Under the pieces are notes generated by a model. That model was not told the origin of the DNA and did not search any database. It saw only the letters and a program-made list of their open reading frames with translations. A program made the translations under genes and the position numbers. From assembly GCA_002440965.1 (NCBI GenBank), contig DJWJ01000031.1, forward strand, positions 6,348 through 70,347: DNA of 64,000 nucleotides. The letters run 5' to 3'. Numbering within the stretch: position 1 is the first letter of the stretch; every line of letters begins with the position of its first letter. This document shows positions 1 to 64,000 of the stretch, piece after piece. Source of the stretch: Candidatus Omnitrophica bacterium UBA6233 (lineage in GTDB: Bacteria; Omnitrophota; Gorgyraeia; Gygaellales; Profunditerraquicolaceae).

Positions 1-79
1 GATGATACGATAAAAGTCAAATAAAGTTGGTGAAATGCTCTGGATTATCGGTATTATGACCATAGTCTGGAGTAGATAG

Positions 80-248
80 GTTATAGGTTGCATTCGCTTG
101 TTGGGGCTTGACCCCGTTAAGGAGATTAACTTTAGCACCTATAATCGAATAGTCACCATAGGGCTTGACCCTGAATAGGAGAATGGTGTTCACCGACTCA
201 TAATTCTACTCCGAGACGAGGCAGGTAACATAACAAGGGGAGGGAGTT
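80..248 (+). ncRNA. Putative IS110 bridge/seek-type ncRNA in the non-coding left end (speculative)
   Basis: About 170-nt non-coding left end upstream of the recombinase gene. Contains two 22-nt imperfect direct repeats (104-125, 161-182). Segment 199-215 is reverse-complementary to the element's right end (GGAGTAGAATTAT at 1288-1300). Confidence 0.25.
104..182. repeat. Two 22-nt imperfect direct repeats GGGCTTGACCC(C/T)G..A(A/T)AGGAGA
   Basis: Read directly from sequence: 104-125 and 161-182 are 19/22 identical. Confidence 0.6.
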
Positions 249-1274
249 ATGGGGAGAATGATCGGGGTGGATTTACACAAGAATAGCTTTACCATCTGCA
301 GCTACAAGTCTGAAGATGACTATAAGCTAAAGACGCATAGAGTGAGCCCGAAGGGAATTGAGGCGTTTAAGGCAAGTCTCACCAGGTATGACGAATTAGC
401 AGTAGAATCAACCGGTAACACAGCATTCTTTGTAAGAGAAGTAGAATCGAAAGTAAAGCGGATTAGAATCGTTAACCCGATACAGTTTAAGGTTATCTCA
501 AGCTCGGTAAAGAAAACAGATGAAGCAGACGCTTTGACCATAGCGCGGTTTTTAAGCAAGGATATGATACCTGAGGTAAGGATGCGCACAAAAGAACAGT
601 CGCAGATAGCGTCACTGATTGGCACCAGGGACAAATTCGTGAAGCTGCGCACGGCGCTGAAGAACAAGATACATAATATTCTAAATGCTAACGGGATCGT
701 AACTAAGCCTGAAATGTTTACTTCAGAGAAGGGCTTCGAGAAGATAGCGGCTATTGAATTGGAAAGTTCTTATCGGTTTGAAGTTGATCTGATCGTTGGC
801 CAGATACGGAATTTGAATGAGGCGGTGGATAAGATTAATGATGAGCTTAAAGCCAGGGGCCAGAATATCGATGGCCATAAGAACCTTACCAGCATCAAAG
901 GCATCAGCGATATCGGCGCTACGATATTCCTGAATACCATTGGGGATATTAACGATTTTAAGAGCGATAAACAATTAGCAGCATACTTTGGCATAGTGCC
1001 GCGGGTATATGTGTCGAATAATACAGCGCACTATGGACGCATTACCAAAATGGGTAATAAGATTGCCAGGACTGCTTTGGTGCAGTCAACGTTGGTTGCG
1101 ATAAGGTATAGCCCGTATTTAAGGCGTTTTTACGATAAGCTTAAAACTAAGAAAGGCAGTGGTAAGGCGATTATTGCTACTTCTCGTAAGATGTTAGGGA
1201 TAATTTACAATACTTTAAAGAATAACTGGATATTTGAAGATTTTACACAATTTAAGTTAGTAGGGTGTGTATAG
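249..1274 (+). CDS. IS110-family DEDD transposase/recombinase
   Basis: N-terminal MIGVDLHKNSF... is the typical IS110/IS116/IS902 RuvC-like N-terminus. C-terminal Tnp domain (GIG...ATIF..IGD). 341 aa. GGGGAGGG RBS upstream. Confidence 0.8.
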   Translation: MGRMIGVDLHKNSFTICSYKSEDDYKLKTHRVSPKGIEAFKASLTRYDELAVESTGNTAFFVREVESKVKRIRIVNPIQFKVISSSVKKTDEADALTIARFLSKDMIPEVRMRTKEQSQIASLIGTRDKFVKLRTALKNKIHNILNANGIVTKPEMFTSEKGFEKIAAIELESSYRFEVDLIVGQIRNLNEAVDKINDELKARGQNIDGHKNLTSIKGISDIGATIFLNTIGDINDFKSDKQLAAYFGIVPRVYVSNNTAHYGRITKMGNKIARTALVQSTLVAIRYSPYLRRFYDKLKTKKGSGKAIIATSRKMLGIIYNTLKNNWIFEDFTQFKLVGCV

Positions 1275-1326
1275 GTGCGCATACTGGAGTAGAATTATTT
1301 GACTTTTAACATAGGAGGCGAAGGCT

Positions 1327-1881
1327 ATGGCATATCGAAGCGGAACATACGTTGCTTTTTATGCAGAAGGTAAAACTGAACCAGACGAAACAGATATGAA
1401 ATACTATAATTTACTGCAAGCTTGGGATAAGAATAAGGCTTTTGATTTCTCTTTTGTTAATAGTCATGAAAAAGCTAGCGCCGTAAGAGATACGAGCAAA
1501 AAGATTACATTGGAAAATACCTTGAAAGAGCGGTTAAGAAACTCAAAAAATATGATTTTAGTTATTGGTAAGACAACGAGGTTAGATAGGGACTGGGTTC
1601 CGATGGAGATAGAATATGCGGTAGAAAATTGTAAAATTACCATTATTGCAGCTTATCCAGGATACTTAAATATCCGGGCTCCTCAGCAACTTTCTTTGTT
1701 ATGGCCTACTGCGCTTAAGGAACGAATCGAAAATAATACTGCTCATGTGATCCACATTCCGTTTAGAGAGAAGCCGATTATTGATGCAATTTCGCAATTT
1801 GACTATAACAAATTCCCAAATGGTGGCGGGCTAGGGCATTATAATGATGATGCCTACAGGAGCTGGGGGTTGTTAACCTGA
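1327..1881 (+). CDS. TIR-like domain protein (DUF1863/MTH538 family, ThsB-like)
   Basis: YVAF N-terminal strand, and DWVPMEIEYA with a conserved Glu in the catalytic position of TIR/ThsB-like NADases. 184 aa. AGGAGG RBS. Confidence 0.55.
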   Translation: MAYRSGTYVAFYAEGKTEPDETDMKYYNLLQAWDKNKAFDFSFVNSHEKASAVRDTSKKITLENTLKERLRNSKNMILVIGKTTRLDRDWVPMEIEYAVENCKITIIAAYPGYLNIRAPQQLSLLWPTALKERIENNTAHVIHIPFREKPIIDAISQFDYNKFPNGGGLGHYNDDAYRSWGLLT

Positions 1882-1997
1882 GGACAGTAAAGTTAAGTAA
1901 TATAGATTTACTGTCCCTAAGTTAGTTAATTATTAAGGCGGTATAAAATGGGTACTGATGGCAAAAAATAGTTACTCTGATTCAAGAATTTCATAAG

Positions 1998-2873
1998 TTG
2001 CCCGAGCATGCTCTTTATAAGTCACTAACCGGTTTTAACATTTCTCACTATATATTTAATAAAAACTATTCAGAGCTTCTAAAAATTATAGAATTTATAA
2101 CTAATAACCCAGAGTCTGAATGCTTAATGGACATACGAAATCGCGATCAATTAAATAAGATATTCGAGGAGGTAATTAGATTAATTCACAATTTTGTAGC
2201 ATCAGCAATATCATTAGTTGATCACACAAGAAACATATATAAAAAATTATATAGTTCCAACGGGGAATTTCCTGATTATCAAGACCGGATTAATGTTGAG
2301 TTTGCTAGCGATCCGCTAGTTCAGTTTGTCCACTGTCTCCGCCAATATTGCCAGCATTATCGAGCACCGGATATTTCATTACAGGTTTCTTTTACCGGTG
2401 GAAAAATGAAAAAGACAGTAAATTTACTAAAAGAAGATTTAAGAATATTTGACTCATGGAATGCAACTGCAATAAAGTATCTAGATTCAATTAAAGAGCG
2501 TGTAGATGTATATGAATTAATAACCATATATCATAAAAAAGTACTAGATTTTCATGTTTGGTTTAACTCCAGGCAGAAAGAAATCCATAAAATAGAGTTT
2601 GATTTGTTAAGAAAAAAAGAAGAAGAGCTTTTAACGGCACAATTGGATCATTTTTTAGATACGGCTCTTTCTATCAAAGAAAAATCCAACAGTGGAGAAG
2701 TAGACATATTTTACGGTATTTTTAATTCCAGAGATTATAAGGAATTAAGCGGTATGCCTATGAATGAACCAAAGCGATGTGCAAGAGCGATTGAATTAAT
2801 CGAAATGCACCTTCCTGTTTCTGATAACATAAAAAAGAAAATAAATGCTTGGTATAAAAAACAAAGCCAATAA
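1998..2873 (+). CDS. Hypothetical protein (predicted mostly alpha-helical), TTG start or internal ATG at 2127
   Basis: 291-aa ORF in a very AT-rich segment with no recognisable motifs. Tightly packed with flanking genes. Confidence 0.45.
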   Translation: MPEHALYKSLTGFNISHYIFNKNYSELLKIIEFITNNPESECLMDIRNRDQLNKIFEEVIRLIHNFVASAISLVDHTRNIYKKLYSSNGEFPDYQDRINVEFASDPLVQFVHCLRQYCQHYRAPDISLQVSFTGGKMKKTVNLLKEDLRIFDSWNATAIKYLDSIKERVDVYELITIYHKKVLDFHVWFNSRQKEIHKIEFDLLRKKEEELLTAQLDHFLDTALSIKEKSNSGEVDIFYGIFNSRDYKELSGMPMNEPKRCARAIELIEMHLPVSDNIKKKINAWYKKQSQ

Positions 2874-2895
2874 AACTACAGGGAAGGAGAATACT

Positions 2896-3531
2896 ATGAG
2901 AGCTATTATTGCGATTCATGGAATCAGGAGCAATAAAAAGGATAATTGGATTTACAGTTTTTGTGACTTTGCTAAGGCCGATCTTCGTTTTCAAGGAGAT
3001 GTTGTCCTGCCTTATTATTACGGATTTTTACCTGCTATAGATAGTGTTAATGGATTTGATCGACTTAGGTTTATTCGCGGATTTATGAAGTTTTTACGAG
3101 GTGTTAAAAGTGATTATCCACAAGCAGACCTTAATATTGTTGCGCATAGCTATGGTACAGAAATAAGTTTTCAGGCCATAAAAAGAAGTGGGGAAGACAG
3201 TGTGAAAAAGGGGCCGATTTTGGTTAATAAGCTTATCCTAGCGGGTAGCATTGTTTCTGCTCATAGAGAGATTCCTTACGCTGATACACTTCGAGCAGGA
3301 AAGATTAAAGAAATGCATTGTTACTGTAGCTATGAAGATGAGGTTTGCCGATATAATCCTTTCGGGCATTCAGGTTGCTTTGGATTCCTGAAGCACGTAC
3401 ATGATCCTGTTTGTTATCCAAAACCTTTTGATGATTTAAATATTTTTAATCATCAGACAAATACTCTGGAGCATTGTGATTATTTTACAAAGCAATATGA
3501 ACAAAAATGGCTTGATATCATTGCTAAATAG
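2896..3531 (+). CDS. Small alpha/beta-hydrolase-fold protein (putative esterase/lipase-like)
   Basis: AIHGIRS N-terminal strand, nucleophile elbow VAHSYG (GxSxG-like), later Asp/His candidates. GGAGAA RBS before ATG 2896. The track ORF begins earlier at 2845 in frame. Confidence 0.5.
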   Translation: MRAIIAIHGIRSNKKDNWIYSFCDFAKADLRFQGDVVLPYYYGFLPAIDSVNGFDRLRFIRGFMKFLRGVKSDYPQADLNIVAHSYGTEISFQAIKRSGEDSVKKGPILVNKLILAGSIVSAHREIPYADTLRAGKIKEMHCYCSYEDEVCRYNPFGHSGCFGFLKHVHDPVCYPKPFDDLNIFNHQTNTLEHCDYFTKQYEQKWLDIIAK

Positions 3532-3575
3532 GAAAAAGGTGCCAATTCATTACAATAACATAAAGGAGTTTAATA

Positions 3576-4874
3576 ATGCCTAAAAAGAAAGGGTTAGCAA
3601 AAGAAATATTGAAAAGTAATTTACGAAATAAAAAAGTATATTATTATGTTGATTCCGAATCTGGCATTAAAATAAAAAGTAGGGAAGTTTTTAAAACTTC
3701 TTCAAAAACGATTCAGTTTCCCTTTTGGCCTAACGATGGAAAACCCAAGTATCCCTCGATAAGAAAAGTAATTTGTGAAGGTCTGCCTGAGCCTCTTCCT
3801 AGGGGTTTTTATAAATCTTATACAAAAGGGTATGGTTTTACAAGAGAGTTCAACCCTATAATTTACTACTTAAATAACTCCTTTCCCCAAATAACAACAG
3901 TTATTGTATCGAAAAGTGCTAAAAGTCGCTTCGTTGATAATAGAAAAGTTATTTTTAATCTTAAGGATTTTGAGAATGCCATTCCTCAGGTAGCCTTTAT
4001 GTTGGGCAATCATAGAGAACAAAAGGATTGTTTAGCAAATGACATTCTTTCAAAAATGTTTCCAGGAAAATTTACAGCTAAAGCTACAAAATATCAAAAA
4101 GGGCAATTAAATGCTTTTATCTCGCAGCATTCACTAAAACCAGACGAGCTCTCGAGTGAAGATGTCAAAAGTATTTCCTCTCTTTTTGCCTCGTTACCCT
4201 CAACTCATGAATTCATAAAAAAGAAAGGCATACTATCTACTAAAGAATCTGTCGACAGAATTTTTATTGAAGATATTCTGCAGAGATTTAATGATCTGTA
4301 TTCCCAAAAAACAGAAAGTCAAACCCTGGAGAATAAATGGCAGGAATTTTTTAAAGATAATATTTTGTATTTTAACTTTGGATATGTTGATTTTTTTGAA
4401 AAAAGTAGAATACAGGGTGATATTTCTACTGAAATTCCCGATTTTACAATACTAAATATTTATGGATATTTAGATGTATTCGAAATAAAAACGCATTTGA
4501 CAAAGCTTTTAAGTTTTGATTCCCAAAGAAAAAATTTCTATTGGACCTCAGAAGCAAGTAGGGCAATTTCACAAGCAGAAAATTACATAGATGCTATTAC
4601 AAAAGAAGAGTTAAAAATATGCAAAAACATATTGGATGAATATAGCTATAATATTAATGCAGTTCGTCCAAAAGTTTATATCATTGCAAGCTCAAGAGAC
4701 AAGTTAGCTGGAAGCAAGACTTTAAAATACCAAGGTAAACTTAAGAGGAAACTAAATAATGATTTTAGGCGGTTAAATAATTCGCTGAAAAACATTACTT
4801 TTATTCTTTATGATGAACTATTAGAAGTATTTCAAAATACACTAAAAAGGTTGCAATTAAAGAATGCAGAATAA
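3576..4874 (+). CDS. Shedu-like (DUF4263) PD-(D/E)xK nuclease-domain protein
   Basis: C-terminal PDFTIL...DVFEIKTH...QAENYID...KVYIIASSRD fits the D-(E)xK-Q-Y motif and the end of the DUF4263 nuclease. N-terminal 270 aa of unknown function. Confidence 0.45.
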   Translation: MPKKKGLAKEILKSNLRNKKVYYYVDSESGIKIKSREVFKTSSKTIQFPFWPNDGKPKYPSIRKVICEGLPEPLPRGFYKSYTKGYGFTREFNPIIYYLNNSFPQITTVIVSKSAKSRFVDNRKVIFNLKDFENAIPQVAFMLGNHREQKDCLANDILSKMFPGKFTAKATKYQKGQLNAFISQHSLKPDELSSEDVKSISSLFASLPSTHEFIKKKGILSTKESVDRIFIEDILQRFNDLYSQKTESQTLENKWQEFFKDNILYFNFGYVDFFEKSRIQGDISTEIPDFTILNIYGYLDVFEIKTHLTKLLSFDSQRKNFYWTSEASRAISQAENYIDAITKEELKICKNILDEYSYNINAVRPKVYIIASSRDKLAGSKTLKYQGKLKRKLNNDFRRLNNSLKNITFILYDELLEVFQNTLKRLQLKNAE

Positions 4875-4979
4875 ACAATCATGATAATTTACTAGAATGG
4901 CATTGAAATAGAGCAATAAAACTGACATATTTCAATTGTAAGATATTCTCCGAAAAGAAGTAAAATGGGGAGGGAGCGA

Positions 4980-5123
4980 ATGAAGAAAGTCAGATATGTT
5001 TGTAAAAAATGTGGTCACAAGTTTGTAGCCGAAGTCTTTGAACTAGGAGAAGCAGAAGAAAAAAGATTGCCTACAAGACCAGTTCTATGTGAAAGATGCG
5101 GAGGACCCGTAGAGAGATGCTAA
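4980..5123 (+). CDS. 47-aa Zn-ribbon miniprotein (CxxC...CxxC)
   Basis: GGGAGGGAG RBS 6 nt upstream of ATG. CKKCGH...CERCGG are two CxxC pairs. Not in the ORF track because it is under 60 aa. Confidence 0.35.
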   Translation: MKKVRYVCKKCGHKFVAEVFELGEAEEKRLPTRPVLCERCGGPVERC

Positions 5124-5235
5124 ATTTATTTGATAAACTGCTACTCGTTGGCGTGGCTTGATTAGCAATAAGGTCTATTTTTATTACATTTTTGTCTTAA
5201 AATATATATAATATTTGTATGGACGGGAAAGATAT

Positions 5236-6126
5236 ATGAATCCAGAAATTATTTATACAAACTACAGAGATGAGGCGTTTGCAGAAAAATTTTCTGCAGA
5301 TGCTTATTTTTCTTTCGTAGCAATGCCTTTAGCGGACCATTTTAGTTATCATCCAAAAGAGGTTTTACAAAAAGTTATTCAAGAAGCAGCAAATTCTGCA
5401 AACAGAGAGCGGACAGGAGAAATCAAACAATTTTTATCACCTGAGACTGCTTTGGAAATACCAGGAACAGCTAACGTTATTACAGAGGATATTGTTAAGA
5501 AGATTCTAAGTTCGCATTTTTTTATAGCTGATTTAACAGGAGGAAATGCGGGAGTTTTGATTGAAACCGGTATTGCAATGGCATTTAAATCAAATTCTCA
5601 GATTATTCTTGTTACTCAACATTCCTTGAATGAGTTGCACTTTGATATTAGAAATAATCGAGTTATCTCTTACAATCCAAATGGGAACGTTGACGAAATT
5701 AAGAAAGCACTTTTATTTGCTGCTGGAAGTTTAGAAGAAGACCGGAAGAAATATGTAACACAGGTTTCCAATGGGCTTACTATAGATGCAATTCGCACCG
5801 TTCATTTTTATGCTCAAATTTACCAGAATCCTCAGGTGGAAGCAGGTCAACCAGGTCTTTTCGGGAAATGGGATAAAGAAAGACGATTACAAGGCAATAT
5901 ACCGGAATTTTTTAAAGGAGATTATGGCGAGGATGCTATTCTAATGTTCCAGTTGACTATGCAAGAATTATTAAAGAAGCGCCTTTTTTGGACAGATTAC
6001 AAAAGTCAGCTGGAGGGAGGTGTTGAACATCACGGCTGGGCAGCTCATTTAACGCGACTTGGATGGTTGTTGGTCAAGAATCTTTGGCCTCACTATAAGT
6101 CTGATTATTGCCATCGTTTAAATTAA
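5236..6126 (+). CDS. Nucleoside 2-deoxyribosyltransferase-like (Rossmann/TIR-related) domain protein
   Basis: IADLTGGNAGVLIETGIAMAFKSNSQIILV resembles the PF05014 core with a catalytic Glu. 297-303 aa depending on start (ATG 5215 or 5236). Confidence 0.35.
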   Translation: MNPEIIYTNYRDEAFAEKFSADAYFSFVAMPLADHFSYHPKEVLQKVIQEAANSANRERTGEIKQFLSPETALEIPGTANVITEDIVKKILSSHFFIADLTGGNAGVLIETGIAMAFKSNSQIILVTQHSLNELHFDIRNNRVISYNPNGNVDEIKKALLFAAGSLEEDRKKYVTQVSNGLTIDAIRTVHFYAQIYQNPQVEAGQPGLFGKWDKERRLQGNIPEFFKGDYGEDAILMFQLTMQELLKKRLFWTDYKSQLEGGVEHHGWAAHLTRLGWLLVKNLWPHYKSDYCHRLN

Positions 6127-6128
6127 AA

Positions 6129-6169
6129 AGAATAGCATTTAGAAACGCGCTATTCTTTCTCCTTTTCTC
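6129..6169 (+). terminator. Rho-independent terminator
   Basis: Stem AGAATAGC (6129-6136) / GCTATTCT (6149-6156), 12-nt loop, T-rich tail TTCTCCTTTTCTC. Confidence 0.5.
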
Positions 6170-6427
6170 AAAACTGTGCCATTTCCAAATACCCTGTATA
6201 CAGAGAGTTTTTCTGCCGCGCCGTATTTCTGGGCGTCCTTACTGAGTTCACCTCTTATTGACTATTTTATGATTTCCAGATTTTCTAATTTTTTATAATA
6301 AATAATGTTGTAGAAGAGTTTTTCTGGAGTAAAATATGAAAAAGATGTGTTACGTATTACCAACAGACAAGGTTAATCAGTTAGGAATAATGGAGTCATT
6401 TTTTTATTTCGACAACACTTGATAAAA

Positions 6428-7231
6428 ATGGAAGCCAATCAATTTACAGAATATTTAAAATCACTTTCTGCAGAAATGCAGGTAACTAAGGATCGAATTC
6501 GTTTACTCATAGGTGATAGACATTGGCAAACAGACGGTGAACATAAGGAAGCCATCTTGCGGAAAATGATTCGTTCAGTAATCCCGAGCAAATTAAGTAT
6601 ATGTAGAGGGTTTATGGTGAATCATTTACAAGATGGTACGGGACAAATTGATATTCTTATTCTTGATCGTTTGAATAAACCCGTCTTGTTTCAGGATGAT
6701 GAATTAGTTATTACAACACCTGATTGTGTTAGAGGAATAATTGAAGTTAAAACTAGGATTAATAGTGCTACGGAACTTGACGAAATATTATTGAAGATGA
6801 GCGATTATCTAGAGTTTCAGAAAAAGTATTCCGATATTGCTGCTTTTGGTGGACTATTTGTCTATGAAGATTCAGCGATATCTAATGAAGATGTATTAAA
6901 AGCTCTATATGAATCTGCCAAGAAGGATCAAGCGCGTGCGGTTAATTGGATGAGTATAGGATTAGATAGATTTTTTAGATTTTGGCCAAACGAATTGAAC
7001 CCTGCTGCTAAGATAGGGGGAGATTCCTTCTGGCATTCTTATGAACTTAGAGATTTGTCGCAAGCATATTTTATTAGTAATGTTATGTGGGATGTATCTA
7101 AGCAAGGTATAAATAGCCTATTTAGCGTGGAACGTGCAGACAAGGTTTGGTTTCCTTTACCCGAAGGAAAGGAATTCTATAAGAATGGTTCTATAGGCCT
7201 AAATAGCGGAATAGTTGATTTTAGTCATTAA
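6428..7231 (+). CDS. Predicted PD-(D/E)xK-fold nuclease-like protein (hypothetical)
   Basis: QIDILILD ... IIEVKT gives a D..(E)xK spacing typical of restriction-endonuclease-like folds. The track start TTG 6419 is in frame with ATG 6428. Confidence 0.35.
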   Translation: MEANQFTEYLKSLSAEMQVTKDRIRLLIGDRHWQTDGEHKEAILRKMIRSVIPSKLSICRGFMVNHLQDGTGQIDILILDRLNKPVLFQDDELVITTPDCVRGIIEVKTRINSATELDEILLKMSDYLEFQKKYSDIAAFGGLFVYEDSAISNEDVLKALYESAKKDQARAVNWMSIGLDRFFRFWPNELNPAAKIGGDSFWHSYELRDLSQAYFISNVMWDVSKQGINSLFSVERADKVWFPLPEGKEFYKNGSIGLNSGIVDFSH

Positions 7232-7259
7232 ATGGGCTCTGGCTTAATTTATCATTGTT

Positions 7260-8400
7260 CCTACTGTGTAATATTTAGTTGGTAAATTACTCCCAATAAT
7301 AATGTTTTATCATCCCGCCTAGTCGAGATTGACATTTAATCCTGCCTTTAGTTTTCCCCGGACTATACCCTAAAGGTTCATTGTTTACACCCGAATGTGG
7401 CCTTTTAGTGTTGTAATGACCTACATACTCCCGAATCAGGTATTTTAAGTGCTCTTCCCCAAACACGAAAAAATGATCCAAGCACTCGCGCTTAATGGTT
7501 CCAACAAACCCTTCAGCATAAGGGTTAAGGTTAGGAGAACGATAAGGGATTCTTTTAACCTCGGCATTATGTGGTTTAAATAGTTCATCAAACTCTTTAG
7601 GAAATTTTGCGTCGCCGTCCCGGATAAGAAGCTTCTTAGTTCTATCCTTAAAGATGAAAGAGAGGCTCTTTGTGGTATCGACTACCCATTTTTTATCTGG
7701 CTTTGTGGTAATCCCAGCTATATGTACCTTGCGAGTCCTGATATTAATAAAGAATAGCACATGGAATATCTTTGGCCCCAAGGCAGTCCATACTGTCTTG
7801 GTGAAGAAATCACAGGCCCAGAGAGTTTCAAAGTGTCTTTTGATGAATGCGTCCCAGGAATCTTCCTTGCGTTTAGGAGATGGCTCAATGCCGTTTCTAA
7901 GCAGGATTAACTTTATGGCGCTCCGGGATAGCCTTGAGATATTGAGCTTCTTTAACTCAGCCAAGATCCTACCATAGCCCCATAGTTTATTCTCTTTGGC
8001 CATGCGGACAATGAGATCAACGATCTCCTGCATAGTTTTCCTGGGTCTGCCACGTTTGAGCTGTTTACTAGTCACGCCTTCTGCTGCCCATCTGCGGAAA
8101 GTAGAGTAACTTACTATAGATATAATACTTTTGATCTGTCCGCGCAAAGGCAGGCCATATTTGATGAGCCTACGTTTTTCAGATGTAGTAGTGGTAATCC
8201 TTTTAGGTAGCTTAGAGCGCAGGATTTCGTTTTCAACTTTCATGTATTCAATTTGGCGGATAAGATTAGAATGTGTCATCTTCCCCAAGAGTCCCAAAAA
8301 CTCTTGGAAAAGGGTGCCGTTTATGGTATAAGATTTAGTGAAGTCCATTGGTTTTCTCCTTTGAAAAGTTAATGGATGAAATTAGTAATTAACCTTATGT
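7260..8400 (-). mobile_element. IS element carrying the rve transposase (boundaries approximate)
   Basis: Single transposase ORF. Weak imperfect IR candidates TGGTAAATTACT (about 7279) and AGTAATTAACC (about 8388). Ends not confidently defined. Confidence 0.3.
7287..8348 (-). CDS. DDE transposase, integrase-core (rve) domain, IS481/IS3-like
   Basis: N-terminal HTH region, central D..D..E integrase core (DFT...WACDFF...PYAEGF), C-terminal ...HYNTKRPH typical of rve transposases. 353 aa. Confidence 0.75.
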   Translation of the reverse strand: MDFTKSYTINGTLFQEFLGLLGKMTHSNLIRQIEYMKVENEILRSKLPKRITTTTSEKRRLIKYGLPLRGQIKSIISIVSYSTFRRWAAEGVTSKQLKRGRPRKTMQEIVDLIVRMAKENKLWGYGRILAELKKLNISRLSRSAIKLILLRNGIEPSPKRKEDSWDAFIKRHFETLWACDFFTKTVWTALGPKIFHVLFFINIRTRKVHIAGITTKPDKKWVVDTTKSLSFIFKDRTKKLLIRDGDAKFPKEFDELFKPHNAEVKRIPYRSPNLNPYAEGFVGTIKRECLDHFFVFGEEHLKYLIREYVGHYNTKRPHSGVNNEPLGYSPGKTKGRIKCQSRLGGMIKHYYWE

Positions 8401-8934
8401 TTTGCTACCGGTTAGGACATAGTTTCACTCGTTATTTGACAGGTCTCATAATTTCTGTACCCCGCTGGGAGCAAAAAGCCATAAAATCGCCAAATTCCCT
8501 TCAAAAATTCTCACTTTTTTAGGGCTGATTTTTGGTGGTTTCTTGGCGTTTAGTTTGGCATTTAGTTAAGGCGCGGGGCCAATGAAGCCCAGGTGCTTTA
8601 GAGAGCTAAGAACCATATTTAAGTGCTCTTTTAAATCAGCAAGTGATATGTCTCTAACACCAATGTCCGGACAAATAAGGGTGGACAAACCTATCTCCTA
8701 ATAAATCAAAGAGTTAGGGAAATTAGAGACAAAAATAACCGGACAAATAAGACATTTTTTGCGAGGGAAAACCTCTCTAAAGACGAAATTTCCCTTCTTA
8801 TTGGCCATAAATCCGATATAATACATACTAGCAATAGTGAGAGGTTCCACCTCGGCAAACCGGAGTGGGACCCCAATTTCTATTTCCTCGGTTCTCGACG
8901 ATGGAGTCATTCCCAACAATTTTATTTATTCTTG

Positions 8935-8962
8935 TTGACTTATTGCAAAAATGTGCTACCAT
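8935..8962 (+). promoter_or_regulatory. Candidate sigma70 promoter for the cold-shock gene (long 5' UTR)
   Basis: TTGACT (8935-8940), 16-nt spacer, extended -10 TGcTACCAT (8954-8962). Would give an approximately 170-nt leader, as in cspA-type genes. Confidence 0.3.
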
Positions 8963-9136
8963 AGTTTTGTAGTAAAGATTAGAAGTCTTAGGCCGTGAGG
9001 ATTAGGAAACTAACCTTGCGGTTTTTTTATCGCTGTCATTGTTTGTCCGGTTAGAGTTAGTAGAATCTATCAGATGAAAGTGAGGCGGATTTCTGAAAGA
9101 TTTTACTATAATTATAAGAAAAGGAGGTAACAAGCA

Positions 9137-9337
9137 ATGGTAAAAGGATCAGTAAAGTGGTTCAGCGATCAAAAAGGTTATGGTTTTATCACGCCGGAGA
9201 ATGGTAAGGATGTGTTTGTGCATCATTCATCTATTCAGGGTGAAGGATACAAATCTTTAGCTGAAGGTCAGCAAGTCGAGTTTGAAATCGAACAAGGACC
9301 TAAAGGTGAACAGGCGACTAAGGTCGTCAAGTTATAG
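9137..9337 (+). CDS. cspA: Cold-shock protein (CspA family)
   Basis: [34 protein letters not shown] has RNP1/RNP2 motifs. 66 aa. AAGGAGG RBS. Confidence 0.9.
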
Positions 9338-9350
9338 CCTAAAAAAACGA

Positions 9351-9389
9351 ATAGGGTTCGGCATTAACAGTGCTGAACCCTATTTTTTC
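9351..9389 (+). terminator. Rho-independent terminator after cspA
   Basis: ATAGGGTTC (9351-9359) / GAACCCTAT (9375-9383), 15-nt loop, followed by TTTTT (9384-9388). Confidence 0.65.
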
Positions 9390-9409
9390 ACTTATAAGGA
9401 GTAATTAAA

Positions 9410-9547
9410 ATGAATAGCTGTATGAGATGCGGGGAGAGATTAGCGCATAATTACCTGGTAACGGTATTTACGCTCGTAAAAGAAGAAAGAAAAAGAATGA
9501 TTGTGTGTTTGAAGTGCAGGGAAGTCTTAAACAAACAGCTAAAATGA
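9410..9547 (+). CDS. 45-aa CxxC...CxxC Zn-ribbon miniprotein
   Basis: AAGGAG RBS at 9395-9400. MNSCMRCGE...CLKCREV. Overlaps the start of the next ORF. Confidence 0.3.
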   Translation: MNSCMRCGERLAHNYLVTVFTLVKEERKRMIVCLKCREVLNKQLK

Positions 9548-9915
9548 AGCCAAAAAGAAAAATTAAGAAAATTGATTGCGTGAAATGCAGTCAACAACAC
9601 GCTTGCTGTGACTTTGGGGCTTGGGTGGATCTGGAAGAAGCTAAGAAAATATTATCTCTGGGATTAAAAGGGGGAGACTTTTTTCATCTTGAGAAAGATG
9701 ATGACTACCCTTCCGGTTATCGGGTTGGCACGAGCGTTGAAGATGAACGTTGTTCTTTTTTAACCCCTGAGGGGTTATGCGCTATTCATAAAGTCGATTA
9801 TAATTTGAAACCGCGCCACTGCAAAGAATTTCCATATGAAAATGGAAAATTAGCCCCTTTAGCAGACGTATTATGTTCGGCAGTTAAATTCAAGAAAAAA
9901 TCTAGAAAGAAATAG
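9505..9915 (+). CDS. YkgJ/UPF0153-like Cys-cluster (Zn/Fe-chelating) protein
   Basis: CVKCSQQHACC matches the Cx2Cx4CC pattern of the UPF0153 family, with additional Cys/His downstream. Alternative start at 9544. Confidence 0.45.
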   Translation: MFEVQGSLKQTAKMKPKRKIKKIDCVKCSQQHACCDFGAWVDLEEAKKILSLGLKGGDFFHLEKDDDYPSGYRVGTSVEDERCSFLTPEGLCAIHKVDYNLKPRHCKEFPYENGKLAPLADVLCSAVKFKKKSRKK

Positions 9916-9926
9916 GATAAATCAAG

Positions 9927-10556
9927 ATGAACATTTTTGTAGGAAATTTGCCATTTGACGCTACAGAAGCCGATGTAAAAAAGCTCTTTGAGGGTTTTGG
10001 GAGTGTTCTTTCCGCGGTGATTGTGATGGAGAAACAAAAAAAAGCTCCTAAATCCAGAGGGTTTGGTTTTGTGGATATGCCTGATGACGGACAGGCGAGT
10101 GCCGCGATATCCGCGCTTAACGGTAAAGAATTTATGGGGCGAGCTCTTAATGTAAATTCCGCGCGCTCCAAAGAAGAAGCGCAAGAGGCGCATAAGTTGA
10201 AAGTGAGCAAACGGTTAGAAATTAAGGCGCTTGTCCGACGGTGTTCCAAGGAAGAGACAGGGCCGGATAAGACTTGGTTTGCTCCGGTTTTTAGAAAGCC
10301 CGGCGCCTATAAGGGCGGCAGGCGCACGAATAGCTATATGAAACGCAAAGGATTAGCCGGAATGCCGCAAGAGGAGAAGCCGCGTAGGGATTTTCGGGAT
10401 AATCCTATGCGTTGGCTTAAAAGAAAAGATCAACCAAAAGTTTGGCAGAAGGCTGAAAGGCCGACCCGGCCTGGAGTTGGCGTTAAACCTTGGAAGAAGA
10501 GTATCAGGCTCGCGCAAAAATCTAGTTATAAAGTCAGCAGAAAATCGTATACGTAA
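9927..10556 (+). CDS. RRM-domain RNA-binding protein with long basic C-terminal tail
   Basis: NIFVGNLPFDATE (RNP2) and RGFGFVDM (RNP1). Roughly 120-aa Lys/Arg-rich tail. Confidence 0.75.
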   Translation: MNIFVGNLPFDATEADVKKLFEGFGSVLSAVIVMEKQKKAPKSRGFGFVDMPDDGQASAAISALNGKEFMGRALNVNSARSKEEAQEAHKLKVSKRLEIKALVRRCSKEETGPDKTWFAPVFRKPGAYKGGRRTNSYMKRKGLAGMPQEEKPRRDFRDNPMRWLKRKDQPKVWQKAERPTRPGVGVKPWKKSIRLAQKSSYKVSRKSYT

Positions 10557-10595
10557 AAACCACCCGAATTTTAATCTGTAGCATTTCATTTTAAG

Positions 10596-11552
10596 ATGGC
10601 AGAGAATACAAACACGCTTGTCAGTGTAGTCATAGTTACCTGTGGCGTAGGCAATTATTTGTCAGATTGCCTTGATTCTTTGGAACCTCAAAGACAGGAT
10701 TTCAGGGAAGCGATAATTATCGATAATTCCCTCAATCCTGATTTTTTTAGAAGGATAAAAGAAAGATACTCTTGGGCGCAAATATATCCTAGCGAAGTTA
10801 ATTTGTATTATTGCGCCTCTTTGAATAAGGGAATAGAATTGAGCGGCGGAGAATTCATATTGTGTCTTAATGATGATGTTTCTTTGGCTAAGGATTTCAT
10901 TCATAACGCCTTGAAAGGTTTTTTTAATGATAATATAGGTATGGTTAGCGGCAAAATATTGCGAAAAGACAAAAAAACATTGGATAGCGCAGGGTTATTT
11001 TTGACTAATTATAGAACGGCAAAAGAAAGAGGCTATGCTTTGTCGGATACGGGAAAATTTGCAGAAGCGGGTTTTATTTTTGGCGCAAGCGGTTGTGCCG
11101 CATTCTACCGCAGGAAGATGCTTGAGTCGATTAAAGAGGGGAAGGATTACCTGGATACCGATTTACGCATGTTTTACGAGGATCTAGATGTATCTTGGCG
11201 TTCAAGCAGGCGCGGGTGGAAGTCTTATTATATTCCTGAAGCAATAGCTTATCATGCTCGCGGCGGATCTTTTCGCCCCGAAAGCGGATTAAATAAGCCA
11301 ATGGCTGTCAGGTATCTAAGCGACCGGTTATTTAGCGATTTAATCAAGAATCGGTATATTGTTATGCTCAAGAACGAGAGATTTTCCAGATTCATTCTGA
11401 ATATTGTTCCGATAGTTCTTTATGATTTATGTCTATGGGGGTATGTTTTTCTGTTTCGGCCAAAGGTAATTAAAATATTCATTTCGGATAGGAAATATTT
11501 TGCGCGCGCTTTAAGAAAAAGAAATAAGCTTATCAGGCTGGTCCGCGCTTAG
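10596..11552 (+). CDS. Glycosyltransferase family 2
   Basis: VSVVIVTCG...IIIDNS...LNDDV(DxD)...FYEDLD. 318 aa. Confidence 0.75.
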   Translation: MAENTNTLVSVVIVTCGVGNYLSDCLDSLEPQRQDFREAIIIDNSLNPDFFRRIKERYSWAQIYPSEVNLYYCASLNKGIELSGGEFILCLNDDVSLAKDFIHNALKGFFNDNIGMVSGKILRKDKKTLDSAGLFLTNYRTAKERGYALSDTGKFAEAGFIFGASGCAAFYRRKMLESIKEGKDYLDTDLRMFYEDLDVSWRSSRRGWKSYYIPEAIAYHARGGSFRPESGLNKPMAVRYLSDRLFSDLIKNRYIVMLKNERFSRFILNIVPIVLYDLCLWGYVFLFRPKVIKIFISDRKYFARALRKRNKLIRLVRA

Positions 11553-12659
11553 ATATGAAGATAATATTCCCAAGGCTAGCCACCAGATTGTGTTTATTTC
11601 CGGTAGGAAGAACGAGAAATCGACAGCATTGTGGAATAAGAAAATGCAGCACAATGAGAGTAATCCGGCAAGCTGCTTGTCTCCTGAATCTTTAATTTTT
11701 TTAAAGCCCCTCCTTAAAACAGAAATAACCAGCCATAAAAATGAAGCTAACCCCAGAATACCAGTCTCTGCTAGGATTTGTAAATAAGAGTTATGGGTGT
11801 ATCTGGAAGATGGAAGATTGAAATTTCCGATTCCTACTCCGTTGAGCGGATGTTTTTCGATGATTTTTATTGTCTCCATCCAGTAATCCCACCTGGTTAG
11901 CGCTGAAAAGGTTGGAGTAAACTGTTTCTTTTCGATTGCGCTTCGGGTAATAAATATTGATATAATAATCGTTAATACCGCCAAAAGGACAAAGAGCCTT
12001 CTTTTTTTAATCCCTCCCCGCATATAAAAGAATATTAATAATCCTCCCAACAAGCTTATCAGAGCGCCTAATGACTTAGTGAGAAATAAAGCCATTGATA
12101 ACGGGATAGCTAGCCAGATTAAAGGGCCGATGGTTAGGGTAAGGGGTAAGACCATGGCTAAGTATCCTCCCAAGGCATTGGGGGTGACGAAAGGGAAAAA
12201 TGTGCGTTTTTGAGCGATATAATCCAGGATGAAAGAGCTGGAAATATTTTGTTCAGCGATATAGCTTGTGAGGTGCTGGAAGCCTAAGATATATTGGTAA
12301 ATAGACAGAAGACTGATAATTAATCCGGAAGCAACCAGCCAGAAAATCGCGCGGTTTCTGTATTTGCAAGAAAATGACGCTCCTACGAGAAAAAGCAATA
12401 TTCCGGTTGCGTATTTATAGGATTCCCCTATGCTTATTGACTTATCCTGCGATAATATTAAAGAAATGGCGATTGACAATATAAATACAGATAATGGTAA
12501 TGCCAGATATTTGGTTAACCTTAAAGTTTTAGAGTTTCGCAACAGCCAAGCCAAAAGAAGCATAAATAAAAATGCGGAAAAGATAAAATTAGCATATGGA
12601 AAAGCAAGAGAGGATATGAAGGGGCGGATGAAAGTAAAAAATAATATTATGTCTGACAC
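11511..12659 (-). CDS. O-antigen ligase/polymerase-like (Wzy_C domain) polytopic membrane protein
   Basis: About 10 predicted TM segments. Periplasmic-loop motif HNSYLQILAETGILG matches the Wzy_C/WaaL signature (H-N-x-Y-L...E-x-G-x-x-G). Confidence 0.7.
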   Translation of the reverse strand: MSDIILFFTFIRPFISSLAFPYANFIFSAFLFMLLLAWLLRNSKTLRLTKYLALPLSVFILSIAISLILSQDKSISIGESYKYATGILLFLVGASFSCKYRNRAIFWLVASGLIISLLSIYQYILGFQHLTSYIAEQNISSSFILDYIAQKRTFFPFVTPNALGGYLAMVLPLTLTIGPLIWLAIPLSMALFLTKSLGALISLLGGLLIFFYMRGGIKKRRLFVLLAVLTIIISIFITRSAIEKKQFTPTFSALTRWDYWMETIKIIEKHPLNGVGIGNFNLPSSRYTHNSYLQILAETGILGLASFLWLVISVLRRGFKKIKDSGDKQLAGLLSLCCIFLFHNAVDFSFFLPEINTIWWLALGILSSYLSADQPDKLISFS

Positions 12660-12863
12660 TTGTTTAATTATACTTCCTTTTAGGTTAAAACGTCAAGATT
12701 TACTTATTTGTGTTTAAGCAAGGCTTGAGTTTGGGCTTTAAAATGATATAATATTGTCTGGCAAATCCATGAAAAATCAAGAATTCTTTTGTGGTTAATA
12801 GCATGTCTATATTCTAAAAGTAGCCACGTTTGAGTATACGGCATAAGGGAGAAATCCGCGGAT

Positions 12864-14420
12864 ATGGGAAAAGAATTTGGTAAAGGCAGGGGCTCCCTTA
12901 AAATATTCTTGTTGATTTCCCTGATTTTATTTTTTGCTCTGTTTTTGCGCTTGTATACTTTGAGCCAGAAGAGTTTTTGGTATGATGAAGCCTGTAGCCT
13001 GCAGTTTTCAGTTAACCATATCGGCGCAATTTTCAATGACCACTATTTAATCAGGCCGCTGTACTTCATTTTTCTTCAAATCTGGACGCATATTTTTGGC
13101 ATAGGAGAGTTTTTTTCCAGGCTGCCTTCGGTAATCTTCGGTTTTCTTTCCGTTTTGTTCATATATTATTTGGGTAAAGAACTGTTTGAGAAAAAAACCG
13201 GAATTATTGCCGCCTTTTTGCTGGCTGTCTCTTATTATCATATTGCCTGGTCGCAGCAGGCAAGGAATTATTCTTTACTGGTTTTCTTATGTATAATTTC
13301 CAGCTTAAGCTATATCCTGGCGGTTAAACGGGGCCGTTTATTCGGTTTCTGCATTTATTTCATTTTCACTGTTTTAGCGGTTTTGACCAATCCCATAGCT
13401 ATCCTATTGTTTTTGTTTCAAATGGCCATTATCTTTAAATTTCTCCATGTCGGCGAAAAAAGATGGAAGATCACGTTATCCCTGGTTTTTATTCCGATTT
13501 TTGCCCTGATTTTCTTGCTATATAAATTCAGAGTCTATGTGCTCCAGGATTTATCTGCAGCTGGACTACCGGGAGTGAACATACAAAGAGTTTGGGAGTT
13601 GTTTAATGTATTCAGTTCCGGTGGAGGGTATGTTGCGCAGGGGGCGACAGCCCATCAGGCAGGTTCTTCCGTAGTTTTTTTATCGTTCGTTATCGGTATA
13701 CTTTTCCTTGCTTTCTATATTTATGGTGTTTTTGCGAGTTTTCGGAATAAAAGAAAGAGTGCCATTTATTGTCTTGGATGGTTTTGGATCCCGTTTTTTG
13801 CCTTGATTTATCTGCAATTATTCGGTTTTAACTGTTTTTCTCCCAAGTATATGATATTTGCTTTGCCTGCTTATTACTTGATTATTGCAAGAGGCATGGC
13901 TTTTTTATCATCGAAAGTCACCTTGTTGATTGTGCTTATAGGGATTATTTTAAGCAGTTATTTCCATTTAAATTTTTACTATCATCCGCCGGATTATTCT
14001 TCGTGGAGAGAAGCAGCCGCCTATGTTGGAAAATATATAAAGGGTTCGGATAGGGTTATAATTATTCCTTCGGCGCAGATCACTCCTTTTTGGTTATATT
14101 ATAAGAGTTTTTCCGGGGATTTTTCATCCATCGGTAATGGAATTAACGGTAAGGTAAGGTTGGTTAATGGAGTCTGGCGAAAAGAGTTTTATGACGGAAG
14201 AAATCTTGTTACAGGAATTGGGCTTAATGGTGTTGGAGATTTTATCAGGGATAATGCCGATAAGAAATCCGATCTTTGGGTGATTGTTTCTAAATATTGG
14301 CCCGGTTTAAGAAATTACCAGATGTTTACGGAATATTTACAGAGTAATTATGTTTTTGTCGAGAAAAAAGAATTTAGTTTTGAAGGGGTTGAAATTTTAC
14401 GGTATAAAACCGCTTCATAA
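12864..14420 (+). CDS. GT-C family glycosyltransferase (PMT_2/ArnT-like, polyprenol-P-sugar dependent)
   Basis: N-terminal TM followed by the YDEA loop motif (DE). Multiple TM segments and a C-terminal periplasmic domain. 518 aa. Confidence 0.6.
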   Translation: MGKEFGKGRGSLKIFLLISLILFFALFLRLYTLSQKSFWYDEACSLQFSVNHIGAIFNDHYLIRPLYFIFLQIWTHIFGIGEFFSRLPSVIFGFLSVLFIYYLGKELFEKKTGIIAAFLLAVSYYHIAWSQQARNYSLLVFLCIISSLSYILAVKRGRLFGFCIYFIFTVLAVLTNPIAILLFLFQMAIIFKFLHVGEKRWKITLSLVFIPIFALIFLLYKFRVYVLQDLSAAGLPGVNIQRVWELFNVFSSGGGYVAQGATAHQAGSSVVFLSFVIGILFLAFYIYGVFASFRNKRKSAIYCLGWFWIPFFALIYLQLFGFNCFSPKYMIFALPAYYLIIARGMAFLSSKVTLLIVLIGIILSSYFHLNFYYHPPDYSSWREAAAYVGKYIKGSDRVIIIPSAQITPFWLYYKSFSGDFSSIGNGINGKVRLVNGVWRKEFYDGRNLVTGIGLNGVGDFIRDNADKKSDLWVIVSKYWPGLRNYQMFTEYLQSNYVFVEKKEFSFEGVEILRYKTAS

Positions 14421-14493
14421 AACCATAACCGCGTGTATTTGGTCTCCAATAATTTTATCATATGATTATTCAGATGTTTAATATTTTTGTGAT

Positions 14494-15243
14494 ATGTTAA
14501 AAAATAAATTTAGCTATGAAAAACAATGTGGCATTTCTGTGATTATCCCGGTTAATAATGAAGCGGAGAATATAGATTATTTGTATGAAAGTTTAAGTAC
14601 GGAATTGGAAAAATTACGCATTGGCTATGAATTGATATTTATCGATGATTTTAGCTCTGATAATACCAAAGAAGTGATAAGCGCTCTCTCTGCACGAGAC
14701 AGGCATATTTGTTATTGCAGGCTTAGCGAAAGATCCGGGCAGACGTCAGCGATTTCAAAAGGGTTTCAGATGGCCAAGAATGATATAATTATAACTATGG
14801 ATGGTGATCTTCAATGCGATCCTGTATATATAAAAGATATGCTAGCTAAGCTTGATGAAGGCTTTGACGCTGTGCTTGGTTGGAGAGTTGTCAGGAAGGA
14901 TGGCGCTATAGTCAGGATATCTTCTTGTTTAGGTAATTCGATTGTCAACCTTATTTTCCAAACAAAATTTAGAGATATAGCCACGCCTTACAGGGTATTT
15001 AAAAAAAATGTTTTTCCAGTTAATTATAATTTGAATCGTGGTTATCATAGATTTCTCCCTTTATTTTTCAATAAAAGATGCAATTTTCTTGAATTTCCCA
15101 TTTGTTTTAAGAAGAGGTATCGTGGAAAATCGCACTATAATATCAGTAAACTTTTTAATTGTCTGGCAAGTATAATTCTTCTGTTAATTTCTAGGCATAG
15201 GCAAAGCAGAGGAGGTAGCCTTTATTTTCTACATAATGGATAA
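14494..15243 (+). CDS. GT2 polyprenol-phosphate glycosyltransferase (DPM1/ArnC/GtrB-like)
   Basis: ISVIIPVNNEAENI...FIDDFSSDNT...MDGDLQ(DxD). 249 aa. Confidence 0.7.
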   Translation: MLKNKFSYEKQCGISVIIPVNNEAENIDYLYESLSTELEKLRIGYELIFIDDFSSDNTKEVISALSARDRHICYCRLSERSGQTSAISKGFQMAKNDIIITMDGDLQCDPVYIKDMLAKLDEGFDAVLGWRVVRKDGAIVRISSCLGNSIVNLIFQTKFRDIATPYRVFKKNVFPVNYNLNRGYHRFLPLFFNKRCNFLEFPICFKKRYRGKSHYNISKLFNCLASIILLLISRHRQSRGGSLYFLHNG

Positions 15244-15264
15244 ATTGATATCTAAGAGATAAAA

Positions 15265-17082
15265 ATGAATATTCTGGGCTTAGCCTGTTTTTATCACGAT
15301 AGCGCAGCGTGTCTTTTACAAGACGGCAAAATTATTGGTGCCGTTGAAGAAGAGCGCTTTACGCGCAAGAAACACGATTCCAGTTTTCCCATAAATTCTA
15401 TAAACTGGTGTTTGAAAGCAGCGGATATAAAACCAAAAGATCTGGACTATGTCGTGTTTTATGATAAGCCCTTTATAAAATTTGAGCGGATTCTGGAAAC
15501 GTATCTTATGTATGCGCCATCAGGGGTCAGGCAATTTATTCAGGCCATACCTTTGTGGCTGAAACAGAAGCTTTGGATTCCGGATATCATTCGGAAAGAG
15601 CTGGATTTCGAGGGAGAAATCTTGTTTTCCGAACATCACCGTTCGCACGCCGCCAGCGCCTTCTACCCCTCGCCGTTTAAAGAGGCAGCTTTTTTGACTA
15701 TAGACGGAGTGGGGGAATGGGAAACAACAAGTTTTGGGGTAGGCAAAGAAAACGATTTGGAATTAAATTATTATCTTAAATTTCCTCACTCTTTGGGGTT
15801 GTTGTATTCCGCTTTCACGTATTATGCCGGTTTTAAGGTTAATTCGGGCGAGTATAAACTTATGGGATTGGCTCCTTACGGTGAACCGAAGTACTCCGGT
15901 TTAATTTTAGATAATTTGATTGATCTTAAAAAAGACGGTTCTTTTAAATTAGATATGAAATATTTTGGTTTTTGTAACGGTGTAAAGATGACTAATTGGA
16001 GATTTGAGAGATTATTTGGCGGGCCGCCGAGGAAACCGGAGACCGGAATCAGGGAAAAAGACATGGATATTGCCGCTTCTATCCAGAAGGTTACCGAAGA
16101 AATTATGTTGAGGATGGCTTCTTATGTGCATGAGGTTACAAAACAGAATAATCTTTGTCTTGCCGGAGGAGTGGCGTTGAATTGCGTTGGTAACGGCCGA
16201 ATCCTGCGCGAAAGCCCTTTTAAAGAGATATGGATACAACCGGCAAGCGGAGATGCCGGCGGCGCTTTAGGCGCAGCGTTTTGGGTTTGGCATAAGTATT
16301 TAGGCAACAAAAGGGAGCCGGATAAAAACTCTGGCAGGCAGGATAACTCTCTATTTGGGCCATCTTATAGCGATAACGAAATAGAAAGTTTTCTTAAGAA
16401 AGCAGGCGCGTCTTACAAAAAATTGCCCTTTTCAGAGATACCTGAAGTTGTTTCCGGCTTAATCATTCAGGGCAAAATTATAGGATGGTTTCAGGGGCGT
16501 TTGGAGTTTGGGCCTCGTGGTTTAGGCGCCAGGAGCATAATCGGCGATGCGCGCAATCCCGATATGCAGTTGAAATTGAACCTGAAAATAAAATACCGCG
16601 AGTCATTCCGGCCTTTTGCTCCTACGGTTTTAAATGATAAAGCTAGCGAGTGGTTTGAATTAGGTATTGAAAGCCCTTATATGCTTTTAGCTGCTTCTTT
16701 AAGGAGCGATAAGCGGATAGAAAATAAATCTCTATCAGAGGGGCTAAGAGGATTGGATAAAATGAAGGTTATTCGTTCGTTGATACCCGCAGTTACGCAT
16801 GTAGATTATTCAGCGAGAATCCAGACTATAAAAAAGGAAGATAATCCACTGTATTATGATACAATAAATCAATTCTATAGAAAAACTGGTTGTCCTGTAA
16901 TAATCAATACTTCGTTTAATATAAGGGGTGAGCCGCTTGTCTGCAGCCCGGAAGATGCCTTTAGGTGTTTTATGCGGACGGAAATGGATAATCTTGTGAT
17001 GGGAAGGTTTTTATTGGATAAAAAAGAGCAGGAGGCGGTTAATAATGGCGAGAATCGGCAGGAAGCATTTGAGCCCGATTGA
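15265..17082 (+). CDS. Carbamoyltransferase (NodU/CmcH/TobZ family)
   Basis: MNILGLACFYHDSAACLL N-terminus (Kae1/YgjD-like). C-terminal YrdC-like carbamoyl-adenylate domain. 605 aa. Confidence 0.85.
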   Translation: MNILGLACFYHDSAACLLQDGKIIGAVEEERFTRKKHDSSFPINSINWCLKAADIKPKDLDYVVFYDKPFIKFERILETYLMYAPSGVRQFIQAIPLWLKQKLWIPDIIRKELDFEGEILFSEHHRSHAASAFYPSPFKEAAFLTIDGVGEWETTSFGVGKENDLELNYYLKFPHSLGLLYSAFTYYAGFKVNSGEYKLMGLAPYGEPKYSGLILDNLIDLKKDGSFKLDMKYFGFCNGVKMTNWRFERLFGGPPRKPETGIREKDMDIAASIQKVTEEIMLRMASYVHEVTKQNNLCLAGGVALNCVGNGRILRESPFKEIWIQPASGDAGGALGAAFWVWHKYLGNKREPDKNSGRQDNSLFGPSYSDNEIESFLKKAGASYKKLPFSEIPEVVSGLIIQGKIIGWFQGRLEFGPRGLGARSIIGDARNPDMQLKLNLKIKYRESFRPFAPTVLNDKASEWFELGIESPYMLLAASLRSDKRIENKSLSEGLRGLDKMKVIRSLIPAVTHVDYSARIQTIKKEDNPLYYDTINQFYRKTGCPVIINTSFNIRGEPLVCSPEDAFRCFMRTEMDNLVMGRFLLDKKEQEAVNNGENRQEAFEPD

Positions 17083-17455
17083 GGATATGAAGAGATTCGG
17101 TATAACTATGGGGATGGTTTTTCTTGTTATTGCCATAATCGTTCTTCTCGGGAACAGATATAATCCTCTATCTATTTTCTTTGTGTCTTTTGTTTTCTTC
17201 GTTTTAGCTTTTCTCCGGCCGCTTATTTTAAAACCCATTTATGTATTTTGGATGAAGATGGCATTTTTATTGGGTTGGGTAAATACCCGGATAATTTTAA
17301 TTGTATTATTCTATACGCTTTTTACCCCAATAGGCCTTGTAATGAAGTTATTCAAGATGGATTTGTTGGATAGGGTTATTGAAAAGAAAAAGGAATCATA
17401 CTGGAAAAAGAAAGAGGAAATCGATAATCCAGATGGTTATCAAAGGCAATTCTAA
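17045..17455 (+). CDS. SxtJ-like small membrane protein
   Basis: 3-TM small protein immediately after and overlapping the carbamoyltransferase gene. The carbamoyltransferase/SxtJ/DUF5989 triad is recurrent. Likely true start is downstream (MKRFGITMG). Confidence 0.45.
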   Translation: MARIGRKHLSPIEDMKRFGITMGMVFLVIAIIVLLGNRYNPLSIFFVSFVFFVLAFLRPLILKPIYVFWMKMAFLLGWVNTRIILIVLFYTLFTPIGLVMKLFKMDLLDRVIEKKKESYWKKKEEIDNPDGYQRQF

Positions 17456-17470
17456 AAAGGATGGAAAATT

Positions 17471-17629
17471 ATGGGTAAGGCCTCAATTTTACGGGAATTC
17501 TGGGATTTTTTGCGTATCCGAAAAAAATGGTGGCTGGCTCCGGTAATAATTATATTATTTCTTTTAAGTATTTTAATATCTTTGTCGCAAACTAGCGTTG
17601 TCGCTCCCTTTGTATATACTTTATTTTGA
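17471..17629 (+). CDS. DUF5989 (SxtK-like) 52-aa membrane miniprotein
   Basis: AAAGGATGG RBS. ...RKKWWLAPVIIILFLL... shares the KKWWL.P...L motif with the paralog at 18510-18692. Confidence 0.5.
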   Translation: MGKASILREFWDFLRIRKKWWLAPVIIILFLLSILISLSQTSVVAPFVYTLF

Positions 17630-17706
17630 TAACAGCGGAGTCAACCCAGGTAATTATAGGATAGCGTTAGTCGCGCTAGAATTAAGCGAGGTTAATTATA
17701 AAATTT

Positions 17707-18426
17707 ATGTTTGAAGAAGGATTAGTGTCTATTATTATTCCTACATATTTGGAAGCAGATAATATCCAGGGTTTGTTAGAGCGCGCTATATCTGCTTTGG
17801 ATGCTCAGGGCAGTATAAGATACGAAATATTGGTTATCGACGATAATTCTTCCGATGACACCGTCAATATTGCGAAAAGAGTTTTAGAAAAAAAAGGTAG
17901 AGTCATTAGGCGTATCGCAGGCATAAAAAGCCTTTCCCTTTCGGTGCTGGACGGAATAAAGGAAGCAAGGGGGGATATTATCGTAATTATGGATGGAGAC
18001 GGCAGCCATCCTCCGGAACTAATCCCGCTTTTTGTCAAGAATCTTAAAGAAGGTTATGATTTGGTAATTGGGAGCCGCTATATTCGTGGTGGAGGAACAA
18101 GAAATTTTCCGTTATCGCGTAAGATAATCTCACGTTTGGCCTGTTTTTTAGGCAGAATAGTCAGCAGCGTAAGAGATAATACCTCTGGTTTCTTGGGTAT
18201 AAAAAGAAGAGCGTTGGAAGGTATGGTTTTTACATCCTCGGGTTTTAAAATAGGTTTGGAAATATTCGTTAAAGCCCGGGTTAATAAGTTTAAAGAGATT
18301 CCCTACGTTTTTGTGAATAGGGCCAAAGGAAAGAGCAAGTTAAGAACAAATACTATTATAGAGTATCTTTATCAAATTCCCGTTCTTTTAAAGTATAAGT
18401 TTCTAAAAAACAAAAAGTGTGTTTGA
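17707..18426 (+). CDS. GT2 polyprenol-phosphate glycosyltransferase (DPM1-like)
   Basis: VSIIIPTYLEADNI...VIDDNSSDDT...MDGDGSHPP (DxD). 239 aa. Confidence 0.75.
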   Translation: MFEEGLVSIIIPTYLEADNIQGLLERAISALDAQGSIRYEILVIDDNSSDDTVNIAKRVLEKKGRVIRRIAGIKSLSLSVLDGIKEARGDIIVIMDGDGSHPPELIPLFVKNLKEGYDLVIGSRYIRGGGTRNFPLSRKIISRLACFLGRIVSSVRDNTSGFLGIKRRALEGMVFTSSGFKIGLEIFVKARVNKFKEIPYVFVNRAKGKSKLRTNTIIEYLYQIPVLLKYKFLKNKKCV

Positions 18427-18475
18427 TAAGCTTAATTGATACTCGGTCTATCGCTTATGTAGACCGGTAGATATC

Positions 18476-18503
18476 TTGACAGGAAAAAGTAGGTAAGTAT
18501 AAT
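18476..18503 (+). promoter_or_regulatory. Perfect-consensus sigma70 promoter, leaderless configuration
   Basis: TTGACA (18476-18481), 16-nt spacer, TATAAT (18498-18503). The ATG of the next ORF sits at 18510, 6 nt after the -10. Confidence 0.45.
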
Positions 18504-18509
18504 ATTTAT

Positions 18510-18692
18510 ATGCAAAACAAGAAGCCGAAATTTAGCTCGAATCTGGAATTATTAAAAGCCCTATTTTTACTCATAAAGCTAAATAAAAAATGGTGGCTTT
18601 TACCTCTCTTGGCAATCTTAGCTTTCTTAGGTTTGTTCATATCCTTAACCGGGAATCAGTCAGTTTTACCTGCCATATATGCTTTATTCTAA
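18510..18692 (+). CDS. DUF5989 (SxtK-like) membrane miniprotein, second paralog
   Basis: ...NKKWWLLPLLAILAFLGLF... Paralog of 17471-17629. Confidence 0.5.
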   Translation: MQNKKPKFSSNLELLKALFLLIKLNKKWWLLPLLAILAFLGLFISLTGNQSVLPAIYALF

Positions 18693-18780
18693 ACAGAAAG
18701 AGCTCCTTCTGTTTTTACTATTTTTTATACCGGCAAGAGGGATAATTTTTGTCCCTCCTCATAGTAAATTAATTCAATAA

Positions 18781-18945
18781 ATGAAGTTTGCCTTCGTTTT
18801 TCTTATTTGTCTCTTAGGCATGATGCTGCCATGGAGGCTTAGGGTTATTTATTGCGATATCCTTGGTTGGATATTGCAAGGTGTTTATATGGCATATTTT
18901 TTCATTCTTAAGACCATTATAAGTTCCCTTAAGAAAAATAAATGA
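18781..18945 (+). CDS. 54-aa hydrophobic miniprotein, ATGA-coupled to downstream gene (tentative)
   Basis: MKFAFVFLICLLGMMLPW... Stop TGA at 18943-18945 overlaps the ATG at 18942 of the PP-loop gene. Confidence 0.25.
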   Translation: MKFAFVFLICLLGMMLPWRLRVIYCDILGWILQGVYMAYFFILKTIISSLKKNK

Positions 18946-19781
18946 AGAATACAGAAGAGATAGCTGTTTTATATTCAGGCGGGACAGATTCGACGTGTGC
19001 TGCCGCTTTGGTGGCAGAAAAATTCCAGAAAGTACATTTATTGACTTATAAGCGTTTTGGAATATCTTCGGCAGAGCATTCAGTGCTCAATGCTCAGAAA
19101 TTGAAGGAGAAGTTCGGCCAAGAAAAGTTTATCCATTCTATTCTGGATGTGGATAGACTATGCAAGAATATCTCTTATTCCAGGTATCTTTACTATGCAA
19201 AAAAATACGGGTTTTTCCTTCTTACCTGTGGTCCCTGCAAACTTACTTTACATTTACGTAGTTTGATTTATTGTTTGGATCAGGATATCGGATATGCCTG
19301 TGATGGAGCGAACAAAAATATGCTTGGTATTTTTCCGGATCAGATGGAAGAGGTGATCGATGAGTTAAGAAATCTTTACCTTTCTTACGGAGTTAAGTAT
19401 GTTACTCCGGTTTTTGATTTTGATTATCCCAATAACATTGAATGGGCCGATAAACTTGGGTTTAAAGAGTTGTTCGGAGAGGATATTTCCGGGGCCGAAA
19501 CCCCTGGAGTGACTACAGGTAAAGCGTTATACCAAATGAATATTTTGCCCTCCGAAAATATCAAAGGCACTAAATTCGACCGGAAAATGCAGATTAGGTG
19601 TTTCCAGTTCACGTTATTTCATATCTTTGCAAACGGATATTATATTCCCATATACGGATTGGATAAATATAGAAAAGCCTTTATGGATTTTTATAAAGAG
19701 AAAATTTTAGACTACAGAATAATGATCGATGAGTATTTGAATAAGGGCGATAAAAGCCGCCTTCATTATTTGCTTCATTAG
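18942..19781 (+). CDS. PP-loop superfamily ATP pyrophosphatase (N-type), possibly N-acetyl-sugar amidotransferase/QueC-like
   Basis: AVLYSGGTDSTCAA is an SGGxDS PP-loop. CGPC motif. 279 aa. Confidence 0.55.
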   Translation: MKNTEEIAVLYSGGTDSTCAAALVAEKFQKVHLLTYKRFGISSAEHSVLNAQKLKEKFGQEKFIHSILDVDRLCKNISYSRYLYYAKKYGFFLLTCGPCKLTLHLRSLIYCLDQDIGYACDGANKNMLGIFPDQMEEVIDELRNLYLSYGVKYVTPVFDFDYPNNIEWADKLGFKELFGEDISGAETPGVTTGKALYQMNILPSENIKGTKFDRKMQIRCFQFTLFHIFANGYYIPIYGLDKYRKAFMDFYKEKILDYRIMIDEYLNKGDKSRLHYLLH

Positions 19782-19789
19782 AGGCTATT

Positions 19790-21211
19790 ATGAGAATCGC
19801 CTTAGTTTTTCCAAAATATACCCATAAAGATTTCTCTGAAAATCTGAAGATTGTAAACGAAGAATTTTGTTTTGCGCCGCCAATTATATTGGCGTATGTA
19901 GCTGCTATTCTGGAAAAATATGGGCATGAGGTTATCCTGTTAGATGCAAGAGCGCTGAATCTTTCCAAGGAAGAATTGTTGCTTAAGCTAAAAACTTTTA
20001 AACCAGATCTTCTCGGTTTTAGGGCAGAAAGTTATCATTTTCATGATGCATTAGAATGCATTACTTACTTAAAACATAAACTGAATATACCTGTTTTTAC
20101 GGGAGGGCCAAACCTGTCTTTTTATATCAGAGAGACAATGGCCTACAAAGAGATAGACTATGGGATTATTGGAGAGGGAATTGAGTCTTTGCCGAAATTA
20201 ACTGAGGCGTTGCAAAATAATAAGGATTTAAGCGGAATAGAAGGGATAGCCTATAAGCAAGATAATGAAATCAGGATAACTCCTGTTGCTTTAAAGCCGG
20301 TAGATTTTGATAGTTTTCCTTTTCCTGCGCGGCATTTGCTTTCCAACGAGAAATACTATTCTTTTCCTTCCCAGAGGAAAAATTTTACTATAATGGTAAC
20401 CGCTAAGGGATGCCCTTATAAATGCAGTTTCTGCGCGATAAATTGCCTTCCGTATTCTGAAAGATCGGCCGGCAGGGTCGTGGATGAAATCGAAGAATGT
20501 GCCGGGAAATACAGGATTAGAGAGATAGATATATTCGACGCGACTTTTTTTTACAATCGTAAGCGGGATTTGGAGATTCTTAGCCAAATAATCAAAAGGA
20601 AGATACCGGTAGAATGGTCCTGTAGGACTAGGGTGGATTTGGTTGATGATGAGTTACTTGGTATGGCCTATCAGGCCGGGTGCCGCAGAATATATTATGG
20701 AATCGAATCGGCCAGCCAGGAGATCCTAAAGTCGATCAATAAAGGAATCACCCTGGCAAAGATTAGGGAGGCTATTGCCCTGACCCATAAGCATAAGATC
20801 AGGACCTTGGGTTTTTTTATGTTCGGCGGCCCCGGAGAGACGAGGGAGACGATAAAAAAGACGATTGAATTCAGTAAGGAACTTAAGCTGGATTTCATCC
20901 AGATTTGTAAAACAATCGCCAAACCTGGTTCGGATCTAAACGAATTATTAAAAAAGAAAACAAACAAGGATTATTGGAGCGAATATATATCCGGCAGAAA
21001 CGGAAAATCGTGCGCTCCGTTTCCTGCGCCCTGGACCGGTTTGACCAATGAAGAGTTATTCGCTTGCGTGAAAAAAGGGTATATGAGTTTTTATCTCAGG
21101 CCTTCCCAGATACTCAGGATTATCTTTGAAACAAAGTCGCTGGATGAGTTATTCCGGTATATAATAGTTGGAACAAGGATGGTTTTGTCTTATCTTAAAA
21201 GAAGTTCCTGA
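19790..21211 (+). CDS. B12-binding (class B) radical SAM enzyme
   Basis: N-terminal Rossmann-like B12-binding domain (MRIALVFP...). GCPYKCSFCA is a CxxxCxxC motif. 473 aa. Confidence 0.75.
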   Translation: MRIALVFPKYTHKDFSENLKIVNEEFCFAPPIILAYVAAILEKYGHEVILLDARALNLSKEELLLKLKTFKPDLLGFRAESYHFHDALECITYLKHKLNIPVFTGGPNLSFYIRETMAYKEIDYGIIGEGIESLPKLTEALQNNKDLSGIEGIAYKQDNEIRITPVALKPVDFDSFPFPARHLLSNEKYYSFPSQRKNFTIMVTAKGCPYKCSFCAINCLPYSERSAGRVVDEIEECAGKYRIREIDIFDATFFYNRKRDLEILSQIIKRKIPVEWSCRTRVDLVDDELLGMAYQAGCRRIYYGIESASQEILKSINKGITLAKIREAIALTHKHKIRTLGFFMFGGPGETRETIKKTIEFSKELKLDFIQICKTIAKPGSDLNELLKKKTNKDYWSEYISGRNGKSCAPFPAPWTGLTNEELFACVKKGYMSFYLRPSQILRIIFETKSLDELFRYIIVGTRMVLSYLKRSS

Positions 21212-21253
21212 TTTATGGCGGATTTTGGTTTTTAGGATGGAGGATAAGAAGAA

Positions 21254-23206
21254 ATGGCGGATAATTCTATTAAACATAAAAAGATAGGCATAATCCTGGC
21301 CGTTATTTTAGTTCTTCTTTTTGCCTCATTATTCTATTATCCGGTAATAAAGGATCTCGGGAACACGGTCATCAGTGAGGATGATTGGTTCGGGGAATAT
21401 TTCTACGCCGGTTTGACACGGAAATCGATTGTCGAGTATTTTCAACTGCCCCTGAATACCCCTTATTTGAGCGGCGGATATCCTTATATATCCCATCCGT
21501 GGGATTATACCTTTAATCCATTTTTATTATTTATATTGCCCTTCGGGGAAGTATCAGGCTTAAGGATTGCAGTTTTTTTGACTTTCCTTCTGGGCGCGTT
21601 AGGTATGTTTTACCTAACAAAAAGTGTATTGAAATTTAATTTATTAGGAGCGGTTTTTTCCAGCCTTACTTTCATATTCTGCAATTGGGGTGCTTATGAA
21701 GTTGTAGATGGGAATATCCATCAGTACATATATTATTATTTTCTTCCTTGGCTGCTCGCTTTCTTTAAGAAATCGGCGGATGACAGGAATTGTCTTTTAT
21801 TTTCTTGCCTGATTTTATCATTTTACATAATGAATAGCGGGTTATCATTGATCGTTGTTCTGTTATTCTTGTTTATGAGTGCTTCTTTGGATTCTATAAG
21901 TATAAGTAGCAAGCCAAAAATTAAAATTAATCCTTTAATTCCGGTCGTTCTCTTGATTGTCTTAGGTTTAAGTATCTTATTGTCCGCCGTGAAAATAATA
22001 CCTATGTATAATCTATATTCATTGAGAGCAGAATGCATCCATTTGCCATATGAAGATATATATTCCAAGGTTTCTGCCGCTACAGATGCTTTTCATGCAT
22101 CTTTGAATATGGATCGGCTCTGGAGGGGGTTATTTACTGGTTACTTAGGTTATTCTTCAATGCATCTTGGTTATTTGCCCGTTATTATTGCCTTTTTTTC
22201 AATCCTCCTTTATTTTAAGGAAAACCTGCGTTACTTGATATTGTTAGTCGTATTTACTTTAATCGCTTTTGGGAAAAATAGTCCGATTGATATTTTTAAG
22301 ATTATTTGGCATATTCACCCCGTGGTCCATGGTATTTGGAGACTGGATAAATATTTCTGTTTCTTTATACCGTTTTTTATCTCCATTATTGCAGGAAGAT
22401 TCTTTCTTATAGTTGAAAAGCGTCGCAAGCTCTACCTCTTCGCTATTTTGCTGGCCATAATCAGCGTAGGCAATATTTATATTCAAAATCAGGCGGTATT
22501 CAAAAAGATGGTATATGAATATAAGCCTAAATTAAAAATATATAGTGATTTCTTTCAGGTAAAAATAGAGGACGCACTTGTCAGGCGTGAGCGTCCGGGT
22601 TTCTTCGATATACACGATTTGCGTGATTATCAGCCATTTTGGCTGCTTTTGGGGCAGAATCTGGGCGTAACAGATTTTAATTGGAACGGCAACTTGAGGC
22701 TTAAGGAGAACGCTATCCCTAGATACTTTTTGCCTTTAGGCGAGAAAATGGGAAGGGAGAAAACGTTTTTCGTAAAGGGATATGAATGTTTACCGAAGGG
22801 TCGCTTTTCACTGGTTGATTTGGTAAGTAAAGGCGAGAGTAACCCTAAATATAAGGGGGAATTTTTCTTTTTGGATAAAACCAATGAAGCGTCCCAAATT
22901 TACTTTAGTCCTAATATTATGGAGTTTAGCGTTGAGCTCAAGAATCCCGATACATTGGTAATTAATCAAAACTACAACAGTAATTGGAGGACGGATACAG
23001 GGATTCTCCAGGAGTACGGTGGCCTCTTAGCGGTTAAGTTCAGTGAAGCGGGAAAATACAGGATTAGACTGAGGTATATCCCGAAGGATTTCTATTTAGG
23101 CCTTCTTATAAGCTTGTTTACCGTAGCGGTATTCATTGTGTTTTGGATAAAAAATAATACCCGGGATAAATCTGTCGGGGGGCGTGTATTGGGGAGTCGG
23201 AGATGA
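21254..23206 (+). CDS. Large polytopic membrane protein (possible GT-C/YfhO-like)
   Basis: About 12 or more TM segments with a C-terminal soluble domain. 650 aa. No definitive motif. Confidence 0.45.
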   Translation: MADNSIKHKKIGIILAVILVLLFASLFYYPVIKDLGNTVISEDDWFGEYFYAGLTRKSIVEYFQLPLNTPYLSGGYPYISHPWDYTFNPFLLFILPFGEVSGLRIAVFLTFLLGALGMFYLTKSVLKFNLLGAVFSSLTFIFCNWGAYEVVDGNIHQYIYYYFLPWLLAFFKKSADDRNCLLFSCLILSFYIMNSGLSLIVVLLFLFMSASLDSISISSKPKIKINPLIPVVLLIVLGLSILLSAVKIIPMYNLYSLRAECIHLPYEDIYSKVSAATDAFHASLNMDRLWRGLFTGYLGYSSMHLGYLPVIIAFFSILLYFKENLRYLILLVVFTLIAFGKNSPIDIFKIIWHIHPVVHGIWRLDKYFCFFIPFFISIIAGRFFLIVEKRRKLYLFAILLAIISVGNIYIQNQAVFKKMVYEYKPKLKIYSDFFQVKIEDALVRRERPGFFDIHDLRDYQPFWLLLGQNLGVTDFNWNGNLRLKENAIPRYFLPLGEKMGREKTFFVKGYECLPKGRFSLVDLVSKGESNPKYKGEFFFLDKTNEASQIYFSPNIMEFSVELKNPDTLVINQNYNSNWRTDTGILQEYGGLLAVKFSEAGKYRIRLRYIPKDFYLGLLISLFTVAVFIVFWIKNNTRDKSVGGRVLGSRR

Positions 23207-24198
23207 AATTACAGGATAAACTTGAATCTTTAGTTTCAATGTTAAAAGCAAGATTCTTAGGTAAGCGGATTCCTCTTGCCGTGCGCCTGCAGGTGACGAA
23301 TCGTTGTACCTTGCAATGTAAATATTGCAACCTTTGGAATTCCGAGAAAAGCGAGCTTGGAACCGGAGATATCCTTAGGTTAATAAAAGAGCTTGCATCT
23401 CTGGGGACCAAGAGGATTTCGATCAGCGGAGGTGAGCCGTTACTAAGAGCCGATATCGCCGAGATTATCGATTGTTGTTGGAAAAACGGGATTTATCCCG
23501 AGATGAACTCCAACGGTTCGGTAGTCCCGGAGAAAATCGGGGTCGTCAAAAAGATCGATTTCCTTAAACTCAGCCTTGATGGTCCTGAAGAAATCCATGA
23601 TTATGTCAGAGGGGCTGGTTCCTACAGGAGGGTAATAGAGGCCGCAGAGGCTGCATTTAAGAACAAGGTCAATTTTGGTTTCGCTTGTACATTAACGAGA
23701 TTCAATGTTAATTCTTTGGATCATATTCTAGCCTTGTCAGAGAAATACGGAGCTATCGCTGCCTTTCAGCCTTTAAAGCAAATCTATCGTGGAATAAAAG
23801 ACATCACAGATATTGCTCCATCGCCAGAAGAGTTCCGTTCGGCTATAGCCAGTTTGATTGTTAAAAAAAAGTCAGGTAATAGATATATTCGTAATTCTTT
23901 GGCGGGACTAAAACATATATGCAGCTGGCCCCACTATGCAAAATTGAAATGTTGGGCCGGACGTATCTTTTGTATCATCGATACTGATGGAACATTATAT
24001 CCCTGCGATAGGATAGATTATCACATGGAATTACCCAATTGTATCTCCTTGGGTATCGGGAATGCCTTAAGTCTGCTTCCTTATGTCCGCTGCGGCGGTT
24101 GCGGATTTTGCGGAGCTCTAGAATTGAATTATCTTATGCAGCTTAAGCTCAATGGCATGCCGTCGATTAGAAAAATAATAAATTTCAGGAAAAGATAA
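23203..24198 (+). CDS. Radical SAM/SPASM-domain protein (paralog 1 of 5)
   Basis: VTNRCTLQCKYCN (CxxxCxxC), GGEPLL. C-terminal Cys-rich SPASM region (CWAGR...DGTLYPCD...CGGCGFCG). Confidence 0.75.
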   Translation: MKLQDKLESLVSMLKARFLGKRIPLAVRLQVTNRCTLQCKYCNLWNSEKSELGTGDILRLIKELASLGTKRISISGGEPLLRADIAEIIDCCWKNGIYPEMNSNGSVVPEKIGVVKKIDFLKLSLDGPEEIHDYVRGAGSYRRVIEAAEAAFKNKVNFGFACTLTRFNVNSLDHILALSEKYGAIAAFQPLKQIYRGIKDITDIAPSPEEFRSAIASLIVKKKSGNRYIRNSLAGLKHICSWPHYAKLKCWAGRIFCIIDTDGTLYPCDRIDYHMELPNCISLGIGNALSLLPYVRCGGCGFCGALELNYLMQLKLNGMPSIRKIINFRKR

Positions 24199-26099
24199 TG
24201 AGCGGATTCGTCGGATGTTTAAATTTTGAGGGTAGAGGAGTTGACAAAGAGACTCTGCAGGTGATGTTGAAAACTATCTCACACAGGGGCTCCGGGGAAG
24301 GGGGATTTTTCGGAGATAAGAATTTTTCCGTCGCTTATATCGGCCCAGGGTTCTCCGGTCCCGGCGCTAAAAATGACCAATCCGCTATAGGTAGTTCCGA
24401 AAGAATTACAGTGGTTTGTGACGCAGAGATATATAATTGGCGGGAGCTTAAGGATATACTGGAAGCCGATGGATTCGTTTTTGAGACGGGTTCTGATTCC
24501 GAAGTCATCCGGAATAGCTATATCCGTTGGGGACCGGGTTGTTTTAATAAATTTAACGGCATATTTGCGTTATGCATATTTGATAAGTATGCAAATGAGC
24601 TAATATTAGCCAGAGACCATCTCGGGATAAAGCCTATATATTTTTACCAATCGGGCGACGTCCTGATATTTGCCTCTGAAATAAAGGCCTTGCTTGCCGG
24701 CGGGTTTGTCCCCAGAAAGATAGATTATCAGGCCTTGAATGACTATTTTTCCTTCGGTTTTTCGGTTATTCCTAAAACGCTTGTCCGGGGAGTTGAAAGG
24801 CTGTCTCCCGGCTCGTATCTAAGCTGCGGCAGGCATGGTTTTAGAAAGGTCCAATATTGGGATGCGATTCCCGCAAGAAGCAAGAAAAAAGCGATCCGTT
24901 ATTACGAGGAAGAATTTTCTTATCTTCTGGAGGATTCCATAAAATTAAGATTAAAGGGGGATGGGGTTAAAGGTATCTTGTTAAGCGGAGGGATTGATTC
25001 GTCTGCTTTGACATATTTCATTACCAGGGATATCCCTGGGATCCTTACGTTTTCAATTGGATTTAAAGAGAAAGAGCGCGTTTTTGACGAAAACAGGAAT
25101 TATGCTTCTTTGGTTGCCGAGAAGTTTTCCACGCGGCATAAAGATATGTTCCTTGAGGCAGAGAGGACCGATATAAATCAGCTTAGAGAAATAACTAGAT
25201 TCAATGATGATTTATCCGGTTATCCGTGTATGGTTGCCGAATTCTTTCTCTCGCGTTTTGCCGGAGATAAGGTTGAGATTGTTTATGACGGGACCGGGGT
25301 AGAACAGATTTTAGGAGGTTTGGATACCGATAAGGCCGATAAAGCCTTGTATTTCTACAAGGCGTTTCCATCCTGGTTCAGGAATTTTCTGGCCGAAAGT
25401 ATCTCTAAGAGGATTCCGGTGCGCGACAGGACTCCGGAAGATCTGTTTTTCAGGCTGAAGAAATTTCTCTACGGCTCAAAGTTCCCTCCCGAGGTTGCCC
25501 ATTTTAAATGGAGAGAGATATTTTCCGAGCAGGATAAGATTGGACTTATCCATCCTGCTTTGCTGGAGATGATGAATTCAAGGTCTCCTTCAAGCGTGTA
25601 TGAATATTATTATCGGAATGCCGGGGATGTTGCCTTGTTCGAGAAATTTTTATACGCCGACCAGAAGATAATATTGGAGACTCTACTTAAGAGATTGGAC
25701 GGGGTCTATTCGGCATCCGGCCTCTCGGCGAGATTTCCGTATTTGGACTACAGATTTGTCGAGCTATGTGCCGGGTTGCCTACGGAGTTGAAGATAAACG
25801 GCCTGACAAACAAATATATGCTCAGGAGGGCTATGAGAGGGAAGCTGCCTGCGTGGGTAATTAACCGGAAGAAACGGGGTTTGACTTTGCCTCTTAATCT
25901 TTGGATAAAGGGTAGTTGGCGTAAGATGATAAACGATATCCTGTTTTCTTCGTCTTTAACCGGGACATATTTTAGTCGCAGCTATATCGAGAAGATGATT
26001 CGGGAGCATAACGATAATAGAGAAGATCACAGCTGGAAAATCTTTAGTTTGATCTCTTTTTATCTGTGGGCGGAGATATATGATATAGATACAAAATAG
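24198..26099 (+). CDS. Asparagine synthetase (AsnB)-family amidotransferase homolog lacking the N-terminal Cys
   Basis: N-terminal MSGFVGC has Ser where the Ntn Cys2 should be. PP-loop LLSGGIDSSAL in the synthetase domain. 633 aa. Confidence 0.8.
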   Translation: MSGFVGCLNFEGRGVDKETLQVMLKTISHRGSGEGGFFGDKNFSVAYIGPGFSGPGAKNDQSAIGSSERITVVCDAEIYNWRELKDILEADGFVFETGSDSEVIRNSYIRWGPGCFNKFNGIFALCIFDKYANELILARDHLGIKPIYFYQSGDVLIFASEIKALLAGGFVPRKIDYQALNDYFSFGFSVIPKTLVRGVERLSPGSYLSCGRHGFRKVQYWDAIPARSKKKAIRYYEEEFSYLLEDSIKLRLKGDGVKGILLSGGIDSSALTYFITRDIPGILTFSIGFKEKERVFDENRNYASLVAEKFSTRHKDMFLEAERTDINQLREITRFNDDLSGYPCMVAEFFLSRFAGDKVEIVYDGTGVEQILGGLDTDKADKALYFYKAFPSWFRNFLAESISKRIPVRDRTPEDLFFRLKKFLYGSKFPPEVAHFKWREIFSEQDKIGLIHPALLEMMNSRSPSSVYEYYYRNAGDVALFEKFLYADQKIILETLLKRLDGVYSASGLSARFPYLDYRFVELCAGLPTELKINGLTNKYMLRRAMRGKLPAWVINRKKRGLTLPLNLWIKGSWRKMINDILFSSSLTGTYFSRSYIEKMIREHNDNREDHSWKIFSLISFYLWAEIYDIDTK

Positions 26100-26158
26100 G
26101 TTATTGAGCCGCTGGAAAAATACTTTTGCAGATTCGGACTTAAAGAGAAAGGCAGGGA

Positions 26159-27385
26159 ATGATGAAATCCGCAGGAATAATCAAGAAATGCTTTTCGGTC
26201 GTATTGGGCATACTGGTAATTTTACTTATACTTGAAATGATTTTGAGGGTTTCCGGTTGTCTTTATTTCTTTCTTCGCCGGGACCGGCAGATGATAGAAA
26301 GATTGAATGATGGAAAAAGCAAGTATGCGATCTTATGTTTGGGTGAGTCATTCACATACGGGGGCGAGCTTGACCCTAAATATTCATACCCCCGTCAATT
26401 GCAGGATATCTTCGATAAGCGTAATCCCGGCGCAAATGTTCTAGTCGTAAACGGGGGTATCTGCGAATATAATTCTTCCCAGGTCCTCGAAAATTTACTT
26501 AGGAATATCCGTAAGTATAAGCCTAAGCTGATTGTTTTACTGGTAGGCTCCAGCAATAGGTTTAACTTTATAGGTTTTAGCCAGGATAGTTCTATAATTT
26601 CGGAATCCAGGCAGTTTGTATATCGACTCAGGGTATACAAATTATTCAAGATAGCCGCGCTTAACTTAAGGCAAAAGCTCTTCGAGATGAGGGTAGGCAA
26701 GGAAATAGATAAGATTTCAGGTAAGCTGGAACGTTACGCGTTCCTGGATGCTATCGATCCCGATAAACACATTCTTGAGGATATTGCGGACGAAAACCAT
26801 GACTTGATAGTATGCCTCAGGAGATTGGGTGACGAAAAATCCTTTCTGGAGTTATTTAAGAAATATACCGGAGAACATCAGGATCCTTATCTTTTACAAT
26901 ACCAGGTATCCGAGTTTATGGAAGATATATACGGCGGGACTAACAAGGATTCGAAGACTATTCTTTCTGAGATGCAAAAGAAGCTAAAGGAGGCTCCGGA
27001 TCTGAAGGATAATAAGAATTTCTTCTTTTACTATTATTTATTCTTCAAAAAGATGAAAGACATTTATAGCGATGAGCGCATAGATAATTGGTTAAGAAAC
27101 GATTTAGAAAAAATAGCGGAGATTTGCCGTAAAAACAACATCAAGCTGGTTCTCCAGGAGTATCCATATCCTTATCCTGACGCTAATGCTGTCTTGCGCA
27201 AGATAGCGGAAAAATATTCGTTACCGCTGGTCAGAAACGGCAAGGGTTTCGGAGAGTTAATTATGAAAGAAGGCAAGAAACGTTACTTCCTCGATGACAG
27301 CCACTGCACCGCGGCGGGTTACGGAGTTATGGCCAAGAATGTCTACGAAGTGATTGAGCCGGAGGTATCCGGGAAGAGACATTAA
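26159..27385 (+). CDS. Membrane-anchored SGNH/GDSL-like hydrolase
   Basis: N-terminal TM. LGESFTYG (block I, GDSxT-like). C-terminal DDSHCT (DxxH). 408 aa. Confidence 0.5.
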   Translation: MMKSAGIIKKCFSVVLGILVILLILEMILRVSGCLYFFLRRDRQMIERLNDGKSKYAILCLGESFTYGGELDPKYSYPRQLQDIFDKRNPGANVLVVNGGICEYNSSQVLENLLRNIRKYKPKLIVLLVGSSNRFNFIGFSQDSSIISESRQFVYRLRVYKLFKIAALNLRQKLFEMRVGKEIDKISGKLERYAFLDAIDPDKHILEDIADENHDLIVCLRRLGDEKSFLELFKKYTGEHQDPYLLQYQVSEFMEDIYGGTNKDSKTILSEMQKKLKEAPDLKDNKNFFFYYYLFFKKMKDIYSDERIDNWLRNDLEKIAEICRKNNIKLVLQEYPYPYPDANAVLRKIAEKYSLPLVRNGKGFGELIMKEGKKRYFLDDSHCTAAGYGVMAKNVYEVIEPEVSGKRH

Positions 27386-27399
27386 TTATTTATAATACT

Positions 27400-28377
27400 A
27401 TGAACATAGCCGACAAGTTAAATTTAGCATCCGCGTTTATAAACGCAAGATTCTTCGGAGCCAGGAGGCCAGCTATAGTGAATTGGGCTCTTACTTATAG
27501 ATGCAACCGTTCCTGCAGGTATTGCGGCGTTTCCGATAACAAAACAGTTGAATTAAGCACCCGGGAAGCGATTTCCGCGATAGATGAAATGTGCGATTGC
27601 GGCACTAGAAAAATACATTTTACTGGGGGAGAGCCTTTGGTAAGAGAAGATTTTCTTCAGCTGCTTGGTTATTGCCGAAAGAAAGGGATAAGTATAAGCG
27701 TAAACTCAAATGGCGCCCTGGTTCGGCAGGGAATAAAGAGTCTTAGAGGGATAGACGGGTTATCTTTAAGTTTAGACGGTCCCCAAGAGATACACGATGC
27801 TGTCAGGGGAGAGGGATCATACTATGAGGTTATGGATGCGGTAAAATACGCTAAGGAAAACAATATAAAGGTTCGGTTTACAACAGTATTATCAAAATTA
27901 AATCTATCAAGTATCGGTTTTGTTTTAAGGAAAGCCGAAGAGCTGAATACGGCAGTGATCTTTCAGCCGGCACAGAAATTCCTTTTAGAAACCAAGAAAA
28001 TCAATCCTATAGCAGCTTCTATTGTGGAGTATAGAAATGTGATTGCTAAATTAATAGAAAAGAAGCGTAAGAACAGGTTTATAGGTAATTCGTTGTCTGG
28101 TTTGCATCATTTATACCACTGGCCTTCTTTAATAAGAATTTCTTGTGTAAATGCTTTGGTTATTTGCCGGATCGAGCCGAGCGGGGAAATTTACGGTTGC
28201 GCTGATTTTAAGGGTAGGCCATCCGGGATTAAAATACAGGAAGCAGGATTCAGGAAGGCATTCTATAGCCTTGTGCCGTTAACTTGTAATGAATGTTGGT
28301 GCGCTTCTTATACGGAGCTGAATTGTTTGTTTTCAGGGAAACCGGATTCCATCCTTAACCTGAAAAAGTTGATTTAA
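27400..28377 (+). CDS. Radical SAM/SPASM-domain protein (paralog 2)
   Basis: LTYRCNRSCRYCG, GGEPLV, C-terminal SPASM Cys cluster. Alignable with 23203-24198. Confidence 0.75.
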   Translation: MNIADKLNLASAFINARFFGARRPAIVNWALTYRCNRSCRYCGVSDNKTVELSTREAISAIDEMCDCGTRKIHFTGGEPLVREDFLQLLGYCRKKGISISVNSNGALVRQGIKSLRGIDGLSLSLDGPQEIHDAVRGEGSYYEVMDAVKYAKENNIKVRFTTVLSKLNLSSIGFVLRKAEELNTAVIFQPAQKFLLETKKINPIAASIVEYRNVIAKLIEKKRKNRFIGNSLSGLHHLYHWPSLIRISCVNALVICRIEPSGEIYGCADFKGRPSGIKIQEAGFRKAFYSLVPLTCNECWCASYTELNCLFSGKPDSILNLKKLI

Positions 28378-28387
28378 AACATTATTT

Positions 28388-29371
28388 ATGGTTAGAAGGG
28401 TATTTAATATTTTCTATTGTTTATCGCTAGCAAGGATTTTTGGGATTAGATTTCCATTGCTGGTTGGCTGGTCAATTACAAATAGGTGTAATTCCGAATG
28501 TCTTTATTGCACTTCTTGGAGAGATAAAAAAGATGAGCTTAATACACAGCAGTTGTTTTCTATTATCGATGAGCTTGCTGAGATGGGTACGCAGAGTATC
28601 AGTTATACCGGGGGAGAGCCGCTTATCAGAGAGGATATCGGGAGGATAGTAAGATATACGAAGAGCAAAGGCATAAAAACCGGTATATCCAGTAATGGCT
28701 TACTCGTAGGGGGTAAAATTGACGATATCAAAGGTATAGATTCTCTTGTCTTGAGTTTCGACGGAGAAGAAGAGATACATGATATGCAGCGCTGCAGTGG
28801 ATCATACCGGAAAGTATTAGAAGCGATCAGATTGGCGAAAAAAAATGATATTTTCACAAGGCTCCATACCGTTTTAACCAAGAATAATATAGACTCCGTT
28901 GATTATATACTTGATTTTGCTAAAAGAGAGAAGCTGATTGTAAGTTTTACGGTGGTAGAATTCGATCCTTTTAGCGAAAAAGAAGAAATTCTAAAGCTTC
29001 TTCCCCAAAAGGAAAAATTCAGAGCGGTTATATCAAGGCTTATATCGGAGAGGAAAGATGGAAATAAATATTTAGGAAATTCGCCCGTTGGTTTAGAATA
29101 CCTTTTAAGTTGGCCATATTGCAAAAGGATGCTTTGTTCAGCCGGCAGGATTTATTGTCGGATAGAATCTAATGGCGATGTTTTTCCTTGCGCAAACCTG
29201 GTAAATGAAACTGTGCCTCAAAACTGCGTTAAGGATGGTTTTCGGAATGCTTTTAAGAAATTATCGCTGAATAATTGCGACGCTTGTTGGTGCGATACGC
29301 GTATAGAAATAAATTATATATATTCGTTTAATTTAGAAGCGATCTATAATGCAAAATCGATTTTTCGTTAA
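28388..29371 (+). CDS. Radical SAM/SPASM-domain protein (paralog 3)
   Basis: ITNRCNSECLYCT, GGEPLI, SPASM cluster (CSAGR...DVFPCA...CDACWC). Confidence 0.75.
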   Translation: MVRRVFNIFYCLSLARIFGIRFPLLVGWSITNRCNSECLYCTSWRDKKDELNTQQLFSIIDELAEMGTQSISYTGGEPLIREDIGRIVRYTKSKGIKTGISSNGLLVGGKIDDIKGIDSLVLSFDGEEEIHDMQRCSGSYRKVLEAIRLAKKNDIFTRLHTVLTKNNIDSVDYILDFAKREKLIVSFTVVEFDPFSEKEEILKLLPQKEKFRAVISRLISERKDGNKYLGNSPVGLEYLLSWPYCKRMLCSAGRIYCRIESNGDVFPCANLVNETVPQNCVKDGFRNAFKKLSLNNCDACWCDTRIEINYIYSFNLEAIYNAKSIFR

Positions 29372-29410
29372 GAACCGCGTTAAATCACTGAAACGTTTAG
29401 TATTTATTAT

Positions 29411-31015
29411 ATGCCGGTAATGAAAAAAAATAACTCCTTTTTATATTTAATTGCGGCCTTTTCGCTTTTAGTTACTTTGTATTGTCAGTTTCCCCTTTTG
29501 ACGAATAAGTTCGCAATAGATGATGATGTGCGCCAGGAGATCTATCACTATGAGCGCTATAGGGATAAGGATTTATTCAAGGATGATTTAATAGTAACGG
29601 ATTATTTGAAGAAATGGAACCCGATCGGTCTTAATTCTTTCTATTATTTAATAAGCAAGATATACGATCCGGTTCAATTTACGAAAATCCTGCCATTTTT
29701 TCTTTGCCTATTTTCGGTAATTTACATGTATTTAATTGGTAGGACATTAAGGAATGGTTCAGCCGGTTTATTGTCCGGCCTTATGTTTATTTTTCTTGCT
29801 TGGAGTAGAAAGGATTTCGCTGCTTTTAGCACTGGTAATGGAGAGGATTTCGGTATACTTTTTTGCATAATGTTTATCTATTATTTTCTCAAGAAGGATT
29901 CTCTGAAAACCGGGATATCTTTGGTTTTGCTCGCTTTATTCTATCCGCCTTTACTGATAATTTGCCTGTTGACATGCATATTTTGCCTAGTATTTGAATT
30001 TTCACGGAGTGGTATAATTAAAAAGAAAGACTTAATAATTTTAGCTTCTGTATTGTTTATAGTCTTAGTTACATTAATAATAGAGTATGGCGATGGTAAG
30101 ATAAAGATGTTGTCCTTAAAGGAAATGAGAAATATGCAAGAGTTTTATCCCTGGGGGAGAAAACCGCTTTTTTTCGCTTCATTTTACCGGCGTTGGACAA
30201 ATGCGGAAAGTGGGATAGCCTTGGATTATCCTGTCGCTTGGCTGGCTGTAGTATCTTTTTTACTGTTCTTATTTCGCAGGAAAAAGGCGTTAGCAAATTT
30301 GCCTTGTTCATTATGGTATTTTATTTTTATATCTTTTATTATGTTTATAATTGCAAATATCGTCATGTTTCGTTTATATGGTCCTTCCAGGTTCTTGAGA
30401 TACCCACTGCCTTTATTCCTGATCTTTTTTGTTGCGGTAAATATAAGCGATATAATAAACAGTATTAAATCTGTTCGCAGAAAGTCGGTGTTCTTACTCG
30501 GATTTATTTTTTTGACTATGCTTTGTTTTGTTCCAAAACTAAAAGCTCGTTATAGAATAGCGCCTTATCCTAGTCTATATGCTTTTTTGCAAACATTGCC
30601 AAAAAACGCGCTTATTGCCGGAGAGCCATTTTTAATGGATGATATTCCGACTTTCGCAAAAAGAAAAGTCTTGATGGATGATGAAGTTTCTCAGCCTTAC
30701 TTTGCGGATTTTTACCCGCTTATTAAAGAGAGGATTTTTGATTTTTTCGGAGCCTATTATTCGGATTCTTACGAAAAAGTATGCGATTTTTGCCGAAAAT
30801 ACGAAGTAACTTATTTAGTCGTGAACAAAAAACATTTTTCGCCGGATTATTTGACAGGGAAGTTTATTTATTACAATCCTTTCAACGGTTATATTAAGAA
30901 TTTAATAAAAGATAGGCCGGTATTATTGTTGGCTAATATCCCGGAAGAAAAAAAGATATTTAAAGACGGCGACATATTTGCGCTTAAGGTAGAAGATATC
31001 TGTAAGGAGAAATAG
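29411..31015 (+). CDS. Polytopic membrane protein (possible GT-C-like)
   Basis: Multiple TM segments. IDDDVRQE acidic loop after TM1. C-terminal soluble domain. 534 aa. Confidence 0.45.
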   Translation: MPVMKKNNSFLYLIAAFSLLVTLYCQFPLLTNKFAIDDDVRQEIYHYERYRDKDLFKDDLIVTDYLKKWNPIGLNSFYYLISKIYDPVQFTKILPFFLCLFSVIYMYLIGRTLRNGSAGLLSGLMFIFLAWSRKDFAAFSTGNGEDFGILFCIMFIYYFLKKDSLKTGISLVLLALFYPPLLIICLLTCIFCLVFEFSRSGIIKKKDLIILASVLFIVLVTLIIEYGDGKIKMLSLKEMRNMQEFYPWGRKPLFFASFYRRWTNAESGIALDYPVAWLAVVSFLLFLFRRKKALANLPCSLWYFIFISFIMFIIANIVMFRLYGPSRFLRYPLPLFLIFFVAVNISDIINSIKSVRRKSVFLLGFIFLTMLCFVPKLKARYRIAPYPSLYAFLQTLPKNALIAGEPFLMDDIPTFAKRKVLMDDEVSQPYFADFYPLIKERIFDFFGAYYSDSYEKVCDFCRKYEVTYLVVNKKHFSPDYLTGKFIYYNPFNGYIKNLIKDRPVLLLANIPEEKKIFKDGDIFALKVEDICKEK

Positions 31016-31018
31016 GAA

Positions 31019-32230
31019 ATGCCTTTTAATAAGATTCCTCATAATAGGGTAATAGTAAAAGCGGGGGAACTTTGGGGCATTCTTTTATTGTATTTAAGAA
31101 ACCAGTTGGTAAATGGCCGATACATCTCAGATTTCGAAGCGGAATTCGCAAGGTATATAGGTGTAGAATTTTCTATTGCTTTGTCTTCTGGGCGCTTAGG
31201 TTTAAGGTTAATACTTGAATCTTTAGAGTTGGATAAAGGAGATGAGGTAATTATGCCCGCGTATACTTTTTATGCTGTTCGGGAAACCATAGAAAAATGT
31301 GGCCTCAAGCCGGTCTTAGTAGACGTAAATGAAGATGACTGTAATATGCAGGTGGGTCTTATCGAGGGGAAGATTACTATAAGGACAAAGGCAATAATTG
31401 CGACTCATCTTTATGGTAATTCCTGCGAGTTGAACCGAATATTAGAGATTGCCGGTAAGTATAATTTGTTTGTTATTGAAGATTGCGCTCAGGCATTAGG
31501 GGCGCAATATTGCGGAAGAAGAGTGGGTTCTTACGGTGATTTTTCGTTTTTTAGCCTCGAGTCGGTAAAACCGTTTCATACCTTTGGCGGAGGTGTGATA
31601 GCTACGAATAACCCCCTCTTATATGCAAAACTAAGAAATCTGGTTGAAAAATTGCCTCGTCCCAGCTGTTATGGCATATTCAAAAAAATAAATTTTACGA
31701 TTATAGAGGCCATATTAACCTGTCCTTTTTTCTTTTCCGTATTTGTTTATCCTATTTTACTGGGCACATCTTTTTTAAATAAAGATTTGAAGGGCATCGC
31801 GAAAAAAACAAAAAATAAATTCAAGATTTTTGAAAGCAAGTATTCCAATTTTCAGGCATATATAGGGCTTCAGAAATTACGTGATCTGGATAAATTGTTA
31901 AACAAAAGAATTGCCAACGCCAAGCTTTTGATTTCCGGGTTAAGACCCGGGATATTTACTCAGGAAGTCAAGTCCTGTTTAAAGCCGATATTTTATTATT
32001 TAGTTTTAAAAAGCGGCAATGCTTGTATGTCCAGTAGAATATTGCTTAGAAAAGGAATCGATGTGGATTCAAATTTGGTGCAGAAATGCTCTGAATTTTT
32101 AGCGGAAGAAGAATATCCTATTACTTGTCGGATCAGTAAGGCAACGCTTTTAATTCCTGTGTATCCGCAGTTGAGTAATCGCGAGATAAGGTATGTTTGT
32201 AAAATAATAAACCAGGTTTTCAGCGAATGA
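31019..32230 (+). CDS. DegT/DnrJ/EryC1/StrS-family PLP-dependent sugar aminotransferase (with unusual hydrophobic insert)
   Basis: Aminotransferase N-terminal region, FSLESVKPF (PLP-Lys). Typical C-terminal. About 40-aa hydrophobic insertion at aa 215-255. Confidence 0.65.
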   Translation: MPFNKIPHNRVIVKAGELWGILLLYLRNQLVNGRYISDFEAEFARYIGVEFSIALSSGRLGLRLILESLELDKGDEVIMPAYTFYAVRETIEKCGLKPVLVDVNEDDCNMQVGLIEGKITIRTKAIIATHLYGNSCELNRILEIAGKYNLFVIEDCAQALGAQYCGRRVGSYGDFSFFSLESVKPFHTFGGGVIATNNPLLYAKLRNLVEKLPRPSCYGIFKKINFTIIEAILTCPFFFSVFVYPILLGTSFLNKDLKGIAKKTKNKFKIFESKYSNFQAYIGLQKLRDLDKLLNKRIANAKLLISGLRPGIFTQEVKSCLKPIFYYLVLKSGNACMSSRILLRKGIDVDSNLVQKCSEFLAEEEYPITCRISKATLLIPVYPQLSNREIRYVCKIINQVFSE

Positions 32231-33207
32231 AACTTACTCAGAAACTAAACATTATATTTTCACTTGTAGCTAAAAGGATAATGAAAGTCAAGGCCCCGCT
32301 TTTGGTCAGTTGGTCTTTAACTAATAGATGTAACTACCGATGCCAATATTGCGGTATTTGGAAAGAAAATACAAAAGAGTTAAATACTAGTGAGGTATTT
32401 TTCGTGATAGATGAATTATCTAGATGTGGAAATAAGGCGATTGCATTTACGGGTGGCGAATCGCTAATGCGTGATGATATTATAGATATAATAGACTATT
32501 GTTCTTACCGGGGTATATATACCAAGCTATCGACCAACGGTTCTTTAGTTAAGGATAAGATAAACGGGCTTAGCAAGATAGGTTTTGTGCGAATGAGTTT
32601 TGATGGACCGAAAGAGGTTCATGACGCCCAGCGGCAAAACGGTTCCTATGATGAAGTTGTTGCTGCTGTGGATTTGTTGAGAAAAAATAATATTAAAGTA
32701 GGTTTAAATTGCGTTATTTCAAAATTGAATGCAGGTCACATCAGCGATATTCTAAATGAAGCAAAAAAAATGGATTTAAGGATTTCTTTTCAGCCCCTGG
32801 AGTATAGGAATAATAGGGAATTTTTATTTGAAAATATGCCCAGTAACGAAGAATATAAAAAAGTTTTTGAGATACTTCTTGCTGAGAAAATAAGAGGCAA
32901 CAGGTATATAGCGAATTCGCCCATGGTGTTAAGTTATATGCTTAATGGTTTCCGGCAGAGTAGTATTAAATGTTGGGCGGGATTATTAATTTGGAGAATA
33001 ACGCCGGAGGGGGAAATTATGGCCTGCGACAGATTAGAGGGATCCACTGAATCCTACTCATGTTTGGACGGAGAAATAGGCAAGGCGCTTAACATGATGG
33101 GCCCTGTCCATTGCTCAAAAATGTGTTTAAGGAATTATACTATTGAATTGAACTATCTTCTGTCATTTAAACCGTCAACCATATTGAATTTAAGATATGA
33201 TTTTTAG
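32227..33207 (+). CDS. Radical SAM/SPASM-domain protein (paralog 4)
   Basis: LTNRCNYRCQYCG, GGESLM, SPASM cluster. Confidence 0.75.
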   Translation: MKLTQKLNIIFSLVAKRIMKVKAPLLVSWSLTNRCNYRCQYCGIWKENTKELNTSEVFFVIDELSRCGNKAIAFTGGESLMRDDIIDIIDYCSYRGIYTKLSTNGSLVKDKINGLSKIGFVRMSFDGPKEVHDAQRQNGSYDEVVAAVDLLRKNNIKVGLNCVISKLNAGHISDILNEAKKMDLRISFQPLEYRNNREFLFENMPSNEEYKKVFEILLAEKIRGNRYIANSPMVLSYMLNGFRQSSIKCWAGLLIWRITPEGEIMACDRLEGSTESYSCLDGEIGKALNMMGPVHCSKMCLRNYTIELNYLLSFKPSTILNLRYDF

Positions 33208-33213
33208 GTATGT

Positions 33214-34455
33214 ATGAAACATAAAATATTTTTTATTATAATTAATATTTTTATTGTTTGTGTTTTATTGGTAATCCTAGAGGTGTCTGCGCATTTAGTT
33301 CCTGGCAAAAAAGATCTTCTGGAAGAGATAGTTAATGTTCTTGAGGAGGATTCTTTGCTTTTTTGGAGACAAAAGCCAAACCTGCAAACAATGTTCCAGG
33401 ATTTTCCAGTAGAAACAGATTCTCTTGGCTTGCGCGTAAATAGATATGCATATCAGCAGGGGACAGGCCATATATTTAGAATTGTTTGTCTGGGGGCCTC
33501 GCCTACATTCGGCTGGGCCGTTAAATATGAAGATACCTATTCCTGCCAATTAGAGAAGATGCTTAATAAAAGTTACGGCAAAAATAAAGCATATGAAGTG
33601 ATTAATGCCGGAGTTATAGGATATTCATCTTATCAGGGGTTGCTTTTTCTAAAAAGGGATATATTAAAACTGAAGCCGGACCTTATTACGGTCGCCTATG
33701 GCCTTAATGATGCGGATAGGCATCGTTTCTTCAGAAGTAACGGTAAGAGCGATAAAGAATTAAAACCAAAGAGCTTATTCCTGGTTTCTTTGGAGAATTT
33801 ACTCAACAGGAGCCTGTTTTTCAGATTATGCAAGAACTTTATTTTTAAAGTAGAGAGTGTCAGGACTGAGTTTTCGGGTAACAAGGGGGATGTTTATTTC
33901 GGGAGGTTAAGAGTTTCTGCTCAGGATTTCAGGAATAATATCAATGAAATTATACGCATCGCAAACCAAAATGGGATAAAAGTTATATTAGTGAAAATTC
34001 CTATAAATTCCGCTTCTTCCGAGGAAAAACCCTTGATTCAACAGGCTCAATATGACATTGCTCTTTCTAGGGGATTGGATTATTTGAAAGCAAAAAGAAT
34101 AAACGATGCAATTGTTCAATTTAAAGATGCTCTTACATATGATTCTTCATCCAGCAGAGCTTTTTTTTATTTAGCTGCTTGTTATGAAATGAAAAAAGAA
34201 CCTGTAGCTGCTCAGGATTATTTTCAAGAAGCAAAAAAAATGCAAGTTGTTCAATTGAGGACGGATTTGGAAGTTTATAACGGTATAATTGAGGAGATAG
34301 CTGAGGCCAAGGAAGTGCCATTGGCAGATGCCGGGCCGGATTTTATTAGAAATAAAGAAAAAAAATTGTTCGCTACTCCTATTCATCCTAATAACGAAGG
34401 CCACAAAATTGTCGCAACAGTAATTTATGATGCAATGTTACGGTATAATCTTTAG
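33214..34455 (+). CDS. Membrane-anchored SGNH-like hydrolase with TPR-like segment
   Basis: N-terminal TM, LGASPTFG, C-terminal HPNNEGH. Paralogous architecture to 26159-27385. Confidence 0.45.
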   Translation: MKHKIFFIIINIFIVCVLLVILEVSAHLVPGKKDLLEEIVNVLEEDSLLFWRQKPNLQTMFQDFPVETDSLGLRVNRYAYQQGTGHIFRIVCLGASPTFGWAVKYEDTYSCQLEKMLNKSYGKNKAYEVINAGVIGYSSYQGLLFLKRDILKLKPDLITVAYGLNDADRHRFFRSNGKSDKELKPKSLFLVSLENLLNRSLFFRLCKNFIFKVESVRTEFSGNKGDVYFGRLRVSAQDFRNNINEIIRIANQNGIKVILVKIPINSASSEEKPLIQQAQYDIALSRGLDYLKAKRINDAIVQFKDALTYDSSSSRAFFYLAACYEMKKEPVAAQDYFQEAKKMQVVQLRTDLEVYNGIIEEIAEAKEVPLADAGPDFIRNKEKKLFATPIHPNNEGHKIVATVIYDAMLRYNL

Positions 34456-34464
34456 AGGGTAGAT

Positions 34465-35448
34465 ATGGATTTGTGGACTAAAATCGGATTTGCAAAATCA
34501 ATAATTCAGGTTATTCTTTTCTCGCGGAGAATTCCTTTGATAGTCAGCTGGCATTTAATAAATAGATGCAGCCGCAGTTGTATTTATTGTTCCAGGTGGA
34601 AAACAGCTACGGGCGAAATGGAAAATAATGAAATCCTAGGGGTTATTGATGAATTGGCGAAAATGGGAACTCGGGTTATTATATTTAGCGGCGGCGAACC
34701 GTTATTAAGAGACAATATCGGTGAAATTATAAGTTACTGCCGGAGCAAGGGTATATTTACCGGCTTGACCAGTAACGGGGATTTGGTAGAGAGAAAGATA
34801 AACGAGATTAAAGAACTGAATGTCCTTAAATTAAGCCTTGATGGTCCGGAAGAAATACATGATTTTCTGCGGGGTAAAGGTTCCTTTGATAAAGTCATGG
34901 AAGCAGTTGAGGCAGCAAAGAAGGTAGGGATACCGGTTAAATTTAATACGACCTTAACCAGATACAATATAGGATGCATAGATTTCCTGTTGGCAAAAGC
35001 AGAAGAGTTAGACATTCAGATAAAATTCCAGCCTGTTAGTCATGTGCATGCGCCGGACAGAGACATCAGCGATTTGCTGCCCGAAGCTAATAAATATCAA
35101 GAGACAATAAGCCGGCTCATTTATCTTAAGAAACGCAACCCATATATAATAAACTCGACTTCCGCACTTAAATACCTTTATGCTTTGCCAAAGGGCAAAA
35201 AAATTAATTGCTATGCCGGTAGAATCATCTGTTGTATAATGCCTGACGGGCGTGTTGCGCCATGTTCTGCTATAAGAGATAGTTTTTATTCCGTTAGTTG
35301 TTTATCCGTTAGGTTTAAAGATGCTTTTGATAAGTTGCCGCCGGTTTATTCATGCAAGGGTTGTTGGTGCACAAGCACATTAGAATTGAATTGTTTTTTA
35401 AGGTTTGATTTAGATACGTTTTTAAACATGAAGAATATGTTTAAATAG
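34465..35448 (+). CDS. Radical SAM/SPASM-domain protein (paralog 5)
   Basis: LINRCSRSCIYCS, GGEPLL, SPASM cluster (CYAGR...DGRVAPCS...CKGCWC). Confidence 0.75.
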   Translation: MDLWTKIGFAKSIIQVILFSRRIPLIVSWHLINRCSRSCIYCSRWKTATGEMENNEILGVIDELAKMGTRVIIFSGGEPLLRDNIGEIISYCRSKGIFTGLTSNGDLVERKINEIKELNVLKLSLDGPEEIHDFLRGKGSFDKVMEAVEAAKKVGIPVKFNTTLTRYNIGCIDFLLAKAEELDIQIKFQPVSHVHAPDRDISDLLPEANKYQETISRLIYLKKRNPYIINSTSALKYLYALPKGKKINCYAGRIICCIMPDGRVAPCSAIRDSFYSVSCLSVRFKDAFDKLPPVYSCKGCWCTSTLELNCFLRFDLDTFLNMKNMFK

Positions 35449-35523
35449 GTAACTGTAAAAATATAATATTAAAAAGAGGATAGAGAGAATAGGGATAAAT
35501 AGTTTAAAATGGAGGGAGTCGAG

Positions 35524-36261
35524 ATGAAGAAGCTATTTTTCTTATTGCTAATGAATATAAGTCTTTCCGCGACATGTTTATATGCGGGTTATGATTTAGA
35601 AAAGTATTTTCCTACTGGCCAGAAAGATATCTGGGCTTATTCTATGGTGGAACATGATATTGGACAGGAGGCGGGTAAAAATGAAGCGGAGATTGGCGTA
35701 GAAGTAAGATTCTTAAAAGATGGAACAGGGAATGACTTATATGGGCCTATTCGTATGTTAATCAAGTATAGCGATGGAGAACGGAATGAGTATTCTATAA
35801 GCAAGGATTCGGAAGGAATAAAGGTTAGCAAGTTCGTTAAAGAAAACAACTATTATTCCGTTTTTGAACCACCGTTTTTGTTGCTACCTTCTAAAATTAA
35901 CGAAGGAGAAACTAAAGAATATTCTGGTATTATCACTTATTTTGATTCAGATAAGGAAAAAGGGAAAGCAAAGATTAAAAGAGAGCTTACCGCGAATGGT
36001 TTGGAGGATGTAGAGACAAAAGCGGGCGTATTTAAAAACTGCGTTCGCATTTACGTTAAAGAGGTTATTAATAAAGAAAACGGTGAAGTAAAGAATAAGT
36101 TCTATACGTTCTGGTTTAGCCCTGAAGCCGGAGAAGTTAAAGAAGTCGTCAGGACGATTACCTTCCGTTTGGCGGAGAATGAGTATAAAAAAACTTCCTC
36201 CGATGAGAGTACGATGGAGCTAAAAAGAACTACAGTAAACGGGAGAAGTTTTGGTAATTAG
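35524..36261 (+). CDS. Secreted hypothetical protein (signal peptide)
   Basis: GGAGGGAG RBS 7 nt before ATG 35524. MKKLFFLLLMNISLSATCLYA is a signal peptide. Predicted beta-rich. Confidence 0.5.
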   Translation: MKKLFFLLLMNISLSATCLYAGYDLEKYFPTGQKDIWAYSMVEHDIGQEAGKNEAEIGVEVRFLKDGTGNDLYGPIRMLIKYSDGERNEYSISKDSEGIKVSKFVKENNYYSVFEPPFLLLPSKINEGETKEYSGIITYFDSDKEKGKAKIKRELTANGLEDVETKAGVFKNCVRIYVKEVINKENGEVKNKFYTFWFSPEAGEVKEVVRTITFRLAENEYKKTSSDESTMELKRTTVNGRSFGN

Positions 36262-36414
36262 CCGTTTGAATTCCCACCTTTTTATGCTAATTATTTCTCC
36301 ATAAATGCGTATAAAATTTATCTATTGGACGTTAATTTCTTTATTGTTTTTTTTCTGTATTCCCTACATTCATAATTGTTGTTCTCGCGATTATGTTTGG
36401 GAGGATTTTTAAAA

Positions 36415-38247
36415 ATGGGAAGGATCTGCGGTTTTATAAATTCCAATAGCGTTTCCGCGAATATTGCCAATATGCTTTCTAACTGTTATCCTGCGGGGGA
36501 GAAGAGCGATTTCTCAGGGCTTTATTATGTTGACAGAGATACTTTTCTAGCAGTAGAAGGAAAAGGCAACTTGGCGCGCAGCATGGATGGAAGGTTCGCA
36601 TGCCTTATAGATGGAAAAATATTCAACCTGAAAGAACTTTCCGCCGATTTCATGGATAAAAAGAGTCATGGAAATGCCGATTCTCAGGCAGCCGCTATAT
36701 TAAGTTTCTATATGCAACAGGGAACAGCAGCTTTTAGCCGGCTCAAGGGGTCATTTGCCCTAGTTATATGGGATTCAAGAGAGCAGCAGTTGATTTTAGC
36801 CAGGGATCCTTTCGGCATAAAGTGTGTCTACTATGCAAATACCCGCGGGGTACTTTCTTTCTCCTCGAGCCTGACAGGCCTTGTAAGAATGCCATGGTTT
36901 AATAAAGAGATCGGCATGAGCGGGTTTCTGGAATACCTATCTTGTGGTTATGTTAGTTCCCCCTCTACAATATATAAAAACGCAGCTTCTTTAAATGCAG
37001 GAGAATACCTTGTGTTTAAAGATAATGATGCCAGGATAGAAAATTATCGCCCTGTTGAACCCCATAAATGGTATTTTCATGATACTGGGGATATAGGGGA
37101 GCGCGAACTCGTAGATAGATTTGAGCGGCTCTTATTTAACGCTATAAGTTGTCGGTTATCCAAAACCCAGAAGACAGCGGTATATCTTAGCGGAGGGATG
37201 GATACCTCATTGCTTTGTGCCATGCTCAGGAATTATACAGACGGAGATATCGTCGCTTTTACCTCGGGGTCCAATAATCCTATATGCGACGAGACGCATC
37301 ACGCACAGGCGGTGGCCAAGCATCTTAACATAGAATGTAGAAGTTATTACCCGACCAGGGAGGATTTTTTTAGTGCGCTAGAGCTTCTACCGGATATCTA
37401 CGGACAACCCTTTGCCGACATATCCGCCATACCTACCTACCTTATAACGCGGAAAGTCGCGGAAGAATTCAGGATGGTATTTACAGGAGAGGGGCCTGAT
37501 TTTATGTTCGGGAATTACGATTTTCGTTCCCTCTACTATTATTATAAAGTTGTCCCTCCCGGATTACGCGGACAGGTTTCTAGGCTGGTCGGCTACATTA
37601 TCCAGCGATTCTATAAGGCTAGAATATCTCCAAATTTAGATGTCCCTGAACTTATGAGGCAAAGGGATTTTTTTTGGGTTTTTCTCCGGATGTTTAAAAG
37701 CGCTGATCTGGAAAACCTGGTAAGGGAATCAATTTATAATGAAAGCTTTTGGGTCTATAGGTTTTTGGAGAAGCGCAAAGATATTCCTCTGGCGGAAAGA
37801 TTGAGGCTAGCCCAGTATATCTGTTATGGTATTAATAATGTCCTATACAAATCTGAGCAGGCTCATAGCGCTAGCTTGGTTGAGTTGGTATGCCCGTATT
37901 ATGACGCAGAGTTATTCAATTTTGTTCAGTTTCTTCCGACGAAGTATAAATTCAGGCGATTTTTTGGCAAATATCTGCAAAAGAAACTACTCTATAAATA
38001 CGTACCTAAGAAGATGCTCGATCGCCCCAAAAGAGGCTTTGTTGTGGATTTTGCAGAGTTTGGCATGGCACCGTTGCGGGCCCTGACAGATAAATACCTC
38101 AGTAAGAAAAGACTCGATGAAACAGGAATAATAAATACAAGCTTCGCATTGCAATGCGTGGAGGACTACTACAGGGGAGACACCAGTATGGGGCCTAAGC
38201 TATGGACCCTTCTAGTATTTGGGATGTGGTGTGACCGTTTTCAATAG
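36415..38247 (+). CDS. AsnB-family amidotransferase homolog lacking an N-terminal Cys (second paralog)
   Basis: GGGAGGA RBS then MGRICGF (Cys at position 5, not 2). PP-loop YLSGGMDTSLL. 611 aa from ATG 36415. Confidence 0.75.
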   Translation: MGRICGFINSNSVSANIANMLSNCYPAGEKSDFSGLYYVDRDTFLAVEGKGNLARSMDGRFACLIDGKIFNLKELSADFMDKKSHGNADSQAAAILSFYMQQGTAAFSRLKGSFALVIWDSREQQLILARDPFGIKCVYYANTRGVLSFSSSLTGLVRMPWFNKEIGMSGFLEYLSCGYVSSPSTIYKNAASLNAGEYLVFKDNDARIENYRPVEPHKWYFHDTGDIGERELVDRFERLLFNAISCRLSKTQKTAVYLSGGMDTSLLCAMLRNYTDGDIVAFTSGSNNPICDETHHAQAVAKHLNIECRSYYPTREDFFSALELLPDIYGQPFADISAIPTYLITRKVAEEFRMVFTGEGPDFMFGNYDFRSLYYYYKVVPPGLRGQVSRLVGYIIQRFYKARISPNLDVPELMRQRDFFWVFLRMFKSADLENLVRESIYNESFWVYRFLEKRKDIPLAERLRLAQYICYGINNVLYKSEQAHSASLVELVCPYYDAELFNFVQFLPTKYKFRRFFGKYLQKKLLYKYVPKKMLDRPKRGFVVDFAEFGMAPLRALTDKYLSKKRLDETGIINTSFALQCVEDYYRGDTSMGPKLWTLLVFGMWCDRFQ

Positions 38248-38463
38248 GAATTAACTAATCCAGAGTAAGGCATGGATAAGATAAAGATAGATCAAATTTT
38301 AGATTTATGGGGAGTTATTAAATGTCCCATTAACTTTGTAAAAGCAAAACTTATATCAACAAGTAAAATAAATGCAACACCCTGTAATCCATAGCTTGAA
38401 CATGGAATTGATTAATTTTTAGTAAGTTATAGTGTAGTCGTTATTCAAAAATATGTTGGAACA

Positions 38464-40002
38464 GTGAATAAACAGAAAAAAATCAACGATTGGTCGGTAG
38501 CGCTTCTGCTTATTTTTATCTTCTTCCTGTATTCTTATAACCTTACCGGATGGCTAATTCATGATGACGAGGGAGGTTATCTCTATCAGGCCTGGCGGAT
38601 GACAGAAGGGTATGCGCCCTATAGAGATTTTTATACTCCTAAAGAACCGCTTTTTCTTTTTACGGGGAGTTTTATCTTTAAACTTTTCGGCTTGGATATT
38701 TTTTGGGTAAGAATGTTTAGCGTTGTTCTAACTATTCTTACGGGTTATTTGATTTTTTTGATAGGCAGAAGAGTTTATTCCAATGTAATCGCTTTTTCAG
38801 CCGCGCTCCTTTATCTTACCCTGCCTATAGTTTATTCTCAAGCGAGGCTTTTTCGTTCAGATTCTCATGTGGTCTTTTTTTCTACGCTTGGTTTGTTTTT
38901 GTTTCTGAAAGGTTGGCAGGATAAAACCAGGCCTTTTTTCCTTTATAGCGGAATTTTTTATGCCATAGCTTTGGGCTATAAGCTGGCGGCAATATTAGGA
39001 ATGTCCGCCTTAGTTTTTTTTCTTGTCTACGAGGCGGCGATGCGGAAAGAGAAAAGAATTTCCACCTTTTTATATTTTTTTATTCCGTTTGTTTCGGGTT
39101 TTCTGGTTACCTCCGGGATTATTTTAATCATTGTGTTGAATTTATCACCTTCTTTTTTAAATTGCCTAATCAATCATCAATTGGGGCAGCCGCTTTTATC
39201 TTCCGTGCATATGTTCTCAACTTTAAGAAATAACGCAAGGGATTTTTTCATGCTCAATTCTTGCCAATATGATTTGCCAGATACGCAGTCATGGTTGATC
39301 ATTTGGTCGCTACCGGTGATTGTATACTATTTATTTACCTCAAAAGAGACGAGGAAAATACTCTCTTTTTATATTTTTGGCGTTGTTGTCCTGTTATTTA
39401 GCCCATATCCCGGAGAAATATTCCGTTATCTGCTTTATTTCCTTCCCGTTGCAGTACTAGTTTTTACTAGTATCATTTTTTATCTTCTAGGGCGCAAGAG
39501 GAATGTAATTGTCAGGATTCTTGGGCTGGCGGTGCTATTGTTTATTTTGATAAAGATGCTTACCTCGGCTTTTATGAAAGATAAAGCAATTTTTAACGCG
39601 AAAGAAAATGGGACTCTTGCCTTTGCCGGTTATATCAAGAATCATACTGCAGAAGATGATTATGTAGTTGCTGATTATGGAGATGTCCTTTTTCATGCGA
39701 AAAGAAAAACTACTCCTCTTATGGCGGGAATGAGTAAATCAACGGTTGATAACGGAGTTATTACCAGCGATAAACTGATAAGCGAACTGGAGAAATACCA
39801 TGTTAAGATGGTTCTCATCCATAAAGAGGGCGGTATAGATAAAAAATTGGGATTTTATTTGGGAATTCTTCCGCATCATTTCAGTACTTTAATCAATTCA
39901 AAGGATGGATCCCGGTTTTTATCTTATCTTCAGAGTCAATATCAGCTTGTCGCTGACTATAACAGGTCAGGGCAGATATTTTCCGTTTATGTCAGAAAAT
40001 AA
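38464..40002 (+). CDS. GT-C family glycosyltransferase (PMT/ArnT-like)
   Basis: WLIHDDEGGYLYQAWRM loop after TM1. Approximately 11 or more TM segments plus a C-terminal periplasmic domain. Confidence 0.65.
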   Translation: MNKQKKINDWSVALLLIFIFFLYSYNLTGWLIHDDEGGYLYQAWRMTEGYAPYRDFYTPKEPLFLFTGSFIFKLFGLDIFWVRMFSVVLTILTGYLIFLIGRRVYSNVIAFSAALLYLTLPIVYSQARLFRSDSHVVFFSTLGLFLFLKGWQDKTRPFFLYSGIFYAIALGYKLAAILGMSALVFFLVYEAAMRKEKRISTFLYFFIPFVSGFLVTSGIILIIVLNLSPSFLNCLINHQLGQPLLSSVHMFSTLRNNARDFFMLNSCQYDLPDTQSWLIIWSLPVIVYYLFTSKETRKILSFYIFGVVVLLFSPYPGEIFRYLLYFLPVAVLVFTSIIFYLLGRKRNVIVRILGLAVLLFILIKMLTSAFMKDKAIFNAKENGTLAFAGYIKNHTAEDDYVVADYGDVLFHAKRKTTPLMAGMSKSTVDNGVITSDKLISELEKYHVKMVLIHKEGGIDKKLGFYLGILPHHFSTLINSKDGSRFLSYLQSQYQLVADYNRSGQIFSVYVRK

Positions 40003-40183
40003 TAATAAGTTTTTAATAAAGCTCTTTTATTAAATGAAGAAAAATGTATGGTTCTATCTATCTGAGAAACGTAGCGCTTTTAGAGATTTATCGTCTATAT
40101 TTGTGGGCAATATTCATATTGGAGGCAGTATAAATACCTGTTTAAAGACGTCGATTCCGTCTTATTGATGTCGAAATTTAATT

Positions 40184-41767
40184 ATGCACTTTATCAATAA
40201 AATATCTTCGATAGCTCAAAAATATAGCCGTTGGTTAATCCCGCTTATACTTTTATCCATATTCTGCTTCTTTTATTTCTATAATATTACCGGGTGGCTA
40301 ATCCATGATGACGAAGGCGGATATTTGTATCACGCTTGGAGGATGAGTCAAGGTGAGTTGCCTTACCGGGACTTTTACAGCACGAAAGAACCCTTTTTTC
40401 TCTATACCGGGTATCTTATTTTTAGTTTCTTAGGCCCCGATGTTCTATGGGTAAGGATTTTTACTGCCATTATTACAATTCTTACCGGTTGTTTGATTTT
40501 CTTGATAGGCAGGCGGGTTTATTCCTATAAAGTAGGTTTTTGGTCTTCAGTCACATATCTTGTTTTACCTGTAGTTTATTTTCAGGCGCGGCGTTATCGT
40601 CCTGATGCTTATGCCGTATTTTTTTCCGTTTTAGGCCTTTTTCTGTTCATAAAAGCCTGGCAAGATAATAAAAATTCATTTTTTGCCTATTCGGGGATTT
40701 CTTACGCAGTTTCATTAGGGTATAAGCTTTCTACTTTTATCGGCATAACAGCCGTATTAATTTTTATTTTTTATCAAGCGGCAACGCAGAGAAGGCTGAG
40801 GATTATAAGCCGGGTTTTAGTTTTATTTATAGGCGGTTTTTTTGTAGCGATAGTTGCTTCATCTATTTTTTTGAATAAGATATCTTTTTTGCTTTTAACC
40901 TGCATATTTAAACATGAGCTTAGCCAGCCATTGTTATTGTTTCCGAATCTAATAACTACCGTGGTGAATAATATAAAAGAATTCTTGATGATTGGGCCGA
41001 AGCAATATGGTTTACGCGATGGCCATTCATGGTTTATAATTTTTTCTCTGCCTCTGGCGATATGTTATTTGTTTGCAAGTAACCAGATAAGAAAGATTTT
41101 TTCTTTTCTCATTCTTTGTTCCTGTTTTATCTTATTAGCCCCTTATCCCAACCAAATCCTGCGTTATTACTTGTATGTGGTTCCCGTGGCTGTTCTAATA
41201 TTTGTAAGCTTCCTATGGTCATTGTTTCAGCACAAGAGGAGTATCTTTATAAGGATATTCGGTGCCTTGATATTAGTATTTATCTTGATAAAAGTTATCC
41301 TGCCGGGTTTGAAAAAAGATAGTGTGCTTTTTTTAGTTAAGGAAGATGGCACAGCCTTATTGGCGGAATACATTAAGAATAATACGCGGGAAACGGATTA
41401 TGTAATGGCTGAATACGGGGACATACTTTTTCATGCCCGGAGAAAGACTACCTATCTTATGGCTGGAATGAGTCAGTCAGCTATAGATAACGGCGTGATT
41501 ACTAGTGATAAGTTAATAAATGAACTTGAGAGCTATCCTGTGAAGATGGTGCTTATACATAGGGAAGGGGGAATACCGGAAAAACAGGGGTTCTTTTTCG
41601 GGACTCCCTATGCGCCGCATCATTTTAGTACCTTGATTAATTCAAAAGACGGCCCTAAATTTATTAGCTATCTGCACAAGCATTATCTATTGACGGATAC
41701 TTTGAACCGGAGTGGAGAGATTTTTGATATTTATTATAAGAAAGAGTCGTTAAATTCCTTGAAATGA
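40184..41767 (+). CDS. GT-C family glycosyltransferase (tandem paralog)
   Basis: WLIHDDEGGYLYHAWRM. Roughly 50% identical to the upstream paralog over the full length. Confidence 0.65.
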   Translation: MHFINKISSIAQKYSRWLIPLILLSIFCFFYFYNITGWLIHDDEGGYLYHAWRMSQGELPYRDFYSTKEPFFLYTGYLIFSFLGPDVLWVRIFTAIITILTGCLIFLIGRRVYSYKVGFWSSVTYLVLPVVYFQARRYRPDAYAVFFSVLGLFLFIKAWQDNKNSFFAYSGISYAVSLGYKLSTFIGITAVLIFIFYQAATQRRLRIISRVLVLFIGGFFVAIVASSIFLNKISFLLLTCIFKHELSQPLLLFPNLITTVVNNIKEFLMIGPKQYGLRDGHSWFIIFSLPLAICYLFASNQIRKIFSFLILCSCFILLAPYPNQILRYYLYVVPVAVLIFVSFLWSLFQHKRSIFIRIFGALILVFILIKVILPGLKKDSVLFLVKEDGTALLAEYIKNNTRETDYVMAEYGDILFHARRKTTYLMAGMSQSAIDNGVITSDKLINELESYPVKMVLIHREGGIPEKQGFFFGTPYAPHHFSTLINSKDGPKFISYLHKHYLLTDTLNRSGEIFDIYYKKESLNSLK

Positions 41768-41818
41768 CTATAAGGCTTGTTTATAATGCTGATAAAGATT
41801 GAGAAAGCCTATTAAACT

Positions 41819-42850
41819 ATGAAAAATATTCCTTTGGCAAGATCAAAGATATTGTCTTGTTATCATGAAATCAAGCAAATAGCAAGAGGAGAAATTCCCG
41901 TTCCGCGCTCTATAAAGATATTTCCCGTAGAGATATGTAATCATAGGTGTAAAGGATGTCATTCTCTTGTTTTGTTTTCAGGCGCGCACCCTTATTTGGA
42001 TACAAATTTATACTATAGGCTTATTGACGAATGGAGCACGTTAGGGGTGGAGAGCGTTAGTTTTGCCGGCGGCGGTGAACCTTTGATGCATCCGAAGATA
42101 AGCAAGTTTATAGAGTATGCTTATAGAAAAAAAATGGGCGTTGGAATTTTGACTAATGGCACTTTATTGGATCAAGAGAAGATTGACACTATACTTTCGT
42201 ATGGGACTTTTATCAGGATAGGCATAGACGGGGCTGATAGGCAGGTTTATGCCGAGCAAACCGGAGTAGACCATTTTGGGTTGCTGTTGGATAATATCAG
42301 AAGAATGATATCCAGAAAAAAGAAGCTGAAATCCAAGATAACCGTAGGATTAAAGTTTCTTATTACAAAGATAAATTATTGTCATGTTAAAAAGGCCTGT
42401 TCGCTTGCTTCGAGATTAGGAGTTGATTATTTGCAATTTAAGACTTCTCGATCAAATGCATACGAGATTAACTCTTTGTGTGCAGATAAAGTTAATCGTG
42501 TTATAGCAGAAGAACAATCCAAGTTAAATAGAAGAGGGTTTTTTATATTTGGCGATGCCCGGAGGACAAATGTCAGCGGCAAGTGTTTCCTCAATATGGT
42601 TAATTCGACATTAGATACGGATGGAAGTTTATACATATGCCCTGCTTTCCAGCATAGAAAGAGAGTTCACAGGATAGCTAGCTTGGTTAAAGAAAGTTTC
42701 GCTAAAGCGTGGTTCAGTAAAAAACATAAAGACAAGGTAAAAAGGATTGATATGCAACAATGCCGGCTTTATAATTGCTCTCTTTTTGAAGCTCATGGCG
42801 TGGCTAAAGAGGCGATACTTGAAGATAAGCTGCATTTGCAATTCATATAA
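41819..42850 (+). CDS. Radical SAM protein (with partial C-terminal Cys cluster)
   Basis: FPVEICNHRCKGCHS (Cx3Cx2C). GGGEPLM. 343 aa. Confidence 0.65.
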   Translation: MKNIPLARSKILSCYHEIKQIARGEIPVPRSIKIFPVEICNHRCKGCHSLVLFSGAHPYLDTNLYYRLIDEWSTLGVESVSFAGGGEPLMHPKISKFIEYAYRKKMGVGILTNGTLLDQEKIDTILSYGTFIRIGIDGADRQVYAEQTGVDHFGLLLDNIRRMISRKKKLKSKITVGLKFLITKINYCHVKKACSLASRLGVDYLQFKTSRSNAYEINSLCADKVNRVIAEEQSKLNRRGFFIFGDARRTNVSGKCFLNMVNSTLDTDGSLYICPAFQHRKRVHRIASLVKESFAKAWFSKKHKDKVKRIDMQQCRLYNCSLFEAHGVAKEAILEDKLHLQFI

Positions 42851-42883
42851 AAATACCGATAGGGCATCATATTCCCGCAGAAA

Positions 42884-43570
42884 ATGCAGAACTCAGTAGT
42901 AATACCTATTTATAACGAAAAAGAATGTGTATGGGGAGTCTATTCTTCCGTAAAAAAGGTGATGGAAGGTTTAAAGGAGTCATACGAGATAATATTTGTA
43001 AATGACGCTTCAGAAGATGATTCTTGGTTGGAATTGAATAAGGTGGTTTCACGGGATAGCCTGGTAAAAGTAATAAACTTAAAAAAAAGATCCGGAGAGT
43101 CACTAGCGGCGAAAGCAGGATTTGATGCCGCTTGTGGTAATATAATTATCAGTATGGATGGAGACGGTCAACTTGAGCCTAAAGATATACCGAGGTTATT
43201 AACTAAACTGAAAGAAGGTTATGATGTAGTTTGCGGCTGGCGTTATGAAAGAAACGACCCTTGGTTGAGAATAGCTTCATCTAAGATAGCTAATATCATC
43301 AGGCGGATTATGATAGGAGAGAAGATACATGACGTTGGGTGTTGTTTGAGGGTTTATAAGAGAGAGTGCCTTGCGGGAATTCCTTTTGAAGGCCAGTTTT
43401 ACAGGTTTTTCACCGCTTTTCTATTTAAGAAGAGGCTTAAGATAACTGAAATTAAAGTGTGCCATTATCCAAGAAAACACGGCGTATCAAAATACAACCT
43501 GCATAACAGGCTGTTTAGCAGTTTACCGGGTTTTTTCTATATAATGATGTATAAAAAAAGAAATTTTTAG
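42884..43570 (+). CDS. GT2 polyprenol-phosphate glycosyltransferase (DPM1-like)
   Basis: VVIPIYNEKECV...FVNDASEDDS...MDGDGQ. 228 aa. Confidence 0.7.
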   Translation: MQNSVVIPIYNEKECVWGVYSSVKKVMEGLKESYEIIFVNDASEDDSWLELNKVVSRDSLVKVINLKKRSGESLAAKAGFDAACGNIIISMDGDGQLEPKDIPRLLTKLKEGYDVVCGWRYERNDPWLRIASSKIANIIRRIMIGEKIHDVGCCLRVYKRECLAGIPFEGQFYRFFTAFLFKKRLKITEIKVCHYPRKHGVSKYNLHNRLFSSLPGFFYIMMYKKRNF

Positions 43571-43579
43571 AGTTTTAAT

Positions 43580-44599
43580 ATGCAGCGTATATTGCAAAAA
43601 AGATATTATATAAGAAAATGCCTTTCGTTTCTAAAATCGCTTCTGGCGAAGAAGCGTCTGTTTAATTTCATTGTTTGTTTTGTTTCATTTGTATTAAAGA
43701 AGGATAAATTGACAAGCTATCCTTCTATGATAATGATAGAGCCGACGAATAGATGCAATTTCCATTGTTCTCTTTGCGCTTTGGGCAACGGCTTGGATAA
43801 ACGCCCGGCAGCGGAGTTACCTTTTGAGGCATATAAAAAAACGATAGACGAGCTTTCGGATTACTTGTCATGGGTAATGCTCTATATTCAAGGGGAGCCT
43901 TTGTTGAATAAAGATATTTTTAAAATGGTTGCCTATGCAAAGATGCGTAAAATTTATGTTTCGTTCTCTACTAACGGTTATCTATTGGATAAGGAGAATA
44001 TAAGTCAAATATTGAATTCCGGTTTGGACCATTTGACGGTATCTCTTGATGCGGCTCGGGCAGATACATTTAAAGAATATAAAAAGGTAGACGCTTTTCA
44101 AAAAGTGGTAGGTAATGTAAAGGCATTGGTAGCGCAGAGAAAAAAAGACCGTAGATTAAATCCTTGTATATGCTTGCAGATGATAGCTATAAAGGAGAAT
44201 GAAGGCGAAATAGAAGATTTTCTCGATTTAGCAAGCGAGGTTGGAGTGGATGAGGTATTCATAAAACCGGCAAGAATCGATTTTTTTCCGCAAAAGTTTA
44301 CGGCCTCTCTTCCTAGTGACAAAAAATATATCAGGCCGTCTTATTTGGAATCCCGGGAAGCGCCCAGGAGATGTTTAAAACCGTGGATGTCTTTTGTGAT
44401 AAATTCAGCCGGTGTCGCTGCACCCTGTTGTGAAGATGTGCTTCTTGCTTATCCCATTGGCAATATCTTTAGTGATACCATAGGGGCAATTTGGAACGGA
44501 AAGAGGATGCAGGATTTCCGGTACAATCTATCCCATAAAATCGAGAATAATCCGTTCTGCAAGGACTGTAGTTACAACGTATTCTTCAGGTCATTGTAA
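43580..44599 (+). CDS. Radical SAM/SPASM-domain protein
   Basis: IEPTNRCNFHCSLCA, QGEPLL. C-terminal CLKPW...APCCED...CKDCS SPASM-type cluster. Confidence 0.7.
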   Translation: MQRILQKRYYIRKCLSFLKSLLAKKRLFNFIVCFVSFVLKKDKLTSYPSMIMIEPTNRCNFHCSLCALGNGLDKRPAAELPFEAYKKTIDELSDYLSWVMLYIQGEPLLNKDIFKMVAYAKMRKIYVSFSTNGYLLDKENISQILNSGLDHLTVSLDAARADTFKEYKKVDAFQKVVGNVKALVAQRKKDRRLNPCICLQMIAIKENEGEIEDFLDLASEVGVDEVFIKPARIDFFPQKFTASLPSDKKYIRPSYLESREAPRRCLKPWMSFVINSAGVAAPCCEDVLLAYPIGNIFSDTIGAIWNGKRMQDFRYNLSHKIENNPFCKDCSYNVFFRSL

Positions 44600-44689
44600 T
44601 CGTTAGTTGCTTAGGCAGGAGGTTTGGGATTTCTGGGATAACGTGTTGGTAAGTAGATTGTAATTGCGGTTTTAACGGTGCTAAATCCG

Positions 44690-44717
44690 TTGCATATTTG
44701 GATAGGCAAGATATAAT
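44690..44717 (+). promoter_or_regulatory. Candidate sigma70 promoter upstream of epimerase gene
   Basis: TTGCAT (44690-44695), 16-nt spacer, TATAAT (44712-44717). Confidence 0.35.
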
Positions 44718-44791
44718 TATAAAGATCGGGAAAATATATTTAATGGATAAATATTAATTAAGCGATAAATTCATTGTGAAAGGAGTTTAGG

Positions 44792-45730
44792 ATGCGTTTT
44801 TTAGTCACGGGAGGAGCTGGTTTTATCGGATCGCATATCACCGAGCGAATTCTTGAAGCCGGGCATTTTGTGCGGGTATTGGATAATTTCTCAAGCGGTA
44901 AAGAAGATAATCTATCTTTTGTAAAAGAATATGCGGATAGATTTGAATTAATCCGCGGCGATATCTGCAGCAGCTCTACCTGCGAGAAAGCCACAAGCGG
45001 TATTGATTATGTTTTACATCAGGCAGCATTGCGTTCAGTGCCCAAGTCCATGGAGGAACCCCTGAATTATAACCATGTTAATATAGACGGTACATTTTTC
45101 ATTTTACAAGCAGCAGCCAAGAATAAAGTTAAACGTTTTGTTTTCGCTTCATCAAGTTCGATATATGGAGATACAAATAAATTTCCTGAGCAGGAAGCTG
45201 ACTATCCTTTGCTTGTTTCTCCTTATGCTTTATCGAAATTAGCCGGAGAATACTATTGCCGTATTTTTTCCGAGCATTTTAAGCTAGAAACGATATGCCT
45301 TAGGTATTTCAATGTTTTCGGTCCTCGCCAGGCCCCTGATGATGAATATTCGGCGGTTATACCTAAGTTTATCCACTGTTTTCTTAATAATCAACAGCCC
45401 CCGATTTTCGGGACTGGCGAGCAATCCAGGGATTTTACTTATGTGGAGAATGTTGTCCAAGCGAATATTAAGGCAGCTTTACTTACGGATGTCAAACATG
45501 AAGTATTGAATGTAGCATGTGGTAGGGATAATACCTTGCTTAACCTGGCAGAGATATTGAGTAAGATCATGGGTAAAAATATCAAGCCGGAATTCTTTCC
45601 TAAACGCCCTGGAGACGTCCTTAAAACTCTGGCAGATATTTCTAAGGCTGAAAAAGTTCTCAGTTGGAAATCAGTCGTAGGTTTTGAAGAAGGTTTGCAG
45701 AGGACTATTAATTGGTTTAAAAGCAGATAA
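44792..45730 (+). CDS. NAD-dependent nucleotide-sugar 4-epimerase (extended SDR, GalE/WbpP-like)
   Basis: VTGGAGFIGSH, YALSKLAGE (YxxxK). 312 aa. Confidence 0.85.
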   Translation: MRFLVTGGAGFIGSHITERILEAGHFVRVLDNFSSGKEDNLSFVKEYADRFELIRGDICSSSTCEKATSGIDYVLHQAALRSVPKSMEEPLNYNHVNIDGTFFILQAAAKNKVKRFVFASSSSIYGDTNKFPEQEADYPLLVSPYALSKLAGEYYCRIFSEHFKLETICLRYFNVFGPRQAPDDEYSAVIPKFIHCFLNNQQPPIFGTGEQSRDFTYVENVVQANIKAALLTDVKHEVLNVACGRDNTLLNLAEILSKIMGKNIKPEFFPKRPGDVLKTLADISKAEKVLSWKSVVGFEEGLQRTINWFKSR

Positions 45731-45840
45731 TGCGCAGTTCTGTAGATAATTGCATAATCCATCCGTTAAGCTATCTATATTTACAGGATTTAGTTAATCC
45801 ACGTTAAACAATTCAATATTTTTAGTCTCTCGTTGTTCAA

Positions 45841-45865
45841 TGTGCAATTGGTCCAGATATTGCAC
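45841..45865. promoter_or_regulatory. Inverted repeat GTGCAAT-N11-ATTGCAC (possible operator)
   Basis: Read directly from sequence, in the intergenic region 75 bp upstream of the GT4 gene. Confidence 0.2.
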
Positions 45866-45905
45866 TTAAACCGCTTTTAGCCGGATAATAGCAGGTATTT
45901 ATTGA

Positions 45906-45934
45906 TTGTAGATTAAAGCTACAAATAGTATAAT
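45906..45934 (+). promoter_or_regulatory. Candidate promoter, leaderless configuration
   Basis: TTGTAG (45906-45911), 17-nt spacer, TATAAT (45929-45934). ATG at 45941, 6 nt downstream. Confidence 0.3.
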
Positions 45935-45940
45935 AATCCG

Positions 45941-47110
45941 ATGGCTGAAAATGGAAAGATTAACCTGCTTTATGTAATTACTAAGCTTGAACTCGGAGGC
46001 GCTCAGAAGCATTTATTAAGTCTCTTGCAGTCTTTGGATGCGAATCGGTTCAGGTTGTTTCTGTTTACGGCTAATAGAGGGGAGTTGCTTGATCAGGTAA
46101 TTAACATTCAGGGACTTAAGTTTTATCGCTGCGCATTTATGGACCGCCCGGTCAATCCTATTAAAGATTTACTATCATTTCTATTGCTATGCTTATTTAT
46201 AAAGAAGAATAATATTCATATTGTTCATACTCATAGTTCAAAAGCGGGTATTTTGGGTAGGCTTGCTGCTAAGGCGTGTAGGGCAAAATTCATAATTCAT
46301 AGTGTCCATGGCTGGAGTTTTAATGATTATCAGATTAAATGCGTAAGCTATCTTTATGTTTGGCTCGAAAGATTCTGCGCCAGGTTCACCGATAGGATCG
46401 TAGTGTTTTCAGAATGGGATAAGCACAAGGGGTTGGCGAGAAGAATCGGGAATAAAGAGAAGTATATATTTATAAGACATGGGATCGCGCCTGATGATTT
46501 CAGAAGTAAGTCTTTCCGCCATAAAATAAGGAAAGATTTAGGTTTCTCTGAGGACAATCCGGTTATAGGCTCGGTTGCTTGTTTTAAGCCTCAGAAGGCC
46601 CCTTTAGATTTCGTAAAGTCAGCTTATTTGCTGAAGAAGATATTCCCCAAAATAAAGTTTTTGATGGTCGGGGACGGCATACTCGGTAATAAGTTGGTAC
46701 GGTTGATTAGGGAGCTTGATTTAAGCAATGATTTTGTTCTTACAGGGTGGCGCCGCGATGTCCCGCTTATTTTATCGGCGATAGATATATTTGCGTTGAC
46801 TTCACTTTGGGAAGGAATGCCGATTGCTGTATTGGAGGCTATGGCCGCGGGAGTCCCGGTTGTTGCTACAGATACTGGCGGTATAAGAGAGGTTATTTCG
46901 GAAAATGTAAATGGATTTTTGGTTAGGCCCGGAGACCCTCAGGCATTTTGCGATAGAATCGCCCGGCTTTTGGAAGATGACAATTTAAGGGAGTCTTTCG
47001 TAAAAAAGTCTGGGAGTATAATTAAAAGGCCTGAATTTCTGGCGGTGAATATGCTTAAGGAAACAGAACGGATATATTTGAATTGCGGTAGCGGGGTTTG
47101 CTGTGGGTAA
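45941..47110 (+). CDS. Glycosyltransferase family 4 (GT-B fold)
   Basis: EGMPIAVLEAMAAGVPVVATDTGGIREV is the E-x7-E motif. 389 aa. Confidence 0.8.
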   Translation: MAENGKINLLYVITKLELGGAQKHLLSLLQSLDANRFRLFLFTANRGELLDQVINIQGLKFYRCAFMDRPVNPIKDLLSFLLLCLFIKKNNIHIVHTHSSKAGILGRLAAKACRAKFIIHSVHGWSFNDYQIKCVSYLYVWLERFCARFTDRIVVFSEWDKHKGLARRIGNKEKYIFIRHGIAPDDFRSKSFRHKIRKDLGFSEDNPVIGSVACFKPQKAPLDFVKSAYLLKKIFPKIKFLMVGDGILGNKLVRLIRELDLSNDFVLTGWRRDVPLILSAIDIFALTSLWEGMPIAVLEAMAAGVPVVATDTGGIREVISENVNGFLVRPGDPQAFCDRIARLLEDDNLRESFVKKSGSIIKRPEFLAVNMLKETERIYLNCGSGVCCG

Positions 47111-48086
47111 ATATTTCCTGATTTTTCTAGCTGGTTTAGCTATTAGTATTCTACTCATAGTTTTACTGAAGAAGATTTCTTCGCGTTTTAATATTTTAAT
47201 TACCAAAAAGATTCCTTTAGTAGGTGGATTTTGTGTAGGGCTTGCTTTTGGTTTTGCTTCCTTAATAGGTTTTTTTCTTCTCCAAGGAGATCTTCGCACA
47301 TTATCTTCTGTGATTGGGGTAGCTTTTGTAATGTTAGTTTTTGGGCTAGCCGATGATTTCAGGGAATTGTCTGTTATCCAGAAGTTCTTTTTGCAGTTTA
47401 TATGCGTTTTACTTTTGGCCCTGGCGGGTATAAGAACCCACATAGTTTTCTTTGGTTTTTGGGGTAATCTGCTAATCACTATTGTCTGGGTTTTAGGGGT
47501 AACCAATTCTTTCAACTTACTCGATATTTCTGACGGATTATCCGCTAGCGTAGCTTTGATTGCGGGAGCTTCATTTTTTGCTATTTCTTTTATTCATTGT
47601 CAGTTTGATGTTCAAATACTTTCTTTATCCTTATGCGCAGCGCTTTCCGGTTTCTTGGTTTTCAATCTTCCTCCCGCAAAAATATATTTAGGCAATTCAG
47701 GAAGCCATTTTCTCGGTTTTATCTTAGCCATACTTGCGCTTATGGTCGATTATGCTCCTATTGACAGGCCTGTTGCTTTACTCAGTCCGATAATAATACT
47801 TTGGCTGCCTCTTTTAGATACAGCCTTTCTGATATATTTTCGGCTCAGAAAAGGATTAATTCCTTTTCACAAGAGCGATGATCATATTGCGTTAAGGTTT
47901 GTTACTTTTGGCTTTACGACCAAAGAGGTATTGATATTGATGTCAGCGTTGGCTTTATTTTTTGCTTTTTGTGGTATAGTCGTGAGCAAGGCAAACAATT
48001 TAATAGGGACAATTGTAGCAATGTTTGTTCTATTGGCAAGTTTTGGAGTTTTTGTAGGATTGCATAAGCTAAAAAACAATGGCTAA
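47103..48086 (+). CDS. Polyprenol-phosphate:HexNAc-1-phosphate transferase (WecA/MraY family)
   Basis: NSFNLLDISDGLSA is the conserved Mg/UDP-sugar motif. Approximately 10 TM segments. 327 aa. Confidence 0.8.
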   Translation: MGKYFLIFLAGLAISILLIVLLKKISSRFNILITKKIPLVGGFCVGLAFGFASLIGFFLLQGDLRTLSSVIGVAFVMLVFGLADDFRELSVIQKFFLQFICVLLLALAGIRTHIVFFGFWGNLLITIVWVLGVTNSFNLLDISDGLSASVALIAGASFFAISFIHCQFDVQILSLSLCAALSGFLVFNLPPAKIYLGNSGSHFLGFILAILALMVDYAPIDRPVALLSPIIILWLPLLDTAFLIYFRLRKGLIPFHKSDDHIALRFVTFGFTTKEVLILMSALALFFAFCGIVVSKANNLIGTIVAMFVLLASFGVFVGLHKLKNNG

Positions 48087-49380
48087 GAAAAAGGTTATTA
48101 TTTTAGGCGCAGGGCTTACCGGATTAAGCGCTGCCTGGCATCTTCAAAAGAGGAGTATACCTTACATAATTTTTGAAAAAGAAAGGTCTATCGGGGGGCT
48201 TTGCCGTTCTAAAAAAATAGACGGCTTTACTTTTGATTGTGATGGGCATATGTTGCATTTTAGGCATCGTTATGTTTTTAATCTGGTAAAAAGCCTCTTA
48301 GGCGATAATCTGGTGAAGCATGAGAGAAACGCTTGGATTCATTTTTATGATAGGCTAATCCGTTATCCTTTTCAGGCTAATCTTTTTGGCTTGCCATCCC
48401 GTATCGCCCGAGAGTGCCTTACGGGTTATCTTAAAGTTCATAAGAACAAGCTTTATGAGTATGCTAACTTTGAGGATTGGATAAAGTTTACTTTCGGTTA
48501 CGGAATAGCCAAACACTTTATGATTCCTTATAATTCCAAGTTTTGGACTCTTCCCTTAAAAGAATTGACCTGCGATTGGCTTGCCGGTTTTATTCCTATC
48601 CCTACCAGAGAACAGGTTGTGCTTGGCGCGAAAAGAGATGTTCCAAAGCAATTTGGTTATAATGCGAGTTTTTGGTACCCAAGGTCTGGAGGGATCAACG
48701 AATTACCCAAGGTTTTGGCTTGTGGATTAAAAGATGTTCGGATTGGATGCCGCGCCAAGCGGATAGACTTAAAGAAAAAAGAAATAAGTTTAAGCTCTGG
48801 AGGTAAGGAAACGTTTGATTGCTTGATTTCTACTATTCCTTTACCTGAGGTTTGGCATATTGCGCCGGATCTTCCCGCTAGTGTCGCAGTGTCATTTAAG
48901 AAGTTAAAATGGAATTCCATTTTTAATTTTAATATCGGTTTGAACCATTGCGGAAACCACAACAGGCACTGGATTTACTTTCCCGATAATAAGCTGTGTT
49001 TTTTCAGGGTAGGTTTCATTAATAATATTTCATCTTCTCTTGTCCCGCGCGGTAAAAGTTCGATGTATATAGAAGTGGCTTACTCCCGGGAAAGACCGTT
49101 AGATAAGAGAAAGATAATAACGAACATTATCAGGGATTTAAAAAGCGTTAACCTGATTTCCTGTCCGGATGAGGTATGCCTTCAGGACATTAACGATATA
49201 GAATACGGTTATCCGATTTATGATTTATTTTATAAGCATTCTAGAGACAATGCTGTTGGATTCCTCAGAGAAAACGGCGTAATTTCTTGCGGCCGTTACG
49301 GGTCTTGGAGATATATGTCTATGGAAGATGCGATACAGGATGGAAGGAGGGCAGCAGATGAAGTTGGCAAGCTTTTTTAA
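48079..49380 (+). CDS. FAD-dependent oxidoreductase (amine-oxidase/UDP-galactopyranose-mutase-like fold)
   Basis: KKVIILGAGLTGLSAA...FEKERSIGG is a Rossmann FAD-binding GxGxxG. 433 aa. Confidence 0.55.
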   Translation: MAKKKVIILGAGLTGLSAAWHLQKRSIPYIIFEKERSIGGLCRSKKIDGFTFDCDGHMLHFRHRYVFNLVKSLLGDNLVKHERNAWIHFYDRLIRYPFQANLFGLPSRIARECLTGYLKVHKNKLYEYANFEDWIKFTFGYGIAKHFMIPYNSKFWTLPLKELTCDWLAGFIPIPTREQVVLGAKRDVPKQFGYNASFWYPRSGGINELPKVLACGLKDVRIGCRAKRIDLKKKEISLSSGGKETFDCLISTIPLPEVWHIAPDLPASVAVSFKKLKWNSIFNFNIGLNHCGNHNRHWIYFPDNKLCFFRVGFINNISSSLVPRGKSSMYIEVAYSRERPLDKRKIITNIIRDLKSVNLISCPDEVCLQDINDIEYGYPIYDLFYKHSRDNAVGFLRENGVISCGRYGSWRYMSMEDAIQDGRRAADEVGKLF

Positions 49381-50152
49381 AGAAAGAATCCGGAAACTTT
49401 TTTTATGCCGTCGTGTATTTATTGATATGGCTTTGCGCCAGTTTAAAGAAAAATATGCAGGTTCCAAACTCGGTTTATGGTGGGCGGTAGTTACGCCTTT
49501 ACTTTTTGCCGTGAGTATCAATTTTGTCTTTATCTCGGTTTTTAATATACAAATGCCCAACTATACTTTATTTGTTCTATCTGGAATGATCCCTTGGTTC
49601 TTTTTTACGAATTCTCTCTCGGAGGCCGCAGGTTCATTTTTATCTAACTCCTCAATCTTGAGGCAGACTCTTGTTCCTCGAGAGTTCATTCCAATGGCTT
49701 CGGTTATGGCAAGCCTTCTGAATTTCGCAATGGGTTTAATCTTTTTGTTACCCTTTTTTATAATCGCCAATATAAAAGTTTTAACGATCATGCCCTTATT
49801 ATCGGTGGTTATATTATTTCACTTTATTTTTATTGCAGGTTTCGCGCTATTGTTATCCGTCCTCAACGTTTTTATGAGGGATTTACCGCATATCTTGTCG
49901 ACTTTATTCATGGTTTGGTTTTGGATTACTCCGGTGTTCTATTCAATAGATATGGCACCTGCTTCTTTTTTATGGGTATGTTTCATAAATCCAATGACCC
50001 ATTTTGTAGTGATATATCGGGAAATATTGTTTCAAGCCAAGTTTCCTCCCCTCGGTAATTTCTTTATTCTAGGTTTACTGTCCTTGGGATTTTTCTTGAT
50101 AAGTTACCTTATTTTTATATTAAAAGAACCCGAGTTATTAAAAAGAATATGA
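49358..50152 (+). CDS. wzm: ABC-2 type polysaccharide exporter permease (Wzm/TagG/KpsM-like)
   Basis: GGAAGGAGG RBS before ATG 49358. Six TM segments. ABC-2 signature region. The track ORF begins earlier at 49328 and overlaps the upstream gene. Confidence 0.75.
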   Translation: MKLASFFKERIRKLFLCRRVFIDMALRQFKEKYAGSKLGLWWAVVTPLLFAVSINFVFISVFNIQMPNYTLFVLSGMIPWFFFTNSLSEAAGSFLSNSSILRQTLVPREFIPMASVMASLLNFAMGLIFLLPFFIIANIKVLTIMPLLSVVILFHFIFIAGFALLLSVLNVFMRDLPHILSTLFMVWFWITPVFYSIDMAPASFLWVCFINPMTHFVVIYREILFQAKFPPLGNFFILGLLSLGFFLISYLIFILKEPELLKRI

Positions 50153-52911
50153 AAAGAGTCGAAATCAAAGGAGCTTGGGAAAAATATCTCATAAAATTTA
50201 TTAATCAAGGCAAGGTTTCTTGGGAAGAAATCTGGGCTCTAGAGGATATAAATCTTGAAATTGATAAAGGACAAACCGTATGTTTAATTGGACAGAATGG
50301 GTCTGGGAAAACTACTCTTTTGAGGTTGATTGCCGGAATGCTCCTTCCGGATAAAGGTGAAGTTAATGTTGATGGCAGGGTTTCTGCTTTGATGGAACTT
50401 GGTGCGGGGTTCAATCCGGAATTTACGGGTAGAGAGAATATTTCGCTTAACGCCAGGATGTATGGATTAAGCGATGAAGCCCTGGCAGGCTCTTTGACTA
50501 AGATTATAGATTTTGCCGATTTGGGTAAATTTATCGATGCTCCAATAAAATATTATTCTCAAGGTATGTTCATGCGCTTAGCCTTTAGTTTGGCAATATT
50601 CGTTGAGCCGGACATACTTTTGATTGACGAAGTTTTATCCGTGGGTGACGAAGAGGCAAGGCAAAAATGTATCAAGATGATCTTTGACCTGAAGAATGCG
50701 GGTAAAACAATAGTTTTAGTGACTCACGATTTAGATATGGCGGTTAAATTGTGCGATCGCGCCATTCTTATAGAAAAAGGAAAGATCATAAAGGACGGAT
50801 TACCCAAGAAAATAATACCTTATTATTTTGAGACTATCGGGGATAAATCTGGAGTTGCTGTTCTTGGTTACGATAAGTATAGAATCGTGTTTAATAATGG
50901 AAAACTTAGTATTTCCTACGAAGATAATCTTCTTAGCAGGGGTTTCGGAGGCTCGCTTTCTTTTTTCTCTCCCTGTATTAATAGATGGTTATCATCTTCA
51001 GATTTGTCTTGGAAGATCAATAGATTATCTGAAAATAAAATTATTGCTGAGGGTAGTTCTGGAAGCCAGGCATTGTCTCAGATATGGACAGTTGAGCTGC
51101 TTGAAAACCAGCTTAAATGGGACATGGAACTTAAAGAAAGCTTGGCCGTTGATCCCCATATGGATTTATTTTTAAGCCCGGATTATAAGAAGCTTTTTAC
51201 CGCAGACAAAGATATGGATATACCCGATTTTTCGAATAAGTCAGATTGGCAGGAGTTGTATGCTTCTCGTGATTTTCTGGGTTTTTCTGCTCCGGATAAA
51301 AGCGCGAGTCTGCCTTTATTATTGTTTAAAGCAAATGATCGGAGTGTTCCATTTAGGGCTTTTAACACAGGTTATATCCAGGAAGCGCGGGTAATGCAGG
51401 CGCATCTTGGCGATGACCGCATTTTTTCGTTCAGTATAAGATTTTTTCCTTCTCGGAAAGACTTTGAAGATCTTATCTGGATTCTAAAGGAGGAATTGCG
51501 CCAGAAGCGCGAAGCGGAAGAACAGGAAAAAGCGAGGGCGCAGAAAGCGAAAGATGAAGAACGGATTTTGGCGCAAACTCTTCAAGCCGGAAATTTCCGT
51601 GTTTTTGCGGATGTTGATAGTAGGAAAGTAAAGATTTATTTTAGAGAAAGAGAAGTCAGCAGCGGAAAAGGAATTTATTCGGATATATGTATGGCCGAAA
51701 GCGGCGTTTGGATAAACCCGGATTTTGCGCAGTGGCAAGTAAGAAGAACCTGCCCGGAGGAATTGAGCTTGATTTTTGTTTTCCCGGAACTATTTTTTCG
51801 TCAGATTTGGGTATTCAGGGCGGTTGATAATAGGATAATTCTTAAGGTATCGTTGGAGACCGACAAGCAGTTTTCAATAATTTCTCAATATTTAAGATTT
51901 GAGGTCAGCGATAAATTTAAGGAATGGAAAACAATTTATGAAAAAGGTGATGTTGCGGCCAAACAATATTATAACAATATCGCGCCAATAAGAATCAAAG
52001 ATAATAAAGTTACAGAGATAATCTTGGGGGCTGGATCCGGTAATGAAATTGCGCCTCTGGGTATTCGTTCTTATTCAGGGTATGGCACAAAAACATTAAG
52101 TGTTTTTAAAAAGAAAGAATCAAATGGTGAGTCTATTTGCGTTAATTATTCGGCTATTATTCCGAGGAATGCGCAGTTGATTTCTCCCGGCAGAGTAGAT
52201 TTATTTGAGGGGGAGATAGTTTTTAGTGGCGGTATCAGTTTAAGTGAACCCATAAAGAAAACCGGTATTCTGAAAAGGAATAATCTTGGATTTATTTTTG
52301 ATTCCGGCAGAGGAAAGATTTTTTTTGATGGCAGAGAATTGACCAAAGATTTGGGAGTATATACTTCTTTGCGTTCAAACGGAATTTGGTATGATTCGTT
52401 TCAGGGGGTTTGGGACTTTGAATGTTTGGATGATTTTAGGATGATAGCCAGAGGAGACTGGCAATGTATTCCTGTTTCGCAAACCTGGATCATAGAATTT
52501 CTGAAGGAAGGCTGTATATATTGGAAAGTGGTAATGGATGTTTATGAGGTCGTTGATTTGGAAATCCAACAAGCGAGCGTTATGCTTTCGCCGGAATACA
52601 AAATTTGGGAGGTTTCGGGTATACCCAAAGGATATTTTTCGCAAGGCTATACTAATGATTATGATATTTTGCCTTTTAGATTTTGGAATGGAAAATCGGG
52701 AGAAACCGGGCTCTGTGCTTCGGGAGATAAAATACCCGGTGTATGTTTTAAGAATATTCGGGATGAGGCATTTTGTAATGCCATTGTGGAGAATACCGAT
52801 TCAATTTACCGTGGGAGGCTGCTTCAATATCAAAAGGAAAACTTGCATAAACTTTTACCGGGTAAATACGACTATTTTGAAGGGGTAATAAAGATTGAAT
52901 CTACGGGATAA
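50149..52911 (+). CDS. wzt: ABC transporter ATPase (Wzt/TagH-like) with about 690-aa C-terminal extension
   Basis: GQNGSGKTT (Walker A), YSQGMFMRLAFS (signature), LLIDEVLSVGD (Walker B). Extension contains three repeat modules and a charged coiled coil. Confidence 0.8.
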   Translation: MKRVEIKGAWEKYLIKFINQGKVSWEEIWALEDINLEIDKGQTVCLIGQNGSGKTTLLRLIAGMLLPDKGEVNVDGRVSALMELGAGFNPEFTGRENISLNARMYGLSDEALAGSLTKIIDFADLGKFIDAPIKYYSQGMFMRLAFSLAIFVEPDILLIDEVLSVGDEEARQKCIKMIFDLKNAGKTIVLVTHDLDMAVKLCDRAILIEKGKIIKDGLPKKIIPYYFETIGDKSGVAVLGYDKYRIVFNNGKLSISYEDNLLSRGFGGSLSFFSPCINRWLSSSDLSWKINRLSENKIIAEGSSGSQALSQIWTVELLENQLKWDMELKESLAVDPHMDLFLSPDYKKLFTADKDMDIPDFSNKSDWQELYASRDFLGFSAPDKSASLPLLLFKANDRSVPFRAFNTGYIQEARVMQAHLGDDRIFSFSIRFFPSRKDFEDLIWILKEELRQKREAEEQEKARAQKAKDEERILAQTLQAGNFRVFADVDSRKVKIYFREREVSSGKGIYSDICMAESGVWINPDFAQWQVRRTCPEELSLIFVFPELFFRQIWVFRAVDNRIILKVSLETDKQFSIISQYLRFEVSDKFKEWKTIYEKGDVAAKQYYNNIAPIRIKDNKVTEIILGAGSGNEIAPLGIRSYSGYGTKTLSVFKKKESNGESICVNYSAIIPRNAQLISPGRVDLFEGEIVFSGGISLSEPIKKTGILKRNNLGFIFDSGRGKIFFDGRELTKDLGVYTSLRSNGIWYDSFQGVWDFECLDDFRMIARGDWQCIPVSQTWIIEFLKEGCIYWKVVMDVYEVVDLEIQQASVMLSPEYKIWEVSGIPKGYFSQGYTNDYDILPFRFWNGKSGETGLCASGDKIPGVCFKNIRDEAFCNAIVENTDSIYRGRLLQYQKENLHKLLPGKYDYFEGVIKIESTG

Positions 52912-55900
52912 CTATTATAAATTCAAAAGACATTTGGAGTCTAAAGGAGGATTCTACGCTTTATGCAGAGGCCTAAAATATATTTTATATTTATTTAGGC
53001 ATAGCGGAGCTTTGTTTCGCAGCCGAAATATTATCGAAAAAGGTAAGCTTAAGTTGGTATTTAACGGTCACGGAATTTCAATTTTCTGGGATAATATTGA
53101 AATTACCAAAAATGCCGGGTTAAATTGCGGCATAAAGATATCGGAAGCATGGACTGATTCCACGAAGGCAAAGTGGAAGGTTCTGGAGAGTGGGCCGGAT
53201 TTGCTTAAGTTCTCAGTTTGTTTCAAAAAATTGCCCCTAAGACAAATCTGGACATTAGGAGTAGATAGCCAGGAAATTTTCCTTTGGCATATAGATCTAG
53301 AAGTAAAATCTTCCATATTAATAGATGAACTGCGTTTTATAAATCAAGTTCGGCCAGTTTATAAGGCTTGGTTATCGGATTATCTACAAAATTATTTTCC
53401 CCGTTTAGACAATTGCTGGCATGATTTGAACGGTAATGAAGATGGATCGGTTTGTCTTGTAGGTTTAAGACATCCGAGGCAGGCAGATATACCTCGTTGT
53501 TTGGTTTTGGAAACGCAGGATGGTGTTTTGCCGGCTTTGATTCAGAATACCCCAAAACAACACGGCACTAATTTAATAGGTTTTAAGTTAATCAGGAAAG
53601 GCGTGGAAAGAAATTATTATCCGGGGATGCACAGTATTTTTTCCTGCCGGATAAATATTTTTATTGAGGATGAACCTTTGGATATAAAGATTGAGCATTT
53701 GCGTAGAAGTATTTTCGATAAATCTTTGGCTGCTAAGGCCGTAGAAGATAAAACTAGAAAAAAGCCGAGTGTTTCATTGGTTAATTTGCCTTGGAAGAGG
53801 GGAGGGAAATGGGGGGTGCGTGCCGGTTCGCGCTGGCCGCATATACTTGACGATAGCGAGACAAATTATTTGCCGTTTCCGTTCTTTCTGGCTTACGCTG
53901 CGGCATTGCTGCAGAAAAATTATTTTTCGGTCAGCCTTATTGACGCTATTGCAGAGCAGCTTGATGAAGAAGTTTTTTTGAAGAAAATTACCGGATTGAA
54001 CATTGATTTTCTGGTTGCGGAAACATCCACCCCGTCTTTTTATAATGATTTGGCTATTTTAAAGAAAATTCATTCTTCTTTGGGTATTCCGATAATACTT
54101 TGCGGACCGCACTTTGAGATTTACCAAACTCAGATTTTGAAAGATAACGATTTTATAGCTTATACGCTATTTGGAGAATATGAATTTACTCTACTTGAGC
54201 TTTTGGTTAGTTTGGCAGAGAAGAAAGATTTATCCGGGGTGAAGGGTTTAATTTGGAGAGCAGGGAGTGACGTTATCAAAAATCCGGCGCGGGAGGCTTG
54301 TGATATAAATCTTTTGCCTTGGCCTCTTCGGGACGCCTTGCCTATGGGAAAATACATGGATTTGCCTGGAGGATTGCCTATTCCTTCGGTTCAGATGCTG
54401 TCTTCCCGAGGGTGCCCTTTTAGGTGCACGTTTTGTCTTTGGCCGCAGGTATTTTATTCCGGGCGCGATTACCGGCCGAGGGATGTTGGGGACGTAGTAA
54501 ATGAAATGGAGTATTTGGTAAAGGTTAAAGGATTCAAATCTATATATTTTGATGACGATACATTCAATATTGGCAAAGAAAGGATTCTCGAATTTTGCAA
54601 ACAGGTTAGAGGCAAAGGATTGCAAAACATACCTTGGGCGGTAATGGCAAGAGCTGATTTAATGGACAAGGGAATCCTTTCCGAAATGAAATCCGCCGGC
54701 CTTTGGGCGGTGAAATATGGAGTTGAATCCGAAAATCAATTATCAGTTGATGATTGCGAAAAGAGACTGGACTTAAGAAAAGTTACTGAAATTGTCGGAA
54801 TCACCAAATCCCTCGGGATAAAAACCCATCTTACGTTCTGCTTTGGTTTTCCTGGGGAGACGGATAAAAGTATTCGGAAAACCATAGATTATTCATTGAA
54901 ACTCGACTCCGATTCCGCCCAATTTTCCATTCTTACTCCGTTTCCCGGAACGGAATTGTTTGAGCGGTTAGACAATGAGAATAGGATACTTACGAAGGAC
55001 TGGTCAAAATATGATGGCCATCACAGTTGTGTTTTTCAGCCAGATATTTTGACCGTGGATGATTTGGAAAAGGCAAAAGAGAAGGCTTGTGTTATTTGGG
55101 CTCAGAGTAAGCTGGGCAAGAGGCATCTTGGTTATGATTTTGGTTTATTGTTGCAATACCAAAGAATCGGCGGGTTGGCATATGCTTTAAAAAGGGCATT
55201 TCATTATTGCTCCGGGAGGGTTACCGGAGCAATGCGGAATTCCTATGAACGGATGTTTGGTTTTGCCAAGGGGGCGGGATTTCTTACGGCAAAATTTTTA
55301 AAATACATTATCGATGGTGATGCCCGGCGTCACTACCTGCAGCTTCAAGGGGTTCATAGCGGTGAATACGCCTTTGTCGGCCCCAATCACGTGCAGGTCG
55401 ATTTGACTAACAATTGCAACAATAATTGTCTGGCTTGCTGGTGTAATTCTCCGCTTTTAGAGGAGAAAGCTTTGGGTTTGGAAGCTAAGGAGCAAGAACT
55501 TCCATTGAATTTGGTTAAAAGGCTGCTTGATGAATTAGCTTCTATGAGGACAAAGGAAATTTATTTTTCCGGAGGAGGGGAGCCTTTTGTCCATCCTGAC
55601 ATTATGGAGATTCTTGAGTATGCAAAACATAAAAAATTCATCTGTTATGTGAATACGAATTTCACCTTGTTTGATAGGAATAAGATTGATAGCTTAGTTA
55701 GAATGAGGATGGATCATTTAACGGTAAGCACTTGGGCAGCTACTCCTAATACATATTCCATAACCCATCCCAATAAGGATAAATCCGTTTTTTGCGACAT
55801 CATTGACAATCTCAAGTATTTGAATTCCATAAAGAGGGGCAAACCGGGCGTAAAATTATATAATGTCATTTTTAACAAGAATTTTTTTGAATTGGAAGAT

Positions 55901-56533
55901 ATGATTGAGATAGCATCCCGGACAGGTTCCGAATTTGTCGAATTTACTTTAATCGACACGATACCGGGTAAAACCGAGGAATTACTTTTAGATTCACGCC
56001 AGATCGCAGAATTGCGTAATTTAGCGGAAAAGATTTCGTGTAAACTAGACAATGCGGGTTGTTATAAAGGAGTGAAGGTTTTGAATTTCAAATCATTCTT
56101 AAGGCGTATTGCCAGCGATTCCGACCTAAAAAAAGCGACATATGACCGCAACATTATCGATAAAATTCCCTGTTATGCCGGGTGGATTTTTAGCCGTATT
56201 ATGCCTAACGGTGATGTTAACGCATGTCTTAAGGCGCATAGGATTCCCATGGGTAATCTATATAAAGCAAGTTTCAGGGAGATTTGGAATGGCGACAAAC
56301 AAAGGTATTTCCGGAAAAAAACATTGGTTTACGAAAAAAACGATTGTTTCTTCAAGTCTATCGGAAATGATCCGGAAGTTCAAGAGGCAGGATGCTATAA
56401 GAGTTGTGATGATATAGAGAGAAATACTTCATTTCATCGAAAAGTCAGCAGCCTTAATTTATTTGAGAAGAATTTTGTCGGTATTTTCTCAAAGCTTAAA
56501 AGGGTGAAGATTCGAAATGGAAAAAAAATCTAG
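52895..56533 (+). CDS. Tri-domain fusion: Wzt-C-terminal-like repeat module + B12-binding radical SAM + radical SAM/SPASM
   Basis: aa 50-140 alignable with the Wzt extension repeats (..PLRQIWTLGV....FLWHIDLEV). CPFRCTFCLW (nt about 54413-54443). NNCNNNCLACW (nt about 55411-55441). CYAGW...DVNAC SPASM/twitch (nt about 56170-56240). 1212 aa. Confidence 0.7.
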   Translation: MNLRDNYYKFKRHLESKGGFYALCRGLKYILYLFRHSGALFRSRNIIEKGKLKLVFNGHGISIFWDNIEITKNAGLNCGIKISEAWTDSTKAKWKVLESGPDLLKFSVCFKKLPLRQIWTLGVDSQEIFLWHIDLEVKSSILIDELRFINQVRPVYKAWLSDYLQNYFPRLDNCWHDLNGNEDGSVCLVGLRHPRQADIPRCLVLETQDGVLPALIQNTPKQHGTNLIGFKLIRKGVERNYYPGMHSIFSCRINIFIEDEPLDIKIEHLRRSIFDKSLAAKAVEDKTRKKPSVSLVNLPWKRGGKWGVRAGSRWPHILDDSETNYLPFPFFLAYAAALLQKNYFSVSLIDAIAEQLDEEVFLKKITGLNIDFLVAETSTPSFYNDLAILKKIHSSLGIPIILCGPHFEIYQTQILKDNDFIAYTLFGEYEFTLLELLVSLAEKKDLSGVKGLIWRAGSDVIKNPAREACDINLLPWPLRDALPMGKYMDLPGGLPIPSVQMLSSRGCPFRCTFCLWPQVFYSGRDYRPRDVGDVVNEMEYLVKVKGFKSIYFDDDTFNIGKERILEFCKQVRGKGLQNIPWAVMARADLMDKGILSEMKSAGLWAVKYGVESENQLSVDDCEKRLDLRKVTEIVGITKSLGIKTHLTFCFGFPGETDKSIRKTIDYSLKLDSDSAQFSILTPFPGTELFERLDNENRILTKDWSKYDGHHSCVFQPDILTVDDLEKAKEKACVIWAQSKLGKRHLGYDFGLLLQYQRIGGLAYALKRAFHYCSGRVTGAMRNSYERMFGFAKGAGFLTAKFLKYIIDGDARRHYLQLQGVHSGEYAFVGPNHVQVDLTNNCNNNCLACWCNSPLLEEKALGLEAKEQELPLNLVKRLLDELASMRTKEIYFSGGGEPFVHPDIMEILEYAKHKKFICYVNTNFTLFDRNKIDSLVRMRMDHLTVSTWAATPNTYSITHPNKDKSVFCDIIDNLKYLNSIKRGKPGVKLYNVIFNKNFFELEDMIEIASRTGSEFVEFTLIDTIPGKTEELLLDSRQIAELRNLAEKISCKLDNAGCYKGVKVLNFKSFLRRIASDSDLKKATYDRNIIDKIPCYAGWIFSRIMPNGDVNACLKAHRIPMGNLYKASFREIWNGDKQRYFRKKTLVYEKNDCFFKSIGNDPEVQEAGCYKSCDDIERNTSFHRKVSSLNLFEKNFVGIFSKLKRVKIRNGKKI

Positions 56534-57980
56534 CTGTAATCCAATCGTTTCGGGGGCAGATATCCTTTTGGTGATACCCCCTCCTTTTTTTACTAGAATG
56601 CCGCATATAGGAGTGGCATATTTGTCGAGTTTTCTCAAGGCCAAAGGGTTTAAAGTCTCTGTTTATGATTTAAGCCTGAAGCTATATAATTGCGCGACAG
56701 ACGAACTGAAGGAATTCTGGCAGATCGATCTTCTTAATAAGTTATTTGTTACGGAAGCAGCCGATTCTGTTTATAAGAATTTTGAGCAGCAAATAACCAG
56801 ATTTGTGGAGGATGTGTTAGCTACCGATATTAAAGTAATAGGTTTTTCCGTGAATATTATAAGTATATTTTTGGCTAATCGCATAGCGATGGAAATCAAG
56901 AGGAGAGACCCGGGTAGGTTCATTATTTTTGGCGGACCAGGAACATATTTCAAGCATCCGCGTGAATTAACCGAATCCGGATTTGTCGACTTGTATATAA
57001 TAGGGGAAGGCGAATTGACTCTTAGTAACATTTTAATTTCTTATTATTCGGGAAAAAATATAGAAACAGCTCCAGGGATATTGTCGGGGAATGATCTAGG
57101 CAGGTGCCAGGCCATCCCCGGGCAGACTATACATAACCTAGATACAATACCTCCGCCGACATTTTCAGAGTTCAATCTTGGTGACTACAATCAGGGTAAC
57201 GAATATAAACCGTTGCCTTTGCTTTTAAACCGTGGTTGTATTAATAGGTGTTCATATTGTATTGATTGTATAATGTGGCCGAAATACAGATCCAGATCCC
57301 CAAAACATATTATGGCCGAGATTGATTATCATATTAACAAAAACAATACCAAAGCTTTCGAGATTCTTGATTTGACTTGTAATGGTAATCTTGGACAGCT
57401 TTCAAAAACATGCGGTTTAATTATCGACTCAGGTTATAAGTTTGATTGGGTCAGTTATGCAGTCATCCGCAGGAATATGGATTTTGCGCTTTTGAGAAAA
57501 ATGAAACAGGCCGGTTGCAATACTTTGATATATGGCGTGGAAAATGGTTCGGATAGAATTTTAAAGAAGATGGGGAAAAGATATACGGCAAAAGAGGCTT
57601 CTGGGGTAATCCGGACTACACATAAAGCCGGGATCCGGGTGAATATAAATATCATCGTGGGGTTCCCGGGAGAAACGGAGAAAGATTTTGAAGATACAAT
57701 TGATTTTATCCGCGAGAACAAAGATTATATCAATGAGGTTACAAATGTATCAGGCTGCACATTATTCCCTGAAGCAGAGATTGGGATAAACAGTAGGAAA
57801 TACGGTATAGTCTGGGATGAGCATAGCGAGCCGATGCTGTATGAGGATTCAAATGGACTAAACCGGTCCGGAAGAATTGAGCGTGTGGCTAGAATGGTAG
57901 AGGCAATCAGCGAATTAAACCTGTCCAAGTCTATAATTAACAAGCCGGCTCTCGCCCCAATCATGAGAGAAGCTAGATGA
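56517..57980 (+). CDS. B12-binding (class B) radical SAM enzyme
   Basis: N-terminal B12-binding fold (ILLVIPPPFF...KGFKVSVYD). NRGCINRCSYCIDC is a CxxxCxxC motif. 487 aa. Confidence 0.75.
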   Translation: MEKKSSCNPIVSGADILLVIPPPFFTRMPHIGVAYLSSFLKAKGFKVSVYDLSLKLYNCATDELKEFWQIDLLNKLFVTEAADSVYKNFEQQITRFVEDVLATDIKVIGFSVNIISIFLANRIAMEIKRRDPGRFIIFGGPGTYFKHPRELTESGFVDLYIIGEGELTLSNILISYYSGKNIETAPGILSGNDLGRCQAIPGQTIHNLDTIPPPTFSEFNLGDYNQGNEYKPLPLLLNRGCINRCSYCIDCIMWPKYRSRSPKHIMAEIDYHINKNNTKAFEILDLTCNGNLGQLSKTCGLIIDSGYKFDWVSYAVIRRNMDFALLRKMKQAGCNTLIYGVENGSDRILKKMGKRYTAKEASGVIRTTHKAGIRVNINIIVGFPGETEKDFEDTIDFIRENKDYINEVTNVSGCTLFPEAEIGINSRKYGIVWDEHSEPMLYEDSNGLNRSGRIERVARMVEAISELNLSKSIINKPALAPIMREAR

Positions 57981-58091
57981 TAAAAAGAACATTTAAGCTC
58001 CCGTTATTACTCGTGCTTATTTTTGTCAGTATGGTTTATTTGGTTTATTTTTTATTATTGGAGAAACTAAGGAAACAGAAGGTTTTCTAGT

Positions 58092-59282
58092 ATGTCTATG
58101 CGTATACTTATGGTTCATCCTCATGATATTTATTCTTCAGCTGAACCTTGGACAAGAAGGGTTGTTTCTCTTGCCAGTGAGTTGGCCAGAAAGGGCAATG
58201 AGGTAAAGTTAGTTTATTTTTCTCTTTCCTATAAATATGGAGAAAGCCGTATTGCAGATAATTGTCAGGCAATATCGTTTCCAAGGAATATTACCCCCCA
58301 GGTTTTTATCCGAGATATTCGTTCTTTGGTATCGTTAGCCAGATGGGCGGATATCATTCATTTCCAAAAGTGCCACTACTACTCCGCCTTACCCGCAGTA
58401 ATCGCAGCCTATCTTTACAATAAGCCTTTGCATTATGATTGGGATGATTGGGAGGAAATGATTTGGTATGAATCCTGCGGGAAATCGGTGCATTCCCGCT
58501 TCATTGGTTTTTTCTTTAAGATACTGGAACGTTTTTTGCCTGTATTGGTTGATTCCGTATCCGTTTCCAGCCGGAATCTCGGGGATTTATCTGTTAAATT
58601 TGGAGTTAGTCCGAAATGTCTTTATTCTGTGCCGGTAGGGGCGGATTTGGAGCAATTTAACCCCGGAGTTGACGGATCGGGAATAAGAAAACGGTATAAT
58701 ATCAATGATTCCCTGGTTCTTTATTTAGGCCAGCTCCACGGAGCGCAATATATCGATATTTTTATAAAAGCAGCAAGAATTGTAATAGACAGATACCCGC
58801 GGGTTACTTTTATGATAGTAGGCGAAGGTTTTATGGAAAGATCTCTTAAAGAATTAGTTCAGGGGATTGGAGTGAGCAGGAATTTTATTTTTACCGGTTC
58901 ATTTCCCCGTGAAGACATTCCCGGATGTATTTCTGCCGCCGATATCTGTGTAGCTCCTTTTAAGAAGACAAAAGTTACTATCTGCAAAAGCCCTCTTAAG
59001 ATTGCCGAATATCTGGCTTCAGGCAAGCCAATTGTGGCAAGCAATGTTGGAGAGGTGGAAAGGATGATTTGGGATGCGGGTGTCTTGGTTGAACCCGGAG
59101 AAGCTGAGCCGTTCGCAGAAGGCATACTTAAGCTTCTCAGTGATAGCCGTTTGAGGCAAGATTTGGGGAATAAAGCAAGAAAAAGAGCCGAAGAGACGTA
59201 TAATTGGAAAGTTTCGGCACAGACCTTGTTGACTGCTTATGAAAGATCCCTTAACCGAAGAGATAACCATAATTCAGCATAA
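58092..59282 (+). CDS. Glycosyltransferase family 4
   Basis: GT-B fold. C-terminal KIAEYLASGKPIVASNVGE...EPGEAE. 396 aa. Confidence 0.7.
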   Translation: MSMRILMVHPHDIYSSAEPWTRRVVSLASELARKGNEVKLVYFSLSYKYGESRIADNCQAISFPRNITPQVFIRDIRSLVSLARWADIIHFQKCHYYSALPAVIAAYLYNKPLHYDWDDWEEMIWYESCGKSVHSRFIGFFFKILERFLPVLVDSVSVSSRNLGDLSVKFGVSPKCLYSVPVGADLEQFNPGVDGSGIRKRYNINDSLVLYLGQLHGAQYIDIFIKAARIVIDRYPRVTFMIVGEGFMERSLKELVQGIGVSRNFIFTGSFPREDIPGCISAADICVAPFKKTKVTICKSPLKIAEYLASGKPIVASNVGEVERMIWDAGVLVEPGEAEPFAEGILKLLSDSRLRQDLGNKARKRAEETYNWKVSAQTLLTAYERSLNRRDNHNSA

Positions 59283-59283
59283 G

Positions 59284-60378
59284 ATGAAGATCATATTCAT
59301 TACTCGTGAAGGATACAGGTTGGCCGGAGCCAGAGTCCGATGCTATAATTTTTCCAGGGGCCTTATGAAATACGGGATAGAATCAGAGGTTTTCTCGTTT
59401 GCGGATACCTTGGGAGCCAGAGACGGAGAAGGCGAATCCGCCATGGGCATTGCGGAGAAGATAAAATTAAATTATCTGGCTTTTAAGAGGCTGATTAAGG
59501 AAAAGAACAGTATTTTTTGCATTCAGCGTTTCAATTATCATTCTTTTGCTCCATATTTGGGGCATTTATTCCTCCGGAATAAAATCATTTTTGATCTTGA
59601 TGATTGGGAAATGCGCGAGAACCCAAAGTACTATTTTGGTTTTTATCCCAGTTCCAAGGCGCATTTTTGCGCGCGTGAGATCGCCAAAAGAAGCGTTTTC
59701 TGTATTTCAGCCAGCAGGTTTTTGCAGCATTTCCTGGGCCGATTTAACAGGAAAGTTCACTATCTTCCTTCCGGAGTCGATACGCAATTATTCAATCCCG
59801 CCGAAAATATTCCTGCCGCAGAGAAAATAGTCATTTCTTGGATAGGGACTTTTAATAAAATGGAATACATCGAGAATATAGATTTTGCTTTACGTTGCTT
59901 TGTTAAATTAAGAAAAAAACATAAAGACATCCATCTTGATATAGTAGGGGATGGAATCTATAAAGATAGCTTGGTCAGGCTGGTTACTAGATTCAATGAT
60001 TCAAATGTTAGGATTAAAGACTGGATTGCTCCTGATGAGATGCCTATTTATCTTCGTGGAATTCAGATTGGTATTCTTCCCGTAAGAAGAAGCAATAGTT
60101 TTAATCTTTCGAAAAGCCCGACAAAATTATTTGAGTATATGGCGATGCAAAAGCCGACGGTATGTAGTGCGATCGGGGAAGCGATGGATATTGTTAAAGA
60201 TGGCGATAACGGGTATCTGGCTTGCGATGCGGATATGTTTATCAAGAAAATGGGATATTTGATTGATAATTCCAGCCTTAGAAAACAGATGGGGGCCAGG
60301 GCAAGGGAAAGCGTAGAGGATAAATATTCTTTGGGAGTATTGTGTGGCCAATTTAAGGAAATATTGGAGAGTATTTGA
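59284..60378 (+). CDS. Glycosyltransferase family 4-like (GT-B)
   Basis: MKIIFIT... C-terminal LFEYMAMQKPTVCSAIGE...DNGYL. The track ORF begins earlier at 59239 and would overlap the previous gene; ATG 59284 directly follows its stop. Confidence 0.6.
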   Translation: MKIIFITREGYRLAGARVRCYNFSRGLMKYGIESEVFSFADTLGARDGEGESAMGIAEKIKLNYLAFKRLIKEKNSIFCIQRFNYHSFAPYLGHLFLRNKIIFDLDDWEMRENPKYYFGFYPSSKAHFCAREIAKRSVFCISASRFLQHFLGRFNRKVHYLPSGVDTQLFNPAENIPAAEKIVISWIGTFNKMEYIENIDFALRCFVKLRKKHKDIHLDIVGDGIYKDSLVRLVTRFNDSNVRIKDWIAPDEMPIYLRGIQIGILPVRRSNSFNLSKSPTKLFEYMAMQKPTVCSAIGEAMDIVKDGDNGYLACDADMFIKKMGYLIDNSSLRKQMGARARESVEDKYSLGVLCGQFKEILESI

Positions 60379-61250
60379 TGGCTGGGATTTCGATTATAAT
60401 CCTGACATATAATAACGCTGCATTTACAAAACGGTGTCTAGTTTCCGTATTCGCCCAGAATTATCAAAATCCGGAAGTTATTGTCGTGGATAACCATTCG
60501 AGCGATGGCACGATTGAAATGATTAAGCGGGATTATTCGCAGGTTATTTTGATCGAAAATAATATTAACCTAGGGGCAAGTAAGGCTAGAAATCAGGGTA
60601 TTAGTGTTGCGAATGGTGAATGGATTTTGACATTGGATAGCGACGTTGTTTTAGAAAAGGATTTCTTGAGTAGATTCGATTCGCTAAGCAGCGGTTTCGC
60701 TGCAGATACTGCCATGGTTCAGCCGAACGTTTTTAGTTTTGACGGTAAGGCCATCTATTCTCAGGGGATATATTTAACAAAGTTCAGGAGATTTTATGAT
60801 TTAAACCGGGGTAAACCGGATTCTTATATCAGCCCGAAGAGAAAAAAAATCATTGGTCCTTGTTCTGCCGCCGCTTTTTATCGCCGCAGCGCGCTCAATC
60901 AATTAAAAGAAAATACCGGTTATTTTGACGAGCGTTTTTTCTTTCTGGTAGAGGATGTTGATTTAGCCTGGCGAGCCAGTAAATCCGGGTGGAAAACAAT
61001 TTTTGTCCCCGAACTTAAGTGTTATCATTGTGGTAATGGGTCCCGGACCGGCAAAAAGCTAAGACGATTTTTATGTTCTCGCAATCGTATCCTGATGATT
61101 AATAAGAATGAAAGCTTTTTAGGAAAGATTTTTGTTTGTTTAATCAGTCTGCCTTATGAGTTGCCCAGATTTATTTTTAGCTATCTAGATATAGGAGAAT
61201 GCCATATTGATTATTCTGTTTTGGGAAATAAAACAAGAGTTAAAGCATAG
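60375..61250 (+). CDS. Glycosyltransferase family 2
   Basis: ISIIILTYNNAAF...VVDNHSSDGT...LDSDVVL (DxD). 291 aa. Confidence 0.75.
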   Translation: MMAGISIIILTYNNAAFTKRCLVSVFAQNYQNPEVIVVDNHSSDGTIEMIKRDYSQVILIENNINLGASKARNQGISVANGEWILTLDSDVVLEKDFLSRFDSLSSGFAADTAMVQPNVFSFDGKAIYSQGIYLTKFRRFYDLNRGKPDSYISPKRKKIIGPCSAAAFYRRSALNQLKENTGYFDERFFFLVEDVDLAWRASKSGWKTIFVPELKCYHCGNGSRTGKKLRRFLCSRNRILMINKNESFLGKIFVCLISLPYELPRFIFSYLDIGECHIDYSVLGNKTRVKA

Positions 61251-61336
61251 AATATTTATTAGGGAAATGCTATTCTAGCGGTGAATATTGATTTACTAAT
61301 TAAGTAGAAACGAATGGCAAGGAGGGGTGTAAAAAA

Positions 61337-61837
61337 ATGAAAAAGTCGTTAGTTAGAATAGGGCTGATAATTCTGGGATTGCTGTTAATTAGCCTATCGA
61401 TTTGGTTGGCTATAAGATTAAATGAAGTGCAGACGGAACTAAATATCGAGCGTCAGCTTAGCGCAAGCCTGCAGAAAGAACTTGCCGCCACCAGGATTAA
61501 GCTCGATAGAGTCAAGGTAGAGCTGGATAATACTCGAAAACAGCTTAATGAGGTTAATAAAAGATCTGCGGTAATGCAAGGCGACAATATTAAGTTATCT
61601 ATTGAGAAGAAAACCTTAAAGGCAAAATTGGATTCCTTGAAAGAGCTAAAGGCTGCTATCGAACGAGTCAAAAGGGAGATATTGCAGCAAAAACAGCAAG
61701 AACTTTTGGCTAGAAAAGAAGCGCAGAGAGAAAAGAATGTTCGTAAGTTAGCCGAAGGAAACCGCGGTTTTGTTTTGAAAGACAGTAAGTCAACATATAA
61801 GCCGACGGTAAAAATTGAAGTTCGTCCCGGTTGTTAA
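61337..61837 (+). CDS. Membrane-anchored coiled-coil protein (hypothetical)
   Basis: N-terminal TM (IGLIILGLLLISLSIWLAI), then heptad-rich charged helix. 166 aa. Confidence 0.5.
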   Translation: MKKSLVRIGLIILGLLLISLSIWLAIRLNEVQTELNIERQLSASLQKELAATRIKLDRVKVELDNTRKQLNEVNKRSAVMQGDNIKLSIEKKTLKAKLDSLKELKAAIERVKREILQQKQQELLARKEAQREKNVRKLAEGNRGFVLKDSKSTYKPTVKIEVRPGC

Positions 61838-61991
61838 ATTTATATTATCGTCTAAGTTGTCTTACAGCCATTCGTGAGAAAGCGACAGGGAGAAAGAGGA
61901 GTTTGTTAACTCCCACTTGAAATAATTAAAATTTGTTAAATAATACTTGACAGAGCCGATTTCTTGTTTTATGCTCTGGGTGAGGTAAGAC

Positions 61992-62543
61992 ATGAAGATT
62001 GTAGGAGTGAATATAAAGAGAGTAAGGGAAGACAGGGGAATGACGCTTAGATCTTTGTCCAGAGAGGTAAATGTCAGCGCCAGTTTCCTGTCTCAGATTG
62101 AAACTGGCAAAGCTTCCCCTTCATTGGTTACCTTAAAGAGTATTGCCGATGCTCTTTCGACGACCGTAGGGAATTTGATAGGGGAAGGCCAGAAGGTGAG
62201 TGATAACCCCATAGTCAGGGCCAGCGAGCGCACGCGCCTGCAGGAAGCCGGCAAAGGCGTGGGTATCTATCTATTGACCTCTCAGGATGCGAATAAACAG
62301 ATGGAGCCTTTGTTGTTTAAATTAAGCGCAAAGGCAAATTCGGGAGGTGTTTCTTATAAACATTTCGGGCAAGAATTTGTTTTAGTGCTTAAGGGGGCAA
62401 TCGAGATTACTTTAAACGATTCAATGTATGTTTTAAGAAAAGGAGATAGTATTTATTTTAACTCGAACGTTCCGCATGAATTCAGGAATATCGGTAACGA
62501 AGAGGCGGAAGCCATCTGGGTGATTACTCCCCCTACTTTCTAA
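61992..62543 (+). CDS. XRE-family HTH transcriptional regulator with C-terminal cupin domain
   Basis: LRSLSREVNVSASFLSQIETGK (HTH_3). C-terminal cupin_2-like (G.S.YF....PHEF.N). Confidence 0.8.
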   Translation: MKIVGVNIKRVREDRGMTLRSLSREVNVSASFLSQIETGKASPSLVTLKSIADALSTTVGNLIGEGQKVSDNPIVRASERTRLQEAGKGVGIYLLTSQDANKQMEPLLFKLSAKANSGGVSYKHFGQEFVLVLKGAIEITLNDSMYVLRKGDSIYFNSNVPHEFRNIGNEEAEAIWVITPPTF

Positions 62544-62611
62544 GGCTATTTTTTTGTTCAATTTGTTAAGTATTATTTAATTTTGTTAACTAACATAAAA
62601 CTTGGAGGTGT

Positions 62612-63832
62612 TTGGTGAAGGATTTGATTAAAGCTAAGGCGCGGGGGCTGAGTGAATCGTTGATTAAATTCTCTAATAGGATAGCCGATTGTAGCCCCGG
62701 CAGAAGCAACCTGCAGGAATTTACCGGGATGATTTCCGGGGAGATGAAAAATCTGGATTTCGATAGGGTAACTAGCGATAAAGCGGGTAACTTGATAGGA
62801 ATTATAAATGGATATGAAAAAAAAGACGCCTTGATTCTCATATCGCATTTAGATATATTGTCGCCCCAAGACCAGAAAACAGAAGCAGCGCTTAAAAGCG
62901 GGGTAGTAAAATTTAAAGCCGGCATAGTTTCCAGTATATATGCGGCTGCCCTGATGAAGAGAGCTTTGTTTCCTTTAACCGGAGATTTGATTGTTTGCTG
63001 TGTGCCCCGGCTAGAGTGTTGCGATTTCGGCATAAGATACCTTTTTGAGAATTATCTGAAATCAAAGCTTAAGAAAATACGCGGAGTCGTTCTTTGTGAG
63101 CCGACCGATTTTAATATATGCTTGGGGCATAAAGGAAGAATGGAATATGAAATAATAGTTAAGGGCAGTTTGAACCGAAACTTTCTGGAGAATCGGGGTA
63201 TAAATATGCTGGGAACGATGTTTCCCTTGATAAACGAGTTGGAAAAGTTTTCCAAACAGCTCCCCAGCGATTCCAACCTCGGGTTTTCTAATCTTAGGAT
63301 AAAAGATGTCAGGTATAGCGGATATCAACCTGAAGATGAACGCAATGAGTTCAGGGTAGTTGTGGATAGGGTATTCATACCGGAAGAAAACCTTGCTGGT
63401 ATATTGAATAAAGCAAAGGCTATAGCCAAGAGTGTATATAAAGGCGAGCCGGATGTAACTATAAATACCGCTTTGGCAAAGGAAAAAGTAAAAACTAGCG
63501 CTGGATTAGAGCTTGTTTCGGAAAAAGAATTTAAGCCGTGGATAATGGAGAGCTACCATCCGTTTGCCCTGGATTCTCTTAAGAGCCTAACTGATAATGG
63601 TTTTAAGTCTTCTTTCGGCTATTGGAAAAAGATTATAACTGAGGGTTCATATACTTGCGCCGAGTTAGAAATACCCACGCTTGGGTTTGGCGCCGGTTCG
63701 GAAGATTCTGTAGGTTCGGGAGCAGAGTTGTTAAGTTTAGATGAACTGGAAAGAACGGTATACGGTCTAGGGCTGATCATTCAAAGGAATATCGGAGTTC
63801 CGACATTCGGTTGGAGTTCGGATGAAATCTAA
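62612..63832 (+). CDS. M20/ArgE/DapE-like metallopeptidase-family protein (tentative), non-ATG start
   Basis: GNLIGII.G......LILISHLDIL resembles the M20 H-x-D-V-V block. TTG/GTG start near a GGAGGT RBS. 406 aa. Confidence 0.4.
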   Translation: MVKDLIKAKARGLSESLIKFSNRIADCSPGRSNLQEFTGMISGEMKNLDFDRVTSDKAGNLIGIINGYEKKDALILISHLDILSPQDQKTEAALKSGVVKFKAGIVSSIYAAALMKRALFPLTGDLIVCCVPRLECCDFGIRYLFENYLKSKLKKIRGVVLCEPTDFNICLGHKGRMEYEIIVKGSLNRNFLENRGINMLGTMFPLINELEKFSKQLPSDSNLGFSNLRIKDVRYSGYQPEDERNEFRVVVDRVFIPEENLAGILNKAKAIAKSVYKGEPDVTINTALAKEKVKTSAGLELVSEKEFKPWIMESYHPFALDSLKSLTDNGFKSSFGYWKKIITEGSYTCAELEIPTLGFGAGSEDSVGSGAELLSLDELERTVYGLGLIIQRNIGVPTFGWSSDEI

Positions 63833-64000
63833 GATTGTTAAGGCTAATATCCTGACGCTGAACTGCGGCAGTTCTTCCTTGAAATATAAGATAATCAGGA
63901 TGCCGGATGAGGAGTGCTTTGTTGAGGGGGAAGCTGAAAGAGTGGGCATCAAAACTCAAGGAGAGTCTCTTATCAGCCATTCGGTTTCAGGCAAGACGAG
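63822..64000 (+). CDS. ackA: Acetate/propionate kinase, N-terminal fragment (truncated by window end)
   Basis: MKSKIVKANILTLNCGSSSLKYKI matches the acetate kinase N-terminal ATP-binding motif (LVLNCGSSSIKY). Confidence 0.7.
   Translation, partial: MKSKIVKANILTLNCGSSSLKYKIIRMPDEECFVEGEAERVGIKTQGESLISHSVSGKT

What the first reader, a model, noticed from the sequence alone, without database searches (positions are those of the whole stretch)
52895..56533. 1212-aa fusion of a Wzt-CBM-like module to two different radical SAM domains: candidate chain-terminating modifier
The N-terminus (aa about 50-140) aligns with the repeat modules of the adjacent Wzt extension (G.G.I.F.D..E.TK..G......W.DS....W.......P..Q.W....I.W). 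It is followed by a B12-binding class-B rSAM (CPFRCTFC) and then a second rSAM with a SPASM/twitch cluster (NNCNNNCLACW ... CYAGW). In ABC-dependent O-antigen systems a terminator enzyme (WbdD-type) modifies the chain end that the Wzt CBM then recognises. Here the putative terminator shares a module with the transporter, and would install a radical-SAM-derived (for example C-methyl) cap. No such fusion is known to me.
Basis: partly seen in the sequence, partly recalled or inferred. Interest (0 to 1): 0.8.

Follow-up and report, generated by a model that had tools for sequence, protein, structure and literature searches.

The report
Exporter-linked double radical-SAM glycan enzyme
In this Omnitrophota genome, a 1212-residue enzyme with two different radical-SAM domains carries the same previously undescribed sugar-binding-type module that is repeated three times on the neighbouring polysaccharide-export ATPase, which suggests that radical chemistry on a cell-surface glycan is tied to its export.

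Summary
ORF 52895-56533 is one continuous 1212-aa gene. It has a roughly 220-aa N-terminal module (aa 42-262), then a B12-type radical SAM domain, then a second radical SAM domain with a twitch/SPASM-type auxiliary cluster.

The module family is small (661 cluster representatives among 1.84 billion), and every named member I looked up is Omnitrophota. It occurs on Wzt (2-7 copies), on three classes of radical SAM enzyme, on GT-C glycosyltransferases, and as a stand-alone ORF. The cassette Wzm - Wzt-modules - rSAM - rSAM is conserved, and in some genomes Wzt and the rSAM domains are a single polypeptide.

The closest characterised relatives of both rSAM domains act mostly on sugars and are not methylases (HpnJ, AprD4; BlsE, DesII). 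The best reading is an exporter-coupled radical-SAM tailoring enzyme for a lipid-linked glycan. The chain-terminator and C-methyl-cap ideas remain possible but unsupported. I found no literature on it.

The parts
49328..50152 (+). Wzm, the ABC-2 permease of the exporter
   Evidence: PF01061 ABC2_membrane, E = 1.2e-12. Conserved directly upstream of Wzt in 33 of 43 related loci.
50149..50844 (+). Wzt nucleotide-binding domain (aa 1-232)
   Evidence: PF00005 ABC_tran. Best NCBIfam matches are TagH and galactan Wzt/RfbE, below their cut-offs. Walker A, signature and Walker B motifs are visible in the translation.
50854..51462 (+). Wzt module 1 (aa ~236-438), beta-supersandwich module
   Evidence: Module HMM hit. 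Independent profile i-E = 1e-19. BLASTP against the rSAM N-terminus E = 7e-5.
51571..52227 (+). Wzt module 2 (aa ~475-693); preceded by a Lys/Glu-rich helix at aa ~455-486
   Evidence: Module HMM. Independent profile i-E = 5e-20. BLASTP against the rSAM N-terminus E = 9e-9, 27% identity.
52255..52905 (+). Wzt module 3 (aa ~703-919)
   Evidence: Module HMM. Independent profile i-E = 4e-35. BLASTP E = 1e-7 over 223 columns.
52895..56533 (+). The 1212-aa fusion gene. TTG start. It overlaps the Wzt stop by 17 nt and the next gene's start by 17 nt.
   Evidence: 100% identical to P0001, 'MAG: radical SAM protein [Candidatus Omnitrophota bacterium]'.
52895..53017 (+). N-terminal aromatic/basic helix-Gly-helix element (aa 1-41); the motif recurs at the inter-domain linkers
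   Evidence: Conserved in homologs. High hydrophobic moment at aa 25-42. Any role (membrane association or docking) is inferred only.
53018..53680 (+). N-terminal module (aa 42-262), galactose-mutarotase-like beta-supersandwich
53777..55129 (+). rSAM domain 1 (aa ~295-745): B12-binding-like Rossmann domain plus radical SAM core. CX3CX2C at C507/C511/C514 (nt 54413-54436). Invariant WGVRAGSRWPH motif at aa 306-316.
   Evidence: Pfam and NCBIfam: HpnJ 207.6 bits, BchE 154 bits, AprD4 112 bits, all below their cut-offs. Closest solved structure is AprD4 6fd2, E = 6e-29. Conservation.
55130..55375 (+). Inter-domain linker (aa 746-827) with two more aromatic/basic helix-Gly-helix repeats
   Evidence: Translation. 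Low pLDDT in the model. Motif comparison.
55376..56425 (+). rSAM domain 2 (aa ~828-1177). CX3CX2C at C841/C845/C848 (nt 55415-55438). Further invariant Cys at C850 and C917. Twitch-like auxiliary-cluster Cys at C1093-X12-G-X4-C1111 ... C1167-X3-C1171 (nt 56171-56407).
56517..57980 (+). Downstream B12-binding rSAM (487 aa), a conserved cassette member. In other genomes it is fused to the didomain enzyme or to a module.
   Evidence: Pfam B12-binding plus Radical_SAM. Closest NCBIfam matches are RiPP C-methyltransferase and PhpK-type, below cut-offs. Synteny and fusions.
45941..49380 (+). Conserved upstream cassette genes: GT4 (45941-47110), WecA-like polyprenyl-phosphate HexNAc-1-P transferase (47103-48086), flavin amine-oxidase-like protein (48079-49380)
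   Evidence: Pfam and NCBIfam. Same order in L001, L005, L007 and many of L008-L087.
58092..61250 (+). Downstream glycosyltransferases (two GT1-type, one GT2)
   Evidence: Pfam. A GT1 homolog is conserved downstream in related loci.

Best explanation
The gene encodes a cytoplasmic, two-headed radical-SAM tailoring enzyme for the lipid-linked glycan (or glycopolymer) that the adjacent Wzm-Wzt ABC transporter exports.

Shown:
- It is one ORF with three parts: a non-catalytic galactose-mutarotase-like beta-supersandwich module, a B12-type rSAM domain, and a twitch/SPASM-type rSAM domain.
- The module belongs to a small family, all of whose named members looked up are Omnitrophota. Its main home is the C-terminal extension of Wzt (2-7 tandem copies). 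It is also attached to three classes of rSAM enzyme and to GT-C glycosyltransferases of the same loci.
- The gene order Wzm, Wzt-modules, (module-)B12-rSAM, SPASM-rSAM is conserved across the phylum. Every fission and fusion variant occurs, including Wzt and the rSAM domains in one chain.

Inferred:
- The module is a targeting device, most likely a binder of the nascent polyprenyl-PP-linked glycan. It holds the two radical enzymes on the same polymer, and at the same membrane site, as the exporter, so that radical modification precedes and is coupled to export.
- The two rSAM domains probably perform consecutive steps on a sugar ring, such as H-abstraction-driven rearrangement or dehydration followed by oxidation or decarboxylation. 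C-methylation is an alternative. This follows from their nearest characterised relatives, which act mostly on sugars: HpnJ, AprD4, BlsE, DesII and BtrN.

Open:
- Whether the modification is made once at the chain end (a cap) or along the chain.
For: - Anatomy and continuity.
- Module homology to Wzt.
- Module distribution: 661 representatives. Of the best 148, 81 are NBD plus 2-7 modules. The rest are attached to B12-rSAM_A, SPASM-rSAM, B12-rSAM_B or PMT_2 GT-C, or are fragments. All named members looked up are Omnitrophota.
- Synteny: of 43 loci with at least 6 kb upstream, 38 have modules upstream, 33 have Wzm and the NBD upstream, and 41 have a SPASM-rSAM within 3 kb downstream.
- Rosetta-stone fusions: P0026 is NBD-M-M-B12rSAM-M-SPASMrSAM, the same ORF in two assemblies. 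P0126 is NBD-M5-SPASMrSAM.
- The 17-nt overlaps at both gene junctions suggest translational coupling.
- Glycan context: WecA-like PNPT, GT4/GT1/GT2, GT-C enzymes and a Wzy_C ligase-family gene.
- No TM segment in Wzt or in the fusion, so all of this takes place on the cytoplasmic side.
Against: - No ligand binding or activity has been measured for any member.
- The supersandwich fold is not exclusively sugar-binding. YidC P1, a PBCV-1 capsid protein and an NDH subunit are also among the matches.
- All rSAM family matches fall far below the curated cut-offs. Peptide maturases (SkfB, SuiB, PqqE) are structurally almost as close to domain 2 as BlsE. The chemistry, and even the substrate class, is therefore inferred from context.
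- The B12-binding Pfam score is marginally below threshold. The closest solved relative is AprD4, which to my knowledge does not use cobalamin.
- Some family members lack the module altogether (the ~910-aa forms), so the module is not essential for catalysis.
- One relative, in an Aminicenantes chromosome (L058), lacks the Wzt context.
Confidence: 0.55

Rival explanations
1. The enzyme is the chain terminator of an ABC-transporter-dependent O-antigen-like pathway. It installs a radical-SAM-derived cap (for example a C-methyl group) on the non-reducing terminal sugar. The Wzt module array recognises that cap and licenses export, as WbdD or WbbB do together with the Wzt CBM in E. coli O9a and Klebsiella O12.
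For: - In known systems a Wzt with a C-terminal binding domain goes with a terminal modification (abstract of PMC9445017; otherwise my own knowledge).
- Here module-bearing Wzt and rSAM genes co-occur almost invariably and are sometimes fused.
- One modification per chain suits slow, costly radical-SAM turnover (inference).
- The module classes are position-specific and anciently diverged. The enzyme's module could therefore read the uncapped end and a Wzt module the capped end.
Against: - There are no kinase or methyltransferase domains as in WbdD, and I did not test for a coiled-coil ruler.
- The Wzt modules are not the known cap-binding CBM.
- Wzt carries 2-7 tandem modules, which looks more like multivalent binding along a polymer, or a scaffold, than a single terminal-residue pocket.
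- Related loci encode up to 8 or more rSAM domains, which is excessive for a single cap.
- The closest relatives of domain 1 are non-methylases.
- Nothing here tests terminal versus internal modification.
Confidence: 0.25
2. Scaffold or metabolon model. The modules are protein-protein interaction units, not glycan binders. The Wzt array forms a cytoplasmic platform under the transporter. The rSAM enzymes (and stand-alone module proteins) dock onto it through module-module contacts, which assembles a tailoring complex at the exporter.
For: - Modules occur as stand-alone ORFs between Wzt and the rSAM genes (L006, L008, L044).
- Module arrays are split or fused at varying points (NBD~M | M~M | M~rSAM). 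This behaviour fits subunits of one assembly.
- Single-chain Wzt-rSAM fusions exist.
- Enzymes without a module tend to accompany 2-module Wzt, and enzymes with a module accompany 3-5-module Wzt.
- Supersandwich domains also serve non-sugar roles, for example YidC P1.
Against: - The conserved positions are dominated by Trp/Tyr/Ser/Gln, as in sugar-binding platforms.
- The overwhelming majority of structural neighbours are carbohydrate-active.
- The same module is fused C-terminally to GT-C glycosyltransferases. In solved family members that C-terminal domain is periplasmic (my own knowledge). If that holds here, the only partner present on both sides of the membrane is the glycan. The topology could not be settled.
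- The two models are not mutually exclusive.
Confidence: 0.15
3. The substrate is not a glycan. The rSAM domains would modify a lipid (for example the polyprenyl or another membrane lipid carrier) or a peptide, and the ABC transporter would export that product.
For: - Domain 2 is structurally close to the RiPP maturases SkfB, SuiB, PqqE and CteB.
- Domain 1 and the downstream B12-rSAM also match lipid-modifying and RiPP methylase families at similar, sub-threshold scores.
Against: - The cassette is embedded among a WecA-like initiating transferase, GT4/GT1/GT2/GT-C enzymes, sugar aminotransferase and epimerase genes and a Wzy_C ligase-family gene.
- The transporter is of the Wzm/Wzt-TagGH polysaccharide/polyol-phosphate type.
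- The attached module has a carbohydrate-enzyme fold.
- I did not search for a precursor-peptide gene; none is obvious.
Confidence: 0.05

Closest known systems
CBM-bearing Wzt with a terminator enzyme, in ABC-transporter-dependent O-antigen export (E. coli O9a WbdD/Wzt; Klebsiella O12 and Raoultella WbbB/Wzt; Aquifex aeolicus WzmWzt)
   Same: - A Wzm permease with a Wzt ATPase that carries a C-terminal non-catalytic extension.
- A modifying enzyme encoded next to the transporter.
- A WecA-type initiating transferase and cytoplasmic GTs in the locus.
   Different: - The extension is 2-7 tandem ~220-aa galactose-mutarotase-like supersandwich modules, not a single PF14524-type CBM.
- The enzyme is a double radical-SAM protein, not a kinase/methyltransferase or a Kdo transferase.
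- Enzyme and transporter share the same module family and are sometimes one polypeptide.
- Terminal capping has not been shown.
HpnJ / BchE / AprD4 branch of B12-domain (class B-like) radical SAM enzymes
   Same: - N-terminal Rossmann-type B12-binding-like domain plus a CX3CX2C radical SAM core.
- Best NCBIfam match HpnJ (207.6 bits, aligned over profile positions 18-398 of 472). Best solved relative AprD4 (E = 6e-29 alone, 2e-33 with a profile).
- HpnJ and AprD4 both act on amino-sugar rings.
   Different: - Scores are far below every equivalog cut-off (577.6, 481 and 500 bits).
- It has its own invariant WGVRAGSRWPH motif.
- It is fused to a supersandwich module and to a second rSAM domain.
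- It lies in a polysaccharide-export context rather than a hopanoid, chlorophyll or aminoglycoside pathway.
Twitch/SPASM radical SAM enzymes acting on sugars: BlsE (cytosylglucuronate decarboxylase), DesII, BtrN
   Same: - Radical SAM core plus a C-terminal auxiliary Fe-S region that begins with CX12GX4C.
- Weak profile matches to DesII (2.5e-6), BtrN (4e-4) and BlsE (0.012).
   Different: - Sequence identity is only 15-18%.
- The peptide maturases SkfB and SuiB are nearly as close structurally.
- The Cys pattern is distinct: CX12GX4C ... CX3C, plus invariant C850 and C917.
- It always occurs beside, or fused to, the B12-type domain.
Galactose-mutarotase-like supersandwich domains of carbohydrate-active enzymes (aldose 1-epimerases; accessory domains of GH2, GH36, GH38 and GH63; OpgG/OpgD)
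   Different: - Sequence identity is 5-15% and there is no Pfam match.
- No conserved epimerase catalytic His/Glu.
- It is used as a tandem array on an ABC-transporter ATPase and as an appendage of radical SAM enzymes. I found no such use described.

Membership tests
Known Wzt C-terminal carbohydrate-binding domain (Pfam PF14524 Wzt_C) | Sequence match to PF14524 | tested here: not met
   hmmscan of Wzt and of the fusion at E <= 0.01 lists no PF14524.
Known Wzt C-terminal carbohydrate-binding domain (Pfam PF14524 Wzt_C) | Fold of the solved Wzt CBMs (a compact beta-sandwich of about 150 aa; this description is from my own knowledge) | tested here: not met
Known Wzt C-terminal carbohydrate-binding domain (Pfam PF14524 Wzt_C) | Located C-terminal to the Wzt nucleotide-binding domain | tested here: met
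   Three copies follow the NBD in Wzt. 81 of the best 148 family members are NBD plus 2-7 modules.
Known Wzt C-terminal carbohydrate-binding domain (Pfam PF14524 Wzt_C) | Binds the modified non-reducing terminus of the glycan | not testable with these tools
   This needs binding assays with the native glycan.
WbdD/WbbB-type chain terminators | Catalytic domains that cap the terminus (kinase plus SAM methyltransferase, or Kdo transferase) | tested here: not met
   Pfam and NCBIfam find only B12-binding, Radical_SAM and SPASM-type domains.
WbdD/WbbB-type chain terminators | Coiled-coil molecular ruler | not tested
   I ran no coiled-coil prediction on the fusion. The only obvious charged helix nearby is in Wzt, at aa ~455-486.
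WbdD/WbbB-type chain terminators | Encoded with wzm-wzt and functionally required for export | tested here: inconclusive
   Adjacency and fusion to Wzt are shown. A requirement for export cannot be tested here.
Cobalamin-dependent (class B) radical SAM enzymes | CX3CX2C cluster motif in a radical SAM core | tested here: met
   C507/C511/C514 are invariant in 70 of 70 homologs. PF04055 E = 4.5e-33.
Cobalamin-dependent (class B) radical SAM enzymes | N-terminal B12-binding (Rossmann) domain | tested here: inconclusive
   PF02310 scores 31.8 bits against a cut-off of 32.1. NCBIfam alignments to HpnJ and BchE extend through this region. The closest solved relative is AprD4, which to my knowledge does not use cobalamin.
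Cobalamin-dependent (class B) radical SAM enzymes | Binds and uses cobalamin | not testable with these tools
   This needs cofactor analysis of purified protein.
HpnJ, BchE and AprD4 equivalogs (NCBIfam) | Score above the curated equivalog cut-off | tested here: not met
   207.6 against 577.6, 154.1 against 481, and 112 against 500 bits.
SPASM/twitch subfamily of radical SAM enzymes | Radical SAM core plus a C-terminal Cys-rich extension that matches PF13186 | tested here: met
SPASM/twitch subfamily of radical SAM enzymes | Full 7-Cys SPASM motif (CX9-15GX4C ... CX2CX5CX3C ... C) for two auxiliary clusters | tested here: not met
   Only CX12GX4C (C1093, C1111) and CX3C (C1167, C1171) are conserved in the C-terminal region. 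There is no CX2CX5CX3C. This is closer to a twitch, with two further invariant Cys (C850, C917) of unknown role.
Aldose 1-epimerase (galactose mutarotase) enzymes | Conserved catalytic His/Glu residues | tested here: not met
   The invariant and near-invariant module positions are G, W, S, Q, Y and P only. No Pfam Aldose_epim match.
ABC-transporter-dependent (Wzm/Wzt-type) glycan assembly locus | ABC-2 permease, Wzt/TagH-type ATPase, polyprenyl-phosphate initiating transferase and cytoplasmic GTs in one cluster | tested here: met
   The same cassette appears in L001, L005, L007 and many of L008-L087.

The most novel reading that the evidence does not exclude
Omnitrophota may use a new export-licensing chemistry. 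A module-targeted pair of radical-SAM domains would convert the non-reducing terminal sugar of a polyprenyl-linked glycan into a radical-derived cap (ring-contracted, deoxygenated or C-alkylated). A tandem array of supersandwich modules on Wzt would read that cap, or the modified polymer, to trigger export. Enzyme and reader would have evolved from one domain family and be physically assembled at the transporter, in some species as one polypeptide.
Probability: 0.22. Interest if true: 0.8.

Novelty: new variant of a known kind. Interest (0 to 1): 0.62.

Why it matters
In every studied ABC-transporter-dependent glycan pathway, export is coupled to chain completion either by a small CBM on Wzt that reads a kinase-, methyltransferase- or Kdo-derived cap, or by no CBM at all.

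This locus shows a third arrangement, conserved across a whole phylum of mostly uncultured, host-associated nanobacteria. An undescribed domain family with a carbohydrate-enzyme fold is repeated on the exporter ATPase, and the same family is grafted onto radical-SAM enzymes and GT-C transferases. The exporter and the radical enzymes are occasionally fused.

If the inferred coupling is real:
- Radical-SAM chemistry, so far known mainly from small-molecule sugars and peptides, would extend to cell-surface polymers.
- It would define a new glycan-recognition module.
- Omnitrophota surface glycans would be predicted to carry unusual radical-derived sugars, which bears on how these cells attach to hosts.
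- It would give a Pfam-less domain family and several uncharacterised rSAM families a testable context.

Tried and rejected
- **Artefactual fusion or frameshift: rejected.** The ORF is identical in 3 contigs, and many independent homologs share the architecture.
- **Recent duplication of a Wzt module onto the enzyme: rejected.** Module classes are position-specific orthologous groups. The rSAM N-terminal class scores 267 bits within its class but 80-87 bits to Wzt classes.
- **Module as the known Wzt CBM, or as a mutarotase enzyme: rejected**.
- **Extracytoplasmic Wzt extension (TagH-like TM segment): rejected.** There is no hydrophobic segment in Wzt or in the fusion.
- **Topology of the GT-C-module fusions: unresolved.** It would tell glycan binding from cytoplasmic docking. 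I tried crude per-sequence hydropathy (7-10 TMs) and consensus hydropathy on an alignment (9-10 TMs; the positive-inside pattern slightly favours a periplasmic C-terminus). There is no solved homolog by sequence.
- **The search for related loci with the module alignment: failed.** No stretch was conserved enough, so I used the rSAM core instead.
- **afdb50 fold library: unavailable**.
- **Literature searches: nothing relevant.** I searched for rSAM with Wzm/Wzt, Omnitrophota with radical SAM or O-antigen, and galactose-mutarotase-like with ABC transporter. The two Xanthomonas hits concern unrelated genes.
- **Amphipathic-helix analysis of the recurring linker motif: only weak support** for membrane association.

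Full report
**1. What is in the sequence**

The window is a contig of a Candidatus Omnitrophota MAG. The protein of ORF 52895..56533 is 100% identical to P0001, named by NCBI 'MAG: radical SAM protein [Candidatus Omnitrophota bacterium]'. The identical gene is on record from three contigs.

The ORF is uninterrupted: 1212 codons with a TTG start. The start is supported by homologs that begin M-x-x-K-[DN]-N-Y at the aligned position and by an AGGGG motif 9 nt upstream. The ORF overlaps the stop of the upstream Wzt gene by 17 nt, and its own stop overlaps the start of the next gene by 17 nt. This is a layout typical of translational coupling.

Dozens of homologs from unrelated metagenomes cover 96-100% of the protein. 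The three-part architecture is therefore not an assembly artefact.

**2. Domains**

- Pfam finds B12-binding (aa 330-436; 31.8 bits, a hair under the 32.1 cut-off), Radical_SAM twice, and SPASM (aa 1093-1142; 40.4 bits against 21.5).
- NCBIfam aligns aa 310-723 with HpnJ (207.6 bits), BchE (154.1) and AprD4 (112). It aligns aa 828-1152 with a set of SPASM/twitch families. All scores are far below the curated cut-offs, so neither half belongs to a named equivalog.
- In an alignment of 70 homologs, both CX3CX2C motifs (C507/511/514 and C841/845/848) are invariant. So are C403, C850, C917, C1093, C1111, C1167 and C1171.
- The C-terminal pattern is CX12GX4C ... CX3C, without the CX2CX5CX3C element of a full SPASM domain. 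It is closer to a twitch domain with two additional conserved cysteines.
- Domain 1 has its own invariant WGVRAGSRWPH motif (aa 306-316).

**3. The N-terminal module and Wzt**

BLASTP of aa 1-312 against the Wzt extension gives one hit per Wzt module: E = 9e-9, 1e-7 and 7e-5.

An HMM of the four window copies finds the module in 90 or so homologs of the enzyme. A profile built only from rSAM-attached modules of other genomes recovers the three Wzt modules of the window at i-E = 1e-19, 5e-20 and 4e-35. The homology is therefore real.

The unit is about 220 aa (aa 42-262 of the enzyme; Wzt aa ~236-438, 475-693 and 703-919). No other ORF of the window contains it.

It is not the known Wzt carbohydrate-binding domain, since PF14524 matches neither protein. 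An AlphaFold2 model from a 30-sequence alignment is very confident (pLDDT 94.9, pTM 0.90, all-beta).

- Foldseek gives the same picture.
- No Wzt CBM appears among the matches listed by either search.
- The invariant and near-invariant positions are Gly, Trp (x4), Ser, Gln, Tyr and Pro. This is an aromatic-rich pattern without the His/Glu catalytic set of mutarotases, so the module is best described as non-catalytic.

**4. Where the module lives**

A profile search of 1.84 billion cluster representatives returns only 661 proteins (353 at E <= 1e-30). I classified the best 148 with local HMMs.

| Architecture | Count among the best 148 |
|---|---|
| Wzt NBD followed by 2-7 modules (mostly 3) | 81 |
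| Module-only fragments or stand-alone proteins | about 50 |
| Module attached to B12-rSAM of the domain-1 type, to the SPASM-type rSAM, or to a second B12-rSAM type (the type of window gene 56517) | the remainder |

Four further proteins are PMT_2 (GT-C/GT39-like) glycosyltransferases with 2-4 C-terminal modules. Every member that carries a name, among those I looked up, is Omnitrophota.

The modules fall into position-specific orthologous classes: Wzt-first, Wzt-middle, Wzt-last, rSAM N-terminal, inter-rSAM and C-terminal. The rSAM N-terminal class scores 267 bits within the class against 80-87 bits to the Wzt classes. The enzyme's module is therefore an old, separately conserved paralogue, not a recent copy of its neighbour.

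**5. The cassette**

The rSAM-rSAM core has at least 398 relatives in the protein collection and occurs in 346 species-representative genomes. The best 80 are nearly all labelled Omnitrophota. A few are probably mis-binned or mislabelled contigs, and one is an Aminicenantes chromosome.

Architectures seen:

- B12rSAM-SPASMrSAM (~910 aa)
- M-B12rSAM-SPASMrSAM (~1150-1230 aa; the window's form)
- M-B12rSAM alone, followed by a separate protein with 1-4 SPASM-rSAM domains
- M-B12rSAM-B12rSAM(B)
- B12rSAM-M-SPASMrSAM-M (~1395 aa)
- Forms of up to ~1950 aa with four rSAM domains

Synteny in the 43 loci that have at least 6 kb of upstream sequence:

| Feature | Loci |
|---|---|
| Modules upstream | 38 |
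| Wzm and the Wzt NBD upstream | 33 |
| SPASM-type rSAM within 3 kb downstream | 41 |
| SPASM-type rSAM in the same ORF | 15 |
| Module in the same ORF as the B12-rSAM | 30 |

The wider order GT4 - WecA-like PNPT - amine-oxidase-like flavoprotein - Wzm - Wzt(modules) - rSAMs - B12-rSAM - GT1 - GT2 recurs.

Two kinds of single-chain Wzt-rSAM fusion exist. P0026 is NBD-M-M-B12rSAM-M-SPASMrSAM (1900 aa), the same ORF in an NCBI MAG and in a Logan assembly. P0126 is NBD-M5-SPASMrSAM. These Rosetta-stone fusions, the fission variants and the overlapping gene junctions together argue that transporter and radical enzymes work as one unit.

Neither Wzt nor the fusion has a hydrophobic segment, so this happens on the cytoplasmic face.

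**6. What the radical domains may do**

Domain 1:
- By sequence, the closest solved relative is AprD4, a radical SAM 1,2-diol dehydratase acting on an aminoglycoside sugar (E = 6e-29 alone, 2e-33 with a profile). TsrM, MgmA, CysS, TokK and OxsB follow.
- The best family model is HpnJ, proposed to contract the glucosamine ring of a hopanoid. HpnJ and BchE are non-methylases (PMC9204698).

Domain 2:
- Weak profile matches go to DesII, BtrN and BlsE.

Sugar-modifying enzymes thus lead both lists, which fits a carbohydrate substrate. Peptide maturases are close behind for domain 2, and all similarities are remote. The reaction cannot be assigned. The downstream B12-rSAM (56517) looks more methylase-like.

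**7. Interpretation**

The best-supported reading is a glycan-tailoring enzyme coupled to the exporter. The module most likely targets the two radical domains to the nascent lipid-linked polymer, or to the transporter-bound assembly, so that modification precedes export (confidence about 0.55).

- **Chain-terminator/cap model.** This is a specific version of the same idea. It is attractive because known CBM-bearing Wzt proteins read terminal caps (PMC9445017 abstract), and because one turnover per chain suits radical SAM enzymes. Nothing here distinguishes terminal from internal modification. The module arrays and the many rSAM domains per locus do not look like a simple cap-and-reader pair (about 0.25).
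- **Pure protein-scaffold role for the modules.** This is a serious rival (about 0.15). It is favoured by stand-alone module ORFs and by arrays split across ORFs. It is disfavoured by the aromatic conservation pattern and by the GT-C fusions, whose C-terminal domains are periplasmic in solved family members (my own knowledge). The topology of these particular fusions could not be settled.
- **Non-glycan substrate.** Unlikely given the context (about 0.05).

**8. Comparison with what is known, and novelty**

The system works like a CBM-Wzt plus terminator system in layout. It fails the membership tests for the Wzt_C domain and for WbdD/WbbB-type terminators.

The radical domains belong to the broad class-B-like and twitch/SPASM groups but to no named family. 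The module has a known fold but no sequence family.

Full-text searches found no description of radical SAM enzymes coupled to Wzm-Wzt, of this module, or of this cassette in Omnitrophota.

I rate it a new variant of a known kind: an ABC-transporter-dependent glycan pathway with a novel recognition module shared between exporter and radical-SAM tailoring enzymes. It is real, phylum-wide and undescribed. A specialist would find it moderately to clearly surprising, but its chemistry and logic remain inferred (interest 0.62).

Noticed in passing
window 19790-57980: Very high density of radical SAM genes in one glycan locus: 11 rSAM domains in 10 genes. They comprise B12-rSAMs at 19790 and 56517; five paralogous ~325-aa rSAMs at 23203, 27400, 28388, 32227 and 34465; rSAMs at 41819 and 43580 (the latter with SPASM); and the didomain gene. 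They are interleaved with two AsnB-like amidotransferases (24198, 36376), two GDSL proteins (26159, 33214), a DegT aminotransferase (31019) and unannotatable ORFs (21254, 29411, 35509).
   Followed up: partly
window 51511-51606 (Wzt aa ~455-486): A Lys/Glu-rich helix (KEELRQKREAEEQEKARAQKAKDEERILAQ) separates Wzt modules 1 and 2. It could be a single alpha-helix spacer or a coiled coil. No prediction was run.
   Followed up: no
window 52895-53017, 55130-55375; also at domain junctions of P0004, P0031, P0074: A recurring ~30-aa aromatic/basic helix-Gly-helix motif ([FY]xx[FY]+...G...A..+...[YF]) precedes the module and the SPASM-type domain, and appears at nearly every domain junction in homologs. 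It could be a membrane-interface or docking element. Only a hydrophobic-moment check was done.
   Followed up: partly
window 249-8348: The 5' end of the window holds mobile and defence genes: an IS110-family transposase (249-1274), a Shedu SduA_C-domain protein (3576-4874) and an rve_3 integrase on the minus strand (7287-8348).
   Followed up: no
window 11511-12659 (-) and L088 6814-8139: A Wzy_C/O-antigen-ligase-family gene lies in the window's glycan region. In a related locus the same family sits directly upstream of Wzm. This suggests that the exported glycan is ligated to an acceptor (lipid A-core or protein) in the periplasm.
   Followed up: no
P0191, P0133, P0208, P0262; L003 2-1699: GT-C (PMT_2/GT39-like) glycosyltransferases carry 1-4 C-terminal copies of the same module. 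If these copies are periplasmic, the module works on both sides of the membrane. The topology was not resolved.
   Followed up: partly
L006 8555-9998; L008, L044: Stand-alone module proteins (226 and 252 aa in L006) are encoded between Wzt and the rSAM genes in some genomes. Wzt module arrays are sometimes split across two ORFs (NBD~M | M~M).
   Followed up: partly
L031, L038, L041-L049, L057, L064 (downstream of the M~B12rSAM gene): Single ORFs with three or four tandem SPASM-type rSAM domains, and P0004/P0005 with four rSAM domains plus an unassigned beta-rich insert. These are multi-headed radical SAM proteins of unknown function.
   Followed up: no
window 48079-49380: The conserved flavin 'amine oxidase'-like gene directly upstream of Wzm has weak matches to UDP-galactopyranose mutase and to protoporphyrinogen/phytoene-desaturase families, all below cut-off. 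Its role in the cassette is unknown.
   Followed up: no
L058 (CP070825.1, Candidatus Aminicenantes chromosome): The only clear non-Omnitrophota hit on a long record has the B12-rSAM and the SPASM-rSAM as separate adjacent genes, with no Wzm, Wzt or module nearby. It may be an ancestral or laterally transferred form of the pair.
   Followed up: no
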